64,000 nucleotides of DNA from Candidatus Woesearchaeota archaeon (GTDB taxonomy: Archaea; Nanobdellota; Nanobdellia; Woesearchaeales; UBA11576), in assembly GCA_018668595.1 (NCBI GenBank), contig JABJCP010000043.1, forward strand, positions 36,490 through 100,489. The letters run 5' to 3'. Under the pieces are notes generated by a model. That model saw only the letters and a program-made list of their open reading frames with translations. It made no database searches and was not told where the DNA came from. Position 1 is the first letter of the stretch. The number at the start of each line of letters is the position of its first letter. Position numbers and translations under genes: made by a program. Shown in pieces: positions 1-64,000 of this stretch.

Positions 1-42
1 ATTTTAACCTCTTTTTTTGATTACCTCAAAATCCAATATAAA

Positions 43-711
43 TCAAGATTTCTTATTTTTACACATCGCAACAAGACTCCACGAATCAATTCTTCGTTTT
101 TTTGATTTAAAGGGATAACAAAAATGAGTATAAATAAATTTCTTAATTTGCAATCCATTTTTAACTAATAATTTATCTAAATCTTTAAATTTCATATTTA
201 CTACATGAGGATTTTCAAAACGAAATCTCACAATATTATATAAAAATTGAATAACTGTGCAATCTCCTCTAATACGTTCTTGAGGAATTGCTATAATTAT
301 TTCTCCATTTTTCTTTAATAGTTTTTTAATATTTTGCATAAATGCATTTCTATTTTTAATGTGTTCAAGAACGTGTGAAATGATTATTACATCAAATTTT
401 TTTGATTCGGAATTAAAAAATTTATTATTTATATCAAAAAAAGTAAAGTCTTTGTATTTTTTTCGTGCATACTTTAATGCAAAACGATTGATATCTGCAC
501 CGCAAAGATTAAAATTTTTTGAGGGGTGTTTGTTTTTTATCATATCAAGAAAATATCCTGTATTGCAACCATAATCTAATATTTTAATATTTTTCTTATT
601 TTTCAATAAATTACAAATGTGAATTAGTTCTGTTCTTCTATAATACATAATAGTTCTTGCTAAAAAGCCAGTAGTTCTTGTGATTAATGTATATGATAAC
701 CCATACTTCAT
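43..711 (-). CDS. Class I SAM-dependent methyltransferase
   Basis: Motif LDYGCNTGYF (methyltransferase motif I, GxGxG-like) about 45 aa from the N-terminus. GGAGGAG precedes the ATG on the minus strand. Confidence 0.6.
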   Translation of the reverse strand: MKYGLSYTLITRTTGFLARTIMYYRRTELIHICNLLKNKKNIKILDYGCNTGYFLDMIKNKHPSKNFNLCGADINRFALKYARKKYKDFTFFDINNKFFNSESKKFDVIIISHVLEHIKNRNAFMQNIKKLLKKNGEIIIAIPQERIRGDCTVIQFLYNIVRFRFENPHVVNMKFKDLDKLLVKNGLQIKKFIYTHFCYPFKSKKRRIDSWSLVAMCKNKKS

Positions 712-971
712 TATTATCTCCTCCTATGATAACATAATAAAAAATAAGCAATTGCTAAATCAACCAAGATTAAAACCAAAATTAAATGAATTATTAACCT
801 AACTTTTAATTTTTTATTATATGAAACGCATTAATTTATTTGGAATTTATAAATTTAACTAAAAATAAAAAATATCTTTAATTAACACTAAAAAAACACA
901 AAATAGCCTCAAATAAACTAAATATTCCAATTTAACAATATTTATTAATAAACCCCTCAACTTATTGAAAT

Positions 972-1670
972 ATGTTAAAGAAGGGCGTTTTTGCGGATTT
1001 TGATGGTACTTTAAGTTCTGGTTATTTATCGATGGCATTTTTAGAGGAATTAATAGAACAAAAGTTATTTCATAAATCTAATTATAATAATCAAAAAATT
1101 ATTTATAAGGAATATACTGTAGGAAACATGTCCTATGATAGGTGGATTGAATCCTGGGCTTATGAGTGGGCTGCAGGACTTAATGGGTTTGATGAATCTG
1201 ATCTTATGAGAGTTGCCAAAAAGGTTGTTGATAATCGAAAACAACACATTAATCCTAGTTCTTATGATATTATGGATTATTTGAAAGATAAAAAACATCA
1301 TCTTGTGTTAGTTAGTGTTGGTTGTCAAGAGGTTATGTATTTTGCTGCAAAAGAACTTAATATGGATGGTATTATTGCAACTAGGTGCGAAACTAAAGAT
1401 GGAGTTTATACAGGTAGGTTATTAACTGACTTACACACAAATAATGGTAAAGGAGACGCAGTAAGAATCTATGCAAAAAATTTTGGCATTAATCTATCTA
1501 AGTCGATTGGATTGGGAGATTCAAAACATGATATTAGCATGCTTCTTAGCACTGGAACTCCTATTGCATTAAATGCTAAAGATACTTTGAAAAGAATGGC
1601 GGAAAGATATGATTGGCACATTAGAGACTCAGAAAATATTTCTAAGTATATTAGAGAATTAGTTAAATAA
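972..1670 (+). CDS. HAD-superfamily hydrolase (HAD-IB, phosphoserine-phosphatase-like)
   Basis: N-terminal FADFDGTL (DxDGT motif I) and C-terminal GDSKHD (motif IV). Length 232 aa. Confidence 0.7.
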   Translation: MLKKGVFADFDGTLSSGYLSMAFLEELIEQKLFHKSNYNNQKIIYKEYTVGNMSYDRWIESWAYEWAAGLNGFDESDLMRVAKKVVDNRKQHINPSSYDIMDYLKDKKHHLVLVSVGCQEVMYFAAKELNMDGIIATRCETKDGVYTGRLLTDLHTNNGKGDAVRIYAKNFGINLSKSIGLGDSKHDISMLLSTGTPIALNAKDTLKRMAERYDWHIRDSENISKYIRELVK

Positions 1671-1774
1671 TAAAATAATTAAATATATAATTAAAGAAAA
1701 TTAAATAGATAACTAGAATATCAATAAAAAAAAATTTGAAGTTAAAAGAAAAAAATTAAATTTCCTACTTTAAT

Positions 1775-2518
1775 TTACTCATTCTCAACTCGTGGAGCTA
1801 AGATAAAACTTATAAATATTTTATCAATACTTACATAGTCAAGTTTTAGAGGATAATCTTTATTAAATCGAATAGTTACTGTATCTGCAACCTTTGATGC
1901 ACTTATCATTTTTTTCAAATACTCAATAGAATATTTTGCCTTAACTTTTGCATCACCTTCAACATTAACTTTTGTACTTTCATCTTGAGGAATTTCGATT
2001 TTTGCTTTACTCAAATCTCCTTCTGCTTGAACAGTATAAAGTCCTGTTTCTGCCATAAAACTTACACTTTCTCCCACTACATCCACATCTTCAATTGCAT
2101 CATTAAGTATATTTGTGTTTGTAACAATCTCAACTGGGAAATTTAGTTCAGGAACTCTTTGTTCTTTTTCATCAATATCAATTATTGGTAAGTAGAATGT
2201 TCTTGTGCTTTTTCCTTTTAGAGTTATTTTTAATTTATTTTCTTCTAATTCTAGGGTTAGTGTATCTGTGCTTTTTGCACGTCTAAGAATTTGTTTTAAA
2301 TTATTAAGATTAATTGCAATATCTGTTTCTTGTCCTACATCATATTCTACAAATGCACTACTTAGTAATTTGAATATTACCATTGCTACATTTGCAGGAT
2401 CCATAGCAACTAGTTCTATTGAATTTGGTGTGAATTTAAATGATGCTTCATTTACTAGTTCAGAAATAATTGTAACACTGTCTTTTAAATAATTTGGATC
2501 AGCTAAAGTTAATTTCAT
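1775..2518 (-). CDS. pcn: DNA polymerase sliding clamp PCNA
   Basis: 247 aa, two-domain length typical of PCNA. N-terminal region (KLTLADPNYLKDSVTIISELVNEASFKF...VAMDPANVAMV) is typical of archaeal PCNA. Confidence 0.8.
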   Translation of the reverse strand: MKLTLADPNYLKDSVTIISELVNEASFKFTPNSIELVAMDPANVAMVIFKLLSSAFVEYDVGQETDIAINLNNLKQILRRAKSTDTLTLELEENKLKITLKGKSTRTFYLPIIDIDEKEQRVPELNFPVEIVTNTNILNDAIEDVDVVGESVSFMAETGLYTVQAEGDLSKAKIEIPQDESTKVNVEGDAKVKAKYSIEYLKKMISASKVADTVTIRFNKDYPLKLDYVSIDKIFISFILAPRVENE

Positions 2519-2784
2519 TTTTAAAAAACCCCCATTTTAAAGTAATTATTTTAAATTAATTTTTAAGTGAGTACTATTAAATTATATTCCTTTAAAAATA
2601 CTATAAGAATAGAAATATCACACGTATTTAAATCTTTTGACTAATTAAGTACCAATTAAATAATCGTTTAGTCACTAAAACAGCACAATATATGCTCATA
2701 CTGGATCCTAGAAAAACTTATAAAAAAACATCTAGATATTAAAAAATTGATATAAAATTAAGTTTTAATGGGGGTTAGATTTAA

Positions 2785-4440
2785 ATGAAATTAATTAGTG
2801 TTAAAAATGCAGAAGAAATTGCAGAAGATGGTTGTTCTACTTCAGGATACGAAACAGCTTATGGAGATTATATAAGATTATTTCCACCAGGCAGTCCAAG
2901 AGGAACATTTAATCACATATCAACAGAGGAATTTATTCACAAAACAGTTCCTTTATTTCTAGATGTTCCTTATACTGATATTAATTTCAAGAAAATAAAG
3001 GCAGGAAATCTTAAAAGTAAAATAATAAAATCTGCTGAGAAAAAATTTAAGTGCAAAGATCCATTTGGTGATAATGGAGGACATGAACAATACGAACACG
3101 AAGATTTCTTAACAGAAGGATTAAGAGTAGTTAGAAAATATTTACTTGATCTGGAATTAGATAAAGAAGATATTTTAAACAAATTAATAAGAAACTCCTT
3201 TTCAAATACTGAAGAAATAAATTCAATTGAGAAAACATTTATGGATATGATTGAAAAAGATCTTTTCAAAGTAGACCGTACATGCCACAGTTATGAAACA
3301 TCTGATTCTGTAAACACATCTTGTACTAAAGTCTTGAATTCTCTTGATGAATTTGTTAAAAAATTTATTAAATCAAATAATAATCAATTTGCATTCAAAG
3401 ATTTGCTTTTTAATCAGTTTATTCCTTCTTTTTCAGAATATGGTTCTGTAGCAAGGGGAAATAAAAGCTTAAATCAAATTGCAAATGAAAATGGTTTAGA
3501 TAAATTTGATATAAATAGAACAGAATTTTTTGGTAAAATTTTCTCATCAATTTTAACTACAAATTACACTGAAGAATTAAATCAAAATTTTGAATCTAAA
3601 TTTTCTGAATGGGTAAGAGGTCAATATGGTTTTTGTATCAAAGTCGATGAGCAAGACTACAATCCTGAAAAAATATCTAATTTTGTTATAAACACAAGTG
3701 AAGAAGATATTGAAAAATTAAAAGCAGAAATTGGTAAAGGGTATTTATTTCGCGGAAATATTCAATGGTCCAGTATTATTAGATTTAAAGATGTTCTTAC
3801 TCACGAAACAGTTAGCGACGAAAGGAAAAATAATTTCATAAAAGAAATAGAACGTCCACTAAAATTATTAGAATTGAATCTTATTTTTAGAGATCTTACA
3901 AAAATGTTTAAAGAAGAAAAAAATCCTTTTAAAAAAATTGAAATCTCAAAAAGAAATACAACTGATAAAAATTATATTGAAAACCGCATAATATCAATTG
4001 AACAAGCAGCAGAGTTAAGTTTTGAAGCGCTACTTGAACTAAGACATACTAGAAATTTTGGAATTGGCAATAACCTAATCAATAGAGAACATCCTGGTGC
4101 TTTAGATATTTGTCTAAATTGTTTCGATAGAGTAATGCAAGAATACACTGATTTATATAATGAAAATTCTCAAACCAGTCATTGTACTGCTAAGACGCAC
4201 AACATTGCAAAAATTGTAACATCTCGTGAAAAAATACGCGCTAAGCATATGATTCTTATTGCAAGCGATTTACTTGCAAAAAACAGAAATCAAGAAAATT
4301 TATATTCATCAAAAGAAGCATACACTATTTTATTAGAACAACAAAAAGAAATGAGTTCTTTATCTGGTTCTGTTGAGTATGTAAAAAAATTGACAAAATT
4401 AGTTAGTAAAATTGAAAAAAAGTATTTGAATAAAAGATAA
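2785..4440 (+). CDS. Hypothetical protein (551 aa), no recognisable domain
   Basis: Long uninterrupted ORF. A GGGGG Shine-Dalgarno-like element lies about 8 nt upstream. Divergent from PCNA. Confidence 0.5.
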   Translation: MKLISVKNAEEIAEDGCSTSGYETAYGDYIRLFPPGSPRGTFNHISTEEFIHKTVPLFLDVPYTDINFKKIKAGNLKSKIIKSAEKKFKCKDPFGDNGGHEQYEHEDFLTEGLRVVRKYLLDLELDKEDILNKLIRNSFSNTEEINSIEKTFMDMIEKDLFKVDRTCHSYETSDSVNTSCTKVLNSLDEFVKKFIKSNNNQFAFKDLLFNQFIPSFSEYGSVARGNKSLNQIANENGLDKFDINRTEFFGKIFSSILTTNYTEELNQNFESKFSEWVRGQYGFCIKVDEQDYNPEKISNFVINTSEEDIEKLKAEIGKGYLFRGNIQWSSIIRFKDVLTHETVSDERKNNFIKEIERPLKLLELNLIFRDLTKMFKEEKNPFKKIEISKRNTTDKNYIENRIISIEQAAELSFEALLELRHTRNFGIGNNLINREHPGALDICLNCFDRVMQEYTDLYNENSQTSHCTAKTHNIAKIVTSREKIRAKHMILIASDLLAKNRNQENLYSSKEAYTILLEQQKEMSSLSGSVEYVKKLTKLVSKIEKKYLNKR

Positions 4441-4496
4441 AAATTCAAATAACTGCATTAATCGATTATACATCTTAGACAATTCAGAATGAAATT

Positions 4497-4943
4497 ATGA
4501 AAAAAACATATTTATTATTAACAAGTGCATCATTAATTCTATGTATCATTCTAGTTGGCTGCTCAAAAATCCCTCAAGAATATTATGATGATTGGGAATA
4601 TTGTCAACAAGATAGTGATTGTATTAGCTATGATGGACGCTGCAGTATTGTAACTAAAAATATGGTAACCGATTGGGGAGATTATTTTGGCCCTCCTTGT
4701 AGATTTAATCCAGTCTATACAAATTATTTTGAAGTAAAGTGTATTAACAATGGATGCGAAGTTATACCTATTTGTGAAACTTTTTGTCCTTTTGCAAATA
4801 ATGAAAGAAGTGAATTTATAGAAGTTACAAATGATTGTACCCAACCTTGCTCAGAAAAAATCGATAACCCTATGGAATCCTCTTCTTGTTCACAGACTTG
4901 CGATGTTTTCAAAGAGTGCAATTCTTGCAGGGTATTGAATTAA
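4497..4943 (+). CDS. Cys-rich secreted lipoprotein (hypothetical)
   Basis: Signal peptide plus lipobox-like LVGCSK. Many Cys residues, about 18, arranged pairwise. Confidence 0.5.
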   Translation: MKKTYLLLTSASLILCIILVGCSKIPQEYYDDWEYCQQDSDCISYDGRCSIVTKNMVTDWGDYFGPPCRFNPVYTNYFEVKCINNGCEVIPICETFCPFANNERSEFIEVTNDCTQPCSEKIDNPMESSSCSQTCDVFKECNSCRVLN

Positions 4944-4961
4944 AATAAAAAAAACCAATAA

Positions 4962-5354
4962 TTAATACAGCTTAGACAATTCAATAACTTTCTTATCTAT
5001 TTGTTTAACAAGTCCTTTCAAATCAGTTTGATCTGCTTTGTAAGTAAAATGAAAAAACTCTCTATCTTCCCAGTATATATCTTCAAATCCTTCCATCTCT
5101 GCCAATTTTTCATCCAAGTCTCTCGCTACAGCGTCAGATTTAAAATCTCCTAAATATCCATCTCGGAATTCTACATAAAGAACCCTTTTGCCTTCATCAA
5201 AATCTTCTTCAGAAACATATGCACTACTTACAAACTCATATCCTTTTGCTTCAGATACGTGTCCACTATTAACTAAATAACAATCCCCCTCTTCATCAAA
5301 TACAAAGTCATTTTTATCCATTTTAACATACCTCAAATGGCAATAATCATGCAT
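4962..5354 (-). CDS. Hypothetical acidic protein
   Basis: 130-aa ORF, acidic. No recognisable motif. Confidence 0.35.
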   Translation of the reverse strand: MHDYCHLRYVKMDKNDFVFDEEGDCYLVNSGHVSEAKGYEFVSSAYVSEEDFDEGKRVLYVEFRDGYLGDFKSDAVARDLDEKLAEMEGFEDIYWEDREFFHFTYKADQTDLKGLVKQIDKKVIELSKLY

Positions 5355-5481
5355 AAATTATAAACTTTTCTAATATTCACTACTAAAAAGGACTAAACAA
5401 CCAAAAAACTTATAAAAGAAACATCCATTTCTAACATAAATAACAATTAATATAATCCATTAATCAATCAGAGGCGCTAAA

Positions 5482-6474
5482 ATGAACAAACAAAACACAA
5501 CAGCAATCATTCTAAATCCAGCAGCTAGAGATTGGAAAGCTAAAAAAAACTGGCCATTTATTGAAAAGACTCTTAGACAACACAATATTAATTTCGAAAA
5601 ATTTGATACTGTTGCAGACAACAAAGAAACAGTAGAAACAGTTAGTCAAATCACAGAACAGGGTTATGGTAGAATTGTAGCAGTTGGTGGTGATGGAACT
5701 CAAAATCTAATAATCAACGGAATTATGAAAGCAGACTTAGCACCAGAGCAACGTCCTGAATATGCTTTATTTCCTTGCGGTACTGCAAATGATATTGGCG
5801 GTTCATTTGATATTCGTATGCCCAAATTTAGCAAAAAAGAAATTGTTGAATGTATACAAACTCTAACAAGAGGAACTTTGTACAATCTAGATCTGGGATT
5901 AATTAACAATCAAACTTATTTTGCAGATTCTTTTGGAATTGGATTTGATGCTTCAGTTCTTGAACACAGAAACAGAACCAGAAAAGAAAGAATGATATTT
6001 CGACAAGGAAAACAAAGTTATGCTCCAAGTATTGTAAATGAACTTGCAGGAAATTACACAAGACCAAAAGCAGAACTTATTATTGGTGGGAAAAAAACTA
6101 AAACAAAAATTTTTAATCTTGTAATAAATAATGTTCAAATTTATGCAGGAAGATTTATTCTTCATCCAGATATTCGTGCAAATGATGGATTATTAGATCT
6201 TAATAATTATAGAAATAACCAAGCATATTTATCTGAAATGGGAACTCAAGGTATTGAAGGCATATTAGAACTTATTGATCCAACAAAACTGACAAAAAAA
6301 GCAGTAAGAATGGCAATAGAAAATAGCAGACATTATCAAGCAAAAACAATCGACATATCGCTTAGCAAACCAACAACAACTCAAGTCGACGGAGAAGAAT
6401 ACGAAATTGGTGATGAGTTCAAAGTTGAATGTGTAAAGCATGCATTAAAGTTAGTAATAAATTATGAGAGATAA
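5482..6474 (+). CDS. Diacylglycerol-kinase catalytic-domain lipid kinase (YegS/BmrU-like)
   Basis: VAVGGDGTQNLIINGIM matches the GGDGT motif of DAGK_cat / NAD-kinase-like kinases. 330 aa. Confidence 0.7.
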   Translation: MNKQNTTAIILNPAARDWKAKKNWPFIEKTLRQHNINFEKFDTVADNKETVETVSQITEQGYGRIVAVGGDGTQNLIINGIMKADLAPEQRPEYALFPCGTANDIGGSFDIRMPKFSKKEIVECIQTLTRGTLYNLDLGLINNQTYFADSFGIGFDASVLEHRNRTRKERMIFRQGKQSYAPSIVNELAGNYTRPKAELIIGGKKTKTKIFNLVINNVQIYAGRFILHPDIRANDGLLDLNNYRNNQAYLSEMGTQGIEGILELIDPTKLTKKAVRMAIENSRHYQAKTIDISLSKPTTTQVDGEEYEIGDEFKVECVKHALKLVINYER

Positions 6475-6517
6475 AAAAAATAATAACTGTGACTACCACA
6501 TTATAATCATCGACTAA

Positions 6518-6781
6518 TTAATAATCATATCTATCTCTATATTTCTCTATTTCCTCAACTCGACTCGCTACACTGGAAGATAATTTCGAAGTAACATTTA
6601 TTTTACTGCCACAAACACAACTAACAAAATAATAATCACATCCTTCTAATTCCCAACATCCTCGAGGACCATCATGCTCTTTACTAATATCATATGCAGA
6701 AAATTTAATTGTACTTCCACAATCTAAACAATCTACTAAATTTCTAGTTCCTTTATTAATTAATTCAACCAATCTAAACAA
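6518..6781 (-). CDS. Small zinc-ribbon protein (hypothetical)
   Basis: CLDCG ... CVCG, two CxxC pairs in 87 aa. Confidence 0.4.
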   Translation of the reverse strand: MFRLVELINKGTRNLVDCLDCGSTIKFSAYDISKEHDGPRGCWELEGCDYYFVSCVCGSKINVTSKLSSSVASRVEEIEKYRDRYDY

Positions 6782-6805
6782 CCGCTCTAAACTACCTTAT
6801 TTCTT

Positions 6806-7807
6806 TCATAATACCTTATTTTTTTCATATTTCCAATATTTATTTTCTGTAAGCATCACACCCATCGCATTATTAACATACAAATCTTCTTTACTAAGAT
6901 AACAATCATCAACTTTATTCAAAACATTTACAAAATTTTTAATAACTTCATAACCGCGATTCTCATAATCTGTCCGCCCTACATTCAAACATTTTTTTGA
7001 ATCAGAACCTTCATGGTTATTTATTTCAACTCTGCCTAAATTATCTAATTTTAAATCCCCTCGTTCAAAACGCAGGTAAAGAAACTCAGAATATATTCTT
7101 GACTGCAACTTACGAGTTCCACTAAAACTAAACTTAATTCCATCATCTCGAGCACCAAAAACAGAATATGCATCAAATTTATCTTGTAATCGCCAAGACT
7201 CAAAACTATCTACTCCAAATAAATAATGCAATAAATCAATTTCGTGATTTAAATGATCTAAAAGCAATCCCCTGTTCTGCTTCCATTTTTTTAAGGGTTT
7301 ATGATATGAAAAATCAAATTTAAATTCTACAACCTTACCCAACTCAGTAACCAAATTATCTAAATTCTCTTTTAACCAAACATAACCAGGATCAAATCTT
7401 CTCGGATGACAACTACTAATCAACTGATCCGATTTAACAACCGACTGATCTGATTTAAGCAATTCCCACAATCCTTTCAACTCAACAGAGTTTACTACAA
7501 GTGGCTTTTCCACAAACGCAGGCAATCCAAAATCCATAATAGACTTTAAATCAGAAAAATGATATTTATCAGGAGTTCCAACCAATACAAACTCAATGCC
7601 ACTTCTAAAAAATTCTGCCCTATTCAAATACTGCTTCAAATTAGATCCATATTCTAATTCAAACTGTTTCATTCGATCAGAACTTATATCACAAATCGAA
7701 ACCAACTCTAATTCTTTTGCAAAAAATTTCTTACAAGGAATTGCATGCGAATAAAATGCATGATTTCCACATCCTAATATTCCATATTTAACTGTTTTGC
7801 CAATCAT
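6806..7807 (-). CDS. Gfo/Idh/MocA-family NAD(P)-dependent oxidoreductase
   Basis: N-terminal Rossmann KYGILGCGNHA. Length 333 aa. The EKP motif (VEKPLVV) is typical of the family. Confidence 0.65.
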   Translation of the reverse strand: MIGKTVKYGILGCGNHAFYSHAIPCKKFFAKELELVSICDISSDRMKQFELEYGSNLKQYLNRAEFFRSGIEFVLVGTPDKYHFSDLKSIMDFGLPAFVEKPLVVNSVELKGLWELLKSDQSVVKSDQLISSCHPRRFDPGYVWLKENLDNLVTELGKVVEFKFDFSYHKPLKKWKQNRGLLLDHLNHEIDLLHYLFGVDSFESWRLQDKFDAYSVFGARDDGIKFSFSGTRKLQSRIYSEFLYLRFERGDLKLDNLGRVEINNHEGSDSKKCLNVGRTDYENRGYEVIKNFVNVLNKVDDCYLSKEDLYVNNAMGVMLTENKYWKYEKNKVL

Positions 7808-7912
7808 AATAACAAATCAAAAAACTACAACTTATATAGAACTATTTAGAAAAATATACTTCAAAATTAGAAAAGTTTATATAAAAAATAGAATTATGAA
7901 AGAAATAATAAA

Positions 7913-8854
7913 ATGACTCAAATAATAACACTTGATAAAATCGATACAAAAATCCTAAACGAATTAGAATTAGATAGTAGACAAAGCAATTCTAACATTG
8001 CAAAGAAACTTAAAACAAATAAAGCAATAGTTAACTACCGAATAGATCGTTTAGAAAAAAGAAATATAATAACCAAATACCAATTCATTTCTGATCAAAC
8101 TCTGTTGAACGAAAAATCATTCGGACTTCTTATACAATTTGAAAAAATGAACTTAACTCAAGAAACAAAAATGATAAAGAACATTGAAAAAATAAAAAAG
8201 ATTGCTTGGGTTAAATCAATAATTGGAACCTATGATCTTATTATAGTTATAATCGCAAAAAATATTGATGAATTTAATAAAACATTAGAAAAAATATTTG
8301 AAAAAACAGATAATAAAATTAGCAAATATGATTTCTATATTGATTATGAAGGAGAAATATTTAATCATAATTATTTGTATCCAGATTATAAAATTAAAGA
8401 GAAAATAGTAAAATATGGTTCAAAAAAAATAATCGAACTAAAAAACGTAGAACTTGATGTTTTAAGTGAATTAAAAAAAAATCCAAAAGCTTCAATTTTA
8501 GAAATTACGAGTAAATTGAATAAAACATACGATACAGTCAAAGCAAAGTATAATTTTCTAAAAGAACAAAATATATTACTAAAATGCTCGCCTAAAATAA
8601 ACATAGAATTACTAGGTTACACTAACTGGTTTTGTCTTTTCAATATTAAGCCAAACAAAAGTGCAGAAGAAGAATTCATAAATTTTTGCAATAACAACAA
8701 TAACATAGTCAGATACTCAAAATGCCTCGGACAGTTTAATATAATAATAAACATTCACGCAAAAAACTCTGAAGAGCTAAAAAAAATAAATTATGAATTA
8801 AGATCTAAATTTTCTAATAGTATTAATGCATATGAACTTATACAATTAAGTTAA
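7913..8854 (+). CDS. Lrp/AsnC-type transcriptional regulator with two tandem HTH modules
   Basis: Two copies of an AsnC-type HTH: ILNELELDSRQSNSNIAKKLKTNKAIVNYRIDRLEKRNII and LDVLSELKKNPKASILEITSKLNKTYDTVKAKYNFLKEQNIL. Confidence 0.6.
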   Translation: MTQIITLDKIDTKILNELELDSRQSNSNIAKKLKTNKAIVNYRIDRLEKRNIITKYQFISDQTLLNEKSFGLLIQFEKMNLTQETKMIKNIEKIKKIAWVKSIIGTYDLIIVIIAKNIDEFNKTLEKIFEKTDNKISKYDFYIDYEGEIFNHNYLYPDYKIKEKIVKYGSKKIIELKNVELDVLSELKKNPKASILEITSKLNKTYDTVKAKYNFLKEQNILLKCSPKINIELLGYTNWFCLFNIKPNKSAEEEFINFCNNNNNIVRYSKCLGQFNIIINIHAKNSEELKKINYELRSKFSNSINAYELIQLS

Positions 8855-8910
8855 AACTAATATACGATTGAGTTAAACCAAATATACTATTAAGTTAAAC
8901 CAGAATTAGC

Positions 8911-9348
8911 TCAATCAAAATAATCTTCATAACTAAACCCAGACCCTCCCCTGCCAAATTTTCTTCCCTCATAAGGACAGGATCCTTTATCTTCAATTAA
9001 ATTTCCATCTAAAAATTCCCTATACTTTGCAACAAGAGAACAGCAATCACTACAGCGTCTAAAATCAGTCCCGATTTCAACTTCATATTCTCGATCATTA
9101 ATTTTTACAAGTTTAGATGGAACACTGCTATTTTGACTAAATAGTTTGTGAATGTTTTCAACAAATCTAAAATCAGTTATTGCTTGAGAAATAGAAATAT
9201 TCAGTTTACATTTTTTTGGTGCTTTAACAGACACAACTTCCTTAAGAACTTTAATACATCTTTGAGCTTCCAACCTATTTCTATTCTGTGAATTCTTTTT
9301 AGCAACATTGTCAGGTAATTTTATACTTCCGTCAGGATTAAATTCCAT
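8911..9348 (-). CDS. Hypothetical Cys-containing protein
   Basis: 145-aa ORF with a C-terminal CSDCC...C cluster. Confidence 0.35.
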   Translation of the reverse strand: MEFNPDGSIKLPDNVAKKNSQNRNRLEAQRCIKVLKEVVSVKAPKKCKLNISISQAITDFRFVENIHKLFSQNSSVPSKLVKINDREYEVEIGTDFRRCSDCCSLVAKYREFLDGNLIEDKGSCPYEGRKFGRGGSGFSYEDYFD

Positions 9349-9402
9349 ATTAAAACATCTCCGTAATAAACTCTTTAGTTATACAATTAATATTAAACAA
9401 AA

Positions 9403-10197
9403 TCAAAGGTTAATTATTTTATGACCTGCAACTCCTAAATTATAAACAGTTGTCACACCAATTTTCTTCATTCCTTTACCTTCATGTATATGTCCACAAA
9501 ATACATATTTTGGTTTATACTTTTTAACATATCTCAACACAGTTTTGCTTCCTGCATTTTTTCCTTGCCATTGTTTTGGCGCGAATTTTGCATTAACTTT
9601 ATCTAAAAATCCATATGGTGGTTGATGACATACCAATATATCCAATTTTCCAAACCAATTCAAAACTTTTTTTGCTTTACTTGCTTGTTTTTTTGCCTCA
9701 ACTAACATCAGCCCATAATCAGATGGTTTAAATTCTTGCACCCAGTTAGTATCTAAAAAATATTTAAGTCCTCCAATTCGAACTCCATTAAAATTAACAA
9801 TGCGATTGTTTATTACTCTAACATTTGAAAATGCATTAATGTCCTTTGATAAAAAAGGCAAATCCAAACCCATAATTTTAGATTTTCTTCTAGTACTGCT
9901 ATTTGACGATTCGACATTTCCAAATATTGTGTACACAGGAGCAAATTTCTTAAGGTATTTTACAACGCGCATTGATGAATTGTATGCTTCAAGAAATGCT
10001 TTTTTCCGTATAGAATTCGAATATTTTTTTACAGAAAGCCCTTTCTTTTTACGTTCAACATTTTCAAAGGAAATTTTACGAGCTATATTAGCGCTACCTA
10101 AATCACCAGTCAACAAAATTAAATCTACTTTAGACAAATTGATTTTTTTGATTTTATCCAAGCATCCATGAGGATCACCTATGACACAAATTTTCAT
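9403..10197 (-). CDS. Calcineurin-like metallophosphoesterase
   Basis: GDPHG, GDLG and GHIHEG motifs in the canonical order. Confidence 0.7.
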   Translation of the reverse strand: MKICVIGDPHGCLDKIKKINLSKVDLILLTGDLGSANIARKISFENVERKKKGLSVKKYSNSIRKKAFLEAYNSSMRVVKYLKKFAPVYTIFGNVESSNSSTRRKSKIMGLDLPFLSKDINAFSNVRVINNRIVNFNGVRIGGLKYFLDTNWVQEFKPSDYGLMLVEAKKQASKAKKVLNWFGKLDILVCHQPPYGFLDKVNAKFAPKQWQGKNAGSKTVLRYVKKYKPKYVFCGHIHEGKGMKKIGVTTVYNLGVAGHKIINL

Positions 10198-10278
10198 AAA
10201 ATCTTAAAACAGAAGTTTATATATAAATTTACTCATTTAAGCAACACAAACAAATAACATAAAAAACAAAAAAAGTAA

Positions 10279-11457
10279 CTAACTATGATTCACAGATTCT
10301 TTTTTGACAGAAAATAAAATTATTGTTCCAATTAATATAATAATTGCCACTCCAACCACAACCACATTAATAGAATACAAATCCATAAACCAACCTAATA
10401 AAACATACAGTCCTGCAGTAAATATGTTATATACTAAACTTTTTACAGAGAGAACTGTTGCTCTGTTTGAAGAAGATATGTGCGCATTAACATAATCTTC
10501 AAATATTATTTCTTGAAATGCGAATACTGCATAAAGTGCTCCAAATGAAATTAGTAATGTTATTGGATTATTAATACCAAACACTGCAAAGATTATTGCT
10601 TGAGATACTAGCACAACTAATAAAGATCCTGTTTCTTTTAGTTTTTTTTCAATTTTATGTGTAAACCAAGAAACAAGCGCTCTAATTCCCATCATAAGTG
10701 CAAGGATAATTCCAAAAAGTTTGACATCAAATCCATTATTTACTAAAAGAAGTTGTTGCCAAAAATCAAAAAAAAATTCAAGTCCTATATTTGATAAAAA
10801 GAAAAATGCGATTAGCCACATAATTTTATTATGAGATAGTGCAAATCGTAGTCCAGAAATTGTTTGATTCCAATGTGTTTTAAAATTTGTTTTTTTGCAA
10901 GTTTTGTAAGGCTCGACCATAGTTCCAATTAATATAGCTGCTGCAAAATAAATTATTCCTCCAACAATAAATCCTAATCTTGGATTTATAGTGTATATAA
11001 AAGGACCTAAAAACAATCCCATAATTGAAGCAATTTGGTTAAATGTATTTATTTTCCCTCTTATTTTTTTGTAGTCTTTTGTTTTATTTATTTTTTTAAC
11101 AGAGTCATATAATAATGCAACATCCGCACCTGATATAAATGAAAATGCAATTCCTACAACTAATGCAATCAAATAATAATGTGCGGGAAGCTTCATCAAA
11201 CCAATAGCAGTAAAACCAACACCATTCAATACACAAGATATAATTATTGCTTTTTTCTTGCCGATTAAATCTGCAAGTGCTCCGGTTGGTAATTCAAATA
11301 CCACAATAACTAATGCAAATATTGTTTCATGAATTCCAATATTAGTAAATGAAAAACCTAGTGATAAAAGATACAATGTAATAATCATCCATGTAAGTCT
11401 AATATGATCAACAAAAGAATATATTCCAAACTTCCATATATTATCTTTCACATGCAT
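10279..11457 (-). CDS. MFS-type membrane transporter
   Basis: 392 aa, about 12 hydrophobic segments, MFS-like loop motif. Confidence 0.6.
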   Translation of the reverse strand: MHVKDNIWKFGIYSFVDHIRLTWMIITLYLLSLGFSFTNIGIHETIFALVIVVFELPTGALADLIGKKKAIIISCVLNGVGFTAIGLMKLPAHYYLIALVVGIAFSFISGADVALLYDSVKKINKTKDYKKIRGKINTFNQIASIMGLFLGPFIYTINPRLGFIVGGIIYFAAAILIGTMVEPYKTCKKTNFKTHWNQTISGLRFALSHNKIMWLIAFFFLSNIGLEFFFDFWQQLLLVNNGFDVKLFGIILALMMGIRALVSWFTHKIEKKLKETGSLLVVLVSQAIIFAVFGINNPITLLISFGALYAVFAFQEIIFEDYVNAHISSSNRATVLSVKSLVYNIFTAGLYVLLGWFMDLYSINVVVVGVAIIILIGTIILFSVKKESVNHS

Positions 11458-11519
11458 ATATGCTGCTAAAATTTATTAAGTTTATAAATTATTTTGTTAT
11501 GATTTGAAATAATAAAATT

Positions 11520-12713
11520 ATGACAAACACACGCAATAGTCCATTCATTTCAATATCACCTACTACATTTATAAAAAAACAACAATTACCTACAATCATG
11601 ACATCTCAAAATTCATTTGCAGATCTTGGGCTAAAAAAAGAATTATTAGTAATCTTAAAGCGATTGAAATTCAAAAATCCTTTAGAGGTTCAAACTAGTG
11701 TTATTCCCTGCGCAAAACAAGGGAAAAATATTGTTTTAACTTCTCAAACAGGTAGTGGGAAAACTCTCGCATATTCATTAGGTTTTATTGATAAAATCAA
11801 CAAAAAACTTGGAATTCAAATGATTATTTTACTTCCAACTAGAGAACTTGCAATTCAGGTTGGAAAAGAAATTAAAAAAATTTGTGATCCTTTAAACCTA
11901 AACACAGGCGTAATTTACGGTGGTCGGGATATTGGAGGAGATCATAAAACTCTAAAAAAGAAGCTCCACATTCTTATTGGTACTCCTGGTAGAATTGTTC
12001 AACATGTTAATGAAAAAAATATTAAAGTTGGAGACACTAAACTCATTGTTTATGATGAGAGTGATCAAATGTTTGATCATGGTTTTGCACGCGAGTGCGC
12101 TTACATGAAAACTCGAATCAGTAAAAACGCGCAAATTATTCTTGCTTCTGCTACAATGACTGATAAAGTTAAAGAGTTCATAGACCACATCATTCCTGAT
12201 TATGAAATAGTTGATCTAGGCATTAGAGTTCCTAAAAATATTGTTCAAGAAAAAGTTTTTTGTGAAAAATTAGAAAAAAATGATTTAATTATGACTCTGT
12301 TCAATAAAACTGGATTCAAACGTGCTCTTATTTTTTGCAATACTAAAATTAAATCATATAATATTGCGGATTTTTTTCAAAATAAAAAATTAAATGCTAA
12401 ATCATTAAACAGCGACCTTGATCAAAATCAACGTATTCAGCATTTAAATTTGTTCAAAGAAGGAAAAATTAAAATACTTGTTACCACAGATATTGCAGCA
12501 CGTGGTTTGGACATAAAAAATGTCGATATTGTAATAAATTACGACGTGCCTACGCGAGATGAATTTTATATTCATAGAGTTGGAAGAACTGGAAGACTCG
12601 ATAAAAAAGGTTATGCTCTAACTCTTATATGTCCTGAAGATATAGACCGTTTTGATAATATTGAATTTGACTATGAACTTAAAGTAAAAGAAATAAAAAA
12701 AGAAGGAATATAA
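11520..12713 (+). CDS. DEAD-box (DESD variant) ATP-dependent RNA helicase
   Basis: Q-motif region, Walker A TSQTGSGKTLAY, DESD box (VYDESDQ), SAT, and HRVGRTGR motif VI. Confidence 0.85.
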   Translation: MTNTRNSPFISISPTTFIKKQQLPTIMTSQNSFADLGLKKELLVILKRLKFKNPLEVQTSVIPCAKQGKNIVLTSQTGSGKTLAYSLGFIDKINKKLGIQMIILLPTRELAIQVGKEIKKICDPLNLNTGVIYGGRDIGGDHKTLKKKLHILIGTPGRIVQHVNEKNIKVGDTKLIVYDESDQMFDHGFARECAYMKTRISKNAQIILASATMTDKVKEFIDHIIPDYEIVDLGIRVPKNIVQEKVFCEKLEKNDLIMTLFNKTGFKRALIFCNTKIKSYNIADFFQNKKLNAKSLNSDLDQNQRIQHLNLFKEGKIKILVTTDIAARGLDIKNVDIVINYDVPTRDEFYIHRVGRTGRLDKKGYALTLICPEDIDRFDNIEFDYELKVKEIKKEGI

Positions 12714-12759
12714 ATAAATATAAAATTAATAAAAAAGGAATAGAAAAAAGAGAATTAAA

Positions 12760-13158
12760 ATGATTAAACTTCCAGATAAATTACAAGAAGAACAAGATCA
12801 AATAAAAAATGAATGGGATAAAGTTGAAAATACTTGGAAAGATTACACCAATGAACTAATTCCTCAAGATATTATTTTTGCAAAAAAGATAATTCAATTC
12901 TCAATTAATGTTCTTAATCACATAATAGATAATTATGACGATAATAAAGAAGAAATGAAACAACTTCAAGAATTTATTGCATATTACCCTATTAATTTTT
13001 TCTATGGTCCTATGGGTGATGATTATAATTATCTTGACTTTGACGAAGGTTCGCTTTATTGGATTTTGTTTAAGCTTAGACCTGATGAACTTGTTCCAAA
13101 ATCTAGTTTTGAAGAAGCAAAAGATGCTGCAAAAAACTTATTAAAAGAATTTGATTAA
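12760..13158 (+). CDS. Hypothetical protein
   Basis: 132-aa ORF between the helicase and the PolB-like gene. Confidence 0.35.
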   Translation: MIKLPDKLQEEQDQIKNEWDKVENTWKDYTNELIPQDIIFAKKIIQFSINVLNHIIDNYDDNKEEMKQLQEFIAYYPINFFYGPMGDDYNYLDFDEGSLYWILFKLRPDELVPKSSFEEAKDAAKNLLKEFD

Positions 13159-13179
13159 AAAAAACACAAAAATAACAAA

Positions 13180-15975
13180 TTATAATTCTAATTTGTTTTC
13201 TAAACTTCTCTTAATATTCACTAAACTTATAATTTTATCTACAACAGAGCAATCTCCTTGATAAAGTTTATTAAGTAAATAATGTCCAGCACTATTTTTT
13301 TTAAAACCACAAAAATAATTTACCAATTTATGAATTGTTCCTTCTCTAATTGATGGACGATCGACTTTTTCGAGATTAAATTCAAATAATTCTCCAGAAC
13401 ATTTATTTTTTTCTTGAGCTTTACGCGATTTATCATATGCTTTAAATTTTTTTAGTAATTGTTTATTTTCATTAGTTACAATACCAAAAAATTTTTCCAT
13501 CATCGCTTCTAAATTATATTCATAACTAATTAAATCTCCTTTTTTTATTTGTTGCTCAGCCATTATTGAAATATATCTTTGTCGTGCGCCTAAAGCATAT
13601 TTATCATAATCTTTTCTTGCTTCTCGTTCATAAGTTAATTCTTCTCGTCGAATTTTTCCTAAACGCAACTGGTTCGCTTTTTTTGCCACATATTCAAGTC
13701 CTACGCGCAAATCACCTTTTAATACAACTTTATCTAAAAAAGATTCATATAATCCTTTTTCAAACTTGCATCGTTCTCCTTTATTAGAATTGTAATCTGC
13801 AATTCCTTGCATCACGAATTGATTTCCTATATTTCCTGCAAAACTTCCTTTATTACCTGACAAAAATACTCCTTCACCTACCACAGAACATAAACCTTTT
13901 GATTCTAGACGACACAATAAATTTTTATCAACATTATCTGATAAAATAAAAGCTTCTTGATTTATATTAATAACATTTCCTTTAAGTAATTTTATTAAAT
14001 CATTCATAACACTAGTAGCCTTACATCTATATTCATCTAAATAATCTCCCTGCATACCTAAACTAAATTCTGCTGCGAATGTTTTTTTACCAATATTTGG
14101 TTTTGCTAATCTAAAAAGCGGATATTCTGCAATTGATTCAAGAGTTCTCATCAATCTTGCTTTTTCTTTAGGATCTCCAGTTAAGAAAGCTTGATTATAT
14201 ATCTTTTTAATATTGTCATCTCGTTCAAGCATATCTTTAAATATACTTGCAAAGGGAAATAGTTCAACCCATACTCCTTTTCTCACTCCTTTTTTTGCGT
14301 CGAGGTTTACATATTTTTTAATCCTTGCAGTAAAATAATCAATCGAGCAAAAATCATCAAAAGTTATTTCATTTTTCTTTGTTCCTAATCCTTTTCTAAC
14401 TTGATCACCCAATCGAATTTTAAGTGAAATTATTTCATCCTTAGGGTATGTATTTTTGTGATCCCAATACCAATTAACCCAATAATCTTCACATAATGTT
14501 TTTTTTGCGGTTGTATCTATTCTTGCAGGTGATGAATGTAATGCTTTTGATTTTAAAATATGTTCATACTTAAGTTGTTCACCAATCATCCAAGATTTCA
14601 TCGAATCTTGTGCTGCATAATATAAAACTTGAAACGCTGCTTCTTTATTTCCTTTTTCTGCCAATGCTGTTTGCACTACAAGTTCGTCATGTGTTAAAGT
14701 TTTTTTAGATTTAATTCCCAGCACATCTTCTAATACAGTGTCTAATTTATTATTGAAATTTTTCATGTAATGTTGAGAATAAGGAGATGGATCAATATCT
14801 AATCTACCTTTCAAAATTATTCGTTTAATAAATCCTCCTGCTGCTTGCACTTCAAGTAATGGCTTAGTTCCTCCCACTCCCACTTTAAAATTCCCAGTAA
14901 GACTTTCGGCTTTATCGTAATCGAATTTTAATTGATTATGCCCATAACAAAAAACAGGTTCTATTTCAGAATATAATGCATTTAATTTCTCGACCAACTC
15001 ATGTTGATCGCAAACATGAATTATTTTAACTTTACGTTTATCAGTATCATCACCAGGAACTGCTACTTCTATTTCATTCATTCCACAATCAAGAGTTGTG
15101 ATTAAAAAATTTTCACCGCTATCTAAACTAATCACTGATGCAGCAGTTAGTCTTTCATTTTTGTTTTTATCAAGAATTTCTTCTATTCCTCTTAGATAAT
15201 CTCTTCTATCCATCCACTTTAAATTTTCTTTATTAAATGTTTCATTGTATGCATCGACTAAATTCAAAAATCTAGAACATAATTTTTCCTCAGGTTCATC
15301 ACGTAATTCTTCTTGTACTCTAACACGTTTCCATTCTTGTGTTTCAAAATCAAGTGCTACACCTTTTACATTTACTAAAATTTTATCAGAAATTAATTCA
15401 TTAGTGAATTCAAAACCGCCATCTCCATCTTCAATCTCTTTTACAATACCAAATGGAAATCCTGCTTGTAATCTTGCTTGTCTTGTTGGACTATTATATC
15501 TATCTCGAATAAATTCTTGTGAAAGAAAAAAGTTTTGTTCATTTTTTTCTAAAAATGGCACTACACAGTGATATGTTTTATACTTTCCTCGTCCAAAAGG
15601 TCCATCTAAGCGCAAGCGCACATCAATGTTTCGCAAAAAATTGTCAATAGCTGTTGATTTTTCTTTTAATTCAGAATGTTTTTTTGTGCCTTCATTAAGC
15701 TTTCCCAGGTCTACTAATGTTTTAAATAATTCTTCTGTATATTGTTCTTGAATAATTTTTTTATAATTTTCAAAACTTTCAAATATTGTTTCTTCTCGTC
15801 TATGTTTTAGTAGCTTGGTAGGAATTTTGTGTTCTATTTTAATTAATTCAAATTTAGGATTTTTCATTTCTCCTGTTTCAGAATCTATTTCCCACAGACA
15901 TGCGTCTACAAGAGATTCTAGTCTTCCTACTAGTGACTGTTTTGGTTTAAGAAATGTCAACCCCTTAGTTACCAT
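13180..15975 (-). CDS. Family-B DNA polymerase-like protein with intact 3'-5' exonuclease motifs and degenerate or absent polymerase motifs
   Basis: 931 aa. Exo I LDFET, Exo II NQLKFDYD (YGHNxxxFD) and Exo III YYAAQD are present in PolB order and spacing. No SLYPS (motif A), no KxxxNSxYG (motif B) and no YGDTDS (motif C) could be found. The only loose candidates are FDDFCSIDYF and ILSDNVD. Confidence 0.55.
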   Translation of the reverse strand: MVTKGLTFLKPKQSLVGRLESLVDACLWEIDSETGEMKNPKFELIKIEHKIPTKLLKHRREETIFESFENYKKIIQEQYTEELFKTLVDLGKLNEGTKKHSELKEKSTAIDNFLRNIDVRLRLDGPFGRGKYKTYHCVVPFLEKNEQNFFLSQEFIRDRYNSPTRQARLQAGFPFGIVKEIEDGDGGFEFTNELISDKILVNVKGVALDFETQEWKRVRVQEELRDEPEEKLCSRFLNLVDAYNETFNKENLKWMDRRDYLRGIEEILDKNKNERLTAASVISLDSGENFLITTLDCGMNEIEVAVPGDDTDKRKVKIIHVCDQHELVEKLNALYSEIEPVFCYGHNQLKFDYDKAESLTGNFKVGVGGTKPLLEVQAAGGFIKRIILKGRLDIDPSPYSQHYMKNFNNKLDTVLEDVLGIKSKKTLTHDELVVQTALAEKGNKEAAFQVLYYAAQDSMKSWMIGEQLKYEHILKSKALHSSPARIDTTAKKTLCEDYWVNWYWDHKNTYPKDEIISLKIRLGDQVRKGLGTKKNEITFDDFCSIDYFTARIKKYVNLDAKKGVRKGVWVELFPFASIFKDMLERDDNIKKIYNQAFLTGDPKEKARLMRTLESIAEYPLFRLAKPNIGKKTFAAEFSLGMQGDYLDEYRCKATSVMNDLIKLLKGNVININQEAFILSDNVDKNLLCRLESKGLCSVVGEGVFLSGNKGSFAGNIGNQFVMQGIADYNSNKGERCKFEKGLYESFLDKVVLKGDLRVGLEYVAKKANQLRLGKIRREELTYEREARKDYDKYALGARQRYISIMAEQQIKKGDLISYEYNLEAMMEKFFGIVTNENKQLLKKFKAYDKSRKAQEKNKCSGELFEFNLEKVDRPSIREGTIHKLVNYFCGFKKNSAGHYLLNKLYQGDCSVVDKIISLVNIKRSLENKLEL

Positions 15976-16000
15976 TTTAAAGTAGGTAAAGACGCAAAGA

Positions 16001-16008
16001 TTTATAAA
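16001..16008. promoter_or_regulatory. Palindromic TATA box TTTATAAA shared by divergent genes
   Basis: Sits about 26 nt upstream of the minus-strand ATG at 15975 (leaderless geometry) and about 69 nt upstream of the plus-strand ATG at 16070 (leader carrying a GGGGG RBS). Confidence 0.4.
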
Positions 16009-16069
16009 CTTATGTGAATTATAATTAATTATAAAAAAAATAAAATGTATAACTTAAGGGGGCGCGTAA

Positions 16070-18535
16070 ATGCAAGAAATTCCACCACACGAAAAAATAT
16101 CTCATTTTTTCCAAAATTTGTATCTTGCAGAGCCATTTCTTTCAGATTATGAATTGTTTGATTCTAATTTATTAATAAAAAAATTAAAAGAAAAAAATGG
16201 ATTATCGGGTCTTTCTACTAAATCCAAAACTAATCCTATGGAAATATTAGAGCAAGGATTTGAAAAAATAAAAAAAGGAAAAGGATTTGGTTCAATTGAA
16301 AAATATAGATGGTATAATAATTACATGTTAAAAGAAATCAGTTTGCCAGATGTTTACAATCCATTTTACGATAAAATCCCTATTTTTGTAAATGGTCTTT
16401 GTGTTACTCAACATAATAAACCAAGAAAAGAAGGAATGGATCCTTATTCTAATACACACAGATTTTCAACATTACTAATTCAAAGCCTAGAACAGTTATT
16501 CCCTCCTGATTTTTTAGAACGATTTTTATTTGTATATGTACAACCAGTTCCTTTTGTTCAAAAAATAACAAAACACAAAGGAAAATTATGTTTAGAAGAT
16601 ATTATCAGACATCCAATAGAACATCATGTTAATAAAAATTTAGCTGAAAAAAAGAAACAAGGCTTTGGTACTTTAATAAAATCAGACGATTCGTCATACA
16701 AAATTGCTAATGCGCATTATGATCCAAAACTTTTTAATTTTAATATGTTTAAAATAGCAAATGCTCAAAATCCTGACTCGAAAACTAGAGAAGCTATGAA
16801 AAGTGGACGATCATTCAACAAATTTTTAGAAATTAAACAAAATGAAATTTATTTCAACAAACAAATAATGGCAATCAAATTTGCTAGATTTCTCGACGCT
16901 ATTTATCCTAATTTAATTAAACTTCATAATGAAATAGGGTTAAATGGTCTACCTATTTATATGGAAAATACTTCTGACAGTGCAAAAATATTGCAATACG
17001 CAACAAAATATTCAAAAACACATATTCTTAATTGTAAGGATAAACCTAATGATAAAACTTCTTTAAGATATTTTAATATAGGTGATGGAATTCTCAATAA
17101 TACTCCTGAACGTATTCCTATTGAAGGAATTGCACACAGCAGCGCGCTCAATAAATTATTTGGTTTTATGCAGGCAATATATTCGAATGTATCAAAAAAT
17201 TATAAACGAAAATCTGTAAAAATAAAAAAACCTGCTAGATTTGAAGTTATAACCTATGATTCAGGTCATCAATTCCCTTGGCTTCTTTTAGAACAAGGTA
17301 CAAAAGGTAAACATCCTAATCTTCATGATTTAGCCAGACAAGTTCTGACAACTCAAGAGCAAAAATTAATTAAAGATTTTGCAGAAGAAAATAGATTAGG
17401 ATTTACTAGAGTAGAACCTGCAATCACCACTCTTTTAAAAACTGATTATTCAATCAATATAAGTCATCCTGCACTTTCAAAATTAAATGGTCGATGGTTT
17501 TCAGAAATTCTTGGGAAAAAAGTTTTAACTCCTGATAAACTACATAGTCCTGATTACAAAATTAATTTTTTTGATATGCCGTCTGTACATCCCGCAGATC
17601 ATAAAGTAACTAGTGACTTTAGAGGTTCTGAATTTTCTCAACCTACTTGCGAATATATAAGCCAAGACTGGCACAACCCAGATCAACTTACAGGTTTTGG
17701 TTGTTCAATTACTAAACTCATAGGTAAGATTGATAGAAATGTGAAAAAGAAACTTATTTTAGAGCAACTAGCACAAGAACCTGAAGAAGTAAGAGATGAA
17801 TTTTTCAAAAATATGACTCCCGATCTAGAATCTATTCCTGCAATTAGAGGTACTGCAATCCATACTTTATTTGCGCATCCAATGAATGAATTAGTTCATT
17901 ATAATACATTAGAATTTGCAGACATTGATCCAGTTCCTTCAGATGTATACACAGAAACAACTTTTTTTCATAAACTAAAATTACAAGCTAGAAATTCAAT
18001 TCAAGAATTTACAGTTTCTATGCATCCTGATTTATATCTGTTTCTAAAAAGAGGCACCGATGAATATGATTTAATTATTGGCGATGTGAAAACTAATCCT
18101 AGAATGGTTGTTCCCGAACATAAATATACTCAGCAAACTGGTTTTTATGGTTGGTTTATTAAACACATTGTAGAAGAAGAGTTAAGAGTTAAAATTCACA
18201 ATATTTATACATTTTTATACAAAACCAATTTTTTTGAGCGTGGCGACGAGCCACAAATAAAATATCCTTCATCATTATTTCGCCCACCAGTTCTTTCAAA
18301 AATAATATTGCATAAACCTGATGATTCAATAATCCAAACCTTGCCTTACATGTTAGCAAACATAATGGAAGAAAAACAAATGTTAAAAGAAGATAAAAAG
18401 TTTTTTGGGCATTATATTAAACATTGTGAAAAAAAGAAATATTGTAAAAAATGTTTTCCTGATTCTAGTCTTGTTTGCAAAAGATTAAGAAATTTAGAAA
18501 GTGAAAATAAAAATATAAATAAATATTTTAATTAA
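16070..18535 (+). CDS. Large hypothetical protein with C-terminal RecB/Cas4-like PD-(D/E)xK nuclease domain and terminal 4-Cys cluster
   Basis: 821 aa. C-terminal HPDLY ... GDVKT ... EHKYTQQTGFY matches the PD, (D/E)xK and QxxxY motifs of RecB-family nucleases. Ends with CEKKKYCKKCFPDSSLVC (C-x5-C-x2-C-x8-C). No Walker motifs. Confidence 0.55.
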   Translation: MQEIPPHEKISHFFQNLYLAEPFLSDYELFDSNLLIKKLKEKNGLSGLSTKSKTNPMEILEQGFEKIKKGKGFGSIEKYRWYNNYMLKEISLPDVYNPFYDKIPIFVNGLCVTQHNKPRKEGMDPYSNTHRFSTLLIQSLEQLFPPDFLERFLFVYVQPVPFVQKITKHKGKLCLEDIIRHPIEHHVNKNLAEKKKQGFGTLIKSDDSSYKIANAHYDPKLFNFNMFKIANAQNPDSKTREAMKSGRSFNKFLEIKQNEIYFNKQIMAIKFARFLDAIYPNLIKLHNEIGLNGLPIYMENTSDSAKILQYATKYSKTHILNCKDKPNDKTSLRYFNIGDGILNNTPERIPIEGIAHSSALNKLFGFMQAIYSNVSKNYKRKSVKIKKPARFEVITYDSGHQFPWLLLEQGTKGKHPNLHDLARQVLTTQEQKLIKDFAEENRLGFTRVEPAITTLLKTDYSINISHPALSKLNGRWFSEILGKKVLTPDKLHSPDYKINFFDMPSVHPADHKVTSDFRGSEFSQPTCEYISQDWHNPDQLTGFGCSITKLIGKIDRNVKKKLILEQLAQEPEEVRDEFFKNMTPDLESIPAIRGTAIHTLFAHPMNELVHYNTLEFADIDPVPSDVYTETTFFHKLKLQARNSIQEFTVSMHPDLYLFLKRGTDEYDLIIGDVKTNPRMVVPEHKYTQQTGFYGWFIKHIVEEELRVKIHNIYTFLYKTNFFERGDEPQIKYPSSLFRPPVLSKIILHKPDDSIIQTLPYMLANIMEEKQMLKEDKKFFGHYIKHCEKKKYCKKCFPDSSLVCKRLRNLESENKNINKYFN

Positions 18536-19470
18536 TCATCGTCGGGTTTAACAGGAACTTCGACTTCAACATCTTGTTCATTAATATTTGAAGCTGAACC
18601 GCCAACACGAACTTCAATTATTTCATTATCTTGTATATCTAAACTAACTTTTATTTCTGAAGGTTTATTCATAATATATCCTTGTTCAAAAATCATATTT
18701 TTACATTTATCACCAGAAATAATACCATGCTTAAACAAATAACAACCCAGTGCTGCATTTGATGTTCCTGATGCTGAATCTTCTGAAACGTCATACAAAG
18801 GAGCTAAATTTCTACAATGCGCAGTTGAATCATTAAATTTAGTTTCGGTTGTAAATAAGTGAAAACCTACAACACCATATTTTTTACTTACTTTTTTAAT
18901 TCTATCAAAATCAGGCTTTATAGCATATAAATCATTTAAAGACACTATAGGAATAAATATATCCTTAATTCCTGTTGAAATTATTTGTATTGGTAATTCT
19001 TTAGAAAGAACTGAATTGGGAATATTTAATAGACTAGTAAATTCCCTTTTGTTAATTTTGTCTAAAAATTGAGGAGGATTTTGGTTCATAAGAACTGTTT
19101 TATCTGATTTAATTTCAATATTAAGAATTCCTGCTTTGGTTTCTTGAGTATATTTTCCAGGTTTAATTATTTTTTTATGTAATAACAAGTAAAACGCAGC
19201 AATAGTTGCATGTCCTGACAAATTAATCTCTCCATTTTGCGTAAAAAATTTAAATTTGAAATTTGCATTTGATTTAGTTGATTTCATAACAAAAACAGTT
19301 ACTGGAAGTTTCACTTCTTTTGCAACTAATTGCATTTCTTCTTCTGAGACTTTGTCTGCATCTAAAACAACTCCTGCGAGACTGCCTCCATTTTCTTTTT
19401 TAGAAAATGCATTTAATGTGTAAACTTTAACAGTAATAGCCATAGTATAATAAATAAAGGCGAAAAACAT
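18532..19470 (-). CDS. PhzF-family isomerase-like protein
   Basis: N-terminal VYTLNAFSKKENGGSLAGVVLDAD resembles the PhzF motif. 312 aa, two-domain length. Confidence 0.6.
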   Translation of the reverse strand: MFFAFIYYTMAITVKVYTLNAFSKKENGGSLAGVVLDADKVSEEEMQLVAKEVKLPVTVFVMKSTKSNANFKFKFFTQNGEINLSGHATIAAFYLLLHKKIIKPGKYTQETKAGILNIEIKSDKTVLMNQNPPQFLDKINKREFTSLLNIPNSVLSKELPIQIISTGIKDIFIPIVSLNDLYAIKPDFDRIKKVSKKYGVVGFHLFTTETKFNDSTAHCRNLAPLYDVSEDSASGTSNAALGCYLFKHGIISGDKCKNMIFEQGYIMNKPSEIKVSLDIQDNEIIEVRVGGSASNINEQDVEVEVPVKPDDD

Positions 19471-19560
19471 TTAAACCTTTCTAAAAAGCACACAAAAAAT
19501 GAATGAAATCAAAAAATTCAAAATATTGATTAATTATTGCTAAGTTGGCTAATTAAAGAA

Positions 19561-20028
19561 TTAATTTAATATCTTCTCCATTATTACCTTATGATCCTTT
19601 TTGCCAATCTGTTTATATCCTAATTTTATATAAAAAGTCTTGACAGGATTATTATCCCATACTTCCAAAAATATTCGTCGAAAACCCAATGTTTCAAAAT
19701 ATTGCATATACCATTTTCCTATCCCTTTTCCTCTATAAGAATTAGATAAAAATATCCTAGTTACTTCTAATTCATAATTCTTAGGAATTATTTGATAAAA
19801 ACCAATTCTTCGTTTTCCTTTCGATAAAATTATAACATCTTTGTAAGTTGTTTGAAAACTTGTACGTACATGTTTAAAATCAAATTTAAAATATTGAGAA
19901 ACATAATTACCAAGTGAATTTTTAATCATATCTCTAAAAAATCCATAATCTGACTTTTTACATTTCTTTTCAGTAATTCCAAATGGGTTTTTCATGTTCC
20001 AAGAAAAAATTTTAAACACTATAAACAA
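19561..20028 (-). CDS. GNAT-family N-acetyltransferase
   Basis: 155 aa. Motif A-like RGKGIGKWYMQ. Confidence 0.6.
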   Translation of the reverse strand: MFIVFKIFSWNMKNPFGITEKKCKKSDYGFFRDMIKNSLGNYVSQYFKFDFKHVRTSFQTTYKDVIILSKGKRRIGFYQIIPKNYELEVTRIFLSNSYRGKGIGKWYMQYFETLGFRRIFLEVWDNNPVKTFYIKLGYKQIGKKDHKVIMEKILN

Positions 20029-20075
20029 ATTAAAAAATTAAATTAATATTAATAAGTAGGTATTAATAACAACAA

Positions 20076-21245
20076 TCATCCAAACATTCTAAGATAATCA
20101 TCGCCTTCTAAATTTTCATCACGTTTAACTTTCTTAATGGCTTCTAATAAGTCTTTCTCGAGTATTCTTGTTCTATTTGCACGTATTGCAAAATATCCTG
20201 CTTCAGTACATACTGCTTTGATTTCAGCACCACTATATTCATCAAGGTTTTTGTGGACTTTATCTAAGTTAATACGCTTGTCTAATGTCATATTTTTAGT
20301 GTGAATTGCAAATATTTGTTTAATTCCTTCAATATTAGGAAGTGGTACTTCAATTAATCTATCTAATCTGCCTGGTCTTGTTACTGCAGGATCTAGTATA
20401 TCTTTTCTATTAGTACAACCAATTATTTTTACATCTCCGAGTGGTTTAAAACCATCTATTTCTGCAAGTAATTGCATAAATGTTCTTTGTACTTCTCGCT
20501 CACCACTAGTTCCTATATCAATTCGTGTAGACGCTAGTGCATCAATTTCATCAATAAATATGATAGATGGTGCTTTTTCTCGTGCCATTTGAAATATTTC
20601 TTTTATCATTTTAGCACCTTCACCAATGAATTTTTGAACAAGTTCACTTCCTACAATTTCAATAAAATTTGAATCAGTACTTGCAGCTACTGCTTTTGCA
20701 AGAATTGTTTTTCCTGTTCCTGGAGGTCCATACAAAAGAATTCCTTTTGGAGGATGAATTCCTATTTTTTTGAATAGTTCTGGCTTTTTCAAAGGTAGTT
20801 CAACAACTTCTTTAATTTCATTAATTTGATGATCAAGGCCTCCTACTTCAGACCATTTAATTTTTGGTTTTTCTACTATTACAAATTTATCTACATTAAA
20901 TGTTTTTGCTACAGGAATTACTTTAACAATTGTTAGATTTTTTTGTTCGACAAGAACTGAATCTCCTGATTTTAATTCATTTAATCCTTTACCAATTCCA
21001 ACAAAAAATTCATTGCCATTATTTAATCTTAATATTGCATTTTCATCCATAATTTCTTTTACTTCTGCAACCAATAATGGAGGCTGATGAAATCTTTCTA
21101 GTTCTCGTTTAAGTTGAGTTACTGTTTGTTTAAGAATTTGATTTTCTTGCTCTAATACAGATGCATTCTCAGCATATCCACCCATTAAATTTCGCACTAA
21201 TTCTTCGTCAGATACAGATGTTTTTTTTGAGTTTTTAATTTTCAT
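20076..21245 (-). CDS. pan: Proteasome-activating nucleotidase (AAA+ ATPase)
   Basis: N-terminal coiled coil, then an AAA module with GPPGTGKT Walker A, Walker B DEID and second region of homology. Length 389 aa. Confidence 0.85.
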
Positions 21246-21333
21246 AAATTCTACAATTTCAATCTATCTTATTTAAAGTTTGTGTTTTTTCGGGCTAATA
21301 TGAAATCCTTTTTCTAAATAGAATGTTTTAAAT

Positions 21334-22428
21334 ATGAGTTCTCACACAATAAATTATAAAATGACAGATCCTAGAACTAAAAAACTTGCAGATATTTTGG
21401 TTAATTATTCTATAAATGTTAAAACAGGTAATACTATTTTAATTAGATTTCACGTCGATGCTAAGCCATTAGCACTAGAATGTTATAAATTGATCTTAAA
21501 AAAAGGGGCTTATGCTAAACTTAAACCCATAGTTGATGGTTTTTCATATGAATTTTACAAAAACGCGTCTGAAACTCAACTCAATCACGTCTCAAAAATG
21601 GAAAAGTATGAATCAAAAAATATTGATGGACATATTTTTATTGGCGGAGATTATAATACCAAAGAATTTAGCAATATAGATCCTAAAAAAGTTGCAACAA
21701 GAAGAAAAGTTCTCAATCCAATTCTAAAAGCGCGTTTAAAAAAAGATAATTGGGTTCTTTGTAAATATCCAACACATGCATTAGCTCAAGATGCAGAAAT
21801 GTCTTTATCAGAATTCGAAGACTTTTTGTACAAAGCAACGAATATTGAATGGAAAAAAGAAATTAAATTCCAAAAAAAGATTAAAGCTTATCTTGACAAA
21901 GCAAAGCATGTTAGAATTACATGTAAAGATACAGATATCGAATTTTCAATTAAAGGTCGTCAAGGAATCATGTGTTGCGGTGAAAGAAATATGCCTGATG
22001 GAGAAGTTTTTATTGCTCCTGTTGAAAAATCTACTAATGGAAAAATATCATATTCATTTCCTGCAATCTATGGCGGCAAAGAAGTTACAGGAATAAAATT
22101 AGAATTCAAAGCAGGTAAAGTTATCAAAGCTACTGCTGAAAAAAACCAAGCGCTTCTAGAAAAAATGATTAGTATTGACAAAGGTGCAAAATTTTTAGGA
22201 GAATTTGGCATTGGATTAAATAAAGGTCTCAACAAATTCACAAGACAGATTCTTTTTGATGAAAAAATGGGCGGAACAATTCATCTCGCTCTTGGAATGG
22301 CTTACAAAGAAGGTGGTGGAAAAAACGATTCTGCACTTCATTGGGATATGATTAAAGATTTAAGAAAAGGAGGAATAATATATCTTGACGGTAAAATATT
22401 TCAAAAGAATGGAAAGTTTGTTTTCTAA
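21334..22428 (+). CDS. M29-family (AmpS/aminopeptidase T-like) aminopeptidase
   Basis: 364 aa. Overall resemblance to thermophilic aminopeptidase family. Weakly supported from sequence alone. Confidence 0.5.
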   Translation: MSSHTINYKMTDPRTKKLADILVNYSINVKTGNTILIRFHVDAKPLALECYKLILKKGAYAKLKPIVDGFSYEFYKNASETQLNHVSKMEKYESKNIDGHIFIGGDYNTKEFSNIDPKKVATRRKVLNPILKARLKKDNWVLCKYPTHALAQDAEMSLSEFEDFLYKATNIEWKKEIKFQKKIKAYLDKAKHVRITCKDTDIEFSIKGRQGIMCCGERNMPDGEVFIAPVEKSTNGKISYSFPAIYGGKEVTGIKLEFKAGKVIKATAEKNQALLEKMISIDKGAKFLGEFGIGLNKGLNKFTRQILFDEKMGGTIHLALGMAYKEGGGKNDSALHWDMIKDLRKGGIIYLDGKIFQKNGKFVF

Positions 22429-22461
22429 AAGATACGGAATATACTAATCTGTAAAAAAACA

Positions 22462-23601
22462 TTAATAATTTATAATTAATAAATTCTTCCCAACTGTAGA
22501 TAAAACCTTAGGTCCTCTAGATGTAATTAACAAATCATCTTCTATTCGAATTCCGTATTTTCCTGGAAAATAAAGTCCTGGTTCAATTGTTATTACCATA
22601 TTCTGTTCTAGAATATCTCCTCCAGAAATTAAACCTTTTTTAACTTTTACATTTGGCGCTTCATGAACATCAATACCCACGCCATGACCTATGTTATGAA
22701 TAAAGTTTTTTGCTTTTGAACCAAATTCAGCAACACTAATTTTATGAACATCTGAATATTTTGTTCCAACAACACATGATTTTATTGCTTTTTTTTGTGC
22801 AGATAAAACCAGATAATAATTTTCAATTTCTTTTTTACTCGGAGTTCCAACATAAAGTATTCTTGTAAGATCAGAGCAATAACCGTTGTATTTCAAACCA
22901 AAATCAATAACTAAAAATCCTTTTCTAATTTTCTTCGGTTGAGCTTTATAATGAGGAGTTGCTCCTCCTGCGCCTGATGCAACTATTGGTCTAAATGATA
23001 ATTCACATCCTGCTTTTATTGTCTCCGAAGTTAAAAATGCTTCAATATCAGTTTCTGTATTAAATTTTTTAATATTCCAAAATAATTTATGAAATATTTG
23101 ATCTGTAATTTTCACTGCTTTTTTGATTTTTTTAATTTCTGATTCTGTTTTTATTTTTCTTAAATTAAAAAGTAAACTTGATATATCTGTAAATTTACAG
23201 TTAAATAATTTTTTGAATTTTTTATAATTGTTTAATTTTATAGAGCTTCCATCTATACCTATTTTTTGATTTTTTGCAATATTAATTTTCGATTTTACGT
23301 CAGAAAACAGATTTTTTGATTTAATAACTTTAACAAATTTAGATACTTTTGATTTTGCAGAATCATATTCCATTTCAGGAACATATAATTTAGCTGATTT
23401 TATGTCAATAACTAATATGCCATAGCCTTTAAAATTTGTTAAATAAAAAAAGTTACTATCAGGATTATTAAAATCCATATTAACAAAAAAAGCACATTTT
23501 ATTTTCTCTTTTGTCAAATATGTTTGCAAATGTTTAATTTTATTCCTGTTTTTTTTTGATTTAATCATTTGAGATTTAATCATTTGAAATTCAATCAGCA
23601 A
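22462..23601 (-). CDS. M24-family Xaa-Pro aminopeptidase/dipeptidase
   Basis: HGVGIDVHE and a later glutamate in the EPG motif (VITIEPGLYFPG; metal ligands of the pita-bread fold) plus an upstream D...D pair. 379 aa. Confidence 0.75.
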   Translation of the reverse strand: MLIEFQMIKSQMIKSKKNRNKIKHLQTYLTKEKIKCAFFVNMDFNNPDSNFFYLTNFKGYGILVIDIKSAKLYVPEMEYDSAKSKVSKFVKVIKSKNLFSDVKSKINIAKNQKIGIDGSSIKLNNYKKFKKLFNCKFTDISSLLFNLRKIKTESEIKKIKKAVKITDQIFHKLFWNIKKFNTETDIEAFLTSETIKAGCELSFRPIVASGAGGATPHYKAQPKKIRKGFLVIDFGLKYNGYCSDLTRILYVGTPSKKEIENYYLVLSAQKKAIKSCVVGTKYSDVHKISVAEFGSKAKNFIHNIGHGVGIDVHEAPNVKVKKGLISGGDILEQNMVITIEPGLYFPGKYGIRIEDDLLITSRGPKVLSTVGKNLLIINY

Positions 23602-24693
23602 TTATCTAGTTATAGTATAACTATTAACTTCTTCAAGTAATTTTTTTGCACTTTGGTTCTTTTCAAAATATTCTCTTACTGGTTCTATTAATTTATTTGT
23701 TTCTCGCGCTACAGCACCTTTTAGATCTGCAGGATGTAATTCCCCGCTTCTAAATGCAGCTTCGAGTTCTGCATAATTTGTATATTCTAAGTTCCCACCC
23801 CATTTTTCAGGTCGCTCTATTAGTAAAGAATCTACTTTTTCAAATATTATATATTTGCAATATTCTAAAATTGGATTTTCATTAATTTCTTTTTCTGGAC
23901 AATATGCTTTATTCATTTTTCTTTTAATTTCTTCTTCTGTATCTGTCATCCATATTGCACTATCGGGTTTTGATTTTGACATTTTCATATCTATCATTCT
24001 GTCAACATTGCTTTGTCCGTCTGCTCCTGCAGTTGCACTTGCTGGTTGTCCAAGTCCCATCAACATGTGATGTGAAACTACAACAGGTTTCCAAAAACCA
24101 ATTTTTGGTCCGACTTCTCGTGCTAAAACATTTACTTTTCTCTGATCCATTCCTAACTGAGTTATATCTGCTTTTAGATGGAATATATCTGAGCACTGCA
24201 TGCAAGGATAAAATATCTGCGCAGCACTAAGTCCTTCTCCTTCTTTTCGCCCCATGATTTGTGAACATCTTGTAATTCGTGTAACTGTATTGTTTCTTGC
24301 AACATTTACAACTTTTTTCCAATAGTCACGATCGTCCATTACTTCTGACGCCCATAAGAATTTGATTTTGTCAACATCCATTCCGCATGCTTTCCAAACT
24401 TCTATTTGATATTTTCCAACATTTTGAATTTTATCAAGATCTCCACCCATTTTATTATTCATCCATCCAAACCAATCTGCAACCCACATTTTAAAATTGA
24501 TTCCTGCTTTAATCATTTTATTAACATTGATTGTTCTCATAATTCCTTGTGCCAAATGCAATTTTCCAGATGGTTCAAATCCATCATAAGCTATTGGATT
24601 CTCTTTAGTTTGTAATAACTCGCGTAGTTCTTCTTCTGTTAGAATTTCCTCTCCAACTTCTTTAATAAGGTTCATTCGTGTTTCAATATCCAT
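23602..24693 (-). CDS. tyrS: Tyrosyl-tRNA synthetase (archaeal type)
   Basis: AYDGFEPSGKLHLAQG (HIGH-region variant), KMSKS, and a C-terminal region closely resembling archaeal TyrRS (RPEKWGGNLEY...GELHPADLKGAVA). Confidence 0.85.
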   Translation of the reverse strand: MDIETRMNLIKEVGEEILTEEELRELLQTKENPIAYDGFEPSGKLHLAQGIMRTINVNKMIKAGINFKMWVADWFGWMNNKMGGDLDKIQNVGKYQIEVWKACGMDVDKIKFLWASEVMDDRDYWKKVVNVARNNTVTRITRCSQIMGRKEGEGLSAAQIFYPCMQCSDIFHLKADITQLGMDQRKVNVLAREVGPKIGFWKPVVVSHHMLMGLGQPASATAGADGQSNVDRMIDMKMSKSKPDSAIWMTDTEEEIKRKMNKAYCPEKEINENPILEYCKYIIFEKVDSLLIERPEKWGGNLEYTNYAELEAAFRSGELHPADLKGAVARETNKLIEPVREYFEKNQSAKKLLEEVNSYTITR

Positions 24694-24851
24694 ATTATAT
24701 CACCTTTTATTTAATCTCTAAAAACATCATAATTATTTAATATGATAAATATATCAAATTTTTGTTATTTATATGTTTTTCTGAATATAATCTTAAAAAC
24801 TAAAAAAAAATCAAGAAAAACGAATATCTAAAAACAAAAAAAACAAAAAAA

Positions 24852-25535
24852 TTATTTTTTTATTGCGACCAGCATAGTAGCATCTCCAGAATCAACATCG
24901 AGACGATTCCAAATTAAAGACTCAGTAATGCTATCCGTGTCAGGCTCAGGAGTATCATACATAAGGGCTCTTCCAAAATATACTCCTTTAACAATCAAAT
25001 TTGGACAAACATTTGAATCATAACTTCTAGCGATTTTTAATGCTCGATCCTGGTCATCTTCGTTTCCTACTATTTTTGCTCCAGGCATTAATTCATAACT
25101 ATATTTGTCACACATTTTTTTCATTACTCTATAAAACGCAGGGTTTTGTGTTCGAGATAATAAAACTTCACAAGGGTTCAACATTAGTTGCATTTCTAAT
25201 AGCAAATTCGCAATACCTTTTTCTTGCAATTCTCGTCTAATTAAAACAGTATTGTAGTAATTAATATCTTGGCAATTAAGATTTATTATTTCATTAACAC
25301 TATAACCTACGATCTTTTCTCCACTTTCAGTTTTTTTTGCTAACAAAATTAAACTATCTGAAGCTCTTGTTCTGCTATCAATTGCTTCGTAAGGTAACCA
25401 TCGTCCGAATGAATCAACTGCAACATCATATAAATTGTCAATAAGTTGATCTTGCCATTCGTTTGTTAATTCTCTAGGATCTAAAACATAATTTACAATG
25501 CCGCGGTCAGATAATTCGGTTCTTATTTCAAGCAA
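24852..25535 (-). CDS. GNAT-like hypothetical protein
   Basis: RRELQEKGIANLLL resembles the GNAT acetyl-CoA binding motif. Weak. Confidence 0.4.
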   Translation of the reverse strand: MLEIRTELSDRGIVNYVLDPRELTNEWQDQLIDNLYDVAVDSFGRWLPYEAIDSRTRASDSLILLAKKTESGEKIVGYSVNEIINLNCQDINYYNTVLIRRELQEKGIANLLLEMQLMLNPCEVLLSRTQNPAFYRVMKKMCDKYSYELMPGAKIVGNEDDQDRALKIARSYDSNVCPNLIVKGVYFGRALMYDTPEPDTDSITESLIWNRLDVDSGDATMLVAIKK

Positions 25536-25572
25536 CCTTTTTTTTCTTGATCGATTATTAGCTAAATTGTTA

Positions 25573-25711
25573 TCTAAAGGGACAAGATGCTAATTGTTTC
25601 GAACTTGATTCTACTAATGATTTTATTTGTTGTTCTAAGTTTTTATGAATTCCATAAAGTTTTGAATTAATTTCATTATTTATTTTATTTGTTTCGATTG
25701 AATTTTTCATT
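25573..25711 (-). CDS. Possible small ORF (46 aa), below the ORF-track cutoff
   Basis: GGAGGAAT sits 9 nt upstream of the ATG on the minus strand. The ORF reads MKNSIETNKINNEINSKLYGIHKNLEQQIKSLVESSSKQLASCPFR. Confidence 0.2.
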
Positions 25712-25750
25712 TTTTTATTCCTCCATCTAGTTTAATAATTAATAACTAAC

Positions 25751-25800
25751 TAATTAAATAACTAAATAATTAAATAATTAAATAATTAAATAATCAATAA
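25751..25800. repeat. AT microsatellite (TAAATAAT)n
   Basis: Four to five tandem 8-nt units in the 550-bp intergenic region 25536-26088. Confidence 0.5.
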
Positions 25801-26088
25801 ATCAATTACCAACATCATAATTTAATCTCGTCGATAAAATTATAATTGATATGATTTTCAGAACTAATGTTTCATTTCAAAGCAAAAAGGATTTCAAACC
25901 ATTGCTTTAAAAAAATAGAAACTTATCATCAGTTTCAAATCTAACTAAAATAAAAATAGAATTCAAATTTTAACAAACAATCTAAATTTTTCATACTTAA
26001 CAGATAAACAATAATCATATTTAAACATATGCATTATTTTTTTGTTCATATTCCGAAAAACTAAAAAAATTAAACAAAAAATTAAAAA

Positions 26089-26487
26089 TTATTTTTCAAG
26101 AGCAATTACTAAAGTTTCTAGTTGTCCTACAGTTAATTTTTCTGGATCAAAGCCTATTTTATCAATTCGTTCAGCCAATTCAGTTTTCTGTTTTTGCTCT
26201 TTTTCAAATTCTTCTTCTTTGAATTCTAAATATTTCTTGATTTTTTCACCAGTAGAATCAAGCCCTATTTCTTCTATTGAAGAATATAGATCTTTTATCT
26301 GATCCAAGCTAAATCTATCCAATTCTAAAATCACATTAGAACTGGGCACAGGCTTAACCAAGGGTTTATCAACAACTTTGCTATCTTTAGTATATGAGGG
26401 TCTACTCGAACCAAACATACTCGGCATTCCATATTGTCCTACTAACATTACTCCTAAAAATATCATACAACTTATTATTTCAATCAT
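26089..26487 (-). CDS. Membrane-anchored hypothetical protein
   Basis: N-terminal TM helix, acidic C-terminal coiled region. 132 aa. Confidence 0.4.
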   Translation of the reverse strand: MIEIISCMIFLGVMLVGQYGMPSMFGSSRPSYTKDSKVVDKPLVKPVPSSNVILELDRFSLDQIKDLYSSIEEIGLDSTGEKIKKYLEFKEEEFEKEQKQKTELAERIDKIGFDPEKLTVGQLETLVIALEK

Positions 26488-26554
26488 TTTTCTTTACCTC
26501 TCGATTTCATTTTTTTCATTTTAAATTTGATTAATCAAATCAATTTCAATTAAT

Positions 26555-27160
26555 TTATTCACTGTTTATCACATCATACAATCTTTGTGCTTCAGGAATC
26601 AGATCATTGTTGTCATACAAACTCTCAGGTTCTATTAACAATCCCATATGTACAAAATTTTCACGAACTACTCTGCCTTCATGCACTATTGCAAATATAG
26701 GCATTACTCCAAACACTTCAAATCCTAAATTTCTGAATGTTTTTTGCATCGGTTTCATTCCGCCTCTTGCAAATGCAAATACGTATTGTAAACCTTGTTC
26801 TTTTGCAACACCAACTAATTCTCCACACAGATCCTTGCTAAGTCCATTTCCTCTGTATTCATCTGCAACAACAACTCTTTCAATTTCTCCGCCTTTGATT
26901 ATATCTGCAATTGCTAGTGCTGCAGCACCCACTATTTTTCCATTTTGTGAAGCTACAATATAATGTACATTTGGATCTGCAATCATCCCATTTATGAACT
27001 CAGGATTATTGAGTTTTCCTTCATGTACCAATATGTGTTCAGAAAAAGCAATCTCATACATTTCTGCTATTTGTCCAGAATCTTGAGCAGATGCTAATCT
27101 TATCTCTATATCAGGATGCGCCCTCTCACCAAGCATTTCGCTTACAATAGGGGCAACCAC
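26555..27160 (-). CDS. GNAT-family N-acetyltransferase
   Basis: RGNGLSKDL motif A. 201 aa. The start in the track is a GTG. An in-frame ATG (MLGE) lies 8 codons downstream. Confidence 0.65.
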   Translation of the reverse strand: MVAPIVSEMLGERAHPDIEIRLASAQDSGQIAEMYEIAFSEHILVHEGKLNNPEFINGMIADPNVHYIVASQNGKIVGAAALAIADIIKGGEIERVVVADEYRGNGLSKDLCGELVGVAKEQGLQYVFAFARGGMKPMQKTFRNLGFEVFGVMPIFAIVHEGRVVRENFVHMGLLIEPESLYDNNDLIPEAQRLYDVINSE

Positions 27161-27403
27161 CAGTCATCACTTGTTCAAGTCCTTGTGAACTTGATTTGTG
27201 TATTGTATTTATTCGTTCAGTCATTTTTTTGCCTCCTGTTAAATCTTGCCACATATTACGCTTATTCTAATTACACTTATTCTAATTTCTAATCTACTAT
27301 TGACAAGTTATAATGTAATAAACAAACCCCATATTAAAAATATCTTATCAATTTTTTTGACAAAACCGAAAATATTAAATAAAAAGCTAGGTAAAATAAA
27401 AAT

Positions 27404-28513
27404 ATGAATGATAAAAATAAGCAAATAGTGCAAGGAAGGGTAATAGAAACCAATAAATCACAAGTTTTGCTTGACAAAAAAGATCAACGTATAATTCTAG
27501 AACTCTTCAAAAATGCTAGATCACCTATCAGTCAAATTGCAAAAAAAGTAAAATTATCAAAACAAGTTGTTGATTATAGAATCAAACGCATGGAGCAACA
27601 AAATCTCATTCTCGGTTACACAGCATTTCTCAATAACATGGCAATGGGATATGAAATGTATATTGCTAAATTTCGCCTAAAAAAAATATCTAAAGAAAAA
27701 TTAGAAGAAATAACTAATTTCTTTGTGAATCATCCATTCACTAAATGGGTTGCAACTTGCACAGGTCAATGGGATGTATCTATTGTTTTTATTGCAAAAG
27801 ATATTTTTCACTATAATACTTTAATTCAAGAATTTAATTTTAAATTAAGTGAAAATCTAGTTAAATTCAGAGTTGATCGTTTTATCGAAGAGAATGTTCT
27901 TGGTTTTGATTATTTATTCAAAAATTTATTAAACAAAAATGAGAATAGAACCGACGATATAAATAAAAGTAAAGCTAATAGTAACAATAAAATTGAAAAT
28001 AAAATTAAAAACAAAAACAACAATGGTGCATATACTAAAATAATTAAACTAGATGATATTGATAAACAAATTTTACAAATTTTAGAAACTAATGCTCGTA
28101 CTCCTCTAATCAAAATTGCTAAACAAGTTAACTTAAGTGCTGATGCTGTTAATTATAGAATAAAAAATTTAATAAAAAAAAGAATTATTGTTAAGTTCAT
28201 TCCAAAAATTAATGTCTCTCTTTTACATTATCAATGGTATGTTATTAGTTTATACACCCAAACAAGTTCAGAAAATGAATTTGCAAAATTGATGAGTTTT
28301 CTTAAATCTCAATCTAATATTGTATTTATAATTAGGTGTCCTTCTATTTGGAATATTGAGTTTGATATTCATGTTAAATCATCTAAAGACTTATTTAATT
28401 TGTTAATGGACTTAAGAACTAATTTTTCAGAGATTATTGAAAATATTGAATCTACACTAGTATTTTATGATCATAAATATACTCATCTTCCAAAAGGCAT
28501 TTTAAATGAATAA
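27404..28513 (+). CDS. Lrp/AsnC-type regulator with two tandem HTH modules (paralog of 7913-8854)
   Basis: ILELFKNARSPISQIAKKVKLSKQVVDYRIKRMEQQNLI and ILQILETNARTPLIKIAKQVNLSADAVNYRIKNLIKKRII, separated by an N/K-rich linker. Confidence 0.6.
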   Translation: MNDKNKQIVQGRVIETNKSQVLLDKKDQRIILELFKNARSPISQIAKKVKLSKQVVDYRIKRMEQQNLILGYTAFLNNMAMGYEMYIAKFRLKKISKEKLEEITNFFVNHPFTKWVATCTGQWDVSIVFIAKDIFHYNTLIQEFNFKLSENLVKFRVDRFIEENVLGFDYLFKNLLNKNENRTDDINKSKANSNNKIENKIKNKNNNGAYTKIIKLDDIDKQILQILETNARTPLIKIAKQVNLSADAVNYRIKNLIKKRIIVKFIPKINVSLLHYQWYVISLYTQTSSENEFAKLMSFLKSQSNIVFIIRCPSIWNIEFDIHVKSSKDLFNLLMDLRTNFSEIIENIESTLVFYDHKYTHLPKGILNE

Positions 28514-28662
28514 ACCTTAAAGAAAAAAAGAAAGAAAAATTTGAAATTACACCAAATAAAAACATTTAAATATAAATTCGCATTTATTTTTACTCAAGAG
28601 TTTAAAAAAATAATTATATATGGTACGTTTAAAAACCATTTAAAAACTAGAGGGGGATTATT

Positions 28663-28926
28663 ATGGCTGAAGAGGAAAAAAAATTTTCAAAAGAATTAAT
28701 TGGTAAGACTGTAGTTTCTAAAACAGGTAAGAAATTTGGTCAAGTTGGAGATATTGTTTTTGAAACTAGAAGTGGAGAGCTAATTCATCTTATTCTTGCA
28801 AATCCTACCCAATACATTGATAAATTAGAGCTTGAAAAGGATCGTAAAGGAAACATACTCATCCCATTTAGCTCAGTTATTGCAATAGGGGATTTTTTAG
28901 TTATCTCAGAAGAGGATATTATTTAA
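28663..28926 (+). CDS. PRC-barrel domain protein
   Basis: LIGKTVVSKTGKKFGQVGDIVFETRSGELIHLIL. GGGGG RBS. Confidence 0.5.
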   Translation: MAEEEKKFSKELIGKTVVSKTGKKFGQVGDIVFETRSGELIHLILANPTQYIDKLELEKDRKGNILIPFSSVIAIGDFLVISEEDII

Positions 28927-29090
28927 TATCTGAGTCTGAAAATGGAAAATTTCATTTTCATATTATCTAAAGAAGATATAATAAAATTTTTATTTATTAA
29001 TTTTTATATTTTACTCATTCTTAAATACTAAAGTTTAGATTATAGACTATTTTCACAATCTTTTTATACTACCCTCATTTATTCAAAAAT

Positions 29091-30047
29091 ATGACTTCAG
29101 ATATATGGACTGAAAAATATAGGCCAAAGGTTTTTGCAGATGTTTTAGGTCAAGATGAAATTGTAAAACGTGTAGAGGCTTTTGTTAATAAAAAAAGCAT
29201 GCCTCATTTATTATTTTCAGGTCCTGCAGGAGTAGGTAAAACATCTCTTGCATTGGTAACTGTTAAAGCTTTATTTGGAGATAGTTGGAGAAGTAATTTT
29301 CTTGAACTTAATGCTTCTGATGAGCGAGGAATTGATGTTGTTAGAAATAAAGTAAAAGATTTTGCTCGAACTCGAGCTATTGGCGATGTACCTTTTAAAA
29401 TAATTTATCTTGACGAGTGTGATGCTTTAACTAAAGAAGCTCAACAAGCTCTAAGAAGAACCATGGAAAATTATACTCAAACTTGTAGATTTGTTTTAAG
29501 TTGTAATTATTCTTCAAAGATTATAGATCCTATTCAAAGTCGTTGCGCGATTTTTCGTTTTAAACTTTTACCAAAACAAGATCTTATTAAAGTAATTAAT
29601 TCAATTGCAGAAAAAGAAAATATTAACATTGATGACTCTGCAAAAGAAGCTTTGTTTAATATTTGTGATGGTGATTGTCGTCGTGCTGAAAATATTTTAC
29701 AATCTAGTGCAGTCATCACAGATCATATTACGGATGAAATCATTTATTCTTTAGCATCTGTTGCTCGACCAAAAGAAATTAAAGAAATAATTCAATTAGC
29801 ATTAAATAATAAATTTATTGATAGTAGAAAAAAACTTCTGGATATTATGCTAGAATATGGTTTATCAGGATTAGATATCATTAAACAAATTCAAAAAGAA
29901 GTTCCAAAAATAGATGCTGAAAACAAAAAGAAAATGGAATTAATTGAATTTTGTGGTGAAGCAGAGTTTAGAATGACTGAAGGTTCTGATGAATATGTAC
30001 AACTAGAAGCTCTTCTTGCAAAAATTGTTTTAGTGGGTTATAAATAA
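29091..30047 (+). CDS. rfcS: Replication factor C small subunit
   Basis: GPAGVGKT Walker A, DECD Walker B, SRC motif (QSRCAIFRF) in the clamp-loader arrangement. 318 aa. Confidence 0.9.
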   Translation: MTSDIWTEKYRPKVFADVLGQDEIVKRVEAFVNKKSMPHLLFSGPAGVGKTSLALVTVKALFGDSWRSNFLELNASDERGIDVVRNKVKDFARTRAIGDVPFKIIYLDECDALTKEAQQALRRTMENYTQTCRFVLSCNYSSKIIDPIQSRCAIFRFKLLPKQDLIKVINSIAEKENINIDDSAKEALFNICDGDCRRAENILQSSAVITDHITDEIIYSLASVARPKEIKEIIQLALNNKFIDSRKKLLDIMLEYGLSGLDIIKQIQKEVPKIDAENKKKMELIEFCGEAEFRMTEGSDEYVQLEALLAKIVLVGYK

Positions 30048-30330
30048 CTAATAAACTATTAACATTGACACATTGCCAATACTAACAAATTGCTAATTTT
30101 AGTTACTAATTATATATTACAAAAAAAAGATTACCTCTGCGTTTAATGCGAGTTTATGCTTTCTTTTTTTGTAATAAATACCTAGGAATTTAGTCCTTGG
30201 TTTTTTATTTCTTGAATTAATGTAAAGATTTATTAATACTACCAGGTATTTTTATGTTTAATATTAAATTTAACAGTAAAATTAAAATACTTAAACTTCT
30301 TTAAATCATAAAATAGGTGAAAAAATCAAG

Positions 30331-31695
30331 ATGGATGAAAAAAACGAGGTGCAATTAGACTCTATTGAATCTAATTTATTAGCCGAGCTTGAAAAAAAGA
30401 GCAGTGAACTTTCTCAAAACAATTCATTCTTAGCAGAAAAACTCAAAGAAACAGAATGTACTATTTCTTCATTCAATACTGAACTTGCAAAACTTAAAAA
30501 TGTTAAAGACGCGTTAACCCAAAAAGATATTATTATTACAAAATTAAATAAGAAAATAGAAATTATGTCTTATGCGCAAAAACAACTCGAGTTTGATGCT
30601 CTTGATTTAAATGAACAGGTAACAAAAAAATCAGAATCACTTGATTTTTCTGAATCAAAACTTGTTGAGCGTAATAAAATTATTGAAGACCTAAAGAGCA
30701 AAATTAGTATTCTTTCGTTTGCACAAAAACAACTTGAATCTGAAGTTCTTGATATAAAATCTCAATTAGATAAATCTGTTGCAAATCTTGAGTTTAATAA
30801 AGATGAAATTGTAAACAAAGAATTGGAAGTTACTGAACTTAGCGGACAAATAAAGCACCAATCAGATGCAATTAATCGACTAGAGTCTGAAAGTGCACAT
30901 TTTAGAAATCATGTTGAATTATTAACATCTAAATTACATATTAAAGAAGAGGATTTTAATAAATTTGCTGATGATCTTGCAGAGTCTAGAAAAAAAGTTG
31001 CTTTACTAAATACTACATTAATAAAAAAATCTCAGGAGTTTGAAGCAAAAGAAACAAATTTAACTCAAACATTAAATCAAACAAAAGAAAATCAAGAAGT
31101 TTATGTTAAACGGTTAATTTCTCAATACACTTTAAAAATTATTTCTCTTAAAAATCAGATGGAAAAAATGGACAAACTAATATCTATTAAAAATGGAACT
31201 ATTCAAAATCAAAAAGTTAAAGCTAATAACATAATGTCTGATTTGAATTCTAGGTTCAAAGATCTGATGAGTTCCGAAGATGCAGCAACACTTAATGGAT
31301 TTGAATCTGAAATTACCAGTTCTGATTCTAATGATTTTGAATATGAACTAGATTCAGACTCAATAAATAGTTCAGACGTAAAAGAAGACTCAATACCTGC
31401 CGCAAACTTAGACACAAACAGCAGTTCATTTGATTCGTTTAAACAAGAACTAGTATATGAAGATCAGTCAGAAGAAGCAGCAGTGGAAGAAGAAGAATTA
31501 CTTGTTGATCCATACCAAGAAATTCAAGATCCTTATTCATCTGCTCCAATGCCAAACATTGACGATATTGTACCTATGATTCAAATTGCAATCCAACATG
31601 GAGATCAAGAAATGAGCATAGTTAAGTCTTTAACTAATTCAGGTATTCCAAAAAAAGCAGTTGATTTAGCATTCGAAAAAATAAGACAAGAATAA
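30331..31695 (+). CDS. Long coiled-coil protein with acidic C-terminus
   Basis: Heptad-rich Q/E/K/L composition across about 300 aa, acidic S/D/E tail. 454 aa. Confidence 0.45.
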   Translation: MDEKNEVQLDSIESNLLAELEKKSSELSQNNSFLAEKLKETECTISSFNTELAKLKNVKDALTQKDIIITKLNKKIEIMSYAQKQLEFDALDLNEQVTKKSESLDFSESKLVERNKIIEDLKSKISILSFAQKQLESEVLDIKSQLDKSVANLEFNKDEIVNKELEVTELSGQIKHQSDAINRLESESAHFRNHVELLTSKLHIKEEDFNKFADDLAESRKKVALLNTTLIKKSQEFEAKETNLTQTLNQTKENQEVYVKRLISQYTLKIISLKNQMEKMDKLISIKNGTIQNQKVKANNIMSDLNSRFKDLMSSEDAATLNGFESEITSSDSNDFEYELDSDSINSSDVKEDSIPAANLDTNSSSFDSFKQELVYEDQSEEAAVEEEELLVDPYQEIQDPYSSAPMPNIDDIVPMIQIAIQHGDQEMSIVKSLTNSGIPKKAVDLAFEKIRQE

Positions 31696-31781
31696 CAAAA
31701 AGAATAAACTAAACTACTACATAAACAAATATTAGAAAAAAAAGATAATAAAAAATTAAAAAAAAGTTAATTCTAAATTAT

Positions 31782-32774
31782 TTATCCACCAACATGCTGC
31801 ACTAACAAAGATGTTGTTACACTATTTTTATAATCATATCCAAGATCAAGTCTTACTATTTTCTTAAAGTCACTTGGAGATGTTACTGTTTGTGTACAAC
31901 TTATTTCTCGTGCTCCATTCAGAAGAATTGCATCTCCTTCTACAACACCATTACTTGCTGCTACATTTTGAAGTCCGCTACAAGTTAGTGTATCTGAAAT
32001 TCCTGTGTCAACTTTCACATGTACTTTATTTCTTTTTTGGAATGTTTCTTCACAAGTAGATCCAGATTCGTATAGTTTTCCAGAACCTACATGTTCAATC
32101 TTAAACAAAAAGCTGACTTTAGTTGAGCTTGCAACTGATTCTCTAAAACTAGATACTTTTACTGGCGATCCTGAATTATCAACTGTTTTTTCTTCAGTTA
32201 CTGTACAAAATGTATTTTCTTCTCCACTTACTCCAATCAAGTCTTCAAGAACACACAAATCTGTATTTACTATAGATCCATATTTATAACATACATCTGC
32301 TTTTAGGTTATAAGTCACTTGTCCTGCTAATTCAGTTTGGTGAGAGAATACTGAACCTGATGAAGGGAAATCTAATGTTGCAATTCCTCCAGGTATTCTT
32401 CCACCTTCTGTATCAATCTTTACTCCTCTTAGAGGGTCTGGACTAAACTTTTCTAAATCTGATGTTCCAACGCCAAAGTCTGCAGGATCAAATCCTGTTA
32501 GCATTACTTTTACATCATTTATATCATCAATATTATGACTTCCTTTATTTTCAATTCTAATACTTATTCCAAATGGTTGTTCTTTATCTAGAATTTTTTC
32601 TGGAGGTGCTCCGGGAACAAAGCTTATGGATAATGCTTCTGTTGTTTGTTCAAACATGCTTCCACTTCCTGAAGCTTGCGCATCTGCATTTTGATTTTGA
32701 CCACATCCTACTGCAAATAACATAGATGATATGACCAAAAAGATTAGTATTTTTTTCATGTTTACAGCCTCCAA
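31782..32774 (-). CDS. Secreted lipoprotein, paralog family member 3
   Basis: Signal peptide plus VGCG lipobox. Shares CYKYG...C...D and C-terminal LGYDYKNS motifs with 32899-33840 and 34048-35121. Confidence 0.55.
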   Translation of the reverse strand: MEAVNMKKILIFLVISSMLFAVGCGQNQNADAQASGSGSMFEQTTEALSISFVPGAPPEKILDKEQPFGISIRIENKGSHNIDDINDVKVMLTGFDPADFGVGTSDLEKFSPDPLRGVKIDTEGGRIPGGIATLDFPSSGSVFSHQTELAGQVTYNLKADVCYKYGSIVNTDLCVLEDLIGVSGEENTFCTVTEEKTVDNSGSPVKVSSFRESVASSTKVSFLFKIEHVGSGKLYESGSTCEETFQKRNKVHVKVDTGISDTLTCSGLQNVAASNGVVEGDAILLNGAREISCTQTVTSPSDFKKIVRLDLGYDYKNSVTTSLLVQHVGG

Positions 32775-32898
32775 AAATTTTTTAATAAATTTAATTTTTC
32801 ATTTTTGATATTTTAAATGTTTAATTTAAATATTTAATTTCGACATTTTTAAACATTTAATTATTGATCTTAAAACTTAGTTATCAAAACGTAGTTAT

Positions 32899-33840
32899 CT
32901 ATTCGTCAATACTTCTTATATCTACTTGTTGACTTATACTATTTTTATATCCATACTCGAGTTCAATATTTAATGTGGTTTGATATGCTCCTTGTTGTTG
33001 ACTATGTGGAAATTTACAAAAAATTGTTGCTTGTCCATTCACAAGTCTTAGTTTATCATGATCTGGTTTACATTCTCCAAATGCTTGTCCTTCTCCAAGT
33101 GTTGGAACATAATATCTTATTTTATTTAATTCTTTATAGTCTAATAAATGAGGACAACTACCAATTGAATTAGCGTCAAATGCCACGCCTCCTCCTGCAT
33201 TTGAAATTTGTATTCTAAAATAAGTTGCTTTAGGTGTTGTTTCTTGTTCAATAGATGATACTGCTATTGGTGCTCCTTGACTTCCAGGAGATGCACCATT
33301 AGGGTTACATACTTTATCACTTAATTTATCCGTCGGGTTTGTATCAAGACATACTACTGGATTTGCTCTTGTTTTATATTTATAACAAGCAGTTAATAAA
33401 AATGTTGGATTATATGTTTGAGCTCCTAGCGGAAGATGTAATGCATTTGATTCAAATTCAACTATTTCCATACCACCCTCGGGATTAAACTGAGATTTAC
33501 CTTCTAAATTAAAGACTTGTTGATATCCACCATTATTTATATTTACAATACTTTGATCATATCCTGTTAAATGAAGCGACGCTGCAGGTAAATCATATGT
33601 TCCTGCATTTTTTACTTTAATCATAAAGAGTAATGGTGCTGTAGTATATACTTGCGCAGGTGGTTGATCTGCTAAGAATTCTAATGTTAGTCCTTCTGTT
33701 CCTGAAGGAGTGTATAAACCTATTCCATTTGGTTGATCTGGATTTCCTTTTTGCATTCCCAAACTTCCACAACCCGACAATATTAAAATTGAGAATACTA
33801 CAAGTATGAGAATTAAATGTTTTTTTATGGTTTCATTCAT
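32899..33840 (-). CDS. Secreted lipoprotein, paralog family member 2
   Basis: Signal peptide plus LSGCG lipobox. ACYKYKTRANPVVCLD and LEYGYKNS motifs. Confidence 0.55.
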   Translation of the reverse strand: MNETIKKHLILILVVFSILILSGCGSLGMQKGNPDQPNGIGLYTPSGTEGLTLEFLADQPPAQVYTTAPLLFMIKVKNAGTYDLPAASLHLTGYDQSIVNINNGGYQQVFNLEGKSQFNPEGGMEIVEFESNALHLPLGAQTYNPTFLLTACYKYKTRANPVVCLDTNPTDKLSDKVCNPNGASPGSQGAPIAVSSIEQETTPKATYFRIQISNAGGGVAFDANSIGSCPHLLDYKELNKIRYYVPTLGEGQAFGECKPDHDKLRLVNGQATIFCKFPHSQQQGAYQTTLNIELEYGYKNSISQQVDIRSIDE

Positions 33841-33993
33841 TGTTACTCCTCTTTTTTGATAATAAACACTTATTTTAATTTATATACTTTTCGGTTATTT
33901 TAATTTATTTTATTAAAATATATTATAAACCAATAAATTTGCGCTGAATAGCTAAATGATGGATAAATAATATTTAAACAGGAATAATCCATA

Positions 33994-34038
33994 TTTGAAG
34001 TTTTAAAGTTTAAAAACTTAAAAAATTAAAAGTTCAAA
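33994..34038. terminator. Imperfect 13-nt inverted repeat around a perfect 14-nt palindrome AAGTTTAAAAACTT, immediately 3' of gene 34048-35121
   Basis: tttgaagttttaa ... ttaaaagttcaaa, with one mismatch. T-rich on the transcribed strand after the hairpin. Confidence 0.35.
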
Positions 34039-34047
34039 GGTTTCAAA

Positions 34048-35121
34048 CTATATATTTACATCATCACTTGGAACTGATTTCATTTCAGATTCTAAATTTT
34101 GACACCCTACTTTATCAAGTTCTCCTGATGGCGGAATTATATTTAATTTCTGATGGATTTTTGATTTAAAATTATATTTCAAATTTATTGTCAATGGTGT
34201 TGTAAACGTACCTTCAGTACTAGTTAATTCTGTTTGACATCTTAACATACCCACTTTTGATTTTAGTTCTACTACATTTGAGGGTAACCCTGAACTTGTC
34301 AGACTTTTACAATTAAGTTTTTGTCCCCTTAATTCAACATCTGCATAAATTCTATTTTGTTTTCCAGGATCACTACAACTCAATTTACTTTCTGAAAAAT
34401 ACACTTCTCCGTCTTGAACTTGTGATAATTCTATTGTTACCATTGCTTGTAATTTATTTTTATAAGGAACTATATTTGCATCAACGCGATTAATAGCTAT
34501 TGGTGCACCTTGTCCTCCTGAAAAAGATAAGTTTTGTTGTTCACAAATTTTTTCTATTTCTTCTCGATTAATATTATCCTTAGCAGTTGGATCTAAGCAA
34601 ACATCTACTCCGAATTTTGTTTCGTAATCATAACAAGATATAGCAGTTATTGTTTTAATAATATTATTTTTACTGCCTTTTAATTGATCAAAACAACGAA
34701 CCATTATAGGAAACAGGATAATATCTTCTTCGCCTTCTGATAAAAATTCGGATCTTCCTAAGACTTCAAAATTTTTTGTTAATTTATTTCCTTCTACTAA
34801 AAAAATATTTGAATCTGCATTAAGAATTATTTCCCCTTTTCCTGTGTCAATATCATATGCACCATAATTTTTCACTCTAATGCCGATATCAAATTTGTCA
34901 CCTATGAGAACTGTTTCTGGAGGCATGCTTTCAACAAATTCAAGCATTATTCCTTGTATTCCTTGATATGGATTATGAAGTTGTAAATTACCTGTGCTTT
35001 GTCCACCACCCCATGCTGAAAAACGTGATCCTCCTGAACAACCAGCTAAAGTCATCAAAAATATGAGTATGATAATTATCTGAGTTATAAAAATTAAGTT
35101 TTTTTGTTTATGTGTTTTCAT
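34048..35121 (-). CDS. Secreted lipoprotein, paralog family member 1
   Basis: Signal peptide plus LAGCSGG lipobox. ISCYDYETKFGVDVCLDP and LKYNFKSK motifs. Confidence 0.55.
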   Translation of the reverse strand: MKTHKQKNLIFITQIIIILIFLMTLAGCSGGSRFSAWGGGQSTGNLQLHNPYQGIQGIMLEFVESMPPETVLIGDKFDIGIRVKNYGAYDIDTGKGEIILNADSNIFLVEGNKLTKNFEVLGRSEFLSEGEEDIILFPIMVRCFDQLKGSKNNIIKTITAISCYDYETKFGVDVCLDPTAKDNINREEIEKICEQQNLSFSGGQGAPIAINRVDANIVPYKNKLQAMVTIELSQVQDGEVYFSESKLSCSDPGKQNRIYADVELRGQKLNCKSLTSSGLPSNVVELKSKVGMLRCQTELTSTEGTFTTPLTINLKYNFKSKIHQKLNIIPPSGELDKVGCQNLESEMKSVPSDDVNI

Positions 35122-35135
35122 TTTTTTAAAGTACG

Positions 35136-35187
35136 TTTAATAAATATTTTTAATAAACAATTTTAATAAATACTTTAAATAAATGCA
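35136..35187. repeat. Four tandem 13-nt repeats TTTAATAAAYAWT in the promoter region of lipoprotein gene 34048-35121
   Basis: tttaataaatatt / tttaataaacaat / tttaataaatact / ttaaataaatgca, read directly. Confidence 0.6.
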
Positions 35188-35308
35188 TTTAAAGTAGGAT
35201 ATACTACAATAGTCGCATAAATTATATTACTCGTAAATTATATTATTGTAAGTGATATTATTGTAAAGTATAAAAGTTTTTAGTTAATTCATCGAACATA
35301 TTATTTAA

Positions 35309-37021
35309 TTATGCTGGTTTACCTACCATAGATCCCATTGAACCTGTTGATTCTGATTGGCTTTCGCTCTCTGAACTTGCAGGTAATGTCACGGTTGTTG
35401 AACTAGTTTTTTTTGTTTTTTGTTTTGCACACCAAACATAATCTTTTTTACTATCATCATTATCTTTAGGTCGTACATCTAATTTGTATTCTTTTTGAGT
35501 TCCATATTCATATTCTATTTCTGCTAAAATTAAAACATCATTAGGTTCGTTAGGAAGACGTAAAACTTTTTTTGGATCTAAAATTTCTAAGTGACAAGAA
35601 GGCATTGATTTTTGAAGAGTATGTTCTAATTCATAAAATTCATATTTTTCAGGATTATTCAAATACAACACATTTCTTCCATTTTCTTCTTTTGCAGTCC
35701 ATCCTGAACAAAAATCAACTTGTACACCCCCTATCTGATTAGGTTTTGCAACACCAAATCCGTCTGGAATTACAACTTTTAGTGCATGTACTGTATCTAC
35801 TGTTCCTTCGACCATGTTTTCTACACTTACTTGTATTTTTAATTTTTTAGATGCTATTTGATTATTTTGAGATCCAATACCTCCAAAGCTTCCTGTTCCT
35901 GTATCAATTCCTATTAAAGGCATTTTTTCTGTTTGTATTATTAATTTAATTGGAGCTTTATCTGATTCAGATATTCCGTCGAGGTGCGCCACTTCAGGAT
36001 ACATATCTTTCAATGCTGCAATTACTTCATTTTCATTATCTAAAGTTAATTCTTTATCTCGAGCATATACTTTGAGTTTTTCTTCTAAAAAGTTTTTTTC
36101 AATATATGCATTTTGTAATTCTGCTCTTGTTACAAATCCTTCTGATAGTGCAGTAAAATATACTAAATATGCTTCTGGACAAGTAATATTTTGAGGATAG
36201 CAAGTTATTTCTTCGTCAAAATTTGATGCTGCAGTTATTACTTCAGGAAATACAGGTGAAACTGTTGCGTCGTCTAATCTTTGAAAAGTTCCTGGTGATT
36301 TTTTAAAAATTGATCTTCTAACCACGTGACAAGTAACCATCGTTACTATATCTTCATCATATCCAAATCCATGAACTCTTGATCTAAACTCGATAGATTC
36401 GCGAGAATCAATATCTATAGGAGAGGGTATAAAATATTTTGCGGGATTTGGTGTCCAAGGATTTAACCATTCAACTCCTACAAATTCTTTTGTTTTTGTT
36501 TGTTTTCCTTCAACATAATCTCCTTTGTATATTTGTTCATTTTTTTTCCAACTGAGTTTAAAATTATCAATTAATTTTGATAAAGCGTTTTTACCCCCAT
36601 ACGTTACATCATCTGCTGCAGCTCCAACATCTCCTCCTTGATATTTTGCAATTGCAGCCTGTGCAATTGTAGGGCCTGTAAAATAAAATGCTAATCCGAA
36701 TATTGCAATAATAATTAATGCTTTGAAAAATACACCCATCCAATCTTTAGGACTTTTTTGATCTGGTGAAGGTTCTTCTATAACTACTTTAGGTTCGGGT
36801 TGGGATGATTGAGTAGAATTAATTGGTTCAGCAGAAAATGGCGATTGTTGAACTGGTTGTTGAACTGGTTGTTGAGGATTTGGTTGTTGAAAAGAATTAC
36901 CTAAATTAATAGATCCTTGTGAATTTACAGAGGGATTAATGTTAGGAGAAAGAGGGTTTATTGGAGCTAATCCTTTCTTCCCTAAATTATTAAACTTAAT
37001 ATCATCCACCTCTTTTTTCAA
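35309..37021 (-). CDS. Type-II membrane protein with Q/P-rich cytoplasmic N-terminus and large ectodomain
   Basis: QQPVQQPVQQ low-complexity region, then a single TM (ALIIIAIFGLAFYF), then about 450 aa of extracytoplasmic domain with an S/E/T-rich tail. Confidence 0.5.
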   Translation of the reverse strand: MKKEVDDIKFNNLGKKGLAPINPLSPNINPSVNSQGSINLGNSFQQPNPQQPVQQPVQQSPFSAEPINSTQSSQPEPKVVIEEPSPDQKSPKDWMGVFFKALIIIAIFGLAFYFTGPTIAQAAIAKYQGGDVGAAADDVTYGGKNALSKLIDNFKLSWKKNEQIYKGDYVEGKQTKTKEFVGVEWLNPWTPNPAKYFIPSPIDIDSRESIEFRSRVHGFGYDEDIVTMVTCHVVRRSIFKKSPGTFQRLDDATVSPVFPEVITAASNFDEEITCYPQNITCPEAYLVYFTALSEGFVTRAELQNAYIEKNFLEEKLKVYARDKELTLDNENEVIAALKDMYPEVAHLDGISESDKAPIKLIIQTEKMPLIGIDTGTGSFGGIGSQNNQIASKKLKIQVSVENMVEGTVDTVHALKVVIPDGFGVAKPNQIGGVQVDFCSGWTAKEENGRNVLYLNNPEKYEFYELEHTLQKSMPSCHLEILDPKKVLRLPNEPNDVLILAEIEYEYGTQKEYKLDVRPKDNDDSKKDYVWCAKQKTKKTSSTTVTLPASSESESQSESTGSMGSMVGKPA

Positions 37022-37152
37022 AAAATTAAAAGTAAAAAAATATAAAATAACGAAAAAAATACATTAAAACTAATACATTAATAATACATTAAAAATACAT
37101 TAATTGGATTAAAACATTGAGCTAATAAATTAAATCAACCAACATTATAAAA

Positions 37153-38403
37153 TCAATTATCTCTATATACTTCTAATTCAACAATTTGCAATATTTCGTC
37201 AGGAATTATTTTTATCGCATTATTTCCTTCAATTAAATAATCATTGATCTTCTTTTTGTAAACTCTATCTCTTTGATATATATTTGTTTCAACACCATTA
37301 ATATTTATTCTACCTTCTTTTTGTTCATTGTCATCAACAAATGTTATTTTTAGATATATATCATCAGAATCATCTTCAACATCATCAAATTCATCTTCGT
37401 CAAGATCAAAAAAGTATACTGGCTGTACAATTTCTTTTAGTTCACTCTTGATTTTTATTAGCTCGACTATGTAATTTCCTTTTTCTGTTTTAAATACTAT
37501 TTGATTTTCACCATTACGCAAAATATCTGGTGCAAACTCTACACCCAATGCATATCCACAATCAGGTATTGCTTCATAAACTAAATGATTATTTACTAGT
37601 GCTTGTAATTTTCCAGTCACTCCTAATTCACACTGAGGTGTGAAAATTAATCGTCCTCTTTTTAGATTATTTTTTTCAGTTGCGCTAACAATAAATATGT
37701 TTTTGCTTTGTTGTTGAGTTATGTCTGTTATGTCTCCCGTGATTTGTAAATTTTCAAGTGTGTGTTTGTTTACTTTCCAAAACTGCCACCCAACTGATTC
37801 TGTAAAAAACTCTAATTTATTTGCTCCTTGAGCTACATATTTTTTTGGAACCACAACAGGATCTGGATTTTCTTTTGTAATTTCTTGATTAAATATATCT
37901 TTTCCATTTAGTGTTATTCGCATATTCCCCTCGTGTATTTTAGATACAAAGGTTAATAACAAATTTTCTGTATGGGTTAAATCTTGAATAACAAATGTGA
38001 ACTCAGCACTTGTATCTGAAAACCAACTTTTTTTAGCAGTCAAGCTGCTTTGAGTATCTAATACTTGAGCATCTTGTGTAGCAAATATTGTTAATGCAGG
38101 AATACTGTGAGTTATTTCTTTAGTTGACAATGAAGTTAATGTTCCTGGATTTTCAAGTAATAATGTTTTATTGGATCCTGAATCAGAATCTGAATCAGAA
38201 TCTGTTGAATTTCCTTCTAGAATTTCTTGCCTCACATGAGGTGGAATAAACAGTAAGTAAAATATGATCAACAGTGCAATTACTGCAACTAATGTTGCGG
38301 CTTTTGTTCCATCTTGTGCTTTTCTGCTTATTAAAAACATAGATTTAGATCTGCAATTAGATCTACAATTAGAATTTCCTGATTTTTTTATTCGTGCCAT
38401 CAA
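37153..38403 (-). CDS. Type-II membrane protein with DSDSDSDSGS linker and large ectodomain
   Basis: Basic N-terminus with an NCRSNCRS repeat, single TM (LVAVIALLIIFYLLF), acidic repeat, about 330-aa ectodomain. Confidence 0.5.
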   Translation of the reverse strand: MMARIKKSGNSNCRSNCRSKSMFLISRKAQDGTKAATLVAVIALLIIFYLLFIPPHVRQEILEGNSTDSDSDSDSGSNKTLLLENPGTLTSLSTKEITHSIPALTIFATQDAQVLDTQSSLTAKKSWFSDTSAEFTFVIQDLTHTENLLLTFVSKIHEGNMRITLNGKDIFNQEITKENPDPVVVPKKYVAQGANKLEFFTESVGWQFWKVNKHTLENLQITGDITDITQQQSKNIFIVSATEKNNLKRGRLIFTPQCELGVTGKLQALVNNHLVYEAIPDCGYALGVEFAPDILRNGENQIVFKTEKGNYIVELIKIKSELKEIVQPVYFFDLDEDEFDDVEDDSDDIYLKITFVDDNEQKEGRININGVETNIYQRDRVYKKKINDYLIEGNNAIKIIPDEILQIVELEVYRDN

Positions 38404-38604
38404 ATTTACCCCTTTTCGCCTTGATTTTATTGAATATTTAATTTGAAAAAATACTTAAAATTATATTAATTTAAATTATGATATATTAAATTTATTACCC
38501 CATATATAAATAACAAATTATTTTCATAATATTTTATTTTAATATTAATAACTTTTATGATTAATGAATAGTTTTATATATAAATGTTTTTCTTTTTATG
38601 AACT

Positions 38605-39663
38605 ATGAAACTGATATTATTTAAGAAAACTGATGCTAAAGTTGCAGTTGAAAATTTGGATGATTTGTGGTATTTAAGTAGTATTATCGATCCTGGAGAT
38701 ATTGTTGAAGGTAAAACTGAACGAAAAATTAAGATAGGTGAATCAGGAGATCGGAATCAAAAGGTAATTAAAAAAATTGTCTTTCTCAAAATTGCTATTG
38801 AAAATATTGAGTTTCATCAGTATGCATCAATTCTTAGAGTTTCTGGAAAAATTGTTGATGGTCCTGAAGATATTGCAAGAGGATCATATCACACATTTAA
38901 TGTCGAACCTAACACAACCATTAAAATCATAAAAGAAGAATGGTTAAGATTCCAATCTGAAAAATTAAAGGAAGCTTGTGAAAAAGCAACTCCTAAAGTT
39001 CTTATTTGTCTTTTTGATAGAGAAGATTGTTATATTGCAGTCTTAACTAAACAAGGTTATAAAATTCTTACAAATCTTAAAGGCAATGTTGCAAAAAAAC
39101 AAGAAACAAAATCAATGACTACTAATTTTTATACTGAAATTCTTGATTCATTAAAAGAATATGATTCTAGATATTCTGCATCAAACATAATTCTTGCATC
39201 ACCTGCATTTTGGAAAGAGGATTTTTTAAAAAATGTTAAAGATCAAGATATAAAAAAAAAATTTGTTTTAGCCACTGCTAGTAGCGTAGATGAAAAAGCA
39301 ATCAATGAAGTTTTAAAACGTCCTGAAACTCAAACTGTTTTAAAATCTGATCGTGTTGCAAAAGAACTAAAACTTGTAGAACAATTATTAGATGAGATTT
39401 CTAAAGAAGGTCTTGCAGTTTATGGAATTAAAGAAACAAAAACAGCAATTGATGCAGGCGCTGTTAAAATTCTTTTGGTAACAGATCATATAATTCAAAA
39501 ACTTAGACTACAACAAAAATTTAATTCTCTTAATAAATTGATGAAAAATGCAGATAAAGTTGGAGCAGATATTGTAATTATTAGTTCTGATCATGATGCA
39601 GGTAAAAAACTTGATGGTCTTGGTAGTGTTGCTGCAATTCTTAGGTATAAGTTAACTTATTGA
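38605..39663 (+). CDS. pelA: Pelota (Dom34) ribosome-rescue factor
   Basis: N-terminal MKL...DLWYLSSIIDPGDIVEGKT matches the Pelota N-domain. 352 aa with the eRF1-like three-domain length. Confidence 0.75.
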   Translation: MKLILFKKTDAKVAVENLDDLWYLSSIIDPGDIVEGKTERKIKIGESGDRNQKVIKKIVFLKIAIENIEFHQYASILRVSGKIVDGPEDIARGSYHTFNVEPNTTIKIIKEEWLRFQSEKLKEACEKATPKVLICLFDREDCYIAVLTKQGYKILTNLKGNVAKKQETKSMTTNFYTEILDSLKEYDSRYSASNIILASPAFWKEDFLKNVKDQDIKKKFVLATASSVDEKAINEVLKRPETQTVLKSDRVAKELKLVEQLLDEISKEGLAVYGIKETKTAIDAGAVKILLVTDHIIQKLRLQQKFNSLNKLMKNADKVGADIVIISSDHDAGKKLDGLGSVAAILRYKLTY

Positions 39664-39718
39664 AATTAAATTAGTAATAAAAAAAAATAGTATTTAAAAA
39701 AATAAACAGTAACCTATT

Positions 39719-40117
39719 TTACTCTCTTTCTCCTCTAAAGATATCAAATATAGAAACAATTATTATTGGAACTAATCCTAATGCTAAATGACTTAACATA
39801 TCTTTATTTACTTTTTCAAAAACTTTTAAAAAATTAATATAAAACAAAGTGTTAAATGCAGGAGAAATTAAAATTGCTGCACATGCGACCACAACAACAG
39901 ACTCAACAAGAATTCTTACGCGAATTCCATTGTTAAATGCGTGAAAAAATAAAATTAATGCATGAGTTATTAAAAAAATAGAAACTATAACTGCAAGCAA
40001 TGTTTTCAAATCAGGCATGAATAAATCAAATGTTTTATAGTGTTCGCCAAGTAAAATTACCATTGCAATAACTAAAGATATTGCTTGAAAAACCTCCAAT
40101 ATTTTTATTAAATCCAT
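39719..40117 (-). CDS. Small polytopic membrane protein
   Basis: Four hydrophobic segments in 132 aa. Confidence 0.4.
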   Translation of the reverse strand: MDLIKILEVFQAISLVIAMVILLGEHYKTFDLFMPDLKTLLAVIVSIFLITHALILFFHAFNNGIRVRILVESVVVVACAAILISPAFNTLFYINFLKVFEKVNKDMLSHLALGLVPIIIVSIFDIFRGERE

Positions 40118-40184
40118 TTGATTTACTCTTATTAGTTATATTTATTGATTTTTATTTATTTGTACATTTAATTATTTTCAATTT

Positions 40185-41291
40185 TCACCTACTAACAATA
40201 GAAATAACTTCTTCACACATCATTAATTCTTCATTAGTTTTTACAACTAAAATTTTAATTTTAGAATTGTTTTTAGATATTACCAAAGGACCTTGCATTG
40301 CTGCTTTAGATATTTTATTTTTTTTCTTATCAAGATTGATTCCAAAAAAATCCATATTCTTTAGAGTTTTTTCTCGTATCCACTCTGCATTTTCACCTAT
40401 TCCTCCTGTGAAAATAATTGCATCAACACCATTCAATGCAGCCATATATGATCCAATATATTTTTTTAATCTATAACAAAAAACTTCAATTGCTAGTTTT
40501 GCGTCTTTTGATTTAGAATTATATATATCTCGCATATCATTCATACCGCATATTCCTTTGAGTCCACATTTTTTATTCAGAAATAATTCTGTTTTGTTCA
40601 AGTTTAAATTAATAATTGAATTTTTTTGTTTTTGTAAAAAAGGTATTATTGCAGGATCAAGATCTCCACTTCGAGTTCCCATCACCAATCCTTCAAGCGG
40701 AGTAAAGCCCATTGATGTGTCTATGCTTTTACCCCTATTAATTGCAGTTATACTTGCTCCATTTCCTAAATGGCAAGTAATTAGTTTGAGTTTAGATAAT
40801 GGTTTTTTCAAAACGTTAGCAGCGTGTAAAGAAACATATTTATGACTCATCCCATGAAAACCATATCGTCTAATTCCTAGCTTTTTTGAAATTTTTTGAG
40901 GTATTGCGTATGTATATGCATAATCAGGGATTGTTGAATGAAATGATGTATCAAATATTGCTATTTGAGGAACTTTGAAATTTTCTAAACAAAATTTTAT
41001 ACAATTAATTTCAGGAATATCATGCAAAGGTGCTAGTTCTTTTATTTTGTCTAATTGCTTAACTAATTTTTTTGTTATTCGTTTAGATTTTGTAATTTTT
41101 CCACCATGTACAACTCTATGACCTATTGCATCAATAGTATAATTCTGTGCTGCCAATTGTTTAATAATTTTTTTTAATATTTTCTTATAATCTTTTACTC
41201 GTTCCTCTAAACCATTAATAAGCAGTTTTTTATTTTCAAACAAACTGTACTTAATCGACGATGATCCTGCATTTATAATTAATATATTCAT
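40185..41291 (-). CDS. ackA: Acetate kinase
   Basis: MNILIINAGSSSIKYSLF N-terminal ASKHA motif, HRVVHGG, HLGNG. 368 aa. Confidence 0.85.
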   Translation of the reverse strand: MNILIINAGSSSIKYSLFENKKLLINGLEERVKDYKKILKKIIKQLAAQNYTIDAIGHRVVHGGKITKSKRITKKLVKQLDKIKELAPLHDIPEINCIKFCLENFKVPQIAIFDTSFHSTIPDYAYTYAIPQKISKKLGIRRYGFHGMSHKYVSLHAANVLKKPLSKLKLITCHLGNGASITAINRGKSIDTSMGFTPLEGLVMGTRSGDLDPAIIPFLQKQKNSIINLNLNKTELFLNKKCGLKGICGMNDMRDIYNSKSKDAKLAIEVFCYRLKKYIGSYMAALNGVDAIIFTGGIGENAEWIREKTLKNMDFFGINLDKKKNKISKAAMQGPLVISKNNSKIKILVVKTNEELMMCEEVISIVSR

Positions 41292-41308
41292 TTTCGTTCA
41301 GCTATTTT

Positions 41309-42373
41309 TTAATTAATTTTTGATTTTAATTTTAATTTTGATTTTATTTTTTTTGATTTTAATTTAGCTTCTTTTTCTAAATCTTGTACTTGTACTGTTG
41401 TAACTGCACTAATATCGACTATTTCATTAACAGTACAACCTCTACTTAAATCATTTATGGGTTTTGATAAACCTTGTAATATTGGACCAATTGCTTCTGC
41501 ATGTGCAAGTCTCTCGACAAGTTTATATGCTATATTTCCTACAGATAAATAAGGAAAAATCAATACATTTGCTTTCCCGCCTAAATTTGAGCCAGGACAC
41601 TTTAGTTTACTAACACTTGGAACAATGGCGGAATCTACTTGAAGTTCTCCATCAATAATAATGTCTGGCCTCTTACGTTTAACTTTTTTTACAGCATCTT
41701 TTATTTTTCTCAAATCAGGATGATCTGCACTACCTTTTGTTGAAAATGATAACATTGCAATTTTTGGTTTAACTCCTAACTCTCTTGCAGTATGCCAACT
41801 ATCAATAGCAATTTCTGCAAGGACTGTTGAATCAGGGCTTATGTTAACTGCACAATCTGCAAACAAATACATTTTATCTTTTAGTTCCATCAAAAAAAGA
41901 CCACTAACTCTATGAAATCTTTTTTTTGTTTTAATTATTTGTAATGCTGGACGAATAGTTTCTGCAGTTGTGTGCGCAGCTCCACTTATCATTGCATCTG
42001 CATCATTTAATCTTACCATCATTGTTGCATAATACATAGGATCCTTAAGAAGATCTGCAGCTATTTTACGAGTTACTCCTTTTTTTCGTCTAATTTTACA
42101 TAATTCAGAAATATAATACTTAAAAGAAATTTGATTAGATTCTGCTAAATAATCTATAACATCGATTTTTTTTAATACATAAGCAAAATTCACTCCTACT
42201 TTTTTCATAGCAAATGTGATATTTTTCAATGATCCTAATAATATAGGTTTTGCATATCCTAACTTCACTATCTTCTCAATAGCACATAATGTACGTGGTT
42301 CTGTTGATTCAGGATATACAATGCGCTTAGGATTTTTATTTGCTTTTTTCTTGATTTTTTTTAGAAAATCCAA
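41309..42373 (-). CDS. pta: Phosphate acetyltransferase
   Basis: 354 aa. Pta/PtaB-family motifs (RIVYPESTEPRTL N-terminus and a conserved Ser/Gly-rich core). Lies immediately upstream of ackA on the same strand. Confidence 0.75.
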   Translation of the reverse strand: MDFLKKIKKKANKNPKRIVYPESTEPRTLCAIEKIVKLGYAKPILLGSLKNITFAMKKVGVNFAYVLKKIDVIDYLAESNQISFKYYISELCKIRRKKGVTRKIAADLLKDPMYYATMMVRLNDADAMISGAAHTTAETIRPALQIIKTKKRFHRVSGLFLMELKDKMYLFADCAVNISPDSTVLAEIAIDSWHTARELGVKPKIAMLSFSTKGSADHPDLRKIKDAVKKVKRKRPDIIIDGELQVDSAIVPSVSKLKCPGSNLGGKANVLIFPYLSVGNIAYKLVERLAHAEAIGPILQGLSKPINDLSRGCTVNEIVDISAVTTVQVQDLEKEAKLKSKKIKSKLKLKSKIN

Positions 42374-42435
42374 TTCTCCACCTCTAGTAACATAATTTTA
42401 ATAAACATACAATGCACTAAATCCTTAGACTGTAA

Positions 42436-44454
42436 TTAGCCTGTAGCATGCTTTGCTTTTAATTCTTCTGCTTTTGCATGTTCCTCTGCTTTTTTTGCTT
42501 GCTCAGTAGCTTTTTGTGCTTTTTTCTCGAACTTTAAAACTTGATCTCCTTTTTTAATTTCTGCTTTTATTGTTGCTTGAAATGCTTTTTTGATTCTATG
42601 TATTACATTTTCTCGACTGTGTTTTGTATAACGAAGATCTTTAACTAAAACATTTAAGTGTTTTTTCACGTCTTCAATTCCTTTCTTTAGTTCTTCATAT
42701 GCTGCTTTTACTTTAAACTGAATAGTAATTGATTTTCGAGCTGCAATATTTGTTTCTTTCTCTTCAAGATTTTCTTCTTCAAATATTTTCATTAATTGTT
42801 TTCTTGACTGCGCATTTTGAGTAATTATTGCTCCTGTTTTTGTTATGTCTTTGTATGCTTCAGCCAAACTCGAATAAACTTTATTTAAATATTTTGCAGC
42901 TCTAGCGAGAAAAAATATCTTATTAACAACTCCTGCACTTTCAGTTATTATTGGTTGAATTTCTTTTTGATTAAAATTAACAGCTAATTCTAATATTTTA
43001 ATAACCTCATCAAGAATTAATGATGCGTCATCAGTCAATTGAACTAATATTGCGTCCGGTATCTCTTCTTTGAAATCCTTAAAGTTTTTACGATAAGTTT
43101 TATGTTGTTTAGTTAACTTCAAATCATGTTTTTTGAATTTGTGTTCAAATTTAGTGAACCTATCAGAAACAGCATCTAATTTTTTTTCTACATGAAAAAT
43201 ATCTTTTATTGATTTGTTATGTAATTTCCAAATGCGTTCTAATCTTTTAATTACTAAATCAAGTTTAGTTCTTATTTTTTCAAATTTTTTCTGTTCTTCT
43301 TTAAGTTGATTTATTCGACGATGAACTCCAGACATTTCAGAATTACTATCTTTAGAATGTGATTTGATTTTTTCGAGTTTTTTTTCTTCAGACTTTATCT
43401 CATTTTCTAATGATTCTACTTCTTGATTTGTAACTTTTTTGATATGTTCAAATTTACTTTTCCGTTCTTTTAGCATCCTACATTCTTTTGCAGCTTCGCC
43501 TACAATATCCATCACTTTCAAAATAATATCCATTGCTTTTTCCCTATACTTTTCAGCATATTCTCGATTAGAAATTAAAACATCAAAATCTTTTAACATT
43601 TGTTTTGCAAACTTCAAAAGGGGTTCACGCCTTTCATCATCTAATCCTTCTGGACCAACATGTTCTAATTGTTTTTCTATCCATTTTGCTTTTTGTCCAA
43701 GCACATTAAGAATTTTAATATCTCTTTCTTCTAAAGAAATTTCTCCTTTTTCTAATTGCTCTACAGTTTGACTTATTTTCTTTGCACCAGCAGCCATTGC
43801 TTCTTCGTGAGTTAATAATTCTAAATTTTCTGCTTCTCTTCTAGCAAGTAATCCTTTAAGCCGTTCTGCACCTTTAACCACTTTGTCTTTTGATTTTTCT
43901 TTGATTTTTCCAGCATGTTCAAAATACCTAATCAACTTTCTTGTGCGACGTGGTTTAAATCCTTCTTCTTTACTTAAATTACGCGCAGCATGTGAACCTA
44001 ATCGTTTTAGTTTATTTCTTCGCAACGCTACAAAATATAATCCTGCAAATCCTCCAACAGTAATTGCAAGAGTAACAAAATCAAATGAAACTAAAGAACA
44101 TAAAAACCAAATTACTAAAATTATAGGGAACACTCCTCGTTTAATTCCTCGTCGAATCTTACCAATAACAACAACTGAAAGTGCGACAATAGAAAACCAA
44201 GATAATACATAAAGATTTAAACCATAAAGTATGGCAAAACATAATATAGCAACTACTGTATATGCAGGTATTCCTTTTTTATCTTCTGTTTTTGCAGACA
44301 AAAATATCATCACAACACAAGCAATTACTATAGCCCATAAAATTGAAGAATTAATTAATCCTCCTTCACCAAGTTTTTCTAGTCCTTGCATTATTGAACC
44401 GCCAGGACCAAATATTCCTGCTACTGATCTTTGTAATTCGAGAGGTATTGCCAA
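42436..44454 (-). CDS. Polytopic membrane protein with long K/E-rich coiled-coil C-terminal region
   Basis: At least four TM segments in the first 150 aa, then about 500 aa of heptad-rich sequence. Confidence 0.45.
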   Translation of the reverse strand: MAIPLELQRSVAGIFGPGGSIMQGLEKLGEGGLINSSILWAIVIACVVMIFLSAKTEDKKGIPAYTVVAILCFAILYGLNLYVLSWFSIVALSVVVIGKIRRGIKRGVFPIILVIWFLCSLVSFDFVTLAITVGGFAGLYFVALRRNKLKRLGSHAARNLSKEEGFKPRRTRKLIRYFEHAGKIKEKSKDKVVKGAERLKGLLARREAENLELLTHEEAMAAGAKKISQTVEQLEKGEISLEERDIKILNVLGQKAKWIEKQLEHVGPEGLDDERREPLLKFAKQMLKDFDVLISNREYAEKYREKAMDIILKVMDIVGEAAKECRMLKERKSKFEHIKKVTNQEVESLENEIKSEEKKLEKIKSHSKDSNSEMSGVHRRINQLKEEQKKFEKIRTKLDLVIKRLERIWKLHNKSIKDIFHVEKKLDAVSDRFTKFEHKFKKHDLKLTKQHKTYRKNFKDFKEEIPDAILVQLTDDASLILDEVIKILELAVNFNQKEIQPIITESAGVVNKIFFLARAAKYLNKVYSSLAEAYKDITKTGAIITQNAQSRKQLMKIFEEENLEEKETNIAARKSITIQFKVKAAYEELKKGIEDVKKHLNVLVKDLRYTKHSRENVIHRIKKAFQATIKAEIKKGDQVLKFEKKAQKATEQAKKAEEHAKAEELKAKHATG

Positions 44455-44458
44455 TTTA

Positions 44459-44968
44459 TTAACACCTATATTTTAAATCTTTTTTTCTATTGATTTTTAA
44501 AAGTTTTATAAACTGCATAAACCAAGTTAATAATTTATTGAAAAATCGTTTTAATGCGAGATCTTTTTCTTTTTGAATACATACATACACTAATTTATGT
44601 AGCGCATCAATTGAATTTTTTAGACTAGAACTTGTTCCTGTAATAATTCCTTCTTTTATTAGGGGAATTTGTTTAGATAATATCCAATTTGTTTTTTTAT
44701 GTGCACTCCCTTGAATTGTATAACTAATTGGTTTTATTTTATTATGATCTCCATATTTTTTTTCACATTCTAATTCCAGTTTTAAATCATTGAACTTGGA
44801 TAACAAAAATCGTTTCATTATTTTTTTATTTATTTTGCTAGAATTTTTTGAATTCATAAGTTGCACATAATTTTCAATAGAATATAATAATTGTTTAGCC
44901 ATATCAATCTGATTAATTCCCACTACCTCTAACTTAGCCTCTATCTCTTTTTTAAGTTTCATACGCAT
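44459..44968 (-). CDS. Hypothetical basic protein
   Basis: 169-aa ORF tightly following 42436-44454. Confidence 0.35.
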   Translation of the reverse strand: MRMKLKKEIEAKLEVVGINQIDMAKQLLYSIENYVQLMNSKNSSKINKKIMKRFLLSKFNDLKLELECEKKYGDHNKIKPISYTIQGSAHKKTNWILSKQIPLIKEGIITGTSSSLKNSIDALHKLVYVCIQKEKDLALKRFFNKLLTWFMQFIKLLKINRKKDLKYRC

Positions 44969-45081
44969 ATATAGATAAAATAAAATAAAATAGTATTTAA
45001 ATCATTCCTTCAAAATCAAAAAAATATCAAAAAGATCAAAAAAAAAAAAAAAAACAAAATTAATTAAAAAAAAAAACCTTA

Positions 45082-45095
45082 TTACTACTTAGTAA
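45082..45095. promoter_or_regulatory. Perfect palindrome TTACTA-CT-TAGTAA about 135 nt upstream of TrmB copy A
   Basis: 6-2-6 inverted repeat. TACT...AGTA-type palindromes are the class of site bound by characterised TrmB regulators. Confidence 0.3.
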
Positions 45096-45228
45096 AGAAC
45101 AAAGAGAATTTTATTATTACTACATTGTTACAGAAGTAAAAAAACGTAACATATATTAAGTAGTAGTTTTTTATACCTTTCTGTTAAGTAACAAATTTAA
45201 AAAATTAAAAAAGGGGGAGGTTACAAAT

Positions 45229-46032
45229 ATGATTGTGAAAGAAGAATTTCTTAGCAAATTAAGGAGATATTTCTCTTTGAATCTTTATGAGGTTAAAATT
45301 TGGACTGCTTTACTTTCACGAGGCGTTTCTACTGCTGGTGAACTTTCAGATATTGCAAATGTTCCAAGATCTAGATCTTATGATGTATTAGAAAGTCTTG
45401 AAAAAAAAGGATTTGCAGTAACAAAATTAGGAAAACCGATTAAATATATCGCGGTTGCGCCAGAAGAAGTTGTGGAGAGAGTAAAAAAGAATATGAGGCT
45501 CCATGCTGATGAAAAAGTTAAACGGCTTGATAATTTAAAAGGTACAGATGTTCTAGGTGAACTTAATACACTACACACACAGGGTATTGAATTAGTTGAA
45601 CCTTCTGACCTTAGTGGTAGTCTTAAAGGACGCCATAATCTGTATAACCATTTAGAATTAACAGTACGTAATGCTGAAAAAAGTGTTACTATTATGACCA
45701 CAAGTGAAGGTTTCTTAAGAAAAATGGAAGGTTTAAAACCTGTTTTTGAGAAAATCAAAAAAAGAGGAGTAAGTGTTAGAATCGCAGCACCTGTAAGTAA
45801 GGAAGCTACAAAAGTTGCAAAAAGTATGAGCGGAGTTGCAGAAGTTAGACACACAAATCACAATGGAAGATTCTGTGTTGTCGACGGAAAAGAAGTAGTT
45901 TTCATGGTTATGGACGACAAAGAAGTTCATCCTACATACGACGTGGGAATTTGGGTTAACACACCATTCTTTGCAAGCGCTTTAGAAAATCTTTTTGATC
46001 TTTCATGGAAAGGTATGAAACCAGTCAAGTAA
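45229..46032 (+). CDS. TrmB-family transcriptional regulator (copy A)
   Basis: N-terminal wHTH LNLYEVKIWTALLSRGVSTAGELSDIANVPRSRSYDVLESLEKKGF typical of TrmB. GGGGGAGG RBS. Confidence 0.75.
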   Translation: MIVKEEFLSKLRRYFSLNLYEVKIWTALLSRGVSTAGELSDIANVPRSRSYDVLESLEKKGFAVTKLGKPIKYIAVAPEEVVERVKKNMRLHADEKVKRLDNLKGTDVLGELNTLHTQGIELVEPSDLSGSLKGRHNLYNHLELTVRNAEKSVTIMTTSEGFLRKMEGLKPVFEKIKKRGVSVRIAAPVSKEATKVAKSMSGVAEVRHTNHNGRFCVVDGKEVVFMVMDDKEVHPTYDVGIWVNTPFFASALENLFDLSWKGMKPVK

Positions 46033-46166
46033 TTAAATCATAAAAAACTGGTTATTTTTTTCTTCTTTTTTTTATATTATTTAAAACAAATACACCATAA
46101 CTTATTTAAATGAACATATAAATCTATATTTGATATAAAACATAACCATATAACCGCCTACTAAAA

Positions 46167-47705
46167 ATGGACACTAATAATTTAATCGATTCTTTGCATC
46201 CTTTAGAAATTAAAGTAATTCCATTTTTAAAAGAAAATAAAACTCTTAAAACTCTCGTAAATGCTTCAGGTTTATCTGAAGTTGAAGTAATGCGAACTCT
46301 TCAATGGTTAAGTAACAAATCTGTTCTAAATATAACCGCTGATTCAAAAAAGTTTATTGAATTAGATGAAAATGGAAAAACCTATTTAGAACAAGGTCTT
46401 CCTGAAAAAAGGTTTCTTATTACAATCAAAGACTCTCCTCTTAACATGAATGACTTAATTGAAAAGTCTGGTTTGAACAGAGAAGAATTTAATGTTTGCA
46501 TAGGCCTTTTAAGAAAATCAGGGTCTATAATTATTGAAAATCAAATTTTCAGAATTACAGAATTGGGTAATAAATTTTTAGAAAAAGAAAGTTTAGATGA
46601 ACTTTTTTTAAAAAAGATTTCAGAAAACCATATAATCACAGAAGATTTAGCTCCTGAAGAAAAATTTGCATTTGATAATTTTTCTAAGAGAAAAAATATT
46701 ATTAAAATTGTTGAAGAAAAAACAAAAACTATTGAGTTAACAGATATTGGAAATCAATTAGTAAATACCAACATTATTTCAAAAACAGAAAAAAGAATTG
46801 ATCGTCTCACTCCTGAAATGCTTAAGAATGGAGATTGGAAAAATAAAGTCTTTCGACGCTATGATGTAAAAATTAATGTTCCTAAAATTTATAGGGGTAA
46901 ACGACATTTTGTTAATCAAGCATTAGATTATGCTAAACGTGTTTGGTTAGAAATGGGTTTTAAAGAAATGAAAGGCCCTATGCTACAATCTTCTTTTTGG
47001 AATTTTGACGCGTTATTTACTGCACAAGATCATCCAGTAAGAGAATTACAAGATACTTTTTTCATCAAAGAACCAAAAATTAGCAAAGAACCTCCTCAGG
47101 AAATTGCAAAAAGAGTTAAAGATGTTCATGAATTTGGCGGAGATCTTAATTCGCTTGGTTGGCAATACAAATGGAATCCAAAAGCAGCATTGCAAAATGT
47201 TTTACGAACACATACAACAGTTTTATCTGCTAAAACTCTAGCGAAATTAAAAAAAGGAGATCTTCCTGCAAAGTTTTTTGCAGTTGGTAAATGTTTTAGA
47301 AATGAAACTCTTGATTTTAGTCATTTATTTGAATTTAATCAAACAGAAGGAATTGTTATTGATCCGAATGCTAACTTTAAACATTTATTAGGATATCTAA
47401 AAGCTTTCGCAAAAAAAATGGGTTACGAAAAAATCAGATTCCGCCCTGCTTATTTTCCTTATACAGAACCTAGTGTTGAAGGAGATGTTTATGATCCTGT
47501 AAGAAAAAAATGGATTGAAATTATTGCAGCAGGTATTTTTAGACCTGAAGTTGTGAAACCGTTACTAGGCGTAGATATTCCTGTTCTTGCATGGGGTCCT
47601 GGAATTGATAGAATGATTACTGGCGCATATAATATTAAAGATATTCGTGAACTTTACAAAAATGACCTTAAGCAAATTCGTGATATGAAGGAGTGGATGC
47701 ATTAA
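46167..47705 (+). CDS. pheS: Phenylalanyl-tRNA synthetase alpha subunit
   Basis: Class II motifs in the C-terminal catalytic core (FRNE, GxGxDR). Overlaps pheT by 13 nt. Confidence 0.85.
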   Translation: MDTNNLIDSLHPLEIKVIPFLKENKTLKTLVNASGLSEVEVMRTLQWLSNKSVLNITADSKKFIELDENGKTYLEQGLPEKRFLITIKDSPLNMNDLIEKSGLNREEFNVCIGLLRKSGSIIIENQIFRITELGNKFLEKESLDELFLKKISENHIITEDLAPEEKFAFDNFSKRKNIIKIVEEKTKTIELTDIGNQLVNTNIISKTEKRIDRLTPEMLKNGDWKNKVFRRYDVKINVPKIYRGKRHFVNQALDYAKRVWLEMGFKEMKGPMLQSSFWNFDALFTAQDHPVRELQDTFFIKEPKISKEPPQEIAKRVKDVHEFGGDLNSLGWQYKWNPKAALQNVLRTHTTVLSAKTLAKLKKGDLPAKFFAVGKCFRNETLDFSHLFEFNQTEGIVIDPNANFKHLLGYLKAFAKKMGYEKIRFRPAYFPYTEPSVEGDVYDPVRKKWIEIIAAGIFRPEVVKPLLGVDIPVLAWGPGIDRMITGAYNIKDIRELYKNDLKQIRDMKEWMH

Positions 47706-49450
47706 TGCCTACAATCAATGTTAATAGAAAAGTTTTTGAAAAATTAGTAGGTAAGACTCTTCCTGAAAATGAATTAAAGGAACGTATTAGTATGCTTGGA
47801 ACTGATCTTGAAAGTGTAGACGAAAATGAAATCCAAGTAGAAATTTTTCCTAATCGTCCTGATATGCTTTCAGAACAGGGTTTTGCAAGAGCATTTTCTA
47901 GTTTTATTGGTGTGAAAACAGGTTTAAGAAATTATGAAGTTAAACAAAGTGGTGAAAAAGTAATTATTGATTCTTCTGTTAATCAAATTAGACCATTTAC
48001 AGTTTGTGCTATTGTTAAAAATTTAAAGTTTGATGATGAAAAAATTAGAGAGATTATTCAAATTCAAGAAAAATTACATGTAACATTTTGTAGGAATAGA
48101 AAAAAAGGAGCTATTGGAATTTATCCTATGGAAAAAATCAAAATGCCAATTAAATACATGGCAAAAAATCCTAATGAAATAAAATTTATCCCACTAGAAT
48201 TCAATAGAGAAATGACAGGATTACAAGTTCTTTCACAGCACCCTACTGGACGAGAATATGGGCATCTGTTAGAAGGTTTAGAGAAATTTCCTGTATTTAT
48301 TGACGCTGATGAAAATGTTCTTTCAATACCTCCTATTATTAATTCTCATATGACAGGTAAGATTAATGAAGAAACTACTAATGTTTTTATTGAATGTAGT
48401 GGTTTTGAATTTCATACTTTATCCATTTGTTTAAACATTATTGTTACTGCATTAGCAGATATGGGTGGCGAAGTGTTTAGTATGGATTTAGAATATCCTG
48501 ATGGAAAAAAAGTTACTCCTAATTTATCTCCAAGAAAAATGGAGTTTGACTTAGCTTATTGCAATAAAATTCTAGGTCTTGATCTAAATTTGAATGAAGC
48601 GATTAAACTATTAGAAAAAATGGGTTATGGATTTGAAAATCCAAATACTGTTTTAATTCCAGCGTATAGAGCAGATGTTCTTCACATAATAGATCCAATA
48701 GAAGATATTGCAATAGCATTTGGTTATGAAAATTTCCAAGAAGAAATTCCTAATGTTTCAACAGTTGGTCATGAAGATGAATTAGAAATTTTTAAAAGAA
48801 AGGTTTCTCAAATTTTAATTGGACTAGGATTATTAGAAATTAACACATATCATTTATCCAACAATGAAGAACAAAATCAAAAAATGGGTTTTGAAACAGA
48901 TGACCTAAATATTGAACAAAATAAAGAAGAAAATAATGAAGAACCAAAAAAGTCTCGAATTAAAGTTGTTGAATTAACTAATGCATTAACTCAAGATTAT
49001 TCTATTTTAAGAGCTTGGATGCTTCCATCTTCATTAAACGTTTTAAGTAATAATAAAACTTGTGATTATCCTCAACATATTTTTGAAATTGGAAATGTAT
49101 TTAATCATTCGAACACAACAGAAACTTTTGTTAAGGAACATGATTCATTATCTATTTGTCTTTGTGGTCCCGATGTTGACTTTACTAAAATTAAACAGAT
49201 TCTAGATACATTAATGAGAGCATTAGATACAAATTATGAAACTGATCCTACAAACCACAATTCATTTATTCCGGGAAGAGTTGCAAATATTATTCAAAGT
49301 TCTGATCCAAAACATAATGAACATAAACAACAAATAGGATTTATTGGTGAGCTGTCTCCACAAGTTTTGGAAAATTGGGAATTAAATATGCCTGTTGCTT
49401 GTTTTGAATTAAATATTTCTCAACTTTTTAAATTATTAAACAATATTTAA
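47693..49450 (+). CDS. pheT: Phenylalanyl-tRNA synthetase beta subunit
   Basis: B3/B4 and B5 domain order of the archaeal beta subunit. Translationally coupled to pheS. Confidence 0.85.
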   Translation: MDALMPTINVNRKVFEKLVGKTLPENELKERISMLGTDLESVDENEIQVEIFPNRPDMLSEQGFARAFSSFIGVKTGLRNYEVKQSGEKVIIDSSVNQIRPFTVCAIVKNLKFDDEKIREIIQIQEKLHVTFCRNRKKGAIGIYPMEKIKMPIKYMAKNPNEIKFIPLEFNREMTGLQVLSQHPTGREYGHLLEGLEKFPVFIDADENVLSIPPIINSHMTGKINEETTNVFIECSGFEFHTLSICLNIIVTALADMGGEVFSMDLEYPDGKKVTPNLSPRKMEFDLAYCNKILGLDLNLNEAIKLLEKMGYGFENPNTVLIPAYRADVLHIIDPIEDIAIAFGYENFQEEIPNVSTVGHEDELEIFKRKVSQILIGLGLLEINTYHLSNNEEQNQKMGFETDDLNIEQNKEENNEEPKKSRIKVVELTNALTQDYSILRAWMLPSSLNVLSNNKTCDYPQHIFEIGNVFNHSNTTETFVKEHDSLSICLCGPDVDFTKIKQILDTLMRALDTNYETDPTNHNSFIPGRVANIIQSSDPKHNEHKQQIGFIGELSPQVLENWELNMPVACFELNISQLFKLLNNI

Positions 49451-49585
49451 ACAACACTTGATTCTGTCACAATTTGGGGACATATACTCTATTTTATCGC
49501 GTATAATAAAGAAACTTTTTTAAAAGATTATTAATTTTGGTATGTAAGAGGTGTAAAAAATTAATGTTATGATGAGGTTTTTAAT

Positions 49586-50518
49586 ATGTCTTCAAAAAGA
49601 TTTGATCACCACAAAAAACTTTCGTTAAAAGGTACTCATTCACACCATCACCAACGTCCAAAAAAACACGAATTTCTATTAGATGAATTCTTAGATCATC
49701 ATGTTAGTATGCGCGTTATTTTAAAGATTTTAGTTTATTTACTCATTATTCTTGTTGTTATAGGCGGTAGTTTTTGGTTAGGTAGAATCAGTATTGCGCA
49801 CAACCAAGAGTCTCCAACAGTAGTAGACGAATCAGAAACTAAAAACAATATTGATACAACAACTATTGAAAAAACATCTGCTTTGAATTCTAATGAAACC
49901 TCAAAAAATACTACTACGACTGAAACCAATACAGATTTGAATAAAACTGTTGAAGTTACAATCAGTACTGCAGATAATAATCAAAACACTGAAAATAAAT
50001 CTCAACTTTTAATTAATGAAACAATCAGCATAAATCAAACTCAAACTAATTTAACATCATTAACATCATCTAACGAAACAGATAATAACATAGATTCTAA
50101 TGCTACAATTACAATAGATACTGCAAAATACGACGAGAACGGAAAATTCTTAGCTCATGATTATGAAAATGTTTTAGTAAACATTGGTGAAGTTTCTTTT
50201 AAAAAACGAGGGGATACGTGGGGTAGTTTTGAAGAAGCAGAAATTACATTTACAAATGGAGAATCTTTTGCTATTTATCCTCAAACTGTTAAAGTGAAAG
50301 TTTATGATTCTGGAGATTCACCTCCTAAATGGTTTGATGATGAAACTGATATTTCTGAGATGAATATTCAAATTAGCAGTGGAACAGTCAAATCTGTTAC
50401 AGTCCCTATTCATGCTTCGACTAGCGGATTAGAAGAATCAAAAAAAGTATCTATTTATTTTGTTGATTTGTATGATGAAACTATTGGATATGCAACAAAA
50501 ACAATGGATGTTGAATGA
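49586..50518 (+). CDS. Type-II membrane protein with His-rich N-terminus and T/N-rich ectodomain
   Basis: HHKKLSLKGTHSHHHQRPKKHEF, then a TM helix, then a T/N/S-rich linker with many NxT/S sequons. Confidence 0.45.
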   Translation: MSSKRFDHHKKLSLKGTHSHHHQRPKKHEFLLDEFLDHHVSMRVILKILVYLLIILVVIGGSFWLGRISIAHNQESPTVVDESETKNNIDTTTIEKTSALNSNETSKNTTTTETNTDLNKTVEVTISTADNNQNTENKSQLLINETISINQTQTNLTSLTSSNETDNNIDSNATITIDTAKYDENGKFLAHDYENVLVNIGEVSFKKRGDTWGSFEEAEITFTNGESFAIYPQTVKVKVYDSGDSPPKWFDDETDISEMNIQISSGTVKSVTVPIHASTSGLEESKKVSIYFVDLYDETIGYATKTMDVE

Positions 50519-50581
50519 TATTAAATAAATTTAAATTATGAATAATTAAAAAATGAAATTAAATTTTATTAGAAATTGATT

Positions 50582-51106
50582 TTATTTTTTCTTTGTTTTT
50601 TTAGGAGGATTTAATTCTTTATCTAATTCTTTGATTTCTTCTTCTATTTTTTTGATATTCTCATCATTATCTTGTTGTTCCATTAATTCTCCACACTCAG
50701 GACATTTAAAACCAAAATTCATGCTGGTTTCAAAATCGAGTCTCATACAAGAGCTATTACAAATAAAAAAATTACTTTCTTTTTCTCTTACAAGCCTATC
50801 ACTAAGACGTTCAATTCTTTTTTTCTTCAAAGTTACTGCTAAATGTTTAATTTGTTTTGTTCTAAATGTCCAATAATAAATATACCATCCTTTTTTCTTA
50901 TCTTTTCTACGTGTAAAAGAAACAAGATTTGCATGGTATAGTCTATATAACATGTTTCTAACAAAATTCACTTCAAGTTCTAGTGCTTCTGCAAGTTTAA
51001 ACTCACTAACATTTTTTTTATTTTTAATTAGTTTAATTAATGGAAGAACATCTTCACCTGCAACTTCAACAACAACGTCTTCTATTAGCTTATTTGAAAG
51101 TTTCAT
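50582..51106 (-). CDS. tfe: Transcription factor E alpha (TFIIE-alpha homologue)
   Basis: N-terminal winged helix (LAEALELEVNFVRNMLYRLYHANLV), C-terminal zinc ribbon (C-x2-C...CPECG). Confidence 0.8.
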   Translation of the reverse strand: MKLSNKLIEDVVVEVAGEDVLPLIKLIKNKKNVSEFKLAEALELEVNFVRNMLYRLYHANLVSFTRRKDKKKGWYIYYWTFRTKQIKHLAVTLKKKRIERLSDRLVREKESNFFICNSSCMRLDFETSMNFGFKCPECGELMEQQDNDENIKKIEEEIKELDKELNPPKKTKKK

Positions 51107-51554
51107 TCATTAAATCCTCTTAACATTTATTAAATCATATTGAAATTAAATATTTAATTAGTATTACCTTGAGTGCGATATAAGGTCTTATTTAAATATA
51201 TCTTTTAAAAGTCAATATCTACTTGATTTGTTACATTTTAAAGAAATATGTGCCAAAACAACTGTTTTAACAACATATTACCCCTATTAGTAATATATAT
51301 CTTAAATTTAATTTAAGTAGTTAGTAATATATATCATCTTGAATTTAAGATAGTAAGATTTAAAAGTTTTTTGGTAATCTTTATTTATGGATTCCAAGAA
51401 TTAATTAAAATGTAATTGAAATGAGTCTAGAAAGTAAATAGACAATATCAAATATATTATATTAAAAAATAGTAATTTAAAGGTTTAGTAAATATTTGCA
51501 AAGATTTATAAACAACCCGTTTTTCATCTCAAAAAGCAAATAGGAGTGATTTAA

Positions 51555-51851
51555 ATGGTAAAAGAACAAAGATCCAGAACATTAAGAAGAGTAAAAGTAA
51601 AGACTCCAGGAGGGAGCGTTACTACTCAATATCGTAAAAGAAAACCTAGTAAGGCAAAGTGTCATAATTGTGGAGAGTTACTCAAAGGAGTACCTCGAGA
51701 AAGGCCTTATAAAATGCAAACCATGGCTAAAACAAGTAAAAGACCTGAAAGACCTTATGGTGGTCAGCTATGCTCAAAATGTAGCAGAAGAATGATGATT
51801 TTAAAATCAAGAAGTCTGAGTGAGGCAAAAGAAAATGATGGAAGTAGGTAG
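51555..51851 (+). CDS. rpl34e: Ribosomal protein L34e
   Basis: RSRTLRRVKVKTPGG ... CHNCG...C..C zinc ribbon. AGGAGTGA RBS. Confidence 0.8.
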   Translation: MVKEQRSRTLRRVKVKTPGGSVTTQYRKRKPSKAKCHNCGELLKGVPRERPYKMQTMAKTSKRPERPYGGQLCSKCSRRMMILKSRSLSEAKENDGSR

Positions 51852-52233
51852 ATTATGCACAAAAATTGCAGGAAGAGACTCAGGAAAAAAATGTGTGATT
51901 GTAGAAATCATTGATGATTCTTATGTTTTAGTAGATGGAGAAACAAGAAGAAGAAAATGTAATATGTCACATTTAGATCCTATTAATGAAAAAATTGATA
52001 TTCAAACAGGAGCAGATCACAAAAAAGTTGTTGACGAATTTAAAAAATTAGGTATAGAACTTATAGAAACAAAACCTAAAAAAGCAGGAGAGCGTCCTAG
52101 ACAACAAAGACTTAAAAATAAGCAAGCTTTAGAAGAGAAACCTAAAAAAGAAAAACCTGCTAAAAAGGAAGAGAAAAAAACTGCACCTGAAGAGACTAAA
52201 TTAGAAAAAACATTAGACTCTGAATCAGAATAA
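51820..52233 (+). CDS. rpl14e: Ribosomal protein L14e
   Basis: N-terminal KOW-like GRLCTKIAGRDSGKKCVIVEIIDD and a basic C-terminal extension. Overlaps L34e. Confidence 0.75.
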   Translation: MRQKKMMEVGRLCTKIAGRDSGKKCVIVEIIDDSYVLVDGETRRRKCNMSHLDPINEKIDIQTGADHKKVVDEFKKLGIELIETKPKKAGERPRQQRLKNKQALEEKPKKEKPAKKEEKKTAPEETKLEKTLDSESE

Positions 52234-52290
52234 TTTTTGTTTTTTAAATTTTATTTCTTTACTTTTTATTTTTGTTTAAAAAATTACGTT

Positions 52291-53253
52291 CTAAAACATA
52301 AATTTGTTTCTAGATTTTAATTCTTCTACTAAAGATTCTGGTTTGTAAATTCCAAGTTCAGTAATTACACCCGATATTAAATCAGGATCTACTTGTTCGA
52401 ATGCGAAATTTTGTATCTTAACGTTTTTGGGTTTGTCAGGCCAAACTTCTGATTCACTTCTCAGTTCAATAGGCTCTTCAAAACCAAATATTGTTTGAGG
52501 ATCAAATTTCCAAGAATGAGTGCAAACATAAATAGGTATTTGATATCTTTTAGCAACTTCTGCAAATAATTCACTTCCTATTTTATTGATTACTTTTCCT
52601 TCTACAGTTATAGCATCTGCTCCTATCAAAAATAAATCTGCTTTTTTCAAAGCAAGTCTGGCTGCAGAATCAACATAATGAGTCACTTTTATTCCATGCG
52701 AAGCTAATTCTTTTGCTGTTTTTCGCCCTTGATATCTAGGTCTGGTTTCAGTGTTATGAACCTCAAATTTTTTACCCTTTGATTTTGCTAAAAGTAAAAT
52801 ATCGACGACAGATTTACTATGACAATGAGTAAATACAACCATATTTTTTTTTATTTTTTTAGAACCAATTTTTGAAATTTCTAATTTGCCCTTAGAAATT
52901 ATTTCGAGTGCTTGATCAATTCTATGATTTAATCTTAAAATTAATTTATCAGTTTCATCCATAGCATATTTATCAACATCTGATAAAACATAATTTAATG
53001 CGTTTCTAAGCATGGGTTCTGTAGGTCTTGATTTAAATAATTTTTTCTTTGCGTTTTTTAATTCAGAAATTAATTTATTAGGTTTTGAATTAGATTTTGA
53101 GTTAGATTTTGATTCAATTTTAGAGAAATCCGAAAGAATAAATTTTAAAGATTTTACTGCCGCTATTGCAATATTAGTTGCGCCTTGAATCTCCAAATTT
53201 TTTATATCTAAAACAACTTTATTAAAAGAGTTTTTATTTTTAAAGTTCGACAT
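52291..53253 (-). CDS. eIF-2B alpha/beta/delta family protein (possible ribose-1,5-bisphosphate isomerase)
   Basis: 320 aa. C-terminal GADAIT and GT..A motifs of the IF-2B family. Confidence 0.65.
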   Translation of the reverse strand: MSNFKNKNSFNKVVLDIKNLEIQGATNIAIAAVKSLKFILSDFSKIESKSNSKSNSKPNKLISELKNAKKKLFKSRPTEPMLRNALNYVLSDVDKYAMDETDKLILRLNHRIDQALEIISKGKLEISKIGSKKIKKNMVVFTHCHSKSVVDILLLAKSKGKKFEVHNTETRPRYQGRKTAKELASHGIKVTHYVDSAARLALKKADLFLIGADAITVEGKVINKIGSELFAEVAKRYQIPIYVCTHSWKFDPQTIFGFEEPIELRSESEVWPDKPKNVKIQNFAFEQVDPDLISGVITELGIYKPESLVEELKSRNKFMF

Positions 53254-53270
53254 TTTTATTGTTTTAAAAA

Positions 53271-53933
53271 TTATTGTCTTACAACTGCAACAAGTTTTTG
53301 TTTTAATTCTAAAAACTTATCTAACTGATCTTGTTCTGGTTTGAAAATATGTGCGCTATATTCATCAAAATATCCGCATCTAAATTTATCAAGAGATATG
53401 TTAGTTCTTTTAGAGAGCATTAGTGCATAAAAATAAATTTGAGTTGAAGCGTATTTTTCTAAGTCTGCTTTAGGTTTAAAATCCCATACCCAAATTTTTC
53501 CATCTTCTATTCTCACTATATCTATATGTCCTGTTAATGGTTCATCAGAATCAAATATTGCTTTGTATTGTTTTATTTCATGATCTTGTAGCCAAATTGG
53601 AACTTCAACTCCTATGGTTGTTCCATCTTGTTCTAACATGTGAACTTGAACATTACTATGTGCTGTTTTGTATCTGCTACTTTTTAATCCAACATCTGCT
53701 AGTTGACTTACTTCGTGACCTTCTACTCTAATTGGTTTTATTCCTAATTTAAATTTTAGTGATGATCCGCGAGGTCCAGATTCAAAATAGTGATCAGGAC
53801 AATTAGTGAATACTTGATCGAGATAAGTTCTTAAACTTTCAAATCCATTACAACAAAGAAAATCTATTTTATGATCATTTAATCTATAATGATAAAACCA
53901 ACCATGCTTCATTGATGTGTTTCGAATTGTCAT
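53271..53933 (-). CDS. PD-(D/E)xK (RecB/NucS-like) nuclease-fold protein
   Basis: GHIDIVRIEDGKIWVWDFKPK (D...E.K core), then STQIYFYA (QxxxY). Confidence 0.45.
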   Translation of the reverse strand: MTIRNTSMKHGWFYHYRLNDHKIDFLCCNGFESLRTYLDQVFTNCPDHYFESGPRGSSLKFKLGIKPIRVEGHEVSQLADVGLKSSRYKTAHSNVQVHMLEQDGTTIGVEVPIWLQDHEIKQYKAIFDSDEPLTGHIDIVRIEDGKIWVWDFKPKADLEKYASTQIYFYALMLSKRTNISLDKFRCGYFDEYSAHIFKPEQDQLDKFLELKQKLVAVVRQ

Positions 53934-54020
53934 TTTGAAATTATAAATTTGATAAGTTGATTTAATTTTTATTTAGAAATTAAAAAAAAAATATGAGAAG
54001 AAAAGAAAAAATTTTACCAA

Positions 54021-54284
54021 TTACTTTTTCTTTTTAACTGCCTTTTTTGGTTTTGCTTTTACACCAACAAATTTTCTTCCTTTAAGCATAGATTCTATTT
54101 TTTTTTCTTCACGAATAAGTTCTGCTTCTTCAGATACAATTCTATTTGCAATTTTAATTAGATTTTCATCCATTCTTGCAATTCTTCGTTCTAATAATAC
54201 TAGAATTCGTAAACTGTATACTATTGCTGCAAGCGTTCCAATAATTATTGCGAGTGTAACACCCTCAAGTCCTAATCCTGCCAT
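54021..54284 (-). CDS. Small single-TM protein with poly-Lys tail
   Basis: 87 aa, one TM, KKAVKKKK C-terminus. Confidence 0.3.
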   Translation of the reverse strand: MAGLGLEGVTLAIIIGTLAAIVYSLRILVLLERRIARMDENLIKIANRIVSEEAELIREEKKIESMLKGRKFVGVKAKPKKAVKKKK

Positions 54285-54611
54285 TGTTCAACCTCCTTTT
54301 TTACCAATTTAAAAAAATAATAAGTTTTAGGCTAAATTTAATATAAAAGTAAATTAAAATTAAACTAAATTTAAATCAAATTTAAGCTAATAATATCTAA
54401 TTTTAATTTGATCTAGTATTTAAATGTTACTTTTAAAAACCTATTTGAAATGATGAAAATCAAAGTCAATAAATGAATAAAACTGAATAGAATAACAAAA
54501 TAAAGCAGTAAATATATTCAATAGATAAAATAAAAAAAAATAATAAGAGTAATAAAAAAGATAATAAAAACAATAATAAAAACAATAGAAGGTGATAAAA
54601 AAATTAAAAAA

Positions 54612-55427
54612 TTACTTAAAAACAATGTCAGAAGATTTCATACCGTCCCACTGACCTTCAAACATCTGTTGCAATGCACTACTAAAAAACTTAGTATTTA
54701 CCCATACACCTGCATCATAGGTAGGATGAACATCTGCATCATCTAATAACATAAATGTTAATTGTTCTCCATCAATTAAACAGAATCTGGATCTTACTTT
54801 TTCACAGTGTCTAATTTCTGCAAGACCTTTTAATTCTTTAACTAATTTTTTTGTTTCTTTGGTTAATGGTGCTGCAATTCTTACTGTAAGATTTTTATCT
54901 TTTGCTTTTTGTAAAACATTCTTTAAGAATTCTGTTTTTCTCATAAGTCCTTCTGTTGTTGTCATTATATCAACTGAAGACTTTGCAGATTTAACCATTG
55001 TTTCAATATGATTATATAAATTTCCTCTACCTTTTAATGCACCACTAATATCTGTTGGTTCAATAAGTTCTACACCTTGATCATGAAGAGTGTTTAACTC
55101 GGATAGAATGTCGCTTCCCTTTAAATTATCTAATATTTTAGTGTGATTAGTAGCCTCATCTTGAACTTTTCGTTTAACTCGCTCTAATACTTCTGCGGGA
55201 GCAACTGCCACATACTTAATTGGCTTTCCTAATTTCATTATAATAAATCCTTTTCTTTCTAGACTTTCTAATACATCATAAGATCTAGATCTTGGAACAT
55301 TTGCAATATCTGATAGCTCACCTGCAGTAGAAACGCCTCGCGAGAGTAACGCTGTCCAAAGCTTGCTTTCATATGTGTTTAACCCGAAATCTTTGAGCTT
55401 ACTTAAAAATTCTTTCTGTACAATCAT
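54612..55427 (-). CDS. TrmB-family transcriptional regulator (copy B, inverted paralog of 45229-46032)
   Basis: N-terminal 90 aa about 75% identical to copy A. GGAAGGTG RBS. Confidence 0.75.
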   Translation of the reverse strand: MIVQKEFLSKLKDFGLNTYESKLWTALLSRGVSTAGELSDIANVPRSRSYDVLESLERKGFIIMKLGKPIKYVAVAPAEVLERVKRKVQDEATNHTKILDNLKGSDILSELNTLHDQGVELIEPTDISGALKGRGNLYNHIETMVKSAKSSVDIMTTTEGLMRKTEFLKNVLQKAKDKNLTVRIAAPLTKETKKLVKELKGLAEIRHCEKVRSRFCLIDGEQLTFMLLDDADVHPTYDAGVWVNTKFFSSALQQMFEGQWDGMKSSDIVFK

Positions 55428-55876
55428 TGTGTGGCACCTTCCATATATTCATTAATTAATCTTCTATCAGGCTTCTTTAATAGTTATGAAGCAATTCTAG
55501 TGTTTATTTAAACAAAAAACGCTAAATTAACGCTTTTTTTCTTCTAGAACCTCTTTTATTTTTTTTTATAGTATTACAAGGATTCAATGAGCTTTATTGT
55601 TCTTTCAGACAACCATAACCCTGTTGTGCTTTTTTACTATTGAGAAGGCATAACCCATATTTAAAGGTTTCGTTATTTTTGCTATTTGATAGTAACAAAT
55701 ATGCCTAAAATATATAAAAACTATATAAATTAAGCCAAAAACTAACAAAAAAACGTAAAAAAACAACATAAAAACAAAATAATAACTTAAATAAATATAA
55801 TAGAAATAATAAAAAAAATAAAAAGTAAATAATAAAAGAAAAAAAAACAGAAATGACAAAAATAATAAAATAAGAC

Positions 55877-56152
55877 TCAGTATCTCAAATCAAAAAAATC
55901 ATATGATTCTTCAGAACAATCATCAACAAAATCAATAGAATCTACTTTAGACATTAAACTACCCAATTTGCAAGCATTCATCAGCTTATTAACAATTGAT
56001 TCGTCTCCATGCACTACAATCTCTACAGACCCATCAGGTAAATTCTTAACATACCCTTTCAAACTTAATTTAGATGCTTGTTGTTTAACAAATAATCTAA
56101 ATCCAACACCTTGAACTTTGCCTTTTATATTCGCTTTAATTTTTTTCACCAA
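55877..56152 (-). CDS. acyP: Acylphosphatase
   Basis: VQGVGFR motif and KGYV...GSVE. 91 aa. Confidence 0.8.
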   Translation of the reverse strand: MVKKIKANIKGKVQGVGFRLFVKQQASKLSLKGYVKNLPDGSVEIVVHGDESIVNKLMNACKLGSLMSKVDSIDFVDDCSEESYDFFDLRY

Positions 56153-56158
56153 ATCACC

Positions 56159-56671
56159 TCAACAATTCCAACTTAATTTATCCCCTAAACAAATATTATT
56201 TTTAAAAATAGAACCTTGTTTAAGTTCTATAAAAAATTTTGATTTTTTCGTCGAGAAATAAAAAGTAAATGGTAAAAAATTTTCTTTTAATTCTACAACC
56301 TTAGACTTCGAATCTAAAAAAACAACATCAATAGGATAAAAAACAAAAAACATATGGATATCAACCAATATTGGTTTGTTAAAAACAAATATGTGCGCCT
56401 TATCTTCAACAGCGCCAAATCCAGAAAACATTAATCCTTTTAGTTTAGAAAAAAAAGATTTTCTAATAACAATATCATTCGCAATAATTAACTTATTTGT
56501 CTTATTAATTAACATATAAAAAACATTAATTATAATTAGTATTAAAAACATACTATTTCCAAAAGAAGAGTACCTAAAAATCAAACAACAAATAACTGCT
56601 TCAATCACTAAAATTTGAATAATAGACAGAGATTTCCACAGGAAATCAAGGGGGTCTAGTAACACCAACAC
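56159..56671 (-). CDS. DUF192-family membrane-anchored protein
   Basis: PIDVVFLDSKSKVVELK and GDKL motifs characteristic of DUF192 (COG1430). N-terminal TM. Confidence 0.5.
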   Translation of the reverse strand: MLVLLDPLDFLWKSLSIIQILVIEAVICCLIFRYSSFGNSMFLILIIINVFYMLINKTNKLIIANDIVIRKSFFSKLKGLMFSGFGAVEDKAHIFVFNKPILVDIHMFFVFYPIDVVFLDSKSKVVELKENFLPFTFYFSTKKSKFFIELKQGSIFKNNICLGDKLSWNC

Positions 56672-56706
56672 CTATTTCCTTAATTATATGTTTCCGAGTA
56701 GATATA

Positions 56707-56714
56707 TTTATAAA
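56707..56714 (+). promoter_or_regulatory. TATA box (TTTATAAA) upstream of tbp; second copy at 56753-56760
   Basis: Two TTTATAAA octamers lie within 70 nt upstream of the tbp ATG. The distal one gives a leader containing the GGGGG RBS at 56766-56770. Confidence 0.35.
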
Positions 56715-56777
56715 TGAAAGGGTATTTCTATTTATATAGTCTTTATGAGTCCTTTATAAACGAATTGGGGGTTAAAA

Positions 56778-57338
56778 ATGAGTAAAAAAGAAATTAGAGT
56801 GGTAAATATTGTGGTATCTGCTTCATTGGGACATGATATACCTTTAGAAAAGATGGCTGCAACGCTTTCAAACACAGAATATAATCCTGAACAGTTTCCA
56901 GGTTTGGTTATCAGGATTAAAGAACCTAAAACGTCTGCTTTGATATTTAACAGCGGTAAAATCGTATGTACCGGAGCACGGAATATGGAAGATGTTAAAA
57001 AATCCATTAAACAGATAATTAAGAGTTTGGAAAAAATTAATGTTAAGATAAAAGAAGAACCTGAAGCAACTATCCAAAATATGGTCGCAAGTGGCGCAAT
57101 TGGAATGGATCTTAATCTTAATACATTAGCAATGAAGCTTCAAAACACAGAATATGAACCTGAACAATTCCCAGGGTTAGTCTACAAACTTACTGTTGAA
57201 CCTAAAGGAATGAAAAGTTTCAAAGCAACATTCTTACTGTTTTCAAATGGAAAGATTGTTTGTACAGGAACTAAAAGTGAAGAGCAGGTTAATTTATCAG
57301 TTGATGCTTTAATAGTTAATCTGAAAAAAGTTATGTGA
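56778..57338 (+). CDS. tbp: TATA-box binding protein
   Basis: Two direct repeats (VVNIVVSASLGHDIPLEK... / IQNMVASGAIGMDLNLN...) each ending in the GKIVCTGA motif. 186 aa. Confidence 0.9.
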   Translation: MSKKEIRVVNIVVSASLGHDIPLEKMAATLSNTEYNPEQFPGLVIRIKEPKTSALIFNSGKIVCTGARNMEDVKKSIKQIIKSLEKINVKIKEEPEATIQNMVASGAIGMDLNLNTLAMKLQNTEYEPEQFPGLVYKLTVEPKGMKSFKATFLLFSNGKIVCTGTKSEEQVNLSVDALIVNLKKVM

Positions 57339-57522
57339 ATTAAAAATTGAAAGAAATCGCATTTTTTTCAATAAACGCTTAAAATTTTCAATAACTTTGA
57401 AAAATCATTTGTTTTTTTTACACAAGTTTTTTTAATCACTTAATATATGTAGTAATAGTGTCAACTATCTAAACATATTCAAAAAATACAAATATAAAAA
57501 AATCAGTAAAAGAGAGATAAAA

Positions 57523-60500
57523 TTGGATGTTTCAGAACAAGTAAGAACCTTTGAAGAATTTTTTGAAAAACATTACTTAGCAGAGCTTTTAGAAAAAATT
57601 CGTAAGGGAAAAAATTTTATTGTTATTGATTTTCTTGAACTTTCTAAATTCAATCCAGAACTTGCTAGTTTAATTCTTGATCAACCAGAAGAAGTTTTAA
57701 AAACTGCTGAAATCGCCATAAGATCTTTTGATCTTCCAGAAACTTTTAAAAAATTTCACGTTAGATTAGATAATCTTCCTCGTTCTCAAAAAATCCCTAT
57801 TAGAGAAATCAGAAGTATTCATCTTAGTAAGCTAATGTTTATCGAAGGAATTGTTAGACAAAAATCAGACGTAAGACCTCAAGTAACTTCTGCTAGATTT
57901 GAATGTCCAAGTTGTGGTAATGTAATTACTGTTTTGCAACTTGAAGCTAAATTTAAAGAACCTACAAGATGTGGATGTGGTAGAAAAGGTAAATTTCGTC
58001 TTTTGAGTAAAGAACTTGTTGATGCTCAAAAAATTGTATTAGAAGAAAGTCCTGAAGAACTTGATGGCGGTCAACCTAAACGAATGGATGTATTTTTAAA
58101 AAATGATTTAGTTTCGCCATTAAGTGATAAAAGAACAAATCCAGGTACAAAAATTTGTGTCGTTGGGGAATTAAAAGAAGTTCCAATTCCTTCTCGAGAT
58201 GGTGGTCAATTAATAAGATATGATTTAATGATTGATGCAAATCATTCAAAAAGTATTGAAGAAGATTATTTAGAAATTAACATTAGTGACGATGAAAAAA
58301 AAGAAATTCAAGAACTTGCAAGAAATCCTAAAATTTTTGATATGTTAAGAGAATCATTGGCTCCGTCAATATATGGTCATGATACTGTAAAAGAAGCTAT
58401 AGTTCTTCAATTATTAGGAGGAGTTTTAAAAGTTAGAAATGATGGTGTAAAAACCAGAGGAGACATGCATATTTTATTAATTGGAGATCCTGGTAGTGGT
58501 AAATCTCAATTAATTAAGCGTGCTCAACTTGTTGCTCCAAAAAGTCGATATGTTAGTGGTAAAGGTGCTAGTGGTGCAGGTCTTACTGCCGCAGTTGTTA
58601 AAGATGAATTTTTAAAAGGTTGGGCACTTGAAGCAGGAGCATTAGTTCTTGCAAACAAAGGTTTTTGTGTTACCAAAAACACCAACATTTTAGTTGAAAA
58701 TAATCAAATTTTGACTGCTAAAGAAATATATAATATGAAAAAAGGAAAAACATCAAATAAAAATTTAAAATTAATTTCATTCAATGATAAATCTTTTTCA
58801 ATTAAAAAAAATAAATTAATTAATGTTTCAAAACGAAAAGCCAATGAAGTATTCTGCTTAGAATTCGAGTCAGGTGATTTATTAGAAGTCACAGGAGAAC
58901 ATCCGTTACCAGTTTGGGATAATGGATTGTTATGGAAGGAAGTAAAAGATATTAATACTTCTGAGTTAATTATTGATTTTAAAGATTACAAGTTTCCAAA
59001 AAAGAAGATTCAAAAAATAGTTATGAATAATACTGATGAAAACATTATGTTAACTGAAGATTTTTTGGAATTTATGGGTTTAATTGTTACTGACGGACAT
59101 ATTTCTCTTAAAAAATATAAAGTAACTTTTTATTCTAAATCTGAAGAATTATTAAAACGATTTGAAAAACTTTCTCAAAAATTGTTCAAAAAACAAGTTT
59201 CGTTTTATACTGATACTCGTTCAAGAGTTAAACAAGCATATTTTTGTTCTAAAGAAATAGTACAAAAATTAAATTATTTGGGCATTCCAAAAGGAAATAA
59301 AACTAAAAAACAAATTGATTTAAGCATAATAAAAAATTTAGCACCTAATTTGATTAAATCTTTTTTAGTTGGAGTTATTAATGGAGATGGATCTATTTCA
59401 AACAGAAAAAGTGGTGGCTGTATAGATATTGTTTCGGGTAATAAAGAATTTATTAAACAACTAAAATTATTATTTAGAAAAATAGGAATAATTGGTAAAG
59501 TATCATCTATTTCTCACACGGGTGGAGGAGTTGTTAAAAAAGGTTCTTATAAAATTTTCAAATTGACAATTACTGGTGTTGGAAACATAGTTAAAATTAA
59601 AAGTTCAAAAATTGTAAAAAATAAAAAAGATAAATTAAAACAAATTTGTTCTAGATTTGATAATTATGGATGTTTTAAAAAAATTGGAAAATTAATTAAA
59701 AATGTTAATTTGAAATTAAAAAAAAATCATAAAAAATATTTTTATGAAAATAATATACGCTTATCTAGATTGAACAAATTGAATATAAGTCGAACAAATT
59801 TAAAAAAAGCAGTTGATCTAATTTCGAAATTAGATTATATGAAAAATTGTAATTCTTTTAAACTTTTAAAATTGCTTTGTTTAAAAAATATATATTTTAA
59901 TAAAATAATTGCTAAACAAAACATAGGTTCTAAAATTGTTTACAATTTAGAAGTTGAACACGATAATACTTATTTTGCTAATTTTATTCCAGTCCATAAT
60001 TGCATGATTGACGAAATGGATAAAATGAGCAAAGAAGATCAAAGTGCGATGCACGAAGCTCTTGAGCAACAAACAGTCACAATTGCAAAAGCAAATATTC
60101 AAGCAACACTACGATGTGAAACTACTGTTTTGGCAGCAGCTAATCCTAAATGGGGTCGTTTTGATCCATATGAAATTATTGCTAAACAAATTGATCTTCC
60201 GCCTGCATTAATTAGTAGATTTGATTTAATTTTTCCAATAAGAGATCTTCCTGACCGTGAAAAAGATACGCGTCTTGCATCATTTATTTTAAAACTTCAT
60301 CAAGATAGAGCAGGAGGTAATCCACCTATTGCAACTGAATTGTTAAAAAAATATTTAGCTTATTCTCGACGATTTTGTCATCCTGCATTAACTACTGAAG
60401 CTTTAGAAGAAATTCAAGCTTATTATGTGGAAATACGTAACAAAGGTGGTGAAGAAGGAGGAGTAAAATCTATCCCTATTACTGCACGTCAGCTTGAAGC

Positions 60501-60873
60501 ATTAGTAAGACTTGCCGAAGCTTCAGCAAGGAGTCGTCTTGCAGAAAAAGTTACTCAAAAAGATTCTAAAAAAGCTATTGAATTATTACATTATTGTATG
60601 TCTCAAGTAGGTGTTGATCCTGAAACTGGTAAGATCGATATTGATGTTTTAACAACAGGAGTTTCATCATCTGCTCGAACTAATATCTCGACAGTAAAAG
60701 AAGTTATTCATGAACTTGAAAATAAAGTTGGTAAAACTATTCCTATTGATGATATTGTAAAAGGTTCTCAAGAAAAAGGTATTGATGTTGATAAGGTTGA
60801 TGAAATTATTGAAAAACTCAAACGTGCTGGAGATATTTTTGAACCACGTAGAGGATTTATTCAAAGGATTTAA
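57523..60873 (+). CDS. mcm: MCM replicative helicase containing a 445-aa intein
   Basis: Zn finger C-x2-C...C-x2-C, Walker A GDPGSGKSQ, Walker B interrupted (…GALVLANKGF | intein | CMIDEMDKM), arginine finger SRFDL. Confidence 0.9.
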   Translation: MDVSEQVRTFEEFFEKHYLAELLEKIRKGKNFIVIDFLELSKFNPELASLILDQPEEVLKTAEIAIRSFDLPETFKKFHVRLDNLPRSQKIPIREIRSIHLSKLMFIEGIVRQKSDVRPQVTSARFECPSCGNVITVLQLEAKFKEPTRCGCGRKGKFRLLSKELVDAQKIVLEESPEELDGGQPKRMDVFLKNDLVSPLSDKRTNPGTKICVVGELKEVPIPSRDGGQLIRYDLMIDANHSKSIEEDYLEINISDDEKKEIQELARNPKIFDMLRESLAPSIYGHDTVKEAIVLQLLGGVLKVRNDGVKTRGDMHILLIGDPGSGKSQLIKRAQLVAPKSRYVSGKGASGAGLTAAVVKDEFLKGWALEAGALVLANKGFCVTKNTNILVENNQILTAKEIYNMKKGKTSNKNLKLISFNDKSFSIKKNKLINVSKRKANEVFCLEFESGDLLEVTGEHPLPVWDNGLLWKEVKDINTSELIIDFKDYKFPKKKIQKIVMNNTDENIMLTEDFLEFMGLIVTDGHISLKKYKVTFYSKSEELLKRFEKLSQKLFKKQVSFYTDTRSRVKQAYFCSKEIVQKLNYLGIPKGNKTKKQIDLSIIKNLAPNLIKSFLVGVINGDGSISNRKSGGCIDIVSGNKEFIKQLKLLFRKIGIIGKVSSISHTGGGVVKKGSYKIFKLTITGVGNIVKIKSSKIVKNKKDKLKQICSRFDNYGCFKKIGKLIKNVNLKLKKNHKKYFYENNIRLSRLNKLNISRTNLKKAVDLISKLDYMKNCNSFKLLKLLCLKNIYFNKIIAKQNIGSKIVYNLEVEHDNTYFANFIPVHNCMIDEMDKMSKEDQSAMHEALEQQTVTIAKANIQATLRCETTVLAAANPKWGRFDPYEIIAKQIDLPPALISRFDLIFPIRDLPDREKDTRLASFILKLHQDRAGGNPPIATELLKKYLAYSRRFCHPALTTEALEEIQAYYVEIRNKGGEEGGVKSIPITARQLEALVRLAEASARSRLAEKVTQKDSKKAIELLHYCMSQVGVDPETGKIDIDVLTTGVSSSARTNISTVKEVIHELENKVGKTIPIDDIVKGSQEKGIDVDKVDEIIEKLKRAGDIFEPRRGFIQRI
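58666..60000 (+). mobile_element. Intein with LAGLIDADG homing-endonuclease domain inserted in MCM just before Walker B
   Basis: Starts with Cys (CVTKNT) and ends with HN, followed by extein Cys (VHN|CMIDEMDKM). Two LAGLIDADG-type motifs: FLEFMGLIVTDGHI and IKSFLVGVINGDGSI. Confidence 0.8.
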
Positions 60874-60986
60874 TTTAAACAATTAACTAATTACTATAAT
60901 ATTACTATAATTTAACCAATTATATTATTAATTCTTATAAAAATTAAAAAAACATTTAAATAGTAACTTTTTATTTTTATAGAATA

Positions 60987-63900
60987 ATGGTTAAAAGGGG
61001 TAGTCATAGTAAATATATTAGTAATATTTGTATTTTTCTAATTTATCTTGTAATCACATTACCTATTTGTGGTGCTTCTGTTTATGGTTCAATCCATAAT
61101 TCTTCTATTAAAGGTCAAGATAATGTTAATAGTTATCGTAAAGTTGATGACATTACTCAAATTGATATTGAGTTGGATATTCCTGGAGATCCTAGCCTCG
61201 ACCCTAGTCAAATAAAATTACTTAACAAACCGTCAAAGTTTTTTGAATGTTTGTGGTTAAATACTACTAACAGATTTTCATGTTCATTAATTATTTACGA
61301 ACTTATTCAGCCAGGTATCCATAGTTATCAAGTTCAAATTTTTGATGATGCAGGCGAACCTATGGATGCTGCAACAAACCTTAATTTTGTCGTCGATAAC
61401 CTTCCTCCGAGCATTCAAAAATTTGATCTTATTACTAATGAGTCTGGGGTATTTGCTAATTTTTCTATAATGGATCTTGGATGTGCAACTTGTGGTCCTA
61501 ATTGTGCAGGTCCTGCAAAAGCTAATTTTTTGATAAACTATAAAGAAATTGGTTCAATGCCTTTGAGTAAAACTAATGGTAGTTGTTTGTTTCAAGGTCT
61601 TACAAAACTTGAAATTGGTTCAAGCGAGGGCATTATTGAAACTAAAACTATTTGTATTGATGCATTTGATAAATTAGGCCATAGATCTGAAACTTGTAAA
61701 GAAATTACTATTGATCTTAAACCTCCTCAGCTTATTGATATGAATTTGATTTATGGTGGAGTTCCTATTAAGTTTACTAAAGGAGATCCTTTAATGAACG
61801 TCGAACTTGTAGTAGAATTGTTTGATGATTCGGTTTTAGATATTGAAAGTTTAACAATGGATCTTTCTCAGATCAATGAACGTCCAGAATATCAAGATAA
61901 ATATAATAAAATTACTACAAAACCTGGAATGATTGTATTTGATAACTGTTTTAATGGGTCTGATTATTTTAGTCCAAATCATAAAAATAATATTTCTGGA
62001 AATATTAATTGTACTTGGAACAGTATAGTATTTTATTATTCTCAAGAAATTCCGCCAACAGTTCCTTTTTTTATTAAAGATTCTAATAATCTTATCTTAA
62101 ACACTACATTTACACTTCCTATTGTTGTTGATAAAACTAAACCAGTTGTTGACGCATTTGAGTCAAATCTAAAAGATGATATTGGAAGAAGTTGGATTGG
62201 TTTAGAACCTATTGATTTTCGTTCAGCAATTATTGAAAATGATAGTGGTTTGAAAAATAAACTTCTTGTTTTAGATTTTACGAGTTTTGGTGAACAAAAT
62301 GTCACTAGTGGTTCTCCTTTTTTCTTAAGACCTAATAATTGTACACCTAGTTGGGAATGTGTTTGGAAAAATATTAAAATTGATAATGATGATTTAGAAT
62401 CTGGAGATATTCTTGATTTAAGATTTGTTTCTCCGTCGCAAGATGATGCAGGTAATCCTCTTACAGGTCAAACTTCTGTTGCTGTTCATTTTGATCCTAC
62501 TCCTCCAGAGCTCGTTGAAGGATCTATTCAAAAACCTTATGTTTGTCCAGTTGCAGGCGAAACTATTTTATTTGAATTTAATGTTTCTGAAAAACTTTCC
62601 GGCGGAGTGAATGTTTTATTTGATGCTTCAAATATTTCTTTAGCTTCTTATCCTAGTGAAGGTGAATGTGAAAAAATTGAAGGTAAATATGGTATGTGGC
62701 ATTGTAGTTTTGAGGTTGATGATTTAGTATCTTATGGATTAAGTAGTGAAATAAACGTTACTATATTTGATGCTGCAGGAAATAAAAATGAGTTTATAAT
62801 TGAGCAGGAAGTTTGTGAAACTGCTATTGGTGCTCCACCTAATTGTGTTGCGATTTATCCTGGAGAAATAAAACCTGCTCAGGGTATTGATCGTAGAATT
62901 GCATCTCAGATTTCTTATCCTATTTTTTTAAGTCCTACTTTAAATGTTAATTGTCCTAATGCTCAGATTCAAAAGATCATGATTCTGTCATGCAGTATTG
63001 ATGGTGGTTTTGTTTCAAATCAATATATAATGAATGAATATGGAAATGGATTTGAATTTACAAATCCTCTTATTAGTACAAAAGTAGGCCTTGATGGTGG
63101 ACTTAATGAATCTTCAGGAAATTCAGCAAAACTTTCTTGTCAACTTGATATGATTATTAAGGCAGGCACTAAAATTTATCAAGTTCCTGAATCAGATAAT
63201 TTAACAATAGATATTCCATTATACAATCTTGCTCTTGGAGATCTTGATGAAACCTTGACAAAAAAGATTGACAATGTTCAAGATGATATTGATGACACTG
63301 AAGAATTCATTAGTGATTGGGAAGATGGTTTTGAGTTTTTATTTTATATGTGTACTATTGCTGAAATCTTAGCAGAACTTGTGGCAGCAGCTCAAGCAAT
63401 TAAAGTTGTTCTTGGTGCTATTTTATATGTGCTTGGATTAATTTTTGATTTTGCAACTACGTTATATTCAAAACTTTGTTATATTGTAGAATTAATTAGT
63501 TTAATTGTTCTTTCTATTGCTTGGACTCCTACTATTTTAGGTCCTCTTCCAGATGGATTAGGAGATTACCTTCTTAATTTAGGAATGTGGATTAGAATTG
63601 TTTGTACTTTCACGACGTGTAGAATTGGAGAAACTAAAGGATTAATTAATGCTGCTGCACAATTAGGTAGTGATTATGATCCTAATCACAAACCTTATGG
63701 TAATGCATTTAGTAATATTATGAAATATGATTGGGATCCTTATCGTAGTGAACCTATTTCTTGGGCTACAATGTGTTGGCCAGGAGTAATTTATGCTAAA
63801 AAAAAGCATCGTCAATTGCTTTGTATGAAAAAGAAATGTTATATGGATGCTGCTGCTAATGGTATGCCTGTTGATGCTTGTGATACTATGTATAATGTTC

Positions 63901-64000
63901 GTGAATGTGTTTATGTTGATGGTGCTGCATTAAAATATGTTAAAAATCATAGGTATCAAGCAGCTGTAAGTAAATACATGTGGGCGATTTTTAAAGAAGC
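60987..64000 (+). CDS. Very large Cys-rich surface protein with N-glycosylation sequons (3'-partial; ORF continues beyond window)
   Basis: Read manually: ATG at 60987, no stop in frame to position 64000 (more than 1000 codons). N-terminal hydrophobic segment (ICIFLIYLVITLPICGA), more than 15 NxS/T sequons, many Cys residues, and a hydrophobic block near aa 800-870. Not in the ORF track because it is unterminated. Confidence 0.6.
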   Translation, partial: MVKRGSHSKYISNICIFLIYLVITLPICGASVYGSIHNSSIKGQDNVNSYRKVDDITQIDIELDIPGDPSLDPSQIKLLNKPSKFFECLWLNTTNRFSCSLIIYELIQPGIHSYQVQIFDDAGEPMDAATNLNFVVDNLPPSIQKFDLITNESGVFANFSIMDLGCATCGPNCAGPAKANFLINYKEIGSMPLSKTNGSCLFQGLTKLEIGSSEGIIETKTICIDAFDKLGHRSETCKEITIDLKPPQLIDMNLIYGGVPIKFTKGDPLMNVELVVELFDDSVLDIESLTMDLSQINERPEYQDKYNKITTKPGMIVFDNCFNGSDYFSPNHKNNISGNINCTWNSIVFYYSQEIPPTVPFFIKDSNNLILNTTFTLPIVVDKTKPVVDAFESNLKDDIGRSWIGLEPIDFRSAIIENDSGLKNKLLVLDFTSFGEQNVTSGSPFFLRPNNCTPSWECVWKNIKIDNDDLESGDILDLRFVSPSQDDAGNPLTGQTSVAVHFDPTPPELVEGSIQKPYVCPVAGETILFEFNVSEKLSGGVNVLFDASNISLASYPSEGECEKIEGKYGMWHCSFEVDDLVSYGLSSEINVTIFDAAGNKNEFIIEQEVCETAIGAPPNCVAIYPGEIKPAQGIDRRIASQISYPIFLSPTLNVNCPNAQIQKIMILSCSIDGGFVSNQYIMNEYGNGFEFTNPLISTKVGLDGGLNESSGNSAKLSCQLDMIIKAGTKIYQVPESDNLTIDIPLYNLALGDLDETLTKKIDNVQDDIDDTEEFISDWEDGFEFLFYMCTIAEILAELVAAAQAIKVVLGAILYVLGLIFDFATTLYSKLCYIVELISLIVLSIAWTPTILGPLPDGLGDYLLNLGMWIRIVCTFTTCRIGETKGLINAAAQLGSDYDPNHKPYGNAFSNIMKYDWDPYRSEPISWATMCWPGVIYAKKKHRQLLCMKKKCYMDAAANGMPVDACDTMYNVRECVYVDGAALKYVKNHRYQAAVSKYMWAIFKE

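Follow-up and report, generated by a model that had tools for sequence, protein, structure and literature searches.

A syntenic five-gene block of predicted surface proteins as a candidate cell-envelope module in Woesearchaeota

Introduction

The locus analysed here raises the question of what five neighbouring genes, whose products are annotated as 'hypothetical' in every source, contribute to the surface of a member of the Woesearchaeota, a group that ranks with the most widely distributed of the archaea not yet in culture. The genes (g1 to g5) occur in a metagenome-assembled genome of Candidatus Woesearchaeota, within a stretch of 64,000 nucleotides that is referred to below as the window. 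An initial annotation, made from the letters of the window, placed here a co-oriented cell-surface cluster of two type II membrane proteins followed by three tandem lipoproteins, and proposed a cell-envelope or host-attachment apparatus of a small-genome archaeon; the source is indeed a small-genome DPANN archaeon. We sought to establish what the five proteins are, how widely the cluster is conserved, and which of several functional readings best accounts for it.

Results

Gene models and export signals

The five open reading frames lie on the minus strand at positions 31782-38403 in the ORF list of the window, co-oriented as initially annotated. The features discussed below are:

37153..38400, minus strand: g1, 415 aa from ATG 38400 (NCBI, 415 aa); the TTG at 38403 chosen in the initial annotation adds one codon
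38239..38307, minus strand: transmembrane anchor of g1, TKAATLVAVIALLIIFYLLFIPP, one hydrophobic helix with a conserved K-[AG]-Q motif before it
37159..38169, minus strand: ectodomain of g1, three tandem jelly rolls (AF2 secondary structure, Foldseek)
35309..37021, minus strand: g2, 570 aa from TTG, or 566 aa from GTG 37009 (NCBI, ENA)
36745-36677, minus strand: transmembrane segment of g2, single, between a 92-aa N-terminus and the ectodomain
34048..35121, minus strand: g3, lipoprotein paralog 1, 357 aa, lipobox LAGC, Cys28 codon 35040-35038
32899..33840, minus strand: g4, lipoprotein paralog 2, 313 aa, lipobox LSGC, Cys24 codon 33771-33769
33699-33346 (D1) and 33273-32911 (D2), minus strand: beta-sandwiches of g4 (AF2 model)
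31782..32759, minus strand: g5, lipoprotein paralog 3, 325 aa from ATG 32759, lipobox AVGC, Cys codon 32705-32703

Spacers between the genes measure 124-207 nt, and Shine-Dalgarno-like motifs precede only g1 (AGGGGT before the ATG), g4 and g5; with these features co-transcription is no more than possible, which counts against the model proposed below. The start of g5 is most likely ATG 32759 rather than TTG 32774, because GGAGG stands 9 nt upstream and the NCBI call is also of 325 aa. Neither Rfam families nor tRNA genes were detected in the window, and a scan for sigma-70 promoters and terminators, models that are not applicable to archaea, gave counts at or below shuffle expectation.

Judged from sequence, each of the five proteins carries an N-terminal export or anchor signal and all look exported or membrane-tethered, as had been claimed. 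Their ectodomains are acidic (pI 4.6-5.2), with 0-2 N-glycosylation sequons per protein; so few sequons, unlike the many archaeal S-layer glycoproteins that are rich in them, count against the model proposed below.

Searches against known families

No match to g1-g5 was obtained in Pfam, in NCBIfam or among PDB sequences, and no description of the five-gene cluster was found in the literature. Neither enzyme nor ATPase domains were detected in the five proteins or their orthologs, long variants included, and none of these sequences matched the S-layer domain models of Pfam or NCBIfam. Hence the initial statements that the cluster contains no enzyme or ATPase and could not be assigned to a known family both stand: g1-g5 fit no described family, and although their folds are known ones, the family that they make up is new.

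A block fixed in position across related genomes

The initial annotation asked whether the cluster is conserved or variable among strains. At the species level a strain-variable cassette is unsupported, since the same syntenic block, with Pelota transcribed divergently from g1, then g2, the lipoproteins and finally RFC, is found in approximately 80 species-level genomes. Pelota is adjacent and divergent in 63 of 65 loci, and in 36 of 47 RFC is found downstream; further neighbours encode a coiled-coil protein, acetate kinase and PTA. As a syntenic part of the core genome the module is present in single copy, and diversity-generating elements, repeats and mobile genes are all absent from the locus. 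That dozens of related species keep it at one and the same place in the genome makes it a probable core component of the envelope. Exactly three lipoprotein genes are present in 40 of 51 genomes, while ten have 0, 1 or 2 and one has four.

Sequence conservation is moderate and steady. Median identity declines from RFC (69%) and Pelota (51%) through g1 (39%), g4 and g5 (both 36%) to g3 (30%) and g2 (29%), a gradient typical of constrained extracytoplasmic structural proteins.

Three ancient lipoprotein paralogs

The products of g3, g4 and g5 are paralogs (pairwise identity 23-28%), as initially described, and their signal peptides consist of an n-region and an h-region followed by the lipobox, as in prokaryotic lipobox lipoproteins. 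In an alignment of 126 such proteins, drawn from 42 genomes, the column of the lipobox Cys is 99% conserved and every sequence has this Cys; a relaxed lipobox pattern fits 117 of them and the other nine differ only at positions -3/-2. On this basis lipidation after export is predicted. The paired cysteines singled out in the initial annotation, and the YxY of its C-terminal (Y/F)xYKNS motif, are real and far beyond chance: six further Cys columns are 90-100% conserved, and conservation reaches 97% at Y296 and 88% at Y298. YxY belongs to a family signature of N-x-G, CYxYxT, GxP and YxY, together with GSQGAP and YGYK. The proteins fall into position-specific orthogroups (42/42/42), so the triplication is ancient. 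A word-based search with g4 retrieved 62 homologs, and the family profile is matched by 3583 clusters at 50% identity; g3 matches this profile with E=3e-71 and has a C-terminal extension of ~25 aa.

The AF2 model of g4 (pLDDT 90.6, pTM 0.80) is all-beta except for the signal helix, and places two rigidly coupled Ig/CARDB-like beta-sandwiches after a flexible tether of ~25 residues. Foldseek returned generic, non-enzymatic tandem beta-sandwich matches only, among them the C-terminal domains of AglB/STT3. CARDB (PF07705) was detected in 2 of 41 lipoprotein family members, with a best E=0.0028 that is under the gathering threshold. D1 is like the CARDB/DUF11/COG1361 surface domains in that its sandwich is Ig-like and shows the 'PPxxV ... 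v.v.N.G' pattern. What is specific to the lipoprotein family is the unit of two domains that bears six conserved Cys together with the CYxYxT/GSQGAP/YGYK motifs. The best BFVD match was a DUF11 protein; a viral origin was rejected, given that BFVD yields generic Ig/DUF11 matches only and the locus belongs to the core genome. With other archaeal lipobox lipoproteins, which depend on AliA/AliB (PMC12462473), the three proteins share a Sec-type signal peptide that has [L/V/I/A]-x-[G/A]-C at its end, but their mature domains differ, belonging to no described lipoprotein family and not being solute-binding.

The initial annotation had named the substrate-binding proteins of ABC transporters, which many archaeal lipoproteins are, as the identity that would displace its own reading. 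Fold, profiles and gene context all led us to reject this identity. The lipoproteins are all-beta tandem sandwiches in AF2 and Foldseek, not alpha/beta Venus-flytraps, and the substrate-binding-protein reading is therefore refuted. No substrate-binding-protein profile of Pfam was matched, a PDB profile search gave E=0.91 over residues 3-62 only, and the match of g5 to TIGR01098 (E=0.11) is confined to the signal-peptide region. There is no permease or ATPase gene near the module, nor a conserved transporter nearby in relatives.

A variable membrane anchor whose ectodomain is probably a fourth paralog

The description of g1 and g2 as type II membrane proteins with low-complexity cytoplasmic N-termini holds in part. 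Both are bitopic in this genome, whereas in relatives g2 is usually polytopic, with 1-8 predicted transmembrane helices; and the low-complexity N-terminus (92 aa, Q/P/S/N-rich) is a property of g2, that of g1 being short and basic. The g2 ectodomain comprises ~455 aa with six Cys. Relatives always carry one large ORF (517-1148 aa) at this position, and g2 is the fastest-evolving member of the module, its median identity applying over short stretches; hence a word-based homolog search gave only 2 matches.

Aligned to the lipoprotein profile with hhalign, g2 is collinear over 245 columns (P=0.0013, against 0.16-0.31 for controls), at an HHalign probability of only 12-19%, and BLASTP of g2 against g4 or g1 was not significant. 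Its ectodomain is probably a fourth, divergent paralog of the lipoproteins. An EMC3/TMCO1 match in 1 of 26 g2 orthologs (E=4.5e-4, under the Pfam cut-off) led us to consider an Oxa1/EMC3-like insertase, which was rejected since the membrane part of g2 is not conserved and here amounts to no more than a single helix.

A signal-anchored jelly-roll protein

The N-terminus of g1 is short and basic and leads into the transmembrane helix; an acidic Ser/Asp/Thr linker, in which N-x-S/T sequons occur, separates this helix from three jelly-roll domains. In the AF2 model (pLDDT 85.5) the helix is followed by three CBM-like jelly rolls at residues ~79-201, 212-322 and 329-415, and Foldseek matched them to GH35 C-terminal domains, the CBDs of BcsB, PNGase F, reelin and CBM67 of rhamnosidase. 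The Foldseek probability for a galactose-binding-domain-like jelly roll rises to 1.0, yet global TM-scores are only ~0.15-0.24. Among 41 orthologs, 7 give Pfam CBM-like matches and 2 match CBM_35, in every case under the gathering score. Homology of g1 to g2 or the lipoproteins was not detected by hhalign (P=0.16-0.24).

By Foldseek, the jelly-roll fold is common to the three g1 domains and to GH35, BcsB and PNGase F, but g1 has no catalytic domain, lacks the flavodoxin-like domains of BcsB and is accompanied by no synthase gene. BcsB itself was rejected as an identity, g1 being all-beta, with its anchor at the N-terminus rather than the C-terminus and no glycosyltransferase at the locus; more generally, functions like those of BcsB, PNGase F or AglB were rejected because the resemblance is one of generic domain folds. 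What the long variants of g1 and of the lipoproteins gain is beta-sandwich, FN3-like or unassigned sequence and nothing else, so that domain accretion was discarded as a clue to function.

The K-[AG]-Q motif of g1 recalls a class III (prepilin) signal. In such signals, by the rule used in FlaFind, hydrophobic residues directly follow a [KR][GA] cleavage site; g1 departs from this pattern because polar residues, generally D/E-A-G-x-A and here beginning with D-A-G, come between Q and the hydrophobic stretch. A prepilin signal was accordingly rejected, with no TFF genes linked to the module and neither an ATPase nor a PilC-like gene at the locus to provide a type IV pilin context.

Discussion

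A proposed structural or adhesive envelope module

We tentatively favour the reading that g1-g5 form one functionally linked, vertically inherited envelope module of Woesearchaeota, structural or adhesive rather than catalytic or concerned with transport, and would put its chances at a little under even. The cell-envelope assignment of the initial annotation thus remains the preferred one. As we infer its assembly and function, the three lipoproteins would be exported by Sec and lipid-modified by an AliA/AliB-type pathway (lipoproteins and AliA are reported to be prevalent in DPANN archaea; PMC12462473), their six conserved Cys forming three disulfides that would staple the sandwiches. Together with g2 they may build a hetero-oligomeric pedestal or lattice near the outer face of the membrane. 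The fixed positions of the paralogs suggest a defined stoichiometry; since lipoprotein number varies in 11 of 51 genomes, a complex of strict 1:1:1 composition cannot be general. g1, which is held by an uncleaved signal-anchor helix, would have its place on this pedestal or next to it, and its jelly rolls might bind glycans that belong to the wall or S-layer of the cell itself or to a partner cell; glycan binding by g1 is a candidate activity, and that it is suggested by a fold resemblance of low TM-score and by sub-threshold Pfam matches counts against the model. g2 supplies a variable anchor in membrane and cytoplasm, and only through its coiled-coil/low-complexity tail could the module reach the cell interior.

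Among membrane-anchored beta-sandwich assemblies of archaeal envelopes, the module resembles SlaA/SlaB of Sulfolobales, the Haloferax csg protein and NmSLP of Nitrosopumilus. It is set apart from these by its five components, its lipid anchors, the small size of its subunits and the scarcity of sequons, and it shows no sequence or specific fold match to them. The 'stalk plus canopy' logic of SlaB is a possible analogy. A metatranscriptome of Woesearchaeota contains separately annotated 'S-layer protein genes' (PMC11606122), and the module therefore need not be the main wall layer.

A bolder version of the favoured reading, which we consider possible though rather unlikely, makes the module a hitherto unrecognised, lineage-defining envelope machine. 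Four ancient paralogs, three anchored by lipid and one by a transmembrane segment with a cytoplasmic tail, would assemble into a pseudo-symmetric hetero-oligomer that carries a triple-lectin subunit and gives these ultrasmall cells a layer for wall anchoring or partner contact, with g2 coupling the surface to the cytoplasm.

Alternative readings

Host contact, the other half of the initial proposal, is in our judgement unlikely, at perhaps one chance in a handful or slightly better. On this account the module would be the conserved core of the interface between episymbiont and host, in which the lectin-like rolls of g1 and the fast-evolving g2 ectodomain recognise the surface of the partner and the lipoproteins form a membrane-proximal base. 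Woesearchaeota are small-genome DPANN archaea and presumed to be symbionts, the g1 folds are CBM-like, long variants of g1 and the lipoproteins gain beta-sandwich or FN3-like modules, and in length, transmembrane number and sequence g2 varies far more than any other component, as expected of a specificity determinant. However, a single-copy, core, syntenic module is neither variable, duplicated nor island-like, the locus has no diversity-generating elements, repeats or mobile genes, and g1, which would be the lectin, is better conserved than the other four proteins although lineages presumably differ in their partners.

It is improbable that the module is itself the S-layer, with two-sandwich paralogs tiling a lattice and lipid anchors replacing an archaeosortase or a SlaB-type stalk. 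Its all-beta Ig/CARDB-like architecture, acidic pI, membrane tethering and core, single-copy status would suit that role, and Ig-like domains do tile the S-layers of Haloferax and Nitrosopumilus; but no S-layer model of Pfam or NCBIfam is matched, the subunits are small (~30 kDa) with short tethers and 0-2 sequons, and other Woesearchaeota genes are the ones annotated as S-layer in transcriptomes (PMC11606122). Five gene products are also atypical, because S-layers are built of one or two proteins according to a review (PMC5744192).

Quite improbable, too, is an extracytoplasmic assembly or chaperone platform, in which the beta-sandwiches escort or fold exported proteins or glycans (S-layer, pili, N-glycans). 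Comparable periplasmic beta-sandwich domains occur in YidC, EMC, OST and BcsB, and the Foldseek matches of g1 to BcsB and PNGase F and of g4 to AglB/STT3, together with the polytopic g2 orthologs and the weak EMC3/TMCO1 match in one of them, point in this direction. Those structural matches are generic, however, with TM-scores near 0.2, the single EMC3 match is sub-cut-off and concerns a membrane domain that is unconserved, and linked genes for a synthase, OST or insertase are absent.

Nutrient capture, with the lipoproteins as non-canonical solute- or polymer-binding proteins feeding an unlinked transporter, is largely refuted and very improbable: a substrate-binding role is common among archaeal lipoproteins (PMC12462473) and g5 has its weak TIGR01098 match in the signal peptide, but the tandem beta-sandwich is not the periplasmic-binding-protein fold, no substrate-binding-protein model is matched, and no conserved permease or ATPase lies nearby.

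Significance

Should the five genes encode merely generic surface beta-sandwich proteins, the gain would be limited to annotation. The module would add three or four new families to Pfam/arCOG, the lipoprotein family alone comprising about 3,600 clusters at 50% identity. It is nonetheless one of few non-housekeeping blocks fixed in position across Woesearchaeota, and its components, which model with high confidence and are predicted at the cell surface, offer concrete antibody or tag targets for visualising and sorting Woesearchaeota cells. The lipoproteins also lend themselves naturally to testing how such proteins are made in archaea other than haloarchaea. The structural or adhesive reading that we favour makes the module a candidate for such a layer of DPANN cells, and if the bolder version of it were true, the Woesearchaeota would possess a new, lipoprotein-based archaeal envelope architecture.

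Organisation of the locus

The co-oriented run of five genes recognised in the initial annotation is present as five ORFs (g1 to g5), all on the minus strand within positions 31782-38403 of the window, whose G+C content is ~28%. These and the other features discussed here are listed below.

Features of the window (coordinates, strand, description)
38403/38400-37153, minus: g1, signal-anchored protein, 416/415 aa
37021-35309, minus: g2, TM-anchored protein with large ectodomain, 570 aa
35121-34048, minus: g3, lipoprotein paralog 1, 357 aa
33840-32899, minus: g4, lipoprotein paralog 2, 313 aa
32774/32759-31782, minus: g5, lipoprotein paralog 3, 330/325 aa
38605-39663, plus: Pelota, divergent from g1
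30331-31695, plus: coiled-coil gene between g5 and the RFC small subunit; 454 aa, cytoplasmic, weak SMC-like matches, small C-terminal domain
29091-30047, plus: RFC small subunit, beyond the coiled-coil gene
57523-60873, plus: MCM helicase, 1116 aa, split by an intein that carries a LAGLIDADG homing-endonuclease domain (Pfam Intein_splicing, LAGLIDADG_3)
13180-15975, minus: ORF of 931 aa; only a weak Pfam match, to a family-B DNA polymerase exonuclease domain (E=8.8e-4)
16070-18535, plus: ORF of 821 aa, essentially no Pfam match
42436-44454, minus: ORF of 672 aa, essentially no Pfam match

The remaining genes are housekeeping (the intein-containing MCM, PheRS alpha and beta, acetate kinase and PTA), and the five-gene locus is therefore part of the core genome; no tRNA, rRNA or other Rfam family was found at gathering threshold in window 1-64000. 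By exact-sequence look-up, all five products are labelled 'hypothetical protein' in NCBI, IMG and ENA. For g5, the ATG at 32759 is the likelier start than 32774, because GGAGG lies 9 nt upstream and NCBI calls the 325-aa form. Shine-Dalgarno-like motifs also precede the g1 ATG at 38400 (AGGGGT) and g4 (GAGGAG), and none is clear in the sequence upstream of g2 and g3. Since the intergenic spacers measure 124-207 nt, co-transcription of the five genes is rated only as plausible. A 94-aa ORF antisense within g5 (32005-32289, plus) is almost certainly not a real gene, given that dozens of genomes keep the g5 frame.

Conservation and synteny

Word-based searches returned 62 homologs each for g4 and g1, all in Woesearchaeota/Nanoarchaeota MAGs, and an exhaustive profile search gathered 3583 clusters of the lipoprotein family (50% identity, E<1e-3). 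The same block lies between Pelota and RFC in three relatives at 54%, 35% and 30% identity. A g1 profile scan of GTDB species representatives matched 108 relatives, and 80 of these loci were examined by calling ORFs and searching them with profiles. Of 65 informative loci, 63 have Pelota next to g1 in divergent orientation, separated by a median of 100 bp; in 36 of 47, the downstream flank includes RFC. Relative to the window proteins, median identities are 69% for RFC, 51% for Pelota, 39% for g1, 36% for g4 and g5, 30% for g3 and, over short stretches, 29% for g2. The initial annotation had asked whether the cluster varies among strains; among relatives it occurs as one copy at a constant position, with steady sequence conservation.

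The coiled-coil gene is outside this conserved core, because it holds that position only in nearer relatives (L001, L005, L007, L009-L012, L014, L074) and missing from, for example, L003. In the 30%-identity relative (L004:6185-10004) the g1-g3 region is split into seven short ORFs (79-314 aa) with g4 and g5 intact, which could reflect assembly or frameshift errors or pseudogenisation. Many GTDB records (L005, L010, L011, L014, L018 and others; TPA assemblies) are titled 'uncultured Methanosarcinales archaeon'. These loci are syntenic with Woesearchaeota and ~50% identical, Pelota and RFC included, and by this sequence comparison the organism label looks unreliable.

The lipoprotein paralogs

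The signal peptide and Cys lipobox noted for g3, g4 and g5 are confirmed: each protein opens with a basic n-region, continues through a hydrophobic h-region and then carries LAGC (g3), LSGC (g4) or AVGC (g5). The three share 23-28% identity. In 126 lipoproteins from 42 complete loci, conservation is 99% for the lipobox Cys, 90-100% for six further Cys columns and 85-100% for the signature N78-x-G80, C152-Y-x-Y-x-T, C164, C178, G189-x-P191, C257, C275, Y296-x-Y298. The best cross-genome matches of each lipoprotein sit at the same position in 42/42 loci at all three positions, and these position-matched orthogroups indicate that the triplication and gene order are older than the radiation sampled.

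Among 51 loci with enough downstream DNA, 40 carry three lipoprotein copies, eight carry two, and one each carries four, one or none. The four-copy locus (L084:14262-18376) is a case of lineage-specific remodelling, and lipoprotein-2 variants of 822 and 1028 aa occur at L036:14526-16994, with an FN3-like addition, and L050:15478-18564.

An AlphaFold2 model of g4 (41-sequence alignment; pLDDT 90.6, pTM 0.80) comprises a signal helix, a low-confidence tether (~25-47) and two beta-sandwiches (~48-165 and ~190-310). Foldseek against the PDB returned only generic tandem-sandwich proteins with TM-scores near 0.2 (integrin alpha thigh/calf, complement MG domains, transglutaminase C-terminal barrels, the AglB C-terminal domain), and against BFVD a DUF11 protein and phage Ig-like proteins. 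ABC substrate-binding proteins, the family named in the initial annotation as contrary to its proposal, are therefore rejected as an identity for the lipoproteins.

The g1 and g2 proteins

The single TM segment proposed for g1 is a hydrophobic helix at residues 33-55. Its AlphaFold2 model (pLDDT 85.5) continues through a disordered acidic linker into three jelly rolls, which Foldseek matched to sugar-binding-type beta-sandwiches of GH35 beta-galactosidases, BcsB, rhamnosidase CBM67, PNGase F and reelin. Many g1 orthologs have an N-x-S/T sequon directly after a conserved 'FIPP...ILEGN' segment (window 38220-38240 region, g1 residues ~56-80), and this recurrent ILEGNxT/S suggests a conserved N-glycosylation site near the membrane. 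Nine loci (L052, L058, L060, L065, L068, L071, L075, L080, L084) encode a longer g1 (559-609 aa against ~400 aa; at ~10001-11700 in those loci), apparently with an extra domain, to which Pfam gave no assignment.

The low-complexity N-terminus and single TM claimed for g2 are borne out by 92 residues rich in Q/P/S/N followed by one TM segment. BLASTP detected no similarity of g2 to the lipoproteins. A profile of 60 g2 ectodomains matched the lipoprotein profile at P=0.0013-0.0023, against P=0.16-0.31 for the controls (g2 with g1, lipoprotein with g1, g2 with the reversed lipoprotein profile), and when the alignment is relaxed, 245 columns spanning both domains match collinearly. Two Cys are shared, and 'E.vGv' pairs with 'GTEGL', 'A.f.f.T.A' with 'ACYkYxTxA', 'GPVkI' with 'QGAPVAV', 'veN...G.I' with 'i.N.g.G.v' and 'Y.Y......V.V' with 'YGYK.SIS..V.I'. 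The g2 ectodomain is thus probably a fourth lipoprotein paralog, graded no higher because the HHalign probability is only 12-19%.

The slot after g1 is always filled by a single large ORF (517-1148 aa in the relatives' loci). The N-terminal part of g2 orthologs is unconserved: its predicted TM helices number 1-8, and it has coiled-coil or low-complexity segments on the cytoplasmic side. At L052:11761-15882 the slot holds a 1373-aa ORF with no detectable lipoproteins downstream. A lone sub-threshold EMC3/TMCO1 match in one g2 ortholog was taken as compositional and kinship rejected.

Family assignment and proposed role

As the initial annotation anticipated, none of the five proteins could be assigned to a known family by Pfam or NCBIfam above threshold; 41 lipoprotein homologs, 41 g1 homologs and 26 g2 orthologs scanned singly also gave nothing above threshold. 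Weak sub-threshold matches were to CARDB (2/41 lipoprotein homologs), CBM-like families (7/41 g1 homologs) and CBM_35 (2/41). Profile searches against all PDB sequences gave no meaningful match, and a literature search found no description of the cluster. The folds (Ig/CARDB-like, jelly roll) and lipobox anchoring are well known. The novelty lies in the signature of the family, in its make-up of four paralogs plus a lectin-like protein, and in a genomic position that stays fixed across the order; we therefore place the cluster among archaeal beta-sandwich surface proteins and lipoproteins.

The five genes form a vertically inherited part of the core genome, and their products are non-enzymatic beta-sandwich proteins, either exported or tethered to the membrane; among them are an ancient lipobox-paralog family and one subunit bearing three CBM-like domains. 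We tentatively favour a structural or adhesive role in the envelope, in which the five proteins would act jointly as a membrane-proximal hetero-oligomeric scaffold. The lipoproteins would be lipidated (DPANN are reported to be lipoprotein-rich and to carry AliA; PMC12462473), their six conserved Cys would pair into three disulfides, g1 may bind glycans, and the g2 tail may link to the cytoplasm.

A dedicated apparatus for host contact, also raised in the initial annotation, is rather unlikely: a classic adhesin cassette fits poorly with a single-copy, position-fixed, steadily conserved module whose putative lectin, g1, is its slowest-evolving member. It is improbable that the module is the S-layer itself, since it has five components, its subunits are small and each protein carries 0-2 sequons; moreover, S-layer genes are annotated separately in Woesearchaeota transcriptomes (PMC11606122). 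An assembly or chaperone platform is quite improbable, and nutrient capture very much so. No surprising mechanism is demonstrated and the importance of the finding is moderate; as a structural or adhesive candidate, the module is a good, tractable target for the envelope biology of uncultured DPANN archaea.
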